64,000 nt of DNA from positions 84,134,001 through 84,198,000 of the forward strand of contig OZ024741.1 in NCBI GenBank assembly GCA_964016885.1, read 5' to 3'. Position 1 is the first letter of the stretch; the number at the start of each line of letters is the position of its first letter. The notes below the pieces were generated by a model. The model made no database searches and had not been told where the DNA came from. It worked only from the letters and a program-made list of their open reading frames with translations. The translations under genes and the position numbers were made by a program. Of this stretch, positions 1 to 64,000 are shown piece after piece. This DNA comes from Eledone cirrhosa. Its lineage: Eukaryota.

Positions 1-283
1 TGAATGTCTGCATAACTAAAAGTTTGTAGATAGCAGCTGTTTTAGGTTATGTAACTGTTATAGAAACACGTGTCAATAAATTCCTTTCAACTAAACTGTA
101 TCCATTCAAATCTTTCTATTTTTCTCCGGATTACTTTTGGAACTACAACTGGAACCGTCGAGCAAACTCTACGTGAGCTGATAATCTACTGTGTGTAATA
201 TTTATATTACAACACAACGGAAAATACTGTATATTTACCTCCTGTAAAGTCGAGCAACCCATACAGCAAACGCAACCACAACA

Positions 284-2605
284 ATGGAAAAGCACTACCT
301 GGATATGTCACTCAAAAACATACCAACCCAAGGTAGAAAGGAATATTTATTGAGTATGATTAAAAAAACTAAAGAATTCATTCGACGTGTCAGGTGGAAA
401 ACGCTCCACTATGATAGAAGCCGTATGAACTCAACATTAGAAAGTGGTGTAAACAACAAATTCGGTTTTAGGACTTGTAAAAACCCACCCACCAACCCAC
501 TATTAGATGCACTTGAGCAGGACCTTATGAACTTAATCCTTAAAATTAAATTCAAAGGACGCAACACCAACAGCAAATTACAGAAAGATATAAAAAAACT
601 ACTGGACGACCTTAAAAACACCAAAGGAATTGTAGTAAAAGCGGACAAAACATCAAACCTGTACACTATGGATTGCACTACATACAACAACTTCATTCGA
701 AAAGAATTACATAAAAAATATAGAAAAACGAGTGAAGTAACCCTTAAGCACATCAATGATGAGGCATGCGAAATAGTGAAAAATCTCGGAATCGAAGATA
801 GGACAGGACCACTCTTACCGGCGGTACCCACCTTCAATCTTAAGGACCACAAGGTAAACTTTGATAATGACCCTAAAATTAGATTAATCTGCCCCTCTAA
901 ATCAGATATAGGTAAAATAAGCAAATATATCTTAGATAGAATCATCCCCCAAATTAAGGCTAAGGTTAACATTAAACACTGGGGGAAGACCCAAGAAGCA
1001 ATAAGATGGTTTAATAGCATTAGCAATAAGAATAAATCTAAGTTTATCCAGTTTGATATCGATGAATATTACTCATCGATATCACCTGAAACTTTGAATA
1101 GAGCCATTAAGTTTGCTAAGGATAACTCTGACCTTACAAACGATGAAATTAAGATTATATTAGAAGCTAGGAAAACTATAGTCAAATTTGAGAACAGTTA
1201 TTGGGTACGTAAAGATAGACCCTCTAACTTTGACATAACAATGGGCTCTAACGATTCGGCGGAAATAACTGATATTGTGGGGTTATTTATCGCCTTTAGA
1301 CTCCAGGAAAAATTCAGCAATCTCCACGGCGGAATATACCGCGACGATGTTCTCCTCCTAGCTAAAAACCTTAATAACCAAAAACTAGAAAAACTACGCA
1401 AAGATATAAGAAAACTACTACTCGAAATAGGACTAACTATAACATATGAATACAACCTTAAAGTAGTTAACTTCCTGGATGTCACACTCAATTTAAACTC
1501 TGGTTTGATTAAACCGTTTCATAAATTGAATGAAAATCTCAAATACGTAAATGTTGGGTCTAATCACCCCATCTCTATAATTAAATCTATCCCTAAAAAT
1601 ATTTCCCTTAGAATCTCGGGTCTATCTTCTAACATACAAGTATTTAAGGGACACGCCGAGTACTACGATAACGCCCTTAGTAAAGCAGGCTACCTCAACA
1701 AAATAGAGTACATAGATGGGAACAATCAAAACACCCAAAATAAATCCCACATAGGTAGATATAATAACACAACACCAAACCACACTTACTCCCATAGTAT
1801 GCACACCAGTAAACCAACAAACAAAACTAATAGAAAGCGATGCAAAGAGTACTTATGGTATAACCCCGAATACAATAGTTCCATTAGTACAAATTTACCA
1901 GTACTCTTCTTTAAAATAATTAAAAGACATTTTCCCACATCACACAAATACCACAAAATCCTAAACCCTACCACTATAAGACTGTCATACTCTACAGCGT
2001 TAAACCTTGAACAACACATAAAAAAGATCAATACTAGAAGGTTAAACGAAAACACTAAGAACTTAAGTACAAAGAATACAAAAAAAACAGTAGACAATAC
2101 ACTACAGAACATAAATAAACCACACCTAAGTTCGTCCGCAATACTACTCCAGAGAAAACCCAACGTACACAACTGTAACTGCACCTATCCTGACAACTGC
2201 CCCCTCGGCAATAACTGCCTGGAAAAAAATATTATTTATAAGTGTACCATTAAATCCGGAGGCAACGAGTGGTATTACGTGGGATCAACGGCAACATCGT
2301 TTAAATCTCGATTGTATAGGCATTCTTACTCAATAAAACACCAGAGCCAAAGAAATGTAACAACTTTAGCAGAAGAAGCTTGGACGCTCAGGGATAGCGA
2401 TCAAAAGTTTACCCTAAAATGGGAACAATTAGCTAAAACCCAAAGCTTTTCCAGGAGCCAAAATTTCTGCAAATTGTGTAATCTTGAGATTTATTACATA
2501 ATCACACACAAGAAGAAACTGCTGAATAACAGAATTGAACGAACATTATTCTGCCGTCACAGAACTAAAACCCTTTTTTCCCACTACAAGCCGAATATTA
2601 CATAA
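284..2605 (+). CDS. PLE (Naiad-type) reverse transcriptase + C-terminal GIY-YIG endonuclease, 773 aa, uninterrupted
   Basis: N-terminal SLKNIP..EY..K.KEFIRRVRWK; KADKT; LKDHK..F...PKIRLICP; FDIDEYY; MGSND; YRDD; FLDV; CNC...CPL.N.C; IIYKC...YVGST; CKLC; CRH. Confidence 0.95.
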   Translation: MEKHYLDMSLKNIPTQGRKEYLLSMIKKTKEFIRRVRWKTLHYDRSRMNSTLESGVNNKFGFRTCKNPPTNPLLDALEQDLMNLILKIKFKGRNTNSKLQKDIKKLLDDLKNTKGIVVKADKTSNLYTMDCTTYNNFIRKELHKKYRKTSEVTLKHINDEACEIVKNLGIEDRTGPLLPAVPTFNLKDHKVNFDNDPKIRLICPSKSDIGKISKYILDRIIPQIKAKVNIKHWGKTQEAIRWFNSISNKNKSKFIQFDIDEYYSSISPETLNRAIKFAKDNSDLTNDEIKIILEARKTIVKFENSYWVRKDRPSNFDITMGSNDSAEITDIVGLFIAFRLQEKFSNLHGGIYRDDVLLLAKNLNNQKLEKLRKDIRKLLLEIGLTITYEYNLKVVNFLDVTLNLNSGLIKPFHKLNENLKYVNVGSNHPISIIKSIPKNISLRISGLSSNIQVFKGHAEYYDNALSKAGYLNKIEYIDGNNQNTQNKSHIGRYNNTTPNHTYSHSMHTSKPTNKTNRKRCKEYLWYNPEYNSSISTNLPVLFFKIIKRHFPTSHKYHKILNPTTIRLSYSTALNLEQHIKKINTRRLNENTKNLSTKNTKKTVDNTLQNINKPHLSSSAILLQRKPNVHNCNCTYPDNCPLGNNCLEKNIIYKCTIKSGGNEWYYVGSTATSFKSRLYRHSYSIKHQSQRNVTTLAEEAWTLRDSDQKFTLKWEQLAKTQSFSRSQNFCKLCNLEIYYIITHKKKLLNNRIERTLFCRHRTKTLFSHYKPNIT

Positions 2606-2872
2606 AAGAGGGACATCCCCCAACTATATAAACCTTAATCTAGTTAGAAAAATATAAAAACAATCTCTTCTCAACATATATTAATAACCTTAAATTACCA
2701 CACTAATAATGGAAAGATATGCTGATGAGAATAGGTACAAATATGCGATAATGAATGTGTCAAAAAATGTCCATAAGTATGTATATATATGTGAAAATGT
2801 ATATAAATAAGTAAATATATATATATGTTTGATGTGTATAGTTAGATGTAAGTGTATTCATGTATTAAAGTG

Positions 2873-3003
<131 letters not shown>

Positions 3004-3526
3004 GTGTATATGGATGTGTATGTATGTGTATGTGTGTACACATGGACTAGAGTATGTATGTATATATGTGTGTGTCTATACGTGTGTATATAAAGATAAG
3101 TTGAGTATGAAAATGTATACACATGAGCGTGTATGTATGTACATGAATACATGTGTGTATATATATGTGTATGCATGTGTATATATATGTAAGTATAAAT
3201 ATGTGAATTGTGAGTATATGTATTTTGTAGAGGTGTGCAAATATATTTGTGTGTGAATGCGTGGGTGAAAGGATACGTACACTTGAAAGAAAAATTTAAG
3301 TCTGAATGTTAATTAAGTGCAAACACAAAACCAACCACGCATATCTTTACTACCTCTAATCCTTCTATAGATTTAGAAAAATAACCAATAATATATTCTA
3401 TAAAAAATGTCAAAACAACAGATGGGAATCTAATTACTCACTGCCACCAAGAATTCTCACTGCTATCGAAAAACCACTCCTTCAACTATTCTTCTAACAA
3501 CTTCACCCCTCCCTCCTAATATTCTC

Positions 3527-3551
3527 TATAAAAACTAAATAGGTCCTCAGT
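3527..3551 (+). promoter_or_regulatory. Candidate TATA box (TATAAAA) and TCAGT initiator-like motif in the pLTR (copy at 7081-7105)
   Basis: TATAAAA about 30 nt upstream of the hammerhead-like core, after a C-rich tract. Motif match only. Confidence 0.4.
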
Positions 3552-3554
3552 AAT

Positions 3555-3610
3555 ATTATTCTGATGAAATGACAGTAAATAATAACATTGAAATATTGAA
3601 TGTCTGCATA
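3555..3610 (+). ncRNA. Atypical hammerhead-like motif in Naiad pLTR
   Basis: CTGATGA-aatg...catt-GAAA; possible stem III ATAT/ATGT with GUC; stem I weak. Confidence 0.5.
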
Positions 3611-3879
3611 ACTAAAAGTTTGTAGATAGCAGCTGTTTTAGGTTATGTAACTGTTATAGAAACACGTGTCAATAAATTCCTTTCAACTAAACTGTATCCA
3701 TTCAAATCTTTCTATTTTTCTCCGGATTACTTTTGGAACTACAACTGGAACCGTCGAGCAAACTCTACGTGAGCTGATAATCTACTGTGTGTAATATTTA
3801 TATTACAACACAACGGAAAATACTGTATATTTACCTCCTGTAAAGTCGAGCAACCCATACAGCAAACGCAACCACAACA

Positions 3880-6201
3880 ATGGAAAAGCACTACCTGGAT
3901 ATGTCACTCAAAAACATACCAACCCAAGGTAGAAAGGAATATTTATTGAGTATGATTAAAAAAACTAAAGAATTCATTCGACGTGTCAGGTGGAAAACGC
4001 TCCACTATGATAGAAGCCGTATGAACTCAACATTAGAAAGTGGTGTAAACAACAAATTCGGTTTTAGGACTTGTAAAAACCCACCCACCAACCCACTATT
4101 AGATGCACTTGAGCAGGACCTTATGAACTTAATCCTTAAAATTAAATTCAAAGGACGCAACACCAACAGCAAATTACAGAAAGATATAAAAAAACTACTG
4201 GACGACCTTAAAAACACCAAAGGAATTGTAGTAAAAGCGGACAAAACATCAAACCTGTACACTATGGATTGCACTACATACAACAACTTCATTCGAAAAG
4301 AATTACATAAAAAATATAGAAAAACGAGTGAAGTAACCCTTAAGCACATCAATGATGAGGCATGCGAAATAGTGAAAAATCTCGGAATCGAAGATAGGAC
4401 AGGACCACTCTTACCGGCGGTACCCACCTTCAATCTTAAGGACCACAAGGTAAACTTTGATAATGACCCTAAAATTAGATTAATCTGCCCCTCTAAATCA
4501 GATATAGGTAAAATAAGCAAATATATCTTAGATAGAATCATCCCCCAAATTAAGGCTAAGGTTAACATTAAACACTGGGGGAAGACCCAAGAAGCAATAA
4601 GATGGTTTAATAGCATTAGCAATAAGAATAAATCTAAGTTTATCCAGTTTGATATCGATGAATATTACTCATCGATATCACCTGAAACTTTGAATAGAGC
4701 CATTAAGTTTGCTAAGGATAACTCTGACCTTACAAACGATGAAATTAAGATTATATTAGAAGCTAGGAAAACTATAGTCAAATTTGAGAACAGTTATTGG
4801 GTACGTAAAGATAGACCCTCTAACTTTGACATAACAATGGGCTCTAACGATTCGGCGGAAATAACTGATATTGTGGGGTTATTTATCGCCTTTAGACTCC
4901 AGGAAAAATTCAGCAATCTCCACGGCGGAATATACCGCGACGATGTTCTCCTCCTAGCTAAAAACCTTAATAACCAAAAACTAGAAAAACTACGCAAAGA
5001 TATAAGAAAACTACTACTCGAAATAGGACTAACTATAACATATGAATACAACCTTAAAGTAGTTAACTTCCTGGATGTCACACTCAATTTAAACTCTGGT
5101 TTGATTAAACCGTTTCATAAATTGAATGAAAATCTCAAATACGTAAATGTTGGGTCTAATCACCCCATCTCTATAATTAAATCTATCCCTAAAAATATTT
5201 CCCTTAGAATCTCGGGTCTATCTTCTAACATACAAGTATTTAAGGGACACGCCGAGTACTACGATAACGCCCTTAGTAAAGCAGGCTACCTCAACAAAAT
5301 AGAGTACATAGATGGGAACAATCAAAACACCCAAAATAAATCCCACATAGGTAGATATAATAACACAACACCAAACCACACTTACTCCCATAGTATGCAC
5401 ACCAGTAAACCAACAAACAAAACTAATAGAAAGCGATGCAAAGAGTACTTATGGTATAACCCCGAATACAATAGTTCCATTAGTACAAATTTACCAGTAC
5501 TCTTCTTTAAAATAATTAAAAGACATTTTCCCACATCACACAAATACCACAAAATCCTAAACCCTACCACTATAAGACTGTCATACTCTACAGCGTTAAA
5601 CCTTGAACAACACATAAAAAAGATCAATACTAGAAGGTTAAACGAAAACACTAAGAACTTAAGTACAAAGAATACAAAAAAAACAGTAGACAATACACTA
5701 CAGAACATAAATAAACCACACCTAAGTTCGTCCGCAATACTACTCCAGAGAAAACCCAACGTACACAACTGTAACTGCACCTATCCTGACAACTGCCCCC
5801 TCGGCAATAACTGCCTGGAAAAAAATATTATTTATAAGTGTACCATTAAATCCGGAGGCAACGAGTGGTATTACGTGGGATCAACGGCAACATCGTTTAA
5901 ATCTCGATTGTATAGGCATTCTTACTCAATAAAACACCAGAGCCAAAGAAATGTAACAACTTTAGCAGAAGAAGCTTGGACGCTCAGGGATAGCGATCAA
6001 AAGTTTACCCTAAAATGGGAACAATTAGCTAAAACCCAAAGCTTTTCCAGGAGCCAAAATTTCTGCAAATTGTGTAATCTTGAGATTTATTACATAATCA
6101 CACACAAGAAGAAACTGCTGAATAACAGAATTGAACGAACATTATTCTGCCGTCACAGAACTAAAACCCTTTTTTCCCACTACAAGCCGAATATTACATA
6201 A
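3880..6201 (+). CDS. Second copy of Naiad RT+GIY-YIG ORF, 773 aa
   Basis: Translation appears identical to 284-2605. Confidence 0.95.
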   Translation: MEKHYLDMSLKNIPTQGRKEYLLSMIKKTKEFIRRVRWKTLHYDRSRMNSTLESGVNNKFGFRTCKNPPTNPLLDALEQDLMNLILKIKFKGRNTNSKLQKDIKKLLDDLKNTKGIVVKADKTSNLYTMDCTTYNNFIRKELHKKYRKTSEVTLKHINDEACEIVKNLGIEDRTGPLLPAVPTFNLKDHKVNFDNDPKIRLICPSKSDIGKISKYILDRIIPQIKAKVNIKHWGKTQEAIRWFNSISNKNKSKFIQFDIDEYYSSISPETLNRAIKFAKDNSDLTNDEIKIILEARKTIVKFENSYWVRKDRPSNFDITMGSNDSAEITDIVGLFIAFRLQEKFSNLHGGIYRDDVLLLAKNLNNQKLEKLRKDIRKLLLEIGLTITYEYNLKVVNFLDVTLNLNSGLIKPFHKLNENLKYVNVGSNHPISIIKSIPKNISLRISGLSSNIQVFKGHAEYYDNALSKAGYLNKIEYIDGNNQNTQNKSHIGRYNNTTPNHTYSHSMHTSKPTNKTNRKRCKEYLWYNPEYNSSISTNLPVLFFKIIKRHFPTSHKYHKILNPTTIRLSYSTALNLEQHIKKINTRRLNENTKNLSTKNTKKTVDNTLQNINKPHLSSSAILLQRKPNVHNCNCTYPDNCPLGNNCLEKNIIYKCTIKSGGNEWYYVGSTATSFKSRLYRHSYSIKHQSQRNVTTLAEEAWTLRDSDQKFTLKWEQLAKTQSFSRSQNFCKLCNLEIYYIITHKKKLLNNRIERTLFCRHRTKTLFSHYKPNIT

Positions 6202-6468
6202 AAGAGGGACATCCCCCAACTATATAAACCTTAATCTAGTTAGAAAAATATAAAAACAATCTCTTCTCAACATATATTAATAACCTTAAATTACCACACT
6301 AATAATGGAAAGATATGCTGATGAGAATAGGTACAAATATGCGATAATGAATGTGTCAAAAAATGTCCATAAGTATGTATATATATGTGAAAATGTATAT
6401 AAATAAGTAAATATATATATATGTTTGATGTGTATAGTTAGATGTAAGTGTATTCATGTATTAAAGTG

Positions 6469-6554
<86 letters not shown>

Positions 6555-7108
6555 AATGTGTATATGGATGTGTATCTATGTGTATGTGTGTACATATGGA
6601 CTAGAGTATGTATGTATATATGTGTGTGTCTATACGTGTGTATATAAAGATAAGTTGAGTATGAAAATGTATACACATGAGCGCGTATGTATGTACATGA
6701 ATACATGTGTGTATATATATGTGTATGCATGTGTATATATATGTAAGTATAAATATGTGAATTGTGAGTATATGTATTTTGTAGAGGTGTGCAAATATAT
6801 TTGTGTGTGAATGCGTGGGTGAAAGGATACGTACACTTGAAAGAAAAATTTAAGTCTGAATGTTAATTAAGTGCAAACACAAAACCAACCACGCATATCT
6901 TTACTATCTCTAATCCTTCTATAGATTTAGAAAAATAACCAATAATATATTCTATAAAAAATGTCAAAACAACAGATGGGAATCTAATTACTCACTGCCA
7001 CCAAGAATTCTCACTGCTATCGAAAAACCACTCCTTCAACTATTCTTCTAACAACTTCACCCCTCCCTCCTAATATTCTCTATAAAAACTAAATAGGTCC
7101 TCAGTAAT

Positions 7109-7164
7109 ATTATTCTGATGAAATGACAGTAAATAATAACATTGAAATATTGAATGTCTGCATA
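7109..7164 (+). ncRNA. Atypical hammerhead-like motif in terminal Naiad pLTR
   Basis: Same sequence as 3555-3610. Confidence 0.5.
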
Positions 7165-7329
7165 ACTAAAAGTTTGTAGATAGCAGCTGTTTTAGGTTAT
7201 GTAACTGTTATAGAAACACGTGTCAATAAATTCCTTTCAACTAAACTGTATCCATTCAAATCTTTCTATATATAAATATATATTTATTAATATAACAGAT
7301 TAAAGTTTAAGCAATTTTATTATTATTAC

Positions 7330-7395
<66 letters not shown>

Positions 7396-7399
<4 letters not shown>

Positions 7400-8077
7400 G
7401 GATTTAATGCTCTGAAATAGTGATATATATGTGTAAGAAAACATAGAATATTCGAAAATATTCTGTATGTTTATGATAAACATTTTGAAGACCTAATCGC
7501 TATAGAATAGAATACGTCACGTATTACAATTTGAGATTCTCGATAAAAGCAAGGGAAGTAACCTACGCGTTTCATTCTTATTTGAAATCATCAGGATTAC
7601 ATATCCAATGCTTTTATCGAGAATGACACAGCTAGAGACTTATAGAATACTTAGCTGTGTACAGGAACTGGTTTGAAAGAACGGTTGCCGGTCCGGCAGA
7701 AATTAGAATTTGGATTTAATGCTCTGAAATAGCGATATATATGTGAAGAAAACATAGAATATTCGAAAATATTCTGTATGTTTATAATAAACATTTTGAA
7801 GACCTAATCGCTATAGAATAGAATACGTCACGTATTACAATTTGAGATTCTCGATAAAAGCAAGGGAAGTAACCTACGCGATTCATTCTTATTTGAAATC
7901 ATCAGGTTACATATCCAATGCTTTTATCGAGAATGACACAGCTAGAGACTTATAGAATACTTAGCTGTGTACAGGAACTGGTTTGAAAGAGCGGTTGCCG
8001 GTCCGGCAGAAATTAGAATTTGGATGTAATGCTCTGAAATAGCGATATATATGTGAAGAAAACAGAATATTCGAAAA
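7396..8077 (-). mobile_element. Retrozyme-like family A, about 2.2 tandem units of ~310 bp
   Basis: Homologous to the 37.5-41.3 kb array; (TA)n on the left. Hammerheads at 7558-7600 (intact) and 7869-7910 (GAAA changed to GAAU). Confidence 0.88.
7558..7600 (-). ncRNA. Type I hammerhead ribozyme (family A)
   Basis: Minus strand: gtaatc CTGATGA t ttc aaataa gaa t GAAACGCGTA ggttac. Stem I 6 bp, palindromic stem III ACGCGT, GUA site. Confidence 0.9.
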
Positions 8078-8110
8078 TGTTTTCTTCACATAAAATACAC
8101 ACCGATATAC

Positions 8111-8174
<64 letters not shown>

Positions 8175-8531
8175 TTATATAGAGAGACATATACATATAC
8201 ATATATAAATATATAGACACACATACATACACACATATATATATACATATACTCACAACACACATATATATACACATATATGTACATACACATACACACA
8301 TACATACATATACATATATATATACACACATATATATACACATACATATATACACACATATATACATATACATACACGCACATATATATACACGCACACA
8401 TACATATACGTATATATACATACACATACACATATCCATGTATATATATACACATACATACACACATCTCTACAAATATATATACACATACACATACATA
8501 CACACATATATATATACACATATATATACAC

Positions 8532-8605
<74 letters not shown>

Positions 8606-8879
8606 CATACACACTTATTTACATGCGCACATATGTATTTTTATACTCACATACAAACACCCAAACATACATACATACTTACATACACATACATACATCC
8701 ACGCTTACAAATACGAATAATTATAGGGGGGGGATTAAAATTATTAGTGGGAAATAGTAAATATAGGTTTCAAGGAACATAGAATATTAATCTGCATTTA
8801 GATCATAATATGTGTTTACATAGTAGTTTCAGTATTAGGAAATGTAAGAAAGAAGGCAAAATTATGCATTTTAATATAA

Positions 8880-9650
8880 GTAGACTATTAATTATAGGTT
8901 AACTAAATTAAAAATAGTTAATATATTGATTTCTAAGGTGTATACTACTTAGGTTTATAATATTTAAAGCGGAATTTTGAAGTTAAACAGTAGTAGAGTA
9001 TTAATTATAGCATAACTAAATTAAAAATATTAACATTATGGTATCAATTTTAGGAAATGAATTTAGTAATAGGGAAAACCAAATCAAGTATTTCATCGGT
9101 AGTAGAATATAAATTATAGGTTAACTAAACTAAAAATTATATAATAATTTCTATAGTATATGTTAATTAGGTTTATAATAATTAAAGCAGATTTTGTATT
9201 TTATCTATAGTAGAATATAATTATAGGTTAACAAAAATTAAAATTAATATATATATATATATTTATTTGTAAAGGATATATTAATTAGGTATATATTTAA
9301 AAGTTTATCTCAGTTTATGATTTCATGATATTCTGCAATCCATCTGTATTAGAATATTAATTTTAAGCTAACTAAATTAAAAATATAGGTTAACTAAATT
9401 AAAATTAATTTATAAATTAATTTCTAAATTGTACATTAATTAGGTTTATAATATTAAAAAGTATTTCTCTGTTATTGATTACACGATATTTTGTTATATT
9501 TCATCTGTAAAGGAATTTTAATAAAAGGTTAAATAAACTAAAATTAATCTATAAATTAATTTACAAAGTATATATTAATTATGTTAATAATATTTAAAAG
9601 TTTTTCACAATTTATGATTACACAGTATTTTTTAATCTCATCTGTATAAA
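8880..9650. repeat. Degenerate AT-rich tandem repeat (motif ataggttaactaaattaaaa, spacing about 110-140 bp)
   Basis: Motif variants near 8890, 9005, 9115, 9220, 9360, 9385 and 9525. Confidence 0.6.
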
Positions 9651-9655
9651 TATAT

Positions 9656-9686
<31 letters not shown>

Positions 9687-9699
9687 AATATATAAATAT

Positions 9700-9730
<31 letters not shown>

Positions 9731-9739
9731 AATATATAA

Positions 9740-9789
<50 letters not shown>

Positions 9790-9848
9790 TAATCTCATCT
9801 ATATAAATATATATATATATATAATCTCATCTATATAAATATATATAT

Positions 9849-9949
<101 letters not shown>

Positions 9950-10007
9950 TCTCATCTATATAAATATATATATATATATAAATATATATATATATAAATA
10001 TATAAAT

Positions 10008-10065
<58 letters not shown>

Positions 10066-10594
10066 TAATACTTTATATTCTGCTCCAAATTATTTGTTGA
10101 GCAAAATTTGCCAAATTACTACTGTGACTGATAGAAGTGGCTAGGCTCTGTCTTAATAGCACCCCCACTCCAAGCTGGTTAACCTCAGTGTCACATGATT
10201 AATTCTTTTGAATTTGCCATTTGACCAAGAAGGCAGCGAATTTTTCAGTGGCCTGGAATCTAGACCCGCTCGCTTTTTTCGCTTTTTTCCATCCAGTGAA
10301 TTATTGTTATATAAGTTTCCAGTGTCCCCCATTGCCTGGCAGCTTAGCTGAGAATAGACTCCCTGATAACGTAACGCTTTTCTACAGGTATTACATAACT
10401 GTATTTATCCCCTTACAGAAACTAATTAGTTGGAGTGAAATTTTAGTAAGTAAGTCAATTTTCATAACTTTATTATTTACGTCTTTCATATAATTGTTCT
10501 GCATTCCCCTGCATAGAACTACAAAGTTACTAAGACAAAACATATATATCTGCTAGCATAGGTATGCATCTGTATACATATGTCGGTAGATATA

Positions 10595-10661
<67 letters not shown>

Positions 10662-10674
10662 TATAAATATATAA

Positions 10675-10724
<50 letters not shown>

Positions 10725-10835
10725 TATATATATAAATATATATATAAATATATATATAAATATATATATAAATATATATATAAATATATATATATAAATA
10801 TATATATATAAATATATATATAAATATATATATAA

Positions 10836-11010
<175 letters not shown>

Positions 11011-11756
11011 CAAATATAAATTACCGAGAATCGTATTTCAGCTCAGGAATTAACGAAAATCAACGTCCGATATGTGTGGCAAGCGCTCGATGATTCAAGT
11101 GAATCAGAGCTACAACATACGTTAAGGGCAAAACACAATGAGATGATGGTTAAACAGATCATCAGCATAGCCAAAACAAACGACCAAGTATTTCGGGTTA
11201 AACAATAAATATATATGTGTTGATATTTTACCCGGACCCTGGACTGATGGTAAAATCCAGTATTTGGTTTCTGCGACTCCAAAATCAGGTACTGTCCGCC
11301 TACATAAAGAATGTTGGGCTTCTGGTAAGATGATTGAACAAGGAAGCCGTGTTATCAACGGGTTTTTGCTCCAAAATGCTATACATAAGTGTGGCTATTA
11401 CTGACTCCACGTGGAGTTCAGCAAGGGAGGCAACACCTATATTAGGCGAATGATTCAGTTGTGTATAATATTGCGAGAATGCAAAATATCACAAATCGAA
11501 TAAAGCTCTCGACAGAATGGTTAAATATAACAGAGCTATTCAACAGTCAATAGAAGCAACTAAAAAATCAATAAAATTAACTGCTCAATAGCTAGACTTT
11601 ATATTTTTTTTTTAGTACATGTTGGTTGTATACCAACACCTCAGTATGCAGATTGGAGCACTCGACGAAGTGCGCAGGTTGGTTTGGTTACTCCGGAGTA
11701 ATGTAAAATAAAATAAAATAAATAAGTTAAATGTTTAAAATTTAACTTCGTTTATT

Positions 11757-11811
11757 ACTGCTATATATATTTCGGTGACAGCCATCTTTGGCTGTGACCT
11801 CTTCAGGCAAT
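11757..11811 (-). ncRNA. Type I hammerhead ribozyme in a PLE pLTR relic (about 11690-12380)
   Basis: Minus strand: attgc CTGAAGA ggtcacagcca aaga tggctgtcacc GAAATATATATA gcagt. Confidence 0.85.
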
Positions 11812-12530
11812 CCGAATTAGTGTGGTATAGACAAGTACATATGTTTTGAGGTGTATAACTTTGTCAATACTCTGATATGCCCAGTTCCTGGTTGGGTTGT
11901 TATTTCACTGAGGAACTGGAATCATATGAATTCAAACAAACGAATTTCAGTGTCAAAGGGCCTCTTCTCCTCTCATTGGTCAGTTGTTAGAACATTCCTC
12001 ATTCAAAAGTCTATAGAAATTCGTTCTGAGGCAAGCCAATCTGTAGTTATTGTTAGATATATCTGACCTCAATTCTTGTGTTGGTAGTGTTGTTATTGTT
12101 GGAGTTAGCTGAAAGAAATTGATAAAGTGGTAGAAGGAATAAGATGGTAAAGAAACAAAATAACAAAAAAATGTCAAACTTCCCATTGGTCAGTTTTGAG
12201 AGCATTCCTCAGTCCGAAGTCTATAGAAATTATTTCTAGGGTGAGGCTCCCTGTAAAGTTTAACACATTGTTTAGCTCTCGTTTTTAACTATTGAGCACT
12301 TTGCCTGTATCATTTCTGATTTTTGCGTTTCGCTTCGCTTTTCCTGCCCGCCGAAAATGCGATTCTCACTGAATCTTTATTTGTATATATATATATACAA
12401 ATAAAGATTATATATATATTTTTTTTAAGTAAGACTCCAGTTGCATTTTCGATTTCATCTTTTTTTCTTTATACTTTCACACGTGTAGGACACTTCGGTT
12501 ATTTTACATTTTGTAAAAAATAAACGTCAA

Positions 12531-12613
<83 letters not shown>

Positions 12614-12641
12614 ATTATATATATATATATATATATATGTG

Positions 12642-12759
<118 letters not shown>

Positions 12760-12779
12760 TATATATATATATATATATG

Positions 12780-12877
<98 letters not shown>

Positions 12878-12951
12878 TATATATATATATAATTATATAT
12901 ATATATATATATATGATTATATATATATATAATTATATATATATATATATG

Positions 12952-13005
<54 letters not shown>

Positions 13006-13051
13006 TATATATATATATATATAAATATATGATTATATATATAAATATATG

Positions 13052-13085
<34 letters not shown>

Positions 13086-13087
<2 letters not shown>

Positions 13088-14478
13088 GATAAATCTACCA
13101 AGAGTTTACGGTAGTGTCCAATCCGTATGAAGAACTCAATGTATTCCGGATATCATGGAAAGAAGAGATGTAATGAAAAATCACTTTCGGTGAAAGATAA
13201 ACGGTATACAGAGTCAAGATAAAATATTAAACAAATAATGAATAAAACAATTCCTTATATTAAACAAAAAAAGTTCATTATTTAACGATCGTTTCTAGGA
13301 TATATATGTGTTAGAATTGGTATGCATATTCAACAGATCTATGTACAAAATTATACAAAATTATACAAATTATCAAGATTAAATATACATACCAACACAT
13401 ATATACGCCGTCTTCAGAAATAATGAAGTATATTTATTGATAATAACAACAATTCAAAATTTCAGGTCCGTTTGGGAACAAAATTGACCAATGAAAACAC
13501 AAAGGGTTAAATGCAGTTCGGTGTGTGTATATATATGTGTGTAAAACCCTTACACATATTTTACAAAAATGTATGTATAATTTGTATACGCATACTAAAA
13601 GGATGGATGCAAATACAAAATTTCAAGGTTAATGTCTCTGTAAGTTTATAATGCGTATTGACATAAGTATGAAATCAAGTATATAAATATATCTTTTTTC
13701 ATACTCACACATATCCGTACAATCACACATACACGCGCGTATATGCATAAATATACACATAACCACGAACATACAAACACACACACACCCCCACTCACAT
13801 TTATATATGTGGATATAAAATCATAAGCACATGGATATTAATTCACTCACATAAAACACTGGCACACACATTTTTAGATCAAGATACAGAAATTAGGTGG
13901 GAGGGGGGGGATATAAGCAAGATGTATGGTAGGTCGTATGTGAATCGCGATGATCATGTCTGATCTACCAAATATGCAACGGTAGGGAAACTTTATATTT
14001 TTATTTTTTTATTTTTTATTTTTTTATTCTATTAGTCTATTAATCTCTTCTAGTTTGTTAAGTTTATTGGGGCTTGTAAGCTTTATGCACTTACTGAGGG
14101 ATTTTTTAAGGTGCTTCTACGAGATCCCAAATCTTTTACTTTTAATGCGTAAATTATGAATTATCTAATTTTTAACCTTCAATACCTGCCTCTTAGGCCC
14201 TTTTCAAATTCTCTTAACTCCCCATAACCCATCCCTTTTATAACTCCGACAACTAATATAAAAGAGCCCCCTTAGAATATATACCCCAAATATACAAGCG
14301 GAGCTGCTGATGTATACCACAATTTCAAACTGCTAGTCTTGAGTGATACGTTGATGTAAATAATGAACTTACAATCACATGTTATATGCCTTGAAAAGTC
14401 CCACCATATGGTCGGACGAAACGGCTGTCGGCAATTAACTTGTTATAATGTCATAATAGTTCCTTTGTTCTTTTTCAT
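13086..14478 (-). mobile_element. PLE 3' relic between (TA)n arrays
   Basis: Contains the 13274-13427 hammerhead; flanked by (TA)n; no intact ORF. Confidence 0.6.
13274..13427 (-). ncRNA. Hammerhead ribozyme with 115-nt extended stem II
   Basis: 10-bp stem I ttcattattt/aaataatgaa; CTGAAGA; GAAACGATCGTT; long self-complementary stem II. Confidence 0.8.
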
Positions 14479-14503
14479 TAATATATATATATATATATAT
14501 AAT

Positions 14504-14567
<64 letters not shown>

Positions 14568-14577
14568 AATATATAAT

Positions 14578-14621
<44 letters not shown>

Positions 14622-14623
14622 AT

Positions 14624-14665
<42 letters not shown>

Positions 14666-14667
14666 AT

Positions 14668-14715
<48 letters not shown>

Positions 14716-14743
14716 ATCACATATATATATATATATATATAAT

Positions 14744-14796
<53 letters not shown>

Positions 14797-15195
14797 ATAT
14801 AATCACATATATATTTATATATATATAATCACATATATATATATATATATTAGAAAGTGAGGTTTTTTTTAACCAAAATGAAAAATAACCGAGGTGTCCT
14901 ACACGAGTGAAAGTATAAAGAAAAAAAGATGAAATCGAAAATGCAACTGAAGTCTTATTTAAAAAAAATATATATATATTTATTTGGTTCCTTTACCGGT
15001 TTCGCAGTTCTTCTGCTTTTCAAAAGTACAGTTGAGATGGAGGGTCTGTGGTTTTTCTCACAACAGATGTATATCACATATATATATGTGATCATATATA
15101 TATATATATGTGATTATATATATATATATGTGATTATATATATATGTACATATATATATATGTGCGATTATATATATATATATATATATATATAA

Positions 15196-15280
<85 letters not shown>

Positions 15281-15296
15281 ATGATATATATATGCG

Positions 15297-15345
<49 letters not shown>

Positions 15346-15911
15346 TTTTATGTGTGTATATGTGTTTGTGTGTGTGTTTATGGTTGCGCGTAAGTGTGTG
15401 AGTGAGTATGTGTTTTTTTGTTTTTTTTGTTTTTTTGTTTTTTTGTGAATGTGTCTGTTGATTTTTGGCATATAGTTGATTAGTTTAAGAGAAGTTCGAA
15501 GATAATAGTAAGATATGCACTCAGTATTTTGAATCTGTCTGCAGAATTCTCTAGACCTTTGTCACTTAGTAGAACCTTAATGACTTTAGCTTTTAAAGAA
15601 TCTCCCTTTTCTTTAATTCTATCGACCATGACTGACCCCCCACTGATTTTATAGACATCTGTTAGCTTAAGAGAAACTTATTGACAAGGAATGGTATGCC
15701 ATCCGGAACCTGTTTATAGAATTCTGTCTGCCTTTGTTACTCTAAAAACATAAATAAATATAAATAAAAATAAAAATAAACTATAGCTTTGTAGAATTAG
15801 CTTTTAATGAATTCCCTTTTCTATCAACCAATGACCTGCACCCATCCCACTCCCCACCCTCTCCTACCACTTGTAGAGACCTATAAATACCATATTTATT
15901 TTTTGATACCC

Positions 15912-15962
15912 AGATTCCTGATGATTTCTAATGAATGAAACAGTTCTAGTCCTGTAGAATCT
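15912..15962 (+). ncRNA. Type I hammerhead ribozyme in a solo PLE pLTR (about 15450-16045)
   Basis: agattc CTGATGA t ttc taat gaa t GAA ACAG ttctagtc CTGT A gaatct; followed about 80 nt later by (TA)n. Confidence 0.88.
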
Positions 15963-16044
15963 CATCTATATTAAAACTGTTATACTCTGCTATGTATTGA
16001 GTACCTTACTTACTGTGGTTACCTCCGATTCAACCCGGAATAAC

Positions 16045-16098
<54 letters not shown>

Positions 16099-16099
16099 T

Positions 16100-16130
<31 letters not shown>

Positions 16131-16496
16131 ATAATAATAAATTTGAAGACTAAAATCCAAAGAGTGCTCGATATGGATAAATATATATCAAATATATAAG
16201 AACCGTAGAGCAAATATTTATTAAAATAACAGATTAAAGTTTAAGCAAAATCGCTGCTTTCACCCTTAATGGGATCTTCTGAAACTAACAAAGTACATCT
16301 GTAAACGCAGAAGTGGATATTTCAAAAAACGCTGCAACCGGAGGAAGACGGAAAGACGATAATTTGGTTCGTGGAAACGTTCCCTTCACAAAACATACAG
16401 GTAATATATACTTACCTATGCAAATAAGCAATGGTATAAACATAACATATACTTAGCTACCACATCAAGACGTAAAATATCCACGTATAGATCGTA

Positions 16497-17111
16497 CTAT
16501 CCGTTAGGGTATAATGAGGGGCTGTAATACAGGAAAGCTTTGTGCAACTTATGTTTACAAGCCGAAATTGCCTCAGATATTTTGTTTAAGATGTGGTCTG
16601 TGGCGTAGAGTATTTCCAGGGCCTCAACGGCGCAGAGGTCACATGGTCTTTTATTTCCGTTATACGATCTAGCCCTAGCTAGGATCTCACAGTGTAACTC
16701 ATATTGGGTGTCGTTGTCTTTTAGACTCCAGATATAAGCTGAAAGTGACGTCATATTCCTTCTTAGAGGGTAACGAAAAGAATGGGTATGCATGTAAAGA
16801 CGCTGCTTGAATCTATTGGCGGTTAACCCTATGTAGGCCCTACGGGACGTGGGTGTATCAACCTTACATTTATAGACAATGTTACTAGAGAGGCATTTCC
16901 CGGATAGGATGCAATGATCCCGATTCCTACAATTACATTTAGTACTAACTACAGGGTTGCCCGTGTTCCTACGGCTAGGTAGTTTAGCTAAATTTGAAGC
17001 TGTGATGTTATGTGCAAGGTTAGGAGTTGTAGAGTAAGAAATTTTAATAGTATTTCTATTAAAAATGTTACTATATTTATGTGTAGCGGGAAAATGTTTC
17101 GTAATATCCAC
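16497..17111 (-). pseudogene. 5'-truncated Naiad-type GIY-YIG endonuclease region (family distinct from 284-2605)
   Basis: KHFP..HKY..IFN..TIKISYSTT; CNC...C.L.G.C; IVYKC; YIGLT; CDLC; CKH. Aligns with the C-terminus of the 773-aa ORF; lies between (TA)n. Confidence 0.88.
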
Positions 17112-17212
17112 TTCTGCGTTTACAGATTGACTTTGTTAGTTTCAGAAGATCCCGTTAAGGGTGAAAGCAGCGATTCTTTGATTGAACTTTAATCTGTTAT
17201 TTTAATAAATAA

Positions 17213-17426
<214 letters not shown>

Positions 17427-17918
17427 GCACATATATGCACATGTGTGTGTGTGTGTGTCCGAAAGTTAGGATAGGAAGTTAGAAAAATGGTGCTTGGAGA
17501 AAATTGATAGGTTGGGGCAGCTAGACGAGAAGTCCAGCATCGGGTGTGAGGGACGAAGTCGAGGTTCCAGCAATGAAATATGTATGTGTGCCGAAGGGAT
17601 GGAACTGGTGAGTGTGTGTGTGCGTGTGTGTATATCGGTAAGGTCTTTGATATTTTTGTGCATGTGTATGTGTGTATGGGGCTTTTATCTATTGTTTGTA
17701 TGTGAGTGCGTAGAATCGTGTTTGTGTATGTTCACGTGTGTGCCTGATATGTGTTTAAGTGTGTCTACACGAGCGCGTGTGTGTAGGTGACCGTCTTTCT
17801 ATTGTTAAAATATATATGTGTGGACAATAAACGGGAACAACAAAGAAACAATACCGTTCATTGAAGAAATATATTACTTTCACGCTTGATTTAGTAAGAA
17901 AAGAGTCTTAACATTATG

Positions 17919-17976
<58 letters not shown>

Positions 17977-18124
17977 GTTAAGTATTTGCATTTTTTATCT
18001 TTTATTTTATATTTCTGATTCCATTTCATAGACGTACAGATTATTTCTCCGATGTCCTAAGAAAGATTACTATTCTCTCTCTCTATCTCACTCTCTCCCT
18101 CTTTCTCCCCCCCCTCTATATCTC

Positions 18125-18155
<31 letters not shown>

Positions 18156-18184
18156 CCCAATTTCTTATATATATATGTATATAT

Positions 18185-18294
18185 AAACGGAAAAAATGAA
18201 ACGAAATTTCATTTCCCACTCTTAGTACGGCTGTTACTTAAATATAAGTATATACACGTACATACATATATGTATACAGACGTACAGTAGAATG

Positions 18295-18295
<1 letters not shown>
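18185..18295 (-). mobile_element. 3'-terminal fragment of retrozyme-like family B
   Basis: Matches 36945-37060 (aatgaaacgaaatttcattt...cagacgtacagtag); same junction to (TA)n. Confidence 0.8.
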
Positions 18296-18351
<56 letters not shown>

Positions 18352-18450
18352 TAGATATATATATATATATAAAAGGAATTGTGGTAAGGAAACAGATGGA
18401 CAATAACGCGCCAGAGTACTCAATACTTAAGGCAGTAGAGTGGGAAATAG

Positions 18451-18714
<264 letters not shown>

Positions 18715-18933
18715 CATAAATATATACATATATATAGTATTAGTTATAACCTATATCTTTGATTTTTGATTGTACCTATTAATATAAATGTAATCTCGAA
18801 GTGTGTACTGCCACTCTAAATTCTGTAATGAATGTTGACCCACAATGTTTGAATATGTATCAATGTTTGAATATGTATTGGTATGTCTCTCGGCTGAAAA
18901 GGAGGTCATATAACTGTCCATGCATTAATAAAT

Positions 18934-18980
18934 TGCTCCGAAGAATCCAAACCTCGGTTTGGAGGAAACAGCTGTAAGCA
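18934..18980 (+). ncRNA. Degenerate hammerhead in a solo pLTR (about 18740-19020)
   Basis: tgct CCGAAGA a tccaaac ctcg gtttgga g GAAACAGCTGTA agca; core has a U4C change. Confidence 0.7.
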
Positions 18981-19022
18981 CAATAATGTTATGAACAGTT
19001 CTTTGATTCTTATGTTTCATAC

Positions 19023-19389
<367 letters not shown>

Positions 19390-20380
19390 AAAATGTTCTT
19401 TTTTATAATAAAAAAAACGAGATGTCCTACATCGATAATGCAAGTGGAGTCTTTTTAAGAATATTTATTTGTTTCCGTTATCGGTTTCACAGTCCTTATG
19501 CTTTATAAAGGTAGAATTGAGCTTTGTGGATTTTCTCACATCTGGTGCGAGTAAGGAGATCATATATATTGAAATACACACGGGTCCATGTGTATGGACA
19601 TGCACATGTAGATTTAAACACAATCCCAGCAATACAGTCATGTGTATTTCAATATATATGATCACCTTTTTTTTTATTATAAAATAATACACTCTTATGT
19701 GAAACAATAACTTTGAAACAATTTAGTAAATGCACAATAATTACTTTTTTCTCAATATAAGCAATTTTTAGAATTCCTACAAAGTAGCTCAAAACTAATA
19801 TTATAATTAACATGTAATAATAGAAATATTCCAACATAATTTTGAAATTATCTATAAAATAAAATAATATAACAAAAATGAATGGGAACCTTCGAGAAAA
19901 ACAACAAAAATTAGACATAAGTAAATTTGTTGAAAATGTAACTCATAAAAATGAAAATACTGTTGGATTTTTAAAAAAAATATATATATATATACAAAAT
20001 ACCAATAATATTTGTGAATATTAAAATCAATGAGTGTTACTAATAATATGATATGCAAGAGTAGGCTTTAGTATTATCTTAAGTGAAGGAAGAGTAGATA
20101 TGAATTAGAGATAGAATAATAATAATAACACGTGTCAATTTAGAGATGTTAAAATCCGTTAATAAAGTAGAATTGTAATTGTTTGATAGAATGCCAAAAC
20201 TGAAGCAAGATATATTTCTTTTCATTTCAGTATGAATTTTTCGGAGAAAATGATCCAGTTAAATGATAAAACAAATAAAATAATGAGCGAGAATTTGGAA
20301 GAAAGATTAAGAGGGAGAAAGAGAGAGTTAGAGAGAGAGAGCTGGGGAGATAGACAGATAGAGATAGATATATAGATAGA

Positions 20381-21480
20381 CTAGCAGTAAAGCCCGGCGT
20401 TGCTCGGGGTCGCTCAGTAGCTGTGTTAAAGTTACAATGTTAAGTTTCTTTTTTGGCTTAAAAACTGTAGTGTCTACTGTGCAGACTTGCATGTGGTGTT
20501 TTTGATTAATATTCCCTCAACCAACAATATGCCTTATGAAGTTAAGAAATCATAACGATAACCCGAATGTTATAACAAAAGAGGATGCTGGGGATAGAAA
20601 CTGCACTGGTTATTTATTAACAAAGATCGAAAATGTAAACACTGCAACGCAGAGAAAAACATTAGCGTAACCAAATTATCAGTTATGTCTGTCTGCACGC
20701 CTATATCACCTCTCTGCACGCCTATATCACCTCTCTGCACGACTGTCTGTCTGCACGCCTATATCACCTCTCTGCACGACTGTCTGTCTGCACGCCTATA
20801 TCACCTCTCTGCACGACTGTCTGTCTGCACGCCTATATCACCTCTCTGCACGACTATCTGTCTGCACGACTGTCTATCTGCACGCCTAACGACGAAATAT
20901 TTGCTTGTTTTACATAGTCTTTAAATAGACTTGTTTTCAAGTAAAAATATTGTTTTAAAATGCTTTTAAATGGAAATGAAGCAAAACGGGGTCGCTCAGT
21001 AGCTGTGTTAAAGTTACAATGTTAAGTTTCTTTTTTGGCTTAAAAACTGTAGTGTCTACTGTGCAGACTTGCATGTGGTGTTTTTGATTAATATTCCCTC
21101 AACCAACAATATGCCTTATGAAGTTAAGAAAACATAACGATAACCCGAATGTTATAACAAAAGAGGATGCTGGGGATAAAAACTGCACTGGTTATTTATT
21201 AACAAAGACTGAGAAAGCCAGCGTAATTTTTTTACGTAAGACGCTCAATGTAAACATAACAAAGGGAAATAACTGATAACTTACGCTCAAAAATCGATAC
21301 ATTATATTCGATTTCGTCACATAGGGTGGGTCAATTTGAAATTTTTTTTTTCCCGATGTCTTCGCTAGGGCTCAATGTACAAGTATAGCAATTTCGGTGC
21401 AATTCCGTGAGAGATTCTAAGAGGAGATGTGTGCCAAAAATCGATAGACAGACAGACAACCACAATTTTATATATATAGA
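20381..21480 (-). mobile_element. Non-autonomous Helitron (1.1 kb)
   Basis: Minus strand: A|TCtatatatataaaa...(ctgt)n ... cccgagcaacgccggg hairpin, ctttactg CTAG|T. Confidence 0.85.
20685..20888. repeat. Minisatellite (ctgcacg-cctatatcacctct / ctgcacg-actgtctgt modules) inside the Helitron
   Basis: Read directly. Confidence 0.9.
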
Positions 21481-22466
21481 TTACATTATACTCGAAAGAG
21501 ACTGCTATATTTGTTGTGACTTGATATGCATTAATATAGACATATATGCTGGACTTCCACATTTCTCAAACTATGGCTTCAGCAAAAAAAATGTTTCAAG
21601 GTCCAAAACAGCTCGAAGTGAAGATCATGTGGCTGGAAATCATTAAGCAAAAACGTGTGGAATTATATTATGGAATGTATATGGGATTAAAGGGGTTGTT
21701 AAAGATATTGTTGCGATACTGAAGTCCTTAGCCGCAATCATCACTCTATCAGCCAGTTATTGTTCATTTTCCAAAATACTGACATTATTAATGTTTAAAG
21801 ATTGCTCTCCTTGAATTTCGTGATTGAATATTTTTTTATCACATCCCTTTTAGGAATAAAATACAGACATATGAATGAGGACAAAGAGAGGAACCTAACT
21901 AAAATTTAAATTAAACAAACAAAATATTTTCTATTAATTATATTGTTGTTTAGAAATATCAAATCTAAAAATTTGTTAGCAAAAATAATTGATTAATTTA
22001 AGAAAAAATATATATATATATAATCGCAAAATAATTGAAGAGAAAAAAATAATGAAAGTATCTAAAAAGAATTTCGATCATCTTAGTTATTTTCCCCCAA
22101 TCATTATCTAATTAATCATAAAGGCCTTCTTTTGTGTTAATTTCTAAGATGTGCATCCAGAATTTTAGTCACTTTGAAAGGATACTGAAGACAGAGTTTA
22201 ATGAATAGCCTGATATTTTATTAAAATGGGGGTTATTTGCCATTATGAATGAAATAATACTGGGTCCACAGCATTTTAAAAGTCGATTCCATATTTGCTT
22301 GCTTTACATGTTCTTTCTTCGTTTTTTCTATTGATTATTAATTTGTTCATGCCTAAAAACTGGCATTTATGTTACAAGAATTCATTTAGCGTTTGGCACT
22401 TCATAGTTTAATATTTAAAATTCCATTTTTATGTTGTATAAATATGTATATATATAAGAGCGTGTG

Positions 22467-22497
<31 letters not shown>

Positions 22498-22632
22498 TTA
22501 TTTGTGTATGTGTGTATTTCTTTGTGTATGTGTGTATTTATTGCTTCTTCCAATTATTTAATGTGGGAATTTGGTGATCAAATAATTTCTGGTTGAAGAA
22601 GAGATTTTCGAGGCAACAACAACAATAATAAG

Positions 22633-23372
22633 GATTTCTAGTATAGGCACAAGGCAAGGAATTTGGAGGGAGGTGAAAGTCAATTAACTCGACCCCAGTA
22701 CGTTACTGGTGCTTTATTTTATGGATCCAGTAAGGACGAAAGGCAAATTCAACCTCGGTGGGATTTGAACTCAGACCGTAAAGGATTGTAACTATATGTC
22801 TCATGTCATGTTGTCCTACGTTCTATCAATACTGCCAATAATAATAATAATTGTTTCTATTTTTGGCACAAGGCCAGCAATTATCCAAGTGCATTACTGG
22901 TACTTCATTTTATCGACCCCCTTAAGGATGAAAGGCAAAGTTAACCTCGGCGGGATTTGAGCTCAGATCGTAAGGAGGCGTAACTCTATGCTGCAAAGCA
23001 TGGCGTCCGGCCCTCTACCGATTCTGCCAATCCACCGCCAATAATAATTGTTTCTACTTTTGGCACAAGACTAGCAATTATCCAGGGAATTACTGGTACT
23101 TTATTTTATCGACCCCGTAAGGATGAAAGCAAAGTTAACTGCGGCGGGATTTGAACTCAGATTGGCAATAATAATAATGGATTCTTATATAGGAACAAGG
23201 CCAGCAATTAAATCGAAGCCAGTGCATTACTAGTGCTTTATTTTATCGACCCCTTAAGGATGAAATGCAATGCTAACCTCGGTGGGATTTGAACTCAGAA
23301 CGTAAAAGGAAACAACTCGTTTTTGCAAAGCATGGTGCCTGACTCTCTACCGATACTGTGATCCACCGCCCT
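22633..23372 (-). mobile_element. Four head-to-tail tRNA-derived SINEs (about 22633-22838, 22851-23040, 23048-23167 partial, 23178-23372)
   Basis: B-box gagttcaaatccc; central gcctttcatcc...ggggtcgataaaa...taccag (Meta-domain-like); tail ccttgtgcc..tagaaa + (TTA)n. Confidence 0.85.
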
Positions 23373-23389
23373 TATTTCATCAATTTTGT

Positions 23390-25100
23390 TCAACGGGCTT
23401 GGTGCTGGACAGCAAGTATCATTCCCACTGTAGATTACTTAAGGTCCCTTTCTTTAACCTGTCCTATGTCTGCCGATATCTGAATTCGGTTTTCTAGAAA
23501 AATGTGCTATGAAGGGCTATTTCATTCAGGTTGTTTTTCCTCATTGTTGTTATTGATTTCTTGCTCATTCCCTGGTCTATTGTCTCCTTTGTCAATACAG
23601 TCTTAAGCATTGGCTCGTTATTCTCAGGCATGAATTTATGTAAACAGCTCTTCTCCAGCTGAATACAGTCCTCCACGCTGATAAGGCTTCTTCCACCTTC
23701 AGTAAAGTCTATCAACATCACCTTTTTTATGAAATATACTGTACATAGACATTACTTCCCTTGTCTTTCTATCCAGTTTTTTTTTGCTCATTTTTATTCC
23801 ATTTAAGAATTCCCGCACTGTACATAATAATAGACACAGCTCGGCTATTTACTGCACTTATGGTATTTCCACTATTCAGATGTGATTTTAGCATGTTCCT
23901 TACTATTTTGTTCCTTATGTATTCCCATTTTATTATTTCCTTCGTTTTATTTTCTTTGAACACCCAAATAAATACCTATATCCCTCTTCAGTGTTGGTCT
24001 CCCTTCTCATCTCACCCGCTGTTGCTTCTCAATTTACCTTTCCTCATCACTTGTACTCCACACTTATTAACACCATATATATATCATTGCTGAAAATGCG
24101 GACATTGTTAGCAAGTAAATACAACTTCTCGCTCATCCCGAAAAATTTTAGTTCATCCATGAGGAGGAGGAGGTGGCTGATAGTAAGCTCTCCTCTTCCC
24201 AGTTTGTATCCTACATTCACTCCTCTCAATACGAGTGATATGAGGATAAGGACAAACATTAAAGGAGATAAACTATCTTCTTGGAAGATACCTCTCTTGA
24301 TTTTTACTTCTCACAAGAATTCTTCCATTGATGCTAGCTCTGTCTCCCAGGTATTCGTGCTATTACTTAATATCAGCCTGTTGGTTCCTACCACAATGAA
24401 GATTTCCAGATATTTGGTTATCCAAGAATGAGGAATCGTGTCGAATACCTACTTGTAATGTATCAGTCATATGGCAAGACCAGTGTGCATCCTCTTACAG
24501 TTCCCTATTATCATCTGGTATAATATTTACCACGAGACTTCTTTCGACATCCTTTCTGTACTCTGTTACTCTGGCAAATGTTGTTCATATCGAGATAGTG
24601 ATAGACTTCGTCTGATATAATGCATGTTAGCAATTTCCTCATCATTTTGATACCAAGCAATTTTTTCACCATATTTGCAGCTGTTGTTGCATTAGTGAAG
24701 ATTCATCGCCTTAAGATATGGAACGACACTGTTTACCTTGGCTGTCGTTCTTTTAACTTTTTTCTGTCTACACATCTTAGATTCATAGATTTTCCACTAT
24801 CATTATTCATTTCACTCAATAATAAATTCAGAATATCAACAATTTCTTGCCCTAGCCCGTCAGCATTCATTTTTGCAATGACCGTAACTTTACCTCAGAT
24901 GTTATTTATCTCAATATCTAGATCATTGTCTTCTTCGGTTACTATCTCAGGTCTCTCAACCACTTCACCCTCATTTGCTACTCGCTCATTTGCCTGAACT
25001 TCTCCAATTTCCATTTCCAGCTTAATTTCTCTTCTCAGATCCTCCAGTTCCAACCACTCATCCACCCATTTGTTCTTATTACACGAGCCTAACCCGCTAG
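23390..25100 (-). pseudogene. Decayed R4/Dong-like non-LTR retrotransposon RT region
   Basis: RGIFQEDSLSPL; ISHLLLLMDELKFF; LNSGNTISAVNSRAV..I.YSAGIL.W; EGGRSLISVED; many frameshifts. Confidence 0.75.
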
Positions 25101-26459
25101 CTTTTATTCACGTAATTTAAATAGACCAATATCTTTTCAGATTGTTTGCGGTCGTTGCTTATAGTCTTTCGCCTGGGATCGTTTCAGATAACATTTCATT
25201 ACAGTTTTATTCAATTCAATCATCAATTTGGTTCTTGCCTCGTACCTTCTTCTTCCAACACCAGCAGTATTTGGTGTGACAACCGGATCTCTACTGAAGG
25301 GCCAGTGAGCACTTGGCGGCTGAGAGTCCTTCGCATGAAGGTTCAGCCTACTTTTAACAGTTACTTTAGATATTTAAACACTCATAAACAGGATTAGTGA
25401 ATTTAATGTTGAACCAACACGAAGGTTTTTACTTGACGTTATCACTTGTCTCGGCTAATTTGTGACAATTATTATCATTATTACCATTAAAGTTCTTTGT
25501 GCTGTGAAAATATTTTCTTAACGTGAGCCATACGTGGCTTATGATGAAATCCTATTAATACTAATATAAATAATAATAATGGTTTCTGATTTAGCACAAG
25601 GCCAACAATTTTGGGGGAGGGAAAAGTCGATTAAATCAAGCCCCCCCCCCCCCCCCCCCCCCCAATGTTTGGTCTTATGCCTAAATGAGAAACCAGTATT
25701 ATCATTAATGTTATTTTATGTCTGTACTGAAAGATGAATTAATTTTTCTCGCGAAATCTTTCCTTCCTGTGTTTAATATGATTTGAAGCTATTGACATAC
25801 TGCAATTATTGCTGATGTTCATATTTTTTCCCCTTCTACACCTTCATCAAGTAATCCTCCTTGTCATCAACTTACTACTAACATACTTTTGATATTTTGG
25901 ATTTGGCTTTCATATAAAACTAATCTTCTATCTAAGAGTTTATTTTGTAATCATTTAGCTACACGGTTTCATATGATGTAAACAAAAGTTTATATGTCAA
26001 CGCGTATTAAAAATGTTCACTACGTATCAGCACCGATCCTGTACATGAAAGAAAATAAACAAAACAGTATTGCTGTTTTTTACAAGCAAGGTAAGCTTAA
26101 AGTAAATTGCTCCAACACACGTTTATCGATTACAAAGAGGTAGGTGAACAAGTTGGTCATATAAGACCCTAGGAACGGTAGAAACGATAGAATCGCTTGT
26201 GTGAGATGAACTCACACTTGCCTTGTTTAAGTGTGAGTTTGAATCCCAAATGGGAAAATAACCATATTGTCCATTTGTAAGGGCTTCTATGCCTCACTTG
26301 TTTGCGTGAGCATGACACATTATTTCACATGCGATTTATCCGTGAGCATGACACATTATTTCTCGTTTCTGCTGTCTATTATGCTGGGGAAAAATTGTTG
26401 TTACAGTTATTCAAAGGGGAATCGAAGACATCCTCTCAATGAATCATGCGCAGTGCACA

Positions 26460-26760
26460 TTACATATGAATGGAGAATCGCTCCAAGTAGAGCCGGATTG
26501 AGATATCATAGATCCGATACTGCGGGCATGGGGTTAGAATATCTCATAAAAGATTTTGCGGTCTAAACAAACCGGCAGGAGACACAGTGGTAGAGCCCAA
26601 GCAAGATATGTGTATAACATCAACGAGCTCGGCTGATCTCGCTTCGTGATCCACCCAGCCGAATCAAGTGGAGACGGTTGTATCTGACAAGGCCGCAGGA
26701 AGGCGTGTTTGAGAACTCTGTTCCCATGACCCGACCAGGAATAAGTGAGCGAAGAAGCCC
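26460..26760 (+). pseudogene. 3' end of RTE (Expander/Rex3-like) LINE
   Basis: Degenerate ..LQVEP..; KQTGRRHSGRAQARY..I.EL; terminal P*PDQE*, resembling the GRRPRGRP...PRPDPG* C-terminus. Confidence 0.55.
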
Positions 26761-27006
26761 TGATACATTCTGTGTCACCGAAGGTAAAGTAAATTTCACA
26801 AGCATGATTTATATTTGTTCGAAAAGATGGGACACACACAGCACAATACATAGTATGCTTATGAAGAGATGTGTTTGGTTTGTAAGATTTTTTAAAGATA
26901 AACATCTACGTGTATATGTGCCTACATCAGATTATATATAAATATGTATCTAATCAGGCACATCAATTCCCCTTTCATGCTCACAGACATTACTTTTATT
27001 GCATGT

Positions 27007-27186
<180 letters not shown>

Positions 27187-28809
27187 TCTAATAGAAACAC
27201 ATTCATTCAGGCAAAAATACATACATTTCTTCCTTCGCCTTGCAGAAAGCTTACATAAATTCAACAGTTTATTTACTTGCTTGAGACAATTTTAAAACAT
27301 TTGAGAATGTACAAAAATAGATATAAATAATTTGTGAATTCTTTTAGAATGCAAGGGGTGAAGAGCGCGAGAATATACACATTGATACATGCACTCTTGA
27401 ATATAAACATACATTATACATACATTAAGAAATACAAACCTAGAGACACGCATAATGACATGCATGTACAGGCCCATACACATATTCGCACACAGACATT
27501 CAGATGCACACAAACATACACATTGATACACGTGCACAGATGCGCACTCGCACCTGCATACACGCATGTACACACTCACAGTCATACACGCTTACATTCA
27601 CACAATCATGCACGTACACAGGAATATGTAAACTCATATCAGACCTATTCACAAATACGCATTCACACGCATTCATTCATTACACACACATGTACAAATA
27701 CAGACACATGCAGATGTGCAAACATACATGTAGATGTACACACACACACATGCATATAGACGCATAAACATGTTTAAAATGAAACACTCACTGATGAAAT
27801 ATTTACGCATTTAATATTTTTCATTGCATTTCATATATTATTTCTCCTCTCACCAAGAAAATATTTAACACATCAATTTCCTCACTTTACTTATAAGTAA
27901 TAAAAACCTACTTCATTTAAAAATAATATTTAAACCATATGAAAACACATGTAAAACATAAAGCTCAATATTTAACTATATATAAAACCTGTTCTGTACC
28001 AAAGCACACACCATACAATATATATATATATCTGTGTGTTTGAGTGTTCCTGCGAGTGAGTGTGTTCCTGCGAGTGTGTGTGTTCCTGCAAGTGTGTGTG
28101 TTCCTGTGAGTGTCTGTATGTGCGTGACTGTCTGTGTGTGAGAGTGTGTGTTATATGTATATAAAGATAGCAAATGTCGAGAGTTGTAGTAGTTAAAAAT
28201 TGAATTCATGTCAACCAAATCAGAAAAGAGGAAGTAGATCAAATATCATTCCCGTCTTTTAGGATTCCAAGTATATACATTTAATATCTAGCCATGATGT
28301 TGTTGGCGAGTGAAGCATTCGTCAACGACATTGATATGATTTACTGATATATAAGTGACCCCCTGGCAATCGAAAATGGTTAGCTATATAAAGGAGTTAA
28401 AACATGTTTCAATTCACAATATCATATTCACTAATTCCAATTTCTGTCAATGTAAACTTCGCCTTTCATCCTTTCGAGGCTCAGTACTGATTCCATTATT
28501 TCTTACTTTCACTCACTTACTATCTCTATCTCCTCAGTTTTGTTCAGACTTGGAGAGAGGAAGACTCCACCGGGTTTTCAAATGGCCCCCAAAATGCCGT
28601 ATGTCACTATGATTCCACGCGAAGTTCCATGTCCACATATATATATGCCTATTAAATACGTATGTGTGAATCGCGTCAAAGGATTCCCCGTGTACTGCAT
28701 GATATTTTATCTATAGTCTTTGTCACATTGCCGCCATGGTGGAAGGTTCAGCAAATGAAGCCATGATAACTCCTATACTTCCTCTTACGAACATATAATA
28801 TTAGGGCCC

Positions 28810-29000
28810 TCTTTAGTCATGGCTGACCATCGGTTTGCACCAGTCGAGTTCATCTCCAGGACGCATACCTAACTGAGGTGGTTTTTAGGGAAAACCCGCA
28901 GTGATACCTGTACGCAAATCTTCCTTCTTCCAACACTAACATTATCCAAGAGTAAGGTAGAGGCCGGTACAAGATGGCACCAGTATCGCTGTAACTCATA
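28810..29000 (+). mobile_element. Degenerate RTE 5'UTR/SINE-like fragment
   Basis: ttatccaagagtaaggtagaggccggtacaagatggcaccagt resembles RTE 5' regions; recalled similarity, not searched. Confidence 0.4.
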
Positions 29001-30019
29001 AGTACACTATATACACTGCATATGCACTATATACACTACATGTGATTGCCAAAACTGTATGCATCGTCCAATAAAGCGTGGTATCAATATCGTTGGAATA
29101 TCCTTTTTTATCAAATACGTCAATCTATCTAGTAATCGAACTCATAATCTTACAATGCTAAGCCAAACAACCTAACTAGCAGGCCACACGTCTTCAACAT
29201 GTCTAACTTATAAAAAAAAATATGCAGGAACTATACAAGAATTTACTCAATACTAACCAGATTAAAGCGAGTGTCAAAGAACTGAAAACCCGAAAATCGA
29301 CACATTCTTTGGATTCTTCCTAGATAATGGTAATTCCTTAATCTGACAACAAAGACATAATTTCTTATTGATTCTCTCGGTCGAAATGAATACCTCTTTA
29401 CACGAACTCAATCTAAAGAGCCGATCGAACGATGAGTCAAAATTTGCAACCGATGAGAAAACGGAGAGAAAAAAGATCATAAGAGATAGAACAAGGAGGA
29501 GATGTGTAATGTGTTGGAGGAGCAAAAGGAGGCGAGGATGAATTCGGGGAAGGCTATATTGCTAACACCTTTTTAATGAAAGCAATTTTTTAATTTGAAA
29601 CCAATAATCGGTATAGATAACACTATGTTCCTTTAATAGGCAGTATTTCAGGTGAGTATGTATTATTAATATATTGATTGCAGTATGTTTATCAGCGAAA
29701 ACCATCTTTGAGGAAGAGTTCTATAAGGTCAGGAATTTTAACAGGGAAATAGTTTTAGTAAGATCATAGAAATTTGTGAAGAAAAGAGTAAATAAAGAAA
29801 TATTAGACACAGCATAACGTATTCAGGTATGTTTAGTAAGATGTGTATATTTGTATCTTATGAAAAATGTATATGAGCATGTTTTTGTAAGGCGGGTGCA
29901 CATATATATGTGTGTGTGTGACTGTGTGTGTGGGAGTGTATATTTACGTATGTATGTATCTATATACCTATCTACCTATCTATCTATGCCTGCATGTATA
30001 TATGTATGTATGTATAATT

Positions 30020-32970
30020 CGTTGTACAGAGGAGGCAACCTCCGGACCCTCGACGAGTGAACAGGAGGGCATGCCAGCAGCCCCGTACTGATGTGACAGC
30101 TATGACTAGGGGATCACACCAACAACCTCAGACTGGGTTGATTTATACGAATAGAAGAAACATCCAGACAAGAGAAAAGACGTTAATACCTGCACATAAA
30201 ATACACGTACCATCAAAGATTGTAATACCAATTTTCTCGAGACAATGCTGTATGAACTTGAGAAAGTAAACACTATCAAAGACTAAATCAAACGAAAACA
30301 AAATAAAGATACACCCAGATACTGGACACTATATTTATCTGATAAGCAATGTGGCTCATCACCTGAATGGAGTGGGTTTCTTGGTGAACAAAAAGTGCGC
30401 ATCATTAGTACACTATCGACCTATGTCAGACAGACTAGCTGTTCTATGCTTGAAAAGTAGTTTTGGAAACTCGTACCTATCGAGTGTTACTTTCCCACAT
30501 CTACACATCCAGATTAAGAAATCAATGAGTTATATGACAACATACAGGCCATTATAGATAAGACACCAAAGAGAGATTACCTCTTTCTGATGGGTGACTT
30601 TAACTGTAAAGGTGGGCAACTGAATCAATCATTCCCATCAAGTATTGGGAAATATACCACAGGTACATTTAACTTGAGATATGAGCTTCTAGCAGAATTC
30701 TGTACAAAAATCAATATGCAGATCACCAACACCATATTTCAAAAAGAAAAACCTGTTCACTTGGATATCCCCAGACAGTATAACTAAGAATCAAATAGAC
30801 TCTATACTAGCAAGAAAATCTTCAGCAAGACATTAGACAGCACTTAACAGTCCTGATATATCTGACCATCGTATGGTTCGCACAAGATTTTGTATCAAAT
30901 TTGTTTGACCACAAAAAACGAAAATATCATCGAAAGTTAACTTAGACAAACTCTCATGTAACGAAACAGCAAGCCGATTCAAGCTCGGGTTTCAAAACCA
31001 CTTTCCATCATTGCAATCTGATGAAGACTTCGACTAGATTTATAATACTATCTGCAGAGGCATAAAAGAGGTATCTGAAAAGATTTTACCTAAGGAAAGC
31101 CTTTCCATCCCACAATGAATGCCACAACGAACAAAGAAGCCAATATCTGAAAAGATAGAATCAGAAGAGAATGTGGCCACACATCAGCCCAATATAGAAT
31201 ACCAAAGGCTGAACTAAGACACTCGTTAAATGAGTCAAACGTAAGCAAATCTACATTGAGGAGCTGAATAACCTACCACCCAATAGGTAATATCATGCTG
31301 TTCTGAAGAAACTAAAGACTAAATCAAGTAATCTTATCTAGGTCATTAAAGATTCAAACGATATTATATTTACTTCCAAAGATTTACTTCCTTGAACGCT
31401 GCACTAAATTTTATGAAGAACTGTACTTCAGCAACTCAGAACCAACAACCATTCATGATTCGATATCAGATGCCATTCCGTCTATCCTAGCTAGTGAGAT
31501 AGTTCATGCCATCAAAAATCTGAAGCTAGAAGAAAGCACCGGACTGGACAACATATACTCAGAATTCATCAAAGCTGGAGGTGAACCAATCATCAAACCG
31601 CTTCAAAATCTGTTTAACTGTATCGTTACTACAGGAAAAAGTCCAGACATGTTCAAGAAAGCGTTAATAGCTGTACTCTACAAAAAAGAGAGAAGACTTG
31701 ATTGTGGGAACTATCGTCCTATTGAGTCACGTTTACAAGCTTTGCATGAGTATCTTTGCAGCACGAGTGAAGTCAGAGCTTTACGCTTCATTTCCAGAAT
31801 CACAAGCTATGTATCAACATGGAAGAGGCACCATTGAGCAGATCCTAGCTGTTGAATAAATCATTGAGAAATCAATAGAATTCAGCAAAGCTGTGCACAT
31901 TCCCTTCACTGACTTCACAAAAGCTTTTGGCAACGTGAAACTACCCAGTTTGTGGCAACTCTTAAACAAAACATCAATTAACAAGAAATACCTCAACCTA
32001 CTGAAAGAGACTTACAACTACTCAACAGCATATATCAAAACAAATATGGGAACGACACGGTGTACAGACATATTGAGGGGAGTTAAGCAGGGGGTGAACT
32101 GTCAGTACTTCTTTTCTGTATAGTTATAGCTGCACTTATATACCACACTGAAGAAGATTGCACCTCTGGAGGTAAAATCGTATCAAATCTTAGTAATGCA
32201 GATGATGTGGCTATCACGAGTTACTCTAGAACTGATCTGCAAGACTTTCTGAATGTACTGGCCAAACATTCCCTAGAGGCTGGCTTACCCTTCAGCATCT
32301 CCGAAACAAAGTGTATGACAACTGATAAAACAATGCCAATCTTCATCTCACAATCTATAACCAGCAAATTGCTCAAGTTACGGAGTTTGTATATCTCGGT
32401 TACAAACTATCATGAAACAATAATGGATTGGTTGCTGTGCAGTATAGCATCGCTCTAGGTTGGGCAGCTTTCAACAAGAACAAGGAAGTATTAACATCAA
32501 AACGAGTTTCCTATAATTTGAAGTCTAAGATCTTCAATGCTTACATCATACCAGATTTGTTATATGGTCTTGACTGTGTTAATTAGATGACACGGTCACT
32601 TCAGAAGCTCTCTATATTCCAGAACCCCATCATGAAACTTATGACTGGCAAGCAGCTCAGCGACCGTATCTGTATCAGTGAGCGGCTCAACATTACCAGG
32701 CTTAGACCACTTACATCACTTGTCAATACAAGAGTTATCAAACTAAACGGTCATATAAAAACATCAACTCGTGGTGTGAATAGGTTATGCTTGGAAGGAA
32801 AATTGGCTGGTAAGAGAAGCCTTCAAAACAATGGCTTGATGATGTCAACTTATGAACTGGACTTGACCTTTTCTCTTTAAACTCTGCTGTTGGTGATCGA
32901 ACTTTGTGGAGAAAAATATCCCATGTTGATGCTCAGTCTGCAACTTGGCGTCTAAGAGAGATAATCCAGG
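30020..32970 (+). pseudogene. Decayed near-full-length RTE-clade LINE (APE endonuclease + RT)
   Basis: NGVGFLVNK; MGDFNCK; TWISPD..TKNQID; PGLDNI; CGNYRPI; DFTKAF; RGVKQG; ADD; many stops. Confidence 0.85.
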
Positions 32971-34536
32971 TGTATATGAAAACATAAACGGAATGATTAT
33001 GAATAATATATATATATAAATCTTCCTACATGTGTTTCAAACTGTAATTATGTCGCATTTATCTCAGTTGTATTCTGAGAACGAACAACGCCAGAGTTTG
33101 ATATGTATCCATCACCGGTGGCGTTTCTTGATACTAAGGTGAGAATAAGCTATAACGTATATAAAATGTGGGCATAAACCATCGGCTGGAATTACACAAT
33201 TGCATATGGGGCATATGGTGTGAACCTGAAAAACTAGAATTAATTATTACCGTATCACTAACACGGCGTGTTCAAGAAAGCATGTTATTGCGAGATAGGA
33301 TTTCCACCGGTTCCAAATGGGTTCTGACAACGCCCCTAAAATTCTATTATGCATTAAGTATCCATGCACGCATTAATGCAGTCTTATATATTATCATTGT
33401 ATGTTTTTTTTAAAGTAAATTCCGTTAGAGCTATATAATATAATTGATTCTTAGTTTACAGATGAGGCTTTCGGTGTTTACGTTCGTTTTTTTTTTTGGG
33501 GGGGGGGGGGGTTCTGCTATAGAAAAATTATCTTACATTTGAAGTTTTACAAATGATATCATAGTTCGTATACTATTTAAATGTTCATACGATGGCGACT
33601 GAGTGGGAATAAAGAATGTAGTATATGTGGTAATACATTCGAAATCTTCATTTACAAAGAAAACTATGTTATTTATGGTTCAGAAAATACTAATAGCCAA
33701 AAAACATAAAATGATTTATAACATAAGTCTTCTTGACAATAGAATTCTGACAATAATACTTCAGTTTCTGTGACAATAGAAAAATACATTGTATCCGTAC
33801 CTATAATTCACACTACACAACTAATTTTGCATTTGACTATAGAATTCGCCAATTCATACACAAATAGTCTGGAATATTTTTGTCAGTCTAATTTGGTTTC
33901 CTTTAACTATACAATTCACATTTGGGATTTTACCTTAATATTTTCAAATGACATCTCATTAAAAGATTTATATTTTTCAAAATATGTATGCACATGTATA
34001 TGGATATATATATGTACATTAGCATATGTATGTAGATACACACTGACACAGGCGCAGACGCACACAGACATACACACACAAATATATATATATATATATA
34101 TACATACATACATACATACATACATACATACATACATACATACATACATACATACATACATACATACATACATACATTATTTCATAGATTCTGACACTTG
34201 GATACGTCCATAACAATTTTCATATCTTAAGATCTATTGTTTACCAAAATAATATAACGTCTTCACAATGTTTAAATCCTTATAGCATCTGTATTCATGA
34301 CATTTTTTCAGACATACCTTTGTTTGAATATTTCTATAACAATGTTTAATATCTACATTTACACTGTTTTCACAAAAAATATTTCATTTTCCCAAGAGGG
34401 AAGGCTTTATATTAACGATATTCACTGAATATAATAAAATGAAAATGTTCTTAGAATTATGACCGATATTCAAAAAGCATATATATATATATATGTAAAC
34501 GCGCACATGCACACACATACGCACACACACACACAT

Positions 34537-34570
<34 letters not shown>

Positions 34571-36102
34571 GCATACATATATATATGCAAAAGGCAAACA
34601 GAAATAACAATGCAAACGCATCAGTACAATTAAGAAATATACTAATAGTTTTACGCTTGATATAGTAGGAAAAGAGTACAAAATATTGTTTACATATTCG
34701 TGGTATACAATAATGAAATGAAAGGGAAAAGATAGGTCAAAACTGAAGAATAAATAATTATAGAACGGAAGGCATTGGAACGGACAATGGCCAACGACAC
34801 GTACTGCAACAGGCAGGCTACCACACGGGGTTCTTTCCTTAGTTGGGTCGCAGTTTTCCCGATTTTGAGGAGGAAAACAGCAGTTTGGTGACTGAGGACA
34901 CTGGAAGTTCATGAGGTGGCATACTTGAAAAGGAAGCAGTCGTTCAAGCCTTGATATTTAGTTATCTTCTGCTCTGCATTGCGTGTGTCAGTGCATGTGT
35001 ATGCTGGTAAAGCGACAAATTTGGATGCGAATAATTTGTCTCAACACGTGGCGTCAAAGATTAAAAATTTACTTCCCTCGAATGAAAAGACAGTTATCCC
35101 GTCTAGAAATTTATCATCACAATCAAGGTGAGCTTGCTCTATTTGTGACAGGAAGCCGGTCGCGACGAGACTCTTGATTATGTCGTGTAGAACGGCCTGT
35201 CAAAGAAGCCGTCCTATGATATGGTGTTAAGCGAGCGGGTGCAAGCTGAACTCGTCAACAACGGCACAGAGACCACCCAATTTCATGAAGACTCTCCTCA
35301 GTTTCATACCAGAGTTGTCGAAACTAACATTGCATATACGTTCAATACAGTAACGGGTTATGGCGTCGAGTTCTATGAGGCGATCCGTGTATGGGTGACA
35401 AAGCGCACCGAGCAGCTTAAAAGAAAGTTGAAGAGGCGTAAACAGAAAGGAAAGAACCGGATGGCCGTCTATAAGAGGTAATTTCTCCATCATCCTCATT
35501 AGTATAGCATACATGGTAACCAGGCACTCTCCTATTGGTTTCAAGCTGATAGGAAAGCCAAGAGTGAATGCGCATATTTCGGTGCAAGCCAGTTAAAAGA
35601 TGCTGGGAGCGAGTATGGCGTTTAAATTCAGTTTCTCCCTAGCTCACATTTATTGCCTCGGACTGGGAGACAATTAGTGATAAGGTTGGGATGACATACT
35701 CAAATTTGTCTAATACAGACTCAACCACCCCAAACGGTGTCACATCGTCTATGTACTAGACATTGTAAAGAGAGTGTATTACATGCGCAATGTCATCGAC
35801 AGCGAACGCAAAGAGGACCAGGCCGAATAGTTTACATTGCTGGATAATTGTAGCGGAAGTGATCTTTTTGCCAGCAGCTACATGTGTGCTGTGTGTTGAA
35901 TAACAGAGATGAACGAAAAGAAAAAGAGAGGAAGAGAGTCTTAGATGTGTCTCTAAGATTTGATCTCGCAAACGTTACCTAATAATATTTGTCTCTTGTC
36001 ACATTTCGAGATCATATTTTTTACTATATAAAATCAAAATATCTTGTTGATGTATGATACGGTCATTGACGCAATTTCATTACTTATCTTGCCAGGTCAT
36101 GT

Positions 36103-36142
<40 letters not shown>

Positions 36143-36152
36143 CACATATATA

Positions 36153-36225
36153 TCAAATTTAATATAGAAATGGTTTCTACATAACTAGAACTGTTTCATT
36201 CGAAAGAAATCATGAGGGTTTTGCA
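36153..36225 (-). ncRNA. Decayed hammerhead related to the 15.9-kb pLTR
   Basis: CTCATGA tttc tttc gaat GAAACAGttctagttATGTA; downstream ctatattaaa shared with 15966-15975. Confidence 0.55.
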
Positions 36226-37479
36226 CTCTACTAAAGTATTGTGCACCTCACTTACTGAGGCTAAGCCCGATTGAACCCGGTACTCACACACACGCGCACA
36301 CACACACGCACACACACACACACATACACATACACACACACATACATACACACACACACACGCGCATATATATATGTATATATATATATTTGAAAATGGA
36401 AGTAAGTTTCTATATAAAACAGTTATTATACAGAAAATGTGACATTAGAAATAGCACGGAAAATATATTTAACGGTCTGTTTTTCTTTTTTTTTTTCCTT
36501 TCTTTGATTCGTGAAAATGACATTATTAAAAGATGAGAAGGAGAATTTTTTTTAAAAGAATGTTGTAATGGGTATAAAGTATATAAAGTATAACCGGTTT
36601 TGATGTATTAGTAAAATTCATCTTATCAAATGTGGAGTATTACAATTAAAAATAATTAAGAATTAAGATCTAAAAATTAGAGATTTAAAATTAAGTGTTG
36701 AGGTAAGTTATTTTCATCTTCCTTGTTAAGAAGGAGACTGGAAAAGTTGTGTGTACAGAGAGAGGTGTGTAGTCATGATAGTAGCGGCAGCAGTGTTGGT
36801 AGGTGTGTTTTTTCACATAGAACAAAATTGTTTTTAGGGACAAAGGAAATATTCTGTTCTTGTTGGTTTCATAAAGCTGCTTTTCACTATGTATTAAGCG
36901 TCCTTATAAGACACGCTACATTTTCTTTAATTATATATATATATAAATGGAATAGAATGAAACGAAATTTCATGTCTCACTCTTAGTACGGCACTGACTC
37001 AAATGTAAGTATGTATGTATACGTACATACATATATGTATACAGACGTACAGCAGCATGTATATATATATATATGGACGTATCAGTTTACCGAACATTTA
37101 TTATAATGTTCGCTTTGTTTGTTTGAAAACAAACGGACAGCCTGATTTACGCCGTACAGTGTTCAGGCAACCACGTCACCTTTTTGTTCAACACTGACAC
37201 AGGAACGATGTACTAGTTTCAAGCTTGTTGGCTATCGTCAGCACCGTATACCTTTCTGCCAGATGGTTGAACGTTCGAAAGTATATACTTTCCATATGAA
37301 AATTAACGGCTGAGCAGCCTAATTTGCATGTCGAGTGAGTTCAGTCGGCCAGGCGCACCGAAAACGATAAATGGAATAGAATGAAACGAAATTTCATTTC
37401 TCACTCTTATACAGCATTTACTCAAATGTAAGTATGTATGTATACGTACATACATATATGTATACAGACGTACAGTAGC

Positions 37480-37542
<63 letters not shown>

Positions 37543-37546
<4 letters not shown>

Positions 37547-40500
37547 TATAGACATAGAATATTCGAAAATATTCTGTATGTTTATAATAAACATTTTGAA
37601 GACCTAATCGCTATAGAATAGAATACGTCACGTATTACAATTAGATTCTCGATAAAAGCAAGGGAAGTAATCTACGCGTTTCATTCTTATTAGAAATCTT
37701 CAGGACTACATATCCAGTGCTTTTATCGAGAATGACACAGCTAGAGACTTATAGAATACTTAGCTGTGTACAGAAACTGGTTTGAAAGAGCGGTTGCCGG
37801 TCCGGCAGAAATTAGAAATTGGAATAAATGCTCTGAAATAGCGATATATATGTGAATATAGACATAGAATATTCGAAAATATTCTGTATGTTTATAATAA
37901 ACATTTTGAAGACCTAATCGCTATAGAATAGTACACAGCTAAGTATTCTATAAGTCTCTAGCTGTGTCATTCTCGATAAAAGCACTGGATATGTAGTCCT
38001 GAAGATTTCTAATAAGAATGAAACGCGTAGATTACTTCCCTTGCTTTTATCGAGAATCTAATTGTAATACGTGACGTATTCTATTCTATAGCGATTAGGT
38101 CTTCAAAATGTTTATTATAAACATACAGAATATTTTCGAATATTCTATGTCTATATTCACATATATATCGCTATTTCAGAGCATTTATTCCAATTTCTAA
38201 TTTCTGCCGGACCGGCAACCGCTCTTTCAAACCAGTTTCTGTACACAGCTAAGTATTCTATAAGTCTCTAGCTGTGTCATTCTCGATAAAAGCACTGGAT
38301 ATGTAGTCCTGAAGATTTCTAATAAGAATGAAACGCGTAGATTACTTCCCTTGCTTTTATCGAGAATCTAATTGTAATACGTGACGTATTCTATTCTATA
38401 GCGATTAGGTCTTCAAAATGTTTATTATAAACATACAGAATATTTTCGAATATTCTATGTCTATATTCACATATATATCGCTATTTCAGAGCATTTATTC
38501 CAATTTCTAATTTCTGCCGGACCGGCAACCGCTCTTTCAAACCAGTTTCTGTACACAGCTAAGTATTCTATAAGTCTCTAGCTGTGTCATTCTCGATAAA
38601 AGCACTGGATATGTAGTCCTGAAGATTTCTAATAAGAATGAAACGCGTAGATTACTTCCCTTGCTTTTATCGAGAATCTAATTGTAATACGTGACGTATT
38701 CTATTCTATAGCGATTAGGTCTTCAAAATGTTTATTATAAACATACAGAATATTTTCGAATATTCTATGTCTATATTCACATATATATCGCTATTTCAGA
38801 GCATTTATTCCAATTTCTAATTTCTGCCGGACCGGCAACCGCTCTTTCAAACCAGTTTCTGTACACAGCTAAGTATTCTATAAGTCTCTCTAGCTGTGTC
38901 ATTCTCGATAAAAGCACTGGATATGTAGTCCTGAAGATTTCTAATAAGAATGAAACGCGTAGATTACTTCCCTTGCTTTTATCGAGAATCTAATTGTAAT
39001 ACGTGACGTATTCTATTCTATAGCGATTAGGTCTTCAAAATGTTTATTATAAACATACAGAATATTTTCGAATATTCTATGTCTATATTCACATATATAT
39101 CGCTATTTCAGAGCATTTATTCCAATTTCTAATTTCTGCCGGACCGGCAACCGCTCTTTCAAACCAGTTTCTGTACACAGCTAAGTATTCTATAAGTCTC
39201 TAGCTGTGTCATTCTCGATAAAAGCACTGGATATGTAGTCCTGAAGATTTCTAATAAGAATGAAACGCGTAGATTACTTCCCTTGCTTTTATCGAGAATC
39301 TAATTGTAATACGTGACGTATTCTATTCTATAGCGATTAGGTCTTCAAAATGTTTATTATAAACATACAGAATATTTTCGAATATTCTATGTCTATATTC
39401 ACATATATATCGCTATTTCAGAGCATTTATTCCAATTTCTAACTTCTGCCGGACCGGCAACCGCTCTTTCAAACCAGTTTCTGTACACAGCTAAGTATTC
39501 TATAAGTCTCTAGCTGTGTCATTCTCGATAAAAGCACTGGATATGTAGTCCTGAAGATTTCTAATAAGAATGAAACGCGTAGATTACTTCCCTTGCTTTT
39601 ATCGAGAATCTAATTGTAATACGTGACGTATTCTATTCTATAGCGATTAGGTCTTCAAAATGTTTATTATAAACATACAGAATATTTTCGAATATTCTAT
39701 GTCTATATTCACATATATATCGCTATTTCAGAGCATTTATTCCAATTTCTAATTTCTGCCGGACCGGCAACCGCTCTTTCAAACCAGTTTCTTACACAGC
39801 TAAGTATTCTATAAGTCTCTAGCTGTGTCATTCTCGATAAAAGCACTGGATATGTAGTCCTGAAGATTTCTAATAAGAATGAAACGCGTAGATTACTTCC
39901 CTTGCTTTTATCGAGAATCTAATTGTAATACGTGACGTATTCTATTCTATAGCGATTAGGTCTTCAAAATGTTTATTATAAACATACAGAATATTTTCGA
40001 ATATTCTATGTCTATATTCACATATATATCGCTATTTCAGAGCATTTATTCCAATTTCTAATTTCTGCCGGACCGGCAACCGCTCTTTCAAACCAGTTTC
40101 TGTACACAGCTAAGTATTCTATAAGTCTCTAGCTGTGTCATTCTCGATAAAAGCACTGGATATGTAGTCCTGAAGATTTCTAATAAGAATGAAACGCGTA
40201 GATTACTTCCCTTGCTTTTATCGAGAATCTAATTGTAATACGTGACGTATTCTATTCTATAGCGATTAGGTCTTCAAAATGTTTATTATAAACATACAGA
40301 ATATTTTCGAATATTCTATGTCTATATTCACATATATATCGCTATTTCAGAGCATTTATTCCAATTTCTAATTTCTGCCGGACCGGCAACCGCTCTTTCA
40401 AACCAGTTTCTGTACACAGCTAAGTATTCTATAAGTCTCTAGCTGTGTCATTCTCGATAAAAGCACTGGATATGTAGTCCTGAAGATTTCTAATAAGAAT

Positions 40501-41301
40501 GAAACGCGTAGATTACTTCCCTTGCTTTTATCGAGAATCTAATTGTAATACGTGACGTATTCTATTCTATAGCGATTAGGTCTTCAAAATGTTTATTATA
40601 AACATACAGAATATTTTCGAATATTCTATGTCTATATTCACATATATATCGCTATTTCAGAGCATTTATTCCAATTTCTAATTTCTGCCGGACCGGCAAC
40701 CGCTCTTTCAAACCAGTTTCTGTTCACAGCTAAGTATTCTATAAGTCTCTAGCTGTGTCATTCTCGATAAAAGCACTGGATATGTAGTCCTGAAGATTTC
40801 TAATAAGAATGAAACGCGTAGATTACTTCCCTTGCTTTTATCGAGAATCTAATTGTAATACGTGACGTATTCTATTCTATAGCGATTAGGTCTTCAAAAT
40901 GTTTATTATAAACATACAGAATATTTTCGAATATTCTATGTCTATATTCACATATATATCGCTATTTCAGAGCATTTATTCCAACTTCTAATTTCTGCCG
41001 GACCGGCAACCGCTCTTTCAAACCAGTTTCTGTACACAGCTAAGTATTCTATAAGTCTCTAGCTGTGTCATTCTCGATAAAAGCACTGGATATGTGGTCC
41101 TGAAGATTTCTAATAAGAATGAAACGCGTAGATTACTTCCCTTGCTTTTATCGAGAATCTAATTGTAATACGTGACGTATTCTATTCTATAGCGATTAGG
41201 TCTTCAAAATGTTTATTATAAACATACAGAATATTTTCGAATATTCTATGTCTATATTCACATATATATCGCTATTTCAGAGCATTTATTCCAATTTCTA
41301 A
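37543..41301. mobile_element. Retrozyme-like family A array: 388-bp inverted arm plus 10.9 direct 310-bp units
   Basis: gtacacagct recurs at 37931, 38241, 38551, 38861, 39173 ... 41032; one hammerhead per unit; (TA)n on both sides. Confidence 0.93.
37993..38035 (+). ncRNA. Type I hammerhead (family A, first of 11 plus-strand copies; inverted copy 37667-37709)
   Basis: gtagtc CTGAAGA t ttc taataa gaa t GAAACGCGTA gattac; stem I extended by 15 bp ttctcgataaaagca/tgcttttatcgagaa. Confidence 0.92.
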
Positions 41302-41745
41302 TATATATATATATATACATACAGGCACACATATATATATGCACGTATCAGTTTACCGAACATTTATTATAATGTTCGCTTTGTTCGTTTGTAAACAAAC
41401 GGGCAGCCTGATTTACGCCGTACAGTGTTCAGGCAACCACGTAACCTTTTTGTTCAACACTGACACAGGAACGATGTACTAGTTTCAAGCTTGTTAGCTA
41501 TCGTCAGCACCGTATACCTTTCTGCCAGATGGTTGAACGTTCGAAAGTATATACTTTCCTTATGAAAATTAACGGCTGAGCAGCCTAATTTGCATGTCGA
41601 GTGAGTTCAGTCGGCCAGGCGCACCGAAAACGATAAATGGAATAGAATGAAACGAAATTTCATTTCTCACTCTTATACAGCACTTACTCAAATGTAAGTA
41701 TGTATGTATACGTACATACATATATGTATACAGACGTACAGTAGC

Positions 41746-41786
<41 letters not shown>

Positions 41787-42268
41787 CAGGCACACATATA
41801 TATATGCACGTATCAGTTTACCGAACAGTTATTATAATGTTCGCTTTGTTCGTTTGTAAACAAACGGACAGCCTGATTTACGCCGTACGGTGTTCAGGCA
41901 ACCACGTAACCTTTTTGTTCAACACTGACACAGGAACGATGTACTAGTTTCAAGCTTGTTAGCTATCGTCAGCACCGTATACCTTTCTGCCAGATGGTTG
42001 AACGTTCGAAAGTATATACTTTCCTTATGAAAATTAACGGTTGAACAGCCTAATTTGCATATCGAGTTAGTTCAGTTGGCCAGGCGCACCGAAAACGATA
42101 AATGGAATAGAATGAAACTTCCTGTGTCAGTGTTGAACAAAAAGATGACGTGGTTGCCTGAACACTGTACGGCCTAAATCAGGCTGTCCGTTTGTTTACA
42201 GACGAACAAAGCGAGCATTATAATAAATGTTCGGTAAACTGATACGTGCATATATATATGTGTGCCTG

Positions 42269-42386
<118 letters not shown>

Positions 42387-42627
42387 TATACATGCTACTG
42401 TACGTCTGTATACATATATGTATATACGTATACATACATACTTACATTTGAGTAAGTGCCGTACTAAGAGTGAGAAATGAAATCTCGTTTCATTCTATTC
42501 CATTTATCGTTTTCGGTGCGCCTGGCCGACTGAACTCACACGATATGCAAATTAGGCTGCTCAGCCGTTAATTTTCATACGGAAAGTATATACTTTCGAA
42601 CGTTCAACCATCTGGCAGAAAGGTATA

Positions 42628-42668
42628 CGGTGCTGACGATAGCTAACAAGCTTGAAACTAGTACATCG
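42628..42668 (+). ncRNA. Type I hammerhead (family B representative)
   Basis: cggtg CTGACGA t agct aaca agct t GAAACTAGTA catcg; palindromic stem III ACTAGT. Confidence 0.92.
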
Positions 42669-42826
42669 TTCCTGTGTCAGTGTTGAACAAAAAGGTGACG
42701 TGGTTGCCTAAACACTGTACGGCGTAAATCAGGCTGTCCGTTTGTTTACAAACGAACAAAGCGAACATTATAATAAATGTTCGGTAAACTGATACGTGCA
42801 TATATATATGTGTGCCTGTATGTATA

Positions 42827-42883
<57 letters not shown>

Positions 42884-43308
42884 GCTACTATACGTCTGTA
42901 TACATATATGTATGTACGTATACATACATACTTACATTTGAGTAAGTGCCGTACTAAGAGTGAGAAATGAAATTTCGTTTCATTCTATTCCATTTATCGT
43001 TTTCGGTGAGCCTGGCCGACTGAACTCAGTCGATATGCAAATTAGGCTGCTCAGCCGTTAATTTTCATAAGGAAAGTATATACTTTCGAACGTTCAACCA
43101 TCTGGCAGAAAGGTATACGGTGCTGACGATAGCTAACAAGCTTGAAACTAGTACATCGTTCCTGTGTCAGTGTTGAACAAAAAGGTGACGTGGTTGCCTG
43201 AACACTGTACGGCGTAAATCAGGTTGTCCGTTTGTTTACAAACGTACAAAACGAACATTATAATAAATGTTCGGTAAACTGATACGTGCATATATATATG
43301 TGTGCCTG

Positions 43309-43409
<101 letters not shown>

Positions 43410-43836
43410 GCTACTGTACGTGTGTATACATATATGTATGTACGTATACATACATACTTACATTTGAGTAAGTGCCGTACTAAGAGTGAGAAATGAAATC
43501 TCGTTTCATTCTATTCCATTTATCGTTTTCGGTGCGCCTGGCCGACTGAACTCACTCGATATGCAAATTAGGCTGCTCAGCCGTTAATTTTCATAAGGAA
43601 AGTATATACTTTCGAACGTTCAACCATCTGGCAGAAAGGTATACGGTGCTGACGATAGCTAACAAGTTTGAAACTAGTACATCGTTCCTGTGTCAGTGTT
43701 GAACAAAAAGGTCGCGTGGTTGCCTGAACACTCTACGGCGTAAATCAGGCTGTCCGTTTGTTTACAAACGAACAAAGCCAACATTATAATAAATGTACGG
43801 TAAACTGATACGTGCATATATATATATGTGTGCCTG

Positions 43837-43883
<47 letters not shown>

Positions 43884-44317
43884 GCTACTGTAGGTCTGTA
43901 CATATATATGTATGTACGTATACATACATACTTACATTTGAGTAAGTGCCGTCCTAAGAGTGAGAAATGAAATTTCGTTTCATTCTATTCCATTTATCGT
44001 TTTCGGTGCGCCTGGCCGACTGAACTCACTCGATATGCAAATTAGGCTGCTCAGCCGTTAATATTCATAAGGAAGTATATACTTTCGAACGTTCAACCAT
44101 CTGGCAGAAAGGTATACGGTGCTGACGATAGCTAACAAACTTGAAACTAGTACATCGTTCCTGTGTCAGTGTTGAACAAAAAGGTGACGTGGTTGCCTGA
44201 ACACTGCACGGCGTAAATCAGGATGTCCGTTTGTTTACTGACGAACAAAGCGAACATTATAATAAATGTTCGGTAAACTGATACGTGCATATATATATAT
44301 GTGTGCCTGTATGTATA

Positions 44318-44351
<34 letters not shown>

Positions 44352-44429
44352 CATGCTACTATACGTCTGTATACATATATGTATGTACGTATACATACAT
44401 ACTTACATATATATATATATATATATACA

Positions 44430-45540
44430 GTTAGTTCCACAACAAATTAGCAAACCATATTGGAGACACATTTTTCCCCGGAGGGAAGTTTCAACTCGTG
44501 TATGCTTTTTACCACTATATATAAATACCAAGTCTGAGACTTCAGACGTTAATATTTGGGGGTATGTTTATTATTTTTATTTTTTGTGTCCTTTTTCCCA
44601 TGTATGTAGGGAAAAAGGTGTATGCTTTTGACACCATTGGTCTCAGAGAATGATTTTGGGCGAGTGCCTCGCTTTTAAACAGTACGAAACCCTTCCGTAC
44701 TGTTTTCTTCACTGGAGAAAATCGATATTTGCTAGAATTTCTTTGAAAGTAGCTTCTATATCTTGTGGAATTTGACACAGTCTTAAAGGTGACTGATCTG
44801 CGAATTGTGTCTTCCTTTATTTCAAGGGGTGTGTAATTCTAAACCCACCTTTTTCTTCGAAAGTTACACATTTTCTCCCTTGCTGGAGCATATCTCTTGT
44901 GTTGGAGATATCAAGATTTATAAAATCTTGTTTTTTGTCCACTGTTTCAGCGAAAGACATTTTATTTTTGTGTGTGGTGTTGCTGTTGTTGTTGTTGTTA
45001 TCGTTGTTAGCCATGGTGTGGGAAATCTCAGTTCCTTGACGAGGTGAAACATTATGTGTAGATGTATCTGTGGAGTTGTTGATGTCTTTTTCATGTGTAT
45101 GTATATTAATGGGTTTAATTCCTGTGTTTTTCTGTGTTATTGTTATTTTTCTCCGTTTCGACGGTAGAAATTTTAAAATCTTCAAGTGGTAATATTTTTT
45201 CCTCTTTGTTGACACTTGTATCTATGGTGACGTCCATAGTAGCAGAAGCAGATATGAAGTTAATATCTGCCTCTTTCTCTCTGTTTTCTCTATTGACGTT
45301 CTCCAGCGTTCTTGTGTTGTTCAAGTTAATTAGTTTGTAAAATTTGTTATTTTAAAACAATTTTTAAAATAAAATTTTCGCCCCTATAAATGGGGCGAAA
45401 AATGGGATTACCACCCAGCTGACAATTCAGCTTGGGGGTTAATCTACAAAATAATATATTTTTTCAAATAATTTGTTCTGTTTTTCTTATATAAATTAAC
45501 AAAACATCTTACCGGCGATGTTTCACGCGTCAGACAGAAA
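44430..45540 (-). mobile_element. 5' fragment (5'UTR + ORF1 start) of a second Tx1-like family
   Basis: MSFAETVDK and YTFFPTYMGKRTQKI match ISFAQTTKK and FTFYPSYMGKRTQRI of the neighbouring element. Confidence 0.8.
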
Positions 45541-45879
45541 GAGATATAGATAGATATATTTCTTTATTTACCATAAAGGCATAAAAAGAAGGGACAAATA
45601 CAAAGGGGGAGTTTACATCAAATCGAGTAAAAAGGGTATAAAATGAAAATAATCGAAAACAACCTCAAAAGGGAGGGGATGTGATGGGGGTTGCACCCCC
45701 CCCCCCGAAAAAGTGTGCAATCCTTTGCCCGGAGAGCACATGGAGAAGGTGCTCCCCTCTCCTTCACTTCTTTATCTACAGGATGGTATACAGAGAAGGC
45801 CCATTTACACGAGCCATTCTCGCCACTATCACCCACCTTTCATAAAACTGCCTGTGGCCAAGCACCTCTTTCTCCATTC

Positions 45880-48800
45880 TTATCCTTCTTCCGAAGTGAT
45901 ATCGGAAGAAGTGACCAGACTATGGCCAGAGAGGAAGTTGCTTGACCTCAGACCTTTCAATCGTGTCCACCAAACAACCTCTTTCAACATGGCTATTACG
46001 CACAGAAATACCGCCTTTGCTTCCATTGTGAAGAGGGGAGGCGGCTTGATTGTCATCACGGACTCGGCGGTCAATCGAATCGGCGCCACCCGCAACAGCA
46101 GTCGTTCGGCGTAGCCCCACAGATCAGCCACGCTCGGACATTGCACCAATGCGTGCGCAACGGTTTCTTCGTGACGCACGCATCTAGGGCAAATCTTTTT
46201 CGAGGGATCCCTGCCCGGGCGCCCGTGTCTGTAGAGCCTCTCTCGAACGGGTAGAGCCCTCCGGTAGCACTGCCAGGCTAGTGACTTCTGGAAGTTGTCC
46301 ATTGGTCTCGGGCCGAAAGTCCTACCGAACATGCTGGCCAGTTCGTCCTCTTCCATGTCCAGCGACTCTCCAAGGGTGTCATCGCCCCTGCTAGCCACCA
46401 GCCCTCTATAGAATAATGAGGTGGATTCTCCACCGATGCCCTGGCCCGTTTGCCAGAGAGCCCTGAGCGCCTGGGCACACTCAGTGTGCCAGTCTCCCAG
46501 TTTTCCGGATCTTTGCTTGACCCAGGACTGCAGCTCGGTGAGCGAGACGAGTCTCGGAAAGGCTCGTTTCACGAACGGAGCCCACACCGGTTGACCAGTG
46601 AGGAATACCTGTAGGTGCCGTAGCTTTAATGCGTGCCTACTCATCATCAACCACGGCATCCTCAGCCCTCCTTTCGAAGGTTGTTGGCAGCAGATGGATC
46701 TTCTCACCATAGGAGGGCGCTTCTTCCAAAGAAATTGGAAGAGCATGCGTTCCATGGTGGTGAGTGTTTCCTTAGGGCAAGGCACGACAGTCAGGCGGTA
46801 GTAAGTGACGGACGCTATGTAAATGTTCGCCACCTCCGCCCGGCCTTTTAGGTACAGCTTACACTTGGCCCATTTCTGGGTTAGTGCAAACACCTTGTTC
46901 GTAACCTCGTCCCAGTTATTTTCCACCTGGAGGTCCGGTCCAAACCAGACCCCAAGCAACTTCACCGGGCCCTCCGTCCAGTGTCCGACGACACCGTCTG
47001 GAGGCATCGGTCTGCCTCTCCACGTTCTGAGTTGCAGCCCGATGGATTTTTCCCGGTTAAGTTTCGCTCCTGACAACCTTTCGAAATCCTCCAGTAGGGT
47101 ACCGATCGCCTCGATCTCCGAGTCGGTCGATACCATTACTGTTACGTCATCGGCGTAAGCCGACACCGCTTTGCTCAATCCTGGTTCCAGGGGGATACCC
47201 TGCAACAATTCCAACTTCCTCAGTAAAGGCTTCAGAGTCAATACGTACAGAAGGGAGGAGAGAGGGCACCCCTGTCGAATGGATCGTGTGATTTCGAACG
47301 GATTCGAAAGGTAGCCGTTCACCTTGATCCTAGAACAGATGTGGTTGCTATGTAAGGCAGTGATCCAGCCTCTGAAAACAGGACCGAACCCAGCCGCCGC
47401 TAGCACCGCATCCAGGTAACCATGGTCGACCCTATCGAAGGCCTTAGACTGATCCAAGTTGATCAGGGCCCCACCGAAGCCGGGTTTGTTGCCAACCCTC
47501 TCTATGATGTATCGCATGAGGTGGAGGTTATCGTGAATGGACCTGGATTGGATAGCACATGTCTGCGCATCTCCCACCAGGCCACCCACGACAAGCACCA
47601 ACCTCTTTGCTAACACCTTGGCCAAAATCTTTAACTCTGTGTTTAGCAGGGTTATGGGCCGAAAATTATTTATACTATCCCCTTGTTCTCGTCCTTCCTC
47701 ACCAGCGAGACTACGCCCTTGGCTACAAAACAAGGAATTCTCCCGTTCTGCTGCCAATTGCAGTAGACCGCTTCGAGGAGTTCGGAGAAGAAGACCGGCA
47801 TTGCTACATAAAGTTCGTAAGGTATACCATCGAGACCTGGAGATTTGCGTCTGCTGCATTGGCTCAGCGCATCCCCGATCTCATCAGCCGAGATTGGTCC
47901 CTCGCAGGACTCTGCCTCTTCGCTCGAGAGACGCAGCAGGCCGTCGAGGTATGGACCGAAATCCACGTCCCCGCCCGGACCCTCGCCTCCCCCGAATAAT
48001 CGGGTAAAGTGCCTTTGAAAGGCCTCGCACATCTGCTTAGGCTCCCGGATCACCCGTCCATCCTCGTCTTGCAAAGACCGGATGGTGGATCGATTTCCAC
48101 TCTTAACTTCTGTCACGCGGGCCCAGCCAACGGCTTTGGCCCCCTCATTACCTAGAGCACGTATTTTACTTCGAATGACGCAGCCTTCGTGCTTTGCATC
48201 GAAAAACTGGTTCAAGGCCGTCCTCGATGCCAGCACTCTGGCCACATCTTCGCTCTTGATTGCCTCTTCTAATTTACCTGTTAATTCTTTCTCGTTTCTA
48301 TTCCTATCGGCAGCTAACATCTTGCTATAACTTATTGCTTCTGTTCTAATCTCTCTTTTGAGAGATGCCCACCATCGGTTGTTGACGATTGCACCCGTCA
48401 ACCTCTCCTTAACTAATCTGCTAATCTGGTTTCTGTAAGTCTCTTTTGCCGGTAAAGACAGATTAAGTTTCCAGTAACTGGGACCCTGTTTATGTGTTTT
48501 CTCGAGATTGACTACGCAGGTCACTAATTTGTGGACAGTTTAATATGTCCCTATCCTTACTTCTAACTAAGAATCTATCTAAGTACGATCTAGATTGACC
48601 AGTGTGGTTCGTCCAATTCCAGGTTGGCACAGTTGGAAAATCTAGTCGATATCTATCGACTAAGTTAAAACGGTCGAGTAACCCTTTGAGGCTGTTACAC
48701 CCTCCTCTATTAGGACATGCTCCTGCATAGTCCCAACGTGCATCTAGGATGTCATTCCAATCCGCCGCTAGAAGCAGGGAACGCGACGTTCCCAGAAAAG

Positions 48801-49182
48801 TCTCCAAACGCTGGAAGAAGTCGGGCCGTTCAGCTCCTAAAGGGGAGTAGACGGCGACCAGTCTCAAGGCCGCACCTTCACTACTGCCAACGTCTAGCAC
48901 CAACAAACGACCCTCCGGGTCCGAGTGAACAACCTGTACGGCGAGACCCAGGTGTTTTTCCAGCAGTACGACAACCCCACCCCCACCTCCAGGTTGACAG
49001 AGAGATGCATGCACCTCAAAGTCATCGAAGGTAGGGGCCAGCTGCCGCACGACGCTGATCCGCGTCTCACAGATAACCATTACATTTATACCACGTGACC
49101 TGAGGTCATTTAGAAGCTTTGCTTGCTTCCAAGTTGAGCCCAGGCCACGTGCATTCAAAAATCCTACTTTTAACACATCCAT
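45880..49182 (-). pseudogene. Tx1-like ORF2 (APE endonuclease, RT, C-terminal CCHC), split over 3 frames
   Basis: LNARGL; ICET; EGRLL; RSYLDRF; YWKLN; KSPGLDG; RPITLLN; LDQSKAFDRV; RQGCPLS; YADD; CPRC...HALVQC. Confidence 0.92.
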
Positions 49183-49215
49183 GTGGGCGGCAAAGCCAAA
49201 GGAGAGTGTAGAGAC

Positions 49216-51115
49216 CTACCTTTCTGCTTCCCGGGGTTCGGGTCGCACGACTTCCATGGGGTCGGGGGTGTTGGGTGAAGGGGTGTCGTGTGGTGGTGTG
49301 GGGTCGTCAGTGTGTGGTGGGGTTGGGGTGTTTGGAGTTGTGTTGGGGAGGGGAAGGGGAGGGGGAAAGCTTTTTAGTAGGACGCGGTTTATGGGTTTGA
49401 CAGAGGGTGGTCCTACGTCCTCCTTAAAATCCTTTTTTAGTTTTTGGTAGAGGTTCATTGGGATCTTTATTAATTTTAAATGTGGGTAGTTTTCTGAAGA
49501 AACAAAGTTTACACCTTCGGTTTGTACCGAAGGATTATTGTTTATGAGTTCATTTAATTTATTATTGTTTCTGTTGATGTAAGTATAGTGTAATGTCTTT
49601 TTTTCGGATGGTGTGAGTGTTTCGAAGAGGGGAGGGGCAGTTTGGTTTTGTTTGTTGCTGGAGGGGTGTTTTCTGTTTTGTTGGATTGGGTTGACATTTG
49701 GGTAGGGGCTGTTTGGCCTTGTGTGTTTTGCACATGTTTTCTTTTTTTCCTTTTAATCTGTCTGAAGGACTCCGTTTCTTCCTCCGAATTCGTTGGGTTA
49801 TCTTCAGTGTTGGAGGGAAGAGGTATGTTTGCTTGTAATGTTTCCGTGTTGGTTTTCTTTGTGGGGGAGATGGATGTCACTATGTTAGACTGTGTTGTGT
49901 GTTGTGGTTGCGGTGGTTGTGTTGTTTCATTGAGTGAGGGGTTGGGTGGGACTGTATTTTGTTTTTGGGTAATGTGTTGTGACTGTTTGTGTTGTGGTGG
50001 TGGTGTAGTTTTACTGAGGGACGGGTTGGGTGAGACTGAGTTTTGTTGTTTGTTTATCTGTTGTGGTGGTGGTGGAGCTGGTGTTGGTAGCAGGGTTTTC
50101 TTTTTGTTGAGTTGGGGACAAGCCGCCTTCAGGTGCCCTCTACCTGCACAGATATGACAGGACGGCCTTCTCCCCTCCACGCTAATGTTTATATACCCGT
50201 GGCCCTCTAATAGGATTCTGTCGGGTATTTGGGCGATGCGTTCAGGCTTCATTTGCACTACAAGTTCTATACCTGTTCCACAGAACGCATTGCCTGTGGT
50301 TTTCCCAATGGAAATCACGTTGTCATTCGCTGGATCGATGAAGCCAGCTATGAGCCAGCAGTAGTCCACATCTGGCATCATTGCAGCCAGCCATATGCGC
50401 TGAGTTCTTTTACCCATATAAGATGGATAAAAGGTAAAATTTGTCGAACGAATCGGTGACAAAGCACATTTTTTTGCCGCCGATTCGTTCTTCATAATAA
50501 TCGCTAGGCTTCCATACAGTCTGTCTTTTCTCATGAAAGTGGTTTCATTAAGTACTTCTGTAAGTACTGCTTTGATTTCTGTTTGTGTTGGCTGATGAGG
50601 TTTTTTAGAAATGTTGTTGATGGTGCGGAAAACGACCGTCCCACTTTCAATATCTTTGGTGAGTACTTGAGGCATTTTACCGATAAAATACCATTTTCCC
50701 CTTCAGTTATGTATTGTTTGGCGTCTGTAATTCTTGGTTTCACATCTGAAATATTTTCAGGTATATATGTCAAAGATTTCTTTGTTGTTTGTGCAAATGA
50801 AATATTATTGGTGTTGACTTTGTCGTCTGCTTTGTTTTCTGTTATGATGCTGTTTTCAAATGTTATTTTTGTGTTTGTCGTGTCTTTGTTTGTGGTATTA
50901 ATATTGTCATGCAATTTTTCAAATTTTTTTTTTACGTTGTTGTAATCAATGTCCAGATTTGTGTTTTCGTCATTTTTCTCCGCAGATTCGTCTGTTTTTA
51001 TTTTATTTTTTCTTTCCTTCTCTATGACGTTAGTTGGGAAGGAAGGGGGGACTAAAGCGTGCGAGCTAACTACCGCTGTCCCCCCTCCACTATTTTCGTT
51101 AGCTTCGTTTAACAT
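49216..51115 (-). pseudogene. Tx1-like ORF1 (zinc knuckle CHICAGRGHLKAAC, P/T/Q-rich tail), split over 3 frames
   Basis: ORFs 50531-51115, 49554-50675 and 49216-49458 upstream of ORF2. Confidence 0.8.
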
Positions 51116-51349
51116 TTGTCAGACGATTGAAATTTTTTATGCCACAAAATTTTTAAAACAGGTTTTTCACTCCTGGGAGAGGCAAGGATGAGCTGACCCA
51201 CCGCCTGACAGTTCAGACAGGGGGTCAAGCTACACAATAGTATCAAAATTAAAATTGAACTTACAAAATTTCCGCAATAAATTTGAACAAAACTTCTGCG
51301 CGAAGTGAATTACATCTACGCTGTAGAACAGACGACAGCTAGATTGAAA

Positions 51350-51354
51350 GAGAT

Positions 51355-51410
<56 letters not shown>

Positions 51411-51416
51411 AGCATG

Positions 51417-51484
<68 letters not shown>
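51350..51484. repeat. (GATA)n microsatellite (another at 52240-52320)
   Basis: Read directly. Confidence 0.97.
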
Positions 51485-52238
51485 TGTTTCTTTTATTTGC
51501 CACTAGGGCATCAAAAGTGGGACAAGTACAAAGGGGGGAGTTTACACAAAAAGGCGTCCTCAATAAGGAGGAGGCAATAGCAAAATATAAAAATAAAATA
51601 AGATATAACAAAAAATAAAATTTTTAACAAAATCCTCAATAGAGAGGAGGCGCCTTGGGGGGTCGCACACACCCCCGAAAAAAGTGTGCAACCCTTCTCC
51701 TCAGGAGCACAGAGAAGGGGTGCTCCCTTGGTCTTTCATCTTCCTCACCTATAGTCTGATGTAGAGTGAAGGCCCATTCACACGGGCCATTCTCGCCACT
51801 TTCACCCATCTTTCATAGAAACGGCTGGGGTGCAGCACCTCTCTCTCCATCCTGATCCTTCTTCCGAAATGATATCGGAAGAAACGGACCAGTTGTTGGC
51901 CAGAGAGAAAGGTGCCTGACCTCAGTCCTTTCAGACGCGTCCACCATACAACCTCTTTCACCATGGCTATTACGCACAGAAACACCGCCTCTGCTTCATC
52001 TTTGAAGGGGGGATCATTACAATAGACTCGGTGGTCAACCGGATCGGTCCCACCCTTGACAGCAGTTGTTCGACATAGCCCCACAGATCGGCTACGCCCG
52101 AGCAGTGTACCAATGCGTGTGCAACGGTTTCCTCGTCGCACACGCATCTGGGACAGATCTTTTTGGTGGGGTCCCTACCCGGGCGCCCGTGTCTGTAGAG
52201 CCTTTCTCGAACGGGTAAAGCCCCTCGGTAGCACTGCC

Positions 52239-52240
<2 letters not shown>
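51485..52240 (-). mobile_element. 5'-truncated 3' fragment of a related Tx1-like element
   Basis: EAEAVFLCVIAMVKEVVWWTRLKGLRS matches the ORF2 C-terminus at ~45950; homologous 3'UTR; (GATA)n on both sides. Confidence 0.9.
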
Positions 52241-52320
<80 letters not shown>

Positions 52321-53623
52321 GCGTGGCCTGTTGATAAGAAATTTGACATGTAATAGTACTGACGTGACTTAAAATTCTGTTGTGTTTTTGAGCAAGGTAC
52401 GTTACTTCGCAGAGTACTCGATACATGGGATAATAGAGTATGGTTATATTATAAAGTGTCGGGATTCCGGTGGTTGAGCTCCAGCCGTTTCAACAGCTAG
52501 TTCCAGACCGGAATCTATAGCAGTGGTATTTCTCGAGCTCTAAAATATGTAACTAAACGATGGCAACGGCTTGATATGAACTCAGAGTGTTGATAGCCTG
52601 AACAAATACCGCAAACCATTCAATCTGATGTTCTATGACTCTGACAAATTGCGCTTATATATTTATACTATATCATGCGTAATAGGTTTTCTTAAATATA
52701 TTGTTTTTATCGTGTCGACCATATATGTTCCGTTTGTTCGATCAACGAGAAGAGCCTTCGAACATCATTGTGAACAACATTCATATCGGCAAATACAGCA
52801 GCCGAATTTGCCCATCTTTTAAGCATACGTTAGATAATATATCTGAGAAAAAAGTATGACTGAAATGTCGTCATTGATATATCTGCTCCATGAGATTTCA
52901 CCTGGAGCTAATCTACAATTGAACTATAAATAATTAAGAAAGCGCTCCTTGATCAAACAGCAAATATGTATTTAAAATGTTACATCCTAATTTTATGTAA
53001 GTATCGATGTTATTCTTTAAAAAAAAAAGCGTAATAATAAGAAATTGTTTACTTTACTGAAACCCACCAAATTCCTCGTTGTCTCTAATATTATCTGAAA
53101 ATCATTGACAGCGTCTTTAATTACGATAGGCTTTATATTCATCTAAAGTAAGGTACGCTAGGCTTATTTATTCATCTAAAAACCTTCATTCATAATGTTA
53201 TGTAAAAGCCATTGTTAAATGGCTAATTATTATTTCAAGAGAAAGCTAATATATTATTTTAAGTTATATTTGAATCTATGGTGAGTGAACATGTTAAATA
53301 TTTTAACACATTTAGTCGCTCTGCTACTTTCATCTACTTTTAAGATATACGAGGAGATATATCCATATTATATGCCTGCATATAGATGTGTCTTTATGAT
53401 GGGAGGTCTAACAAAAATGATAGAAAGAGTGGGCGAGAGAGAGAGTTTCCTTTAAGCAAAATGCTTTTCCACTTCTTTCCTATAATTATTTGTGTTGGCA
53501 TAAAAGTATAGGGTGATAGAATTTGATTTAATCATTGATAAATAGGTTTTTCAGATGATTTTTTATCAAACGATCAGATTTTGTCTTCGTTGGCGTCTGA
53601 TATTCTAACAAATTACTAGTGTG

Positions 53624-53830
<207 letters not shown>

Positions 53831-53859
53831 TATATGCATATATATATATATATCTACAT

Positions 53860-53942
<83 letters not shown>

Positions 53943-53970
53943 GCATATATATATGCATACATATATATAT

Positions 53971-64000: not shown

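Follow-up and report, generated by a model that had tools for sequence, protein, structure and literature searches.

Fixed 3' ends within (TA)n arrays appear to belong to Penelope-like elements (PLEs) of the Hydra clade and to their non-coding hammerhead relatives. Comparison of sequences suggests that these ends probably mark the site at which the Hydra reverse transcriptase (RT) starts, 5–11 nt 5' of a hairpin, and that neither the hexamer TTTCTA nor the ribozyme cut sets the site. What appears new is the twin hairpin; internal priming and (TA)n targeting have already been published.

The analysis covered a 64-kb window (the whole stretch of DNA under study), which is AT-rich, of animal type and dense with (TA)n arrays. 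The junction list compiled from this window holds 26 junctions in 11 families, and the labels H1, H2, C, D, E, G, J, K and N1 were coined in the present analysis. A second set, made of 26 Hydra-type PLE loci outside the window (L001–L026), was found with a 62-sequence alignment of H1 and 61 of the 120 homologues listed. These loci are filed under bacterial genomes; judging from the elements that they hold, they are most likely animal DNA carried along. As several loci come from each assembly and assemblies are few, the loci are not fully independent. A single-protein locus scan and a plasmid search gave no relatives. Rfam gave no gathering match anywhere in the window, where the weak matches listed (150 of 189) belong to microRNA or snoRNA models and fall on TA repeats; the 7 of the 26 outside loci that were searched gave no match either. 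Pfam gave no family for the PLE proteins of the window.

Hydra-clade elements and hammerhead repeats of the window

The element that ends at 7268, here named H1, had been labelled a Naiad in the preliminary description. The label is wrong: motif order, DKT and the hammerhead at 3561 and 7115 are those of the Hydra clade, and all the diagnostic motifs tested in its predicted protein assign H1 to that clade. Two ORF copies (284–2605 + and 3880–6201 +) form a tandem unit of about 3.6 kb and encode identical 773-aa Hydra-clade PLE proteins. By motifs, each is a single ORF with the RT before a C-terminal GIY-YIG-type nuclease, whose motif lies at position 664 of 773. The protein contains RWK, DKT (121), YRDD (352), CxCX5C, CxxC and CxH, and GxKF/Y is not conserved. 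A CxCX5C linker, with CxxC and CxH around conserved E and N residues, is present in both H1 and H2. Among the 120 homologues listed, RWK or RWR occurs in 106 and DKT in 113. A hammerhead-type core (7115–7158 + up to the predicted cut, also at 3561) was recognised in the pseudo-LTR by sequence pattern, with no Rfam match, and the element is inserted in (TA)n. The 3' end, TTTC|TAT (7263–7269 +), lies 108 nt past the predicted cut and overlaps (TA)n by 3 nt.

The available text of Craig et al. 2021 (PMC8557442) lists for the Hydra clade a C-terminal nuclease, RWK, DKT, CxCX5C, CxxC/CxH, a hammerhead and (TA)n insertion, and H1 has all these marks. The described Hydra families are mostly under 3 kb, whereas the H1 unit is about 3.6 kb and has a long, microsatellite-rich 3' region. 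Naiad, according to the same source, is alike in (TA)n targeting, in tandem and inverted structure and in its tail, but its nuclease is N-terminal, it has DKA and it lacks a canonical hammerhead. H1 shows none of these three features and Naiad is ruled out as its identity: the nuclease is C-terminal, DKT is found without DKA, and a hammerhead-type core is present.

H2, 33% identical to H1, is a 5'-truncated Hydra PLE with an inverted arm (16128–17216). It retains the nuclease half (16500–17135 −) and a hairpin (16164–16211 −), with its long end at 16128 and its short end at about 17211–17216. An inverted mini-copy of only 50 nt (7280–7329) holds both fixed ends of H2. The TA tract in which it lies (7267–7395) stacks three unrelated insertions: the H1 end, the mini-copy and an A array. 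A departure from the usual hammerhead core, CAGAAGA instead of CTGANGA, was observed in H2 (16128–16300), with both arms alike, and in a copy of family C (14851–15060).

Families A and B are built of non-coding units of 310 and 490 nt, respectively, repeated in tandem and each containing a single type I hammerhead; by these features we classify them as non-LTR retrozymes. Three A insertions were detected: one of about 2.2 monomers at 7396–8081 (−), with its main 3' end at 7396; one at 37544–41300, made of an array of 10.9 × 310 nt (37931–41300 +) and an inverted arm (37544–37931), with the main end at 41300 and a second end at 37544; and one at 63755–64000 (−), with its main end at 63755, which runs past the window edge. 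The three copies are 92–96% alike and their far flanks are unrelated. Family B has a 490-nt monomer with a hammerhead and an internal (TA)n, and is found as an insertion at 36946–44406, whose minus arm ends at 36946 and whose plus arm ends at 44406, and as a fragment at 18186–18294 (−) with the same end base as at 36946. The A insertion at 37544–41300 interrupts a B monomer at its internal (TA)n; as an array of about 11 A units plus an inverted arm sits there (37483–41317), B brings its own target site.

The hammerhead cores of A and B have an extra U on either side of stem II, as most Hydra hammerheads do. No significant local similarity was detected between A or B and H1 or H2, nor was a shared terminal sequence found between H1/H2 and A/B. 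Clear alignments between families are limited to A with D, in the hammerhead, and D with J, in the hairpin. Metazoan non-LTR retrozymes have been described, with PLEs as proposed helpers (Cervera and de la Pena 2020, PMC7229834; bioRxiv 10.64898/2026.07.22.740005), and A and B resemble them in their non-coding tandem units, type I hammerhead and low GC. In contrast with retrozymes in the published portions available, A and B show junctions of PLE type, with two fixed ends, an inverted 5' arm and a target in (TA)n; in B, an A insertion has entered the (TA)n inside the monomer. Hence, A and B offer a junction-level case for PLE mobilisation of retrozymes, of a kind not met in the accessible literature on these elements.

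Three copies of family C were found: 12420–12536 (+) and 14851–15062 (−, with a degenerate hammerhead-like core), both ending TTTCTA|ATAT, and 19388–19540 (−), ending TTTCT|TATA. The first two had been described as the arms of an inverted repeat, both with TTTCTA at the end. The hexamer is indeed there; however, these 'arms' are two 90% identical copies facing tail to tail, their arrays have the same interruptions, and they are probably not independent. The idea that the 12537/14850 pair forms a single inverted element was discarded, since the 3' ends point towards each other and the family has a third copy.

Families D, J and K, all seen as fragments, have a cis hairpin in common with autonomous Hydra elements. 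The D copy at 15918–16045 (+) has a hammerhead, a hairpin (15984–16004) and an end 41 nt past the hairpin; in a two-armed D copy (36143–36285) the arms join at the foot of the hairpin (36225–36246). J is two-armed (18372–18563; hairpin 18416–18441 −), with a long end at 18372, 44 nt past the hairpin, and a short end at 18563, 9 nt before the hairpin position. In K (12275–12383 +) the end lies 84 nt after the hairpin (12275–12299), and a counterpart (11005–11110 −) ends 78 nt past its own. Another hammerhead core (11806 −) lies in the K region (11660–11830), followed 71 nt downstream by a variant of the hairpin (11699 −). Additional hairpins were detected in a J-like relic (52414–52439 −), which has a degenerate hammerhead core and no TA array nearby, and in an unassigned element (10082–10106 +), where the hairpin starts 16 nt past a TA array; the latter hairpin is a training sequence of the covariance model used below.

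Other elements deserve brief mention. A second PLE type with a CX4CxxC linker, Neptune-like by motif only and with a broken frame, occupies 53625–60441 and ends 90 nt past a hammerhead-like core; the PLE pair at 53.6–60.4 kb is a 99.8% tandem duplicate that includes the TA flank, either a duplication or an assembly artefact. A 600-bp element is found twice (61634–62228 and 63044–63658, 92%) with TA arrays on both sides, and no hammerhead was found in it. A non-LTR retrotransposon (Pfam RVT_1 and zf-RVT) with upstream ORF pieces lies at 45880–50702 (−), split over several frames. Tandem repeats of 192 bp, a family that also has dispersed relatives, lie at 22600–23370 and 25569–25706. Between two TA tracts, an 11-nt island ending TTTCT (18155–18165) resembles A and C ends and is too short to assign.

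Two fixed ends per family and their overlap with (TA)n

The proposal that 3' termini are fixed was borne out. The A ends at 7396 (−), 63755 (−) and 41300 (+) differ by no more than 4 nt in their position on the monomer, a clustering with P about 0.001 if three ends were random in a 310-nt monomer; their distance past the predicted hammerhead cut, given previously as about 165 nt, is 168–170 nt. B ends on the same base at 18186 and 36946 (P about 0.0025). H2 has the same end base at 16128 and, in the 50-nt mini-copy, at 7329, and C also has fixed ends. Fixed ends recur on separate contigs outside the window.

The termini are real but not single. In every well-sampled family another fixed end lies 37–90 nt upstream of the main one: 37–41 nt in A, 59 in B, 90 in H2, 79 in J and 70 in D. 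Second ends are found on inverted arms, at 37544 (A), 44406 (B), about 17211 and 7284 (H2), 18563 (J) and about 36155 (D), and in all six two-armed insertions of the window (A, B, H2, H2-mini, J and D) the arms end at different sites. Family K is a possible exception, as both arms perhaps end at the same site. Outside the window, two two-armed insertions are asymmetric and one (L010) is symmetric.

Distances in other elements are also bimodal. Among 23 outside hammerheads, the core-to-array distance is 39–68 nt in 14, 112–127 nt in 8 and 155 nt in 1; published Hydra consensuses end 26–43 nt past stem I in 10 of 24 cases and 81–149 nt past it in 11 of 24, with 3 elsewhere. The paired ends are the known PLE 'tail', which is optional and found on one arm (PMC3846280 and PMC8557442, as far as available), and File S1 of the latter source includes four copies of Hydra-1_Obim, a cephalopod family, that end at the same site. 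The idea that ends are single-stranded in local folds gave inconsistent results, in that 3 of 7 clearly exceeded the segment mean.

Overlap with (TA)n amounts to 3, 1, 2, 1, 3, 2, 4 and 0 nt at eight window sites. This test was limited to sites with a known continuation, leaving out B 18186 (a misplaced row) and A 63755 (the same site as 7396). The mean is 2.0 nt versus about 1.0 nt expected (P = 0.04), so that priming by microhomology, as suggested in the preliminary description, finds a modest excess in its favour, but one of the eight sites has no overlap at all. Outside ends overlap by 3, 4, 8, 3, 0 and 0 nt. Overlap with (TA)n is common and not required.

A bulged hairpin next to the ends

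Downstream of the hammerhead there is a bulged hairpin with the pattern RCTC-stem-loop-TY-GAGY-RC, usually in two copies 62–68 nt apart. D, J, K and H2 carry it between the hammerhead and the end, and it is present in three of six published Hydra 3' ends or starts (Hydra-2_Amil, Hydra-1_Ajap and Hydra-2_Ajap). In six loci with uninterrupted copies, two hairpins with the 62–68 nt spacing are found ahead of the ORF start. The pattern was derived from the window and from the published Hydra ends, and then tested on the 26 outside loci. The strict version gives 7 matches in the window versus 0.32 expected, a comparison made post hoc. A relaxed version, fixed beforehand, gives 26 matches in the outside loci versus 5.8 expected, and 16 of the 26 lie within 140 nt past a hammerhead. 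When the hammerheads are counted instead, 15 of 37 outside the window have a hairpin within 140 nt; many of those lacking it may stop at the short end or belong to other PLE types.

Pairing in the stem was also examined. Three inner pairs are Watson–Crick in 0.89, 0.68 and 0.74 of 19 sequences, compared with 0.47, 0.24 and 0.32 after shuffling (P ≤ 2e-4); sequences were selected for this test by sequence only, with no pairing demanded, and the shuffle ignores relatedness. Compensatory changes are seen, and G-U pairs are tolerated on the sense strand. An alignment whose members were chosen for pairing has 96 of 96 cells paired, a count that is partly circular, the 19-sequence test being the fairer one. 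A covariance model built from 16 sequences detected 12 non-training matches in the outside loci and 3 in the window (E ≤ 0.01). Folding of whole segments gave no z-score below −2.

The hairpin is related to the ends in position. Nine of the 14 ends with a known continuation lie 5–11 nt before a hairpin, a placement open to 3–11% of positions per family. The nine represent eight families and comprise four long ends and five short or single ones; at three of them the overlap with (TA)n is 0. Two ends were dropped for poor alignment (10/14 and 11/14), one of which gave 3 nt and the other no hairpin match. The H1 end, with its TTTCTA, is among the nine: a variant hairpin (3719–3761 +, also 123–165) starts 6 nt past the end position of the last copy. 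This variant gives P = 0.00075 upon shuffling and P about 0.06 for its placing under a looser pattern; the covariance model does not detect it, and the minimum-energy fold is a different one.

At five of the 14 ends no significant hairpin was detected: two of A, two of B, and L010:6284, which has a different hammerhead type. With the covariance model, A reaches E values of 2–6 and B has no match on the sense strand. The best sense-strand matches of A fall just past each of its ends (41263 and 40679, E 3–6), and a possible hairpin vestige (41271–41285 +), which is not significant (E 2–3), lies 11 nt past its second end. A and B are likely copied in trans, by a cue that is either degenerate or different from the hairpin. 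Two structures of A may be positioning cues: a GC-rich hairpin (40687–40697) that starts 6–10 nt past the main end of each monomer, and a long UUCG-capped hairpin directly before the second end.

Some copies start at the hairpin right after a TA array (L004:2841–2912; 10066–10106 in the window), and in these copies the 5' junction and the short 3' end may use one site. Neither the hairpin nor its relation to the ends was found described in the portions of the literature searched, and Repbase entries or supplements could hold it. The text of Craig et al. examined (PMC8557442) does not mention the twin hairpin, yet it is visible in the consensus sequences of these authors.

Probable choice of the start site and its implications

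The reading that we consider probable, in which the fixed ends mark the start of the Hydra RT, can be outlined as follows. The template would be a tandem or circular RNA in which the hammerhead, hairpin 1, hairpin 2 and the ORF start succeed one another, an order that is seen in the DNA. The Hydra protein would bind a hairpin and, as PLE biochemistry and the flanks suggest, nick (TA)n; the free DNA end would then prime on the AU-rich stretch that immediately precedes the hairpin, where the observed overlap of 0–8 nt would fix the exact base. Short ends would result from hairpin 1 and long ends from hairpin 2, and the 62–68 nt between the two hairpins would correspond to the 'tail' of the Hydra clade. 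Priming on both target strands would produce two-armed insertions, a tandem or circular template would produce arrays such as the 10.9 units of A, and a related cue would allow A and B to be copied in trans. In the D copy at 36143–36285 the arms meet at the hairpin foot, which fits two primers on one RNA. Twin priming of L1 is a comparable case of two primers on one RNA.

A more specific version is evenly balanced in our judgement: the Hydra RT may dock on the repeated hairpin (GCUC/GAGC stem, 2-nt 3' bulge, RC after it) and use it as a ruler, two hairpins providing two starts and hence a tail, and non-coding elements may parasitise the system by keeping the hairpin.

The proposal of an internal, fixed start away from the ribozyme cut agrees with the junctions observed here and has an in vitro precedent in PAc, the anole Poseidon PLE (Frangieh et al. 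2024, PMC11167929). According to the available text of that study, PLE proteins nick AT-rich DNA and start internally, independently of hammerhead cleavage; PAc has two internal RT starts downstream of the hammerhead cut, which bound an optional tail, both DNA strands are primed, and RNA 3' of the start is required. Differences from PAc can also be noted. Its tail measures 30–40 bp, compared with the spacing of 37–90 nt found here, and its start lies in an AC-rich stem-loop and is homologous neither to the target nor to the cut DNA (PMC11167929, as available), whereas the presumed starts described here precede a repeated GCUC/GAGC hairpin and commonly overlap (TA)n by 0–8 nt.

The ends admit other explanations. 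One is that the RNA 3' end is made before the hairpin by a host nuclease, by a protein of the element or by termination, and that RT is then primed at that end. This explanation, which we regard as unlikely, predicts the same end geometry, and the ends of anole PLE RNA-seq reads coincide with RT start sites; however, when given longer templates in vitro, the anole enzyme initiates at internal sites (both in the part of PMC11167929 consulted), and only a template running on past the site can account for the 10.9-unit A array and the tandem H1 copies.

It is quite unlikely that the ends are generated at the DNA level, whether by a nuclease that recognises the pseudo-LTR or new cDNA and resolves it at the hairpin, or because the hairpin serves as a promoter or as an element of the 5' end. 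Craig et al. do attribute the tail to nuclease-mediated resolution (PMC8557442, available text), and some copies begin at hairpin 1 right after the TA array (L004:2885, and the start of the Hydra-1_Ajap consensus). The compensatory changes and the sense-strand G-U pairs fit an RNA structure instead, and the tail ends of the anole PLE are RT start sites in the accessible part of PMC11167929.

The preliminary description placed the signal in local sequence alone: nicked (TA)n would anneal to U/A-rich patches, with TTTC-W or TTTCTA preferred, and TTTCTA would be a cis signal common to helper and parasite. TTTCTA followed by a TA array is found exactly where it had been noted, at 7263, 12531, 14856 (−) and 41295, which are 4 of the 87 TTTCTA sequences of the window. 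It occurs at 4 of the 26 listed junctions and in 3 of the 11 families. Some hexamer would be common to 3 of 11 families with P = 0.005 and to 2 of 11 with P = 0.28. The C arms probably count once, and the third C copy lacks the final A. A looser motif, TTTC-W(0-4)|(TA)n, is present at 9 of 24 element ends versus 1 of 87 other array edges in the window, where copies are not independent. The sole TTTCTA in the 3.6 kb of H1 lies at its end, and in the published hammerhead flank of Penelope-8_HM a TTTCTA lies about 6 nt before the consensus end (PMC8557442, portion available). The last three observations, together with the overlap of 2.0 versus 1.0 nt, speak for a local signal.

We nonetheless consider a purely local signal very unlikely. 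In the 26 outside Hydra loci TTTCTA is found at none of 84 (TA)n boundaries, and enrichment at junctions had been set as the test of the proposal; none of 23 hammerhead-linked outside arrays (two of which are internal patches rather than ends) shows it, and none of six published Hydra consensuses, read by eye, terminates in it. TTTC itself is found at 4 of the 23 hammerhead-linked arrays, all of one of 16 hammerhead types. The B monomer has no TTTCTA, and only one of the three main A ends has it: the uninterrupted copy of the 7396 insertion reads AATTCTA at the end site, and the ends at 7396 and 63755 both stop before it. The other TTTCTA of A, in a hammerhead stem, is unused, as are most of the better TA patches found in other parts of the monomers. 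The register of TTTCTA relative to TA is in phase at 7268 and out of phase at the other three sites. Altogether, fixed ends, internal start and TA target, as first proposed, are largely known, and the TTTCTA signal does not hold.

That local duplication or assembly of one insertion explains the repeated ends is most improbable: C arms share interrupted arrays and the 53.6–60.4 kb PLE pair is duplicated together with its flank, but copies of A, B and H2, 85–97% alike with unrelated flanks, contradict it for these families, and so does the recurrence of fixed ends on separate outside contigs.

How a PLE RT chooses an internal start and an optional tail has been studied in vitro for one enzyme so far. 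With a covarying hairpin that predicts both starts in one clade, the question could be tested by a handful of point mutants, and H1 supplies an intact 773-aa protein and its RNA for the assay. The hairpin is also a marker for finding non-coding elements that depend on Hydra. If the reading is true, the ruler hairpin would be a portable, sequence-defined element that positions the template for a telomerase-related RT targeting (TA)n.

Follow-up and report, generated by a model that had tools for sequence, protein, structure and literature searches.

How does a short repeat that encodes a ribozyme and no protein come to occupy a genome as long, nearly uniform tandem arrays, and which enzyme puts it there? 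The question is raised by a 64,000-nucleotide stretch of the Eledone cirrhosa genome (GCA_964016885.1, contig OZ024741.1, positions 84,134,001 to 84,198,000; hereafter the window), in which 310-bp hammerhead units, family A, lie within an insertion of another repeat, family B. Table 1 presents the coordinates.

Table 1. Family A locus, other elements of the window and sister families (loci with the prefix L lie elsewhere in the genome).
Feature	Position	Strand	Description
Hydra-clade PLE frame (Hydra1)	248..2605	+	785 codons; RT, then GIY-YIG-type endonuclease
Second tandem copy of Hydra frame	3844..6201	+	identical protein; TA-rich site at the element end, 7269
Older family A copy	7392..8081	-	2.2 units, 93% identical, one arm, distal-site end in (TA)n
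Family B retrozyme insertion (host element)	36943..44408	.	~470-490-bp units, two-armed
Family B inverted arm	36943-42118		interrupted by family A
Family B direct arm	42119-44408		
Left (TA)n target	37483..37543	.	within family B unit
Family A inverted arm	37534..37931	-	1.28 units, haplotype as direct arm
Hammerhead core of inverted arm	37667..37709	-	12th in the insertion
Head-to-head inner junction	37931..37931	.	1-nt overlap
Family A direct arm	37931..41302	+	10.9 units of 310 bp; TRF period 310, 99% matches
First of 11 type I hammerhead cores	37993..38035	+	predicted cut after GUA at 38029
Single complete monomer	38030..38339	+	predicted 310-nt RNA
Further predicted cuts	after 38339, 38649, 38961, 39271, 39581, 39890, 40200, 40510, 40820, 41130	+	
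Right (TA)n target	41302..41318	.	remainder of that family B unit
Older family A copy	63754..64000	-	1.1 units, ~97 bases beyond window, one arm, distal-site end
Sister family A2	L156:1624-1939		316 bp
Sister family A3	L189:1527-1844		318 bp
Further relative of family A	L266:3078-3310		

The family A array and its predicted RNA

A sequence-only reading of the window had placed an array of near-identical 310-bp ribozyme units at 37931..41301. TRF (10.9 copies) and eleven hammerhead cores confirm the array; its extent was drawn too narrowly, as the inverted arm at 37534-37931 had been overlooked. The units of the direct arm are 99.8% identical, and all 11 of its cores lie on the + strand, giving 10 complete cleavage-to-cleavage units together with partial units of 99 and 172 nt. 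When the unit is numbered from the base directly 3' of the predicted cut (base 1), the direct arm has its 5' end at base 212 and its 3' end at a distal site, base ~172. The inverted arm has its 5' end at base 52 and its 3' end at a proximal site, bases 129-139, where it merges with the TA target. The entire insertion is nested in a TA tract that belongs to a family B unit. Five of the ten complete units are identical and the remaining five carry six variants, all private to single units, in line with the star-like pattern suggested earlier. Read-through of 37534-38330 would yield a perfect ~400-bp RNA hairpin, which may be a source of small RNA.

Each hammerhead is made up of a 6-bp stem I, a 4-bp stem II with a basal U.U mismatch as in axolotl HHR_Amex2, and a palindromic 6-nt helix III ahead of GUA. 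Stem I continues by way of two internal loops into a 15-bp helix. This helix and the five hairpin arms named in the sequence-only reading are exact reverse complements, and two of the hairpins, written there with a 1-nt loop, were folded with 3-nt loops. Metazoan hammerheads of this form, with a short palindromic helix III, function as dimers (PMC4209133). The monomer folds better than shuffled sequences both as a linear molecule (z = -4.5; 0/100 shuffles as good) and as the structured circle predicted at the outset (z = -5.3; 0/60 shuffles as good). An Rfam search with family A returned no matches at the gathering score, the best sub-threshold match being Hammerhead_HH9 (17 bits against the 52 needed, E 0.29). 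The longest ATG frame in the unit is 30 aa, and the claim that there is no ORF therefore stands.

Hammerhead viroids are small, structured, non-coding RNAs with ribozymes in both polarities and autonomous RNA replication. Family A differs from them in being genome-encoded and low in GC, in having a ribozyme of one polarity and in giving no sign of RNA-to-RNA replication; a search of the antisense strand of the unit found no hammerhead core. Together with a GC content of 34% and 58% of bases paired, this makes "viroid-like" a loose description only. With the metazoan non-LTR retrozymes, such as newt satellite 2 and axolotl Rtz331/353, family A shares tandem units in the range of 150-450 bp, a type I hammerhead, GC under 45%, the lack of an ORF and of LTRs, dispersed loci and target duplications >4 bp. 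Its identity as a retrozyme is thus supported, with cleavage predicted; circRNAs are published for other retrozymes and predicted for family A.

The older copies in the window keep all six pairs of stem I, as had been stated, but by way of two one-sided changes (G.U to A-U and U-A to U.G) and no two-sided one. Counting pairs on a MAFFT alignment was rejected because stem I fell out of register, and helices were scripted per family instead. Sister families A2 (~63% identical to family A) and A3, along with a further relative, have the end-site region in common with family A and differ from it in their ribozymes. In A2 and A3, the ribozyme fold is kept despite the different sequence, with a longer palindromic helix III and the known U3-A8 core variant in both. 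The window also holds a young hammerhead repeat at 15450-16045 with a core at 15912-15962 and a stable stem III; 40/40 scored matches are 99-100% identical, and the repeat is found in tandem at ~1.08-kb spacing on contig C1. A 28-nt likeness to its hammerhead, which came up in the search for a helper, was judged too weak.

Two arms and two fixed ends across the genome

The 3.0-Gb genome was searched with a single unit; 40 of 43 candidates were scored and 150 of 184 matches listed, making the counts that follow lower bounds. Mapping covered 41 family A loci, comprising 38 from the matches listed and the three in the window; one further locus surfaced later. Thirty-six of the 41 are head-to-head and two-armed, and five are not. 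One two-armed locus was omitted for an end in an N gap; the remaining 35 without exception pair an arm that stops at unit base 134-139 with an arm that stops at 164-173. Dropping a readable locus whose end adjoins an N gap leaves the rule at 34/34. Under independent 50:50 ends, 35/35 has p ~3e-11, and the proximal and distal ends are balanced between left and right sides (18:17). Since the AT tract of the unit itself blends into the target, the proximal figure marks an upper limit; the proximal-distal spacing of ~26-43 nt matches the "tail" of Penelope-like elements (PLEs). Outer ends lie nearly always in (TA)n, which they adjoin directly without an LTR. Target duplications are clear at two of 36 loci, C1d (11 bp) and C3h (13 bp); most other loci are uninformative in (TA)n, and long "duplications" inside such tracts were disregarded.

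Turning to the inner ends, arm lengths range from 0.2 to 26 units and those of the two arms are uncorrelated (rho -0.07). At least two units are found in 45 of 72 arms, a count that excludes a third arm at one locus, and such arms lie on both sides of the inversion. The mean overlap at the inner joint is 3.3 nt over 32 junctions, where random joins would give 0.77, and 15/32 overlaps are >=4 nt where 2.5% is expected. These overlaps derive from BLAST ends, which may contain mismatches and inflate microhomology; 4/36 junctions, with gaps >12 nt that reflect the edges of the mapping, were omitted. Of 66 inner arm ends, 13 fall at unit bases 205-213 (window 38234-38242), an interval picked post hoc, where 1.9 are expected. 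This interval lies at the foot of a long hairpin and includes the recurrently mutating base 209; it is likely an RT pause point. An identical 148/209 junction recurs in five loci of differing haplotype.

The end sites of A2 and A3 (140-141 and 166-173) are the same two as in family A. Among A2 two-armed loci, read by eye, 14/17 have one end of each kind and three have a non-standard end. A first look found 1809 family B candidates genome-wide. The arms of this family stop at unit bases 274-276 and 334, and 5/10 two-armed loci read by eye pair the two kinds of end; an internal TA tract makes the remaining loci irregular. Each family B unit carries an octamer motif, which we take to be an snRNA-type promoter element.

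Priming, template and competing explanations

On balance, these observations favor family A as a young non-LTR retrozyme whose two-armed (TA)n insertions likely arise as the RT/endonuclease of a Penelope-like element, probably a Hydra-clade one, primes from both cut strands on a predicted 310-nt circle. Array transcripts would be cut by their hammerheads acting as dimers, by virtue of the palindromic helix III, and circularised by a host ligase if published retrozymes are a guide. To judge from the few target duplications, the endonuclease would make a staggered double-strand cut of ~11-13 nt in an AT-rich target. The two 3' ends may then prime at the two positions observed, unit bases 129-139 for one and 164-173 for its partner. 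Each RT would circle the template for an independent number of turns, after which the two cDNA ends would join by the microhomology seen at the joints and may prime each other's second strand. In vitro, the Poseidon PLE uses two RT start sites and extends both target strands (PMC11167929).

Both arms of a locus carry its fixed variants, and differences between arms are almost all single-unit events. Some of these fixed variants, for example at C1b, C417, C99 and C1e, are absent from all other sampled loci. Within-locus substitutions over 90 kb comprise 120 singletons and seven that are multi-unit. Twenty-one of the singletons fall at base 209, where part of the signal is real and part a junction or alignment artefact; aside from that site, nine singleton substitutions recur, each in two loci. 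Uniform arms with one haplotype are expected from passage via a single monomer sequence that is then copied over many turns, although a common haplotype points to one template sequence and not to one molecule. The earlier proposal that the array arose in a single retrotransposition event is supported, and the genome-wide insertion anatomy strengthens it. As a sign of circles, 340-letter contigs that return on themselves at 310 letters (runs X4, X5 and X6) were rejected, since tandem DNA gives the same.

A two-ended PLE insertion could instead be templated by a linear, multimeric RNA transcribed from a source array and left uncut. The family A circle is a prediction, and cleavage is expected to be weak where helix III is short and palindromic, as here (PMC4209133). 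For Poseidon in vitro, ribozyme-dead RNA inserts equally well, RT starts internally, cleavage is dispensable and the main template is uncut RNA (PMC11167929), while 8/9 predicted retrozyme dimers of Xenopus were uncleaved in vitro (bioRxiv 10.64898/2026.07.22.740005). However, a linear template would transmit heterogeneity from unit to unit, whereas arrays of up to 26 units are near-uniform even as subfamilies differ by up to ~5% fixed changes. The scarcity of recurrent singletons and the preservation of the ribozyme fold across diverged sister families also weigh against this explanation, which we regard as unlikely.

Growth of short PLE-type insertions into satellite DNA, via unequal crossing-over or slippage, is a route proposed elsewhere (bioRxiv 10.64898/2026.07.22.740005), and the one long A2 array analysed is in keeping with it: in L229 (~26 units, 25 read) six units are exactly duplicated and many variants are common to several units, a satellite-like pattern of growth after insertion that speaks against rolling-circle copying alone. 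For family A, the same process is improbable as the origin of the arrays, given that only 7/127 minor substitutions are common to at least two units, that multi-unit arms flank the inversion on both sides and that 6/6 variants in the window array are private.

Self-priming, in which a single cDNA folds back so that the direct arm is the template of the inverted one, has been proposed for palindromic PLE junctions (PMC3846280). Three of 33 junctions in family A are nearly symmetric, a point in its favor, but ~2.2 are expected by chance; the longer arm may be either one (19 versus 16 loci), arm lengths are uncorrelated and, in the window, two variants borne by the final complete unit of the direct arm are missing at the same bases of the inverted arm. 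Self-priming is thereby largely refuted and highly improbable. The one-end-each rule, the single haplotype on both arms and the microhomology at the joints together favor two-ended priming over a fold-back. Least probable is an assembly artefact: near-identical tandem and inverted repeats assemble poorly, N gaps adjoin two loci and some private indels may be errors, but the 35 loci with fixed ends are spread over many contigs, target duplications and subfamily structure are present, and contigs of run X1 (which may be the same sample) exit the unit into TA at 38168 (10 contigs) and 38199 (one).

A candidate helper and the relation to known systems

The 785-codon frame contains RWK and DKT motifs, a CxCX5C linker, and CxxC and CxH near its end, with a (TA)n target. 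The Hydra clade is described as an RT followed by a C-terminal endonuclease with RWK, DKT and CxCX5C and as targeting (TA)n, while Naiads have an N-terminal GIY-YIG endonuclease and a DKA motif (PMC8557442). The element had been called an intact Naiad; with its endonuclease C-terminal and DKT in place of DKA, it is assigned to the Hydra clade, by motif rather than by tree. Pfam gave no match on the 785-codon protein, and on 23 aligned relatives it gave RVT_1 in four and GIY-YIG in three; a PDB sequence search gave weak RT matches only. Hydra1 is young and abundant, with 150/150 scored matches 98-100% identical in the endonuclease part, and several matches lie in 785-codon open frames. Published Hydra families are few. 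Where the Hydra clade has a canonical hammerhead in its pLTR, the element in the window has a core-like motif (3556-3629) with doubtful stems I and III. Across the frames of the window, Pfam matches were confined to a frameshifted LINE-type element on the - strand (45880-50702) with an endonuclease, RT, zf-RVT and an upstream ORF1-like frame.

In this analysis, a Hydra-clade helper for family A is plausible. Both share (TA)n targeting (PMC8557442), and Hydra-clade elements of this genome share the two-arm, one-end-each rule: Hydra1 has one end of each kind in 8/8 two-armed loci with both ends visible, in a sample of 20 fetched loci of which eight were chosen for paired opposite matches. In contrast, the Hydra1 tail is ~115 nt against ~30 in family A (~90-135 nt across four Hydra-like families), and no common sequence was detected. 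Profile and BLAST comparison of A, A2 and A3 with PLE termini at 107 loci, drawn from four families (three Hydra-like, one Neptune-type), found no homology, all matches being separate retrozyme insertions. The Neptune-type family has an opposite-strand terminus in 0/19 loci with a located terminus (20 fetched). The second Hydra-like copy in the window, at 16130-17205, is 5'-truncated; its inverted arm is short, and it has a ~90-nt tail between two (TA)n tracts. No retrozyme-homologous pLTR was found in it, and a short likeness at 16.1-17.2 kb was judged too weak (E 0.15, from a very small set). A tandem pair of 5'-truncated, frameshifted Neptune-type copies lies at 53759-60650; this family has a single end site and no inverted terminus.

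The anatomy of family A is the "inverted copy plus tail" of PLEs. As in EN+ PLE insertions (PMC8557442 Fig. 2; PMC3846280; PMC11167929), a 5'-truncated inverted copy lies head-to-head, a 30-40-nt tail marks one end, the target duplication is short, targets are AT-rich and there are two RT start sites; inverted copy, tail and target duplication are described in the first two of these sources. Family A differs in lacking an ORF, in having two multi-unit arms and in carrying the tail, optional in PLEs, on exactly one arm in 35/35 loci. In L1 twin priming, both target strands prime cDNA and the inverted arms join by microhomology. There the second start is internal and variable, whereas in family A both putative starts are at fixed positions and it is the inner ends that differ between loci.

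For non-LTR retrozymes, circular RNAs, host ligation and a rolling-circle RT model have been published (Cervera and de la Pena 2020, PMC7229834), and a PLE link has been drawn from co-occurrence and pLTR homology (Li et al., bioRxiv 10.64898/2026.07.22.740005). With type I hammerhead tandems, circRNAs and proposed PLE mobilisation already in these two sources, the earlier idea of an undescribed helper/circRNA system does not hold: family A belongs to the published retrozyme class, and is neither a new system nor tied to Naiads. The sequence family appears new as far as compared. The two head-to-head arms, two fixed ends and (TA)n targeting are undescribed in the available portions of the retrozyme papers. 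Two-armed retrozyme insertions with fixed ends, and strict pairing of those ends, were absent from the literature consulted, although subscription journals, supplements and repeat databases may describe them.

Retrozyme integration and the origin of the PLE inverted arm and tail are called undefined in the available text of PMC8557442 and PMC11167929. Since family A is very young and its arms are long, its insertion record is unusually clean, and its value lies in this anatomy, which makes an open mechanistic question testable. An in vitro test could draw on this one genome for both components, the short RNA and the Hydra protein, whose element is young and has an open frame. A more specific and tentative proposal is twin rolling-circle reverse transcription, in which a dimeric Hydra-clade PLE protein would cut (TA)n on both strands, start cDNAs at two fixed sites on the same circle and join these multi-turn products by microhomology. 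If true, this process would explain the inverted-copy and tail structure of PLEs, and the insertion anatomy would tie animal retrozymes to PLEs and provide a minimal test substrate of 310 nt.
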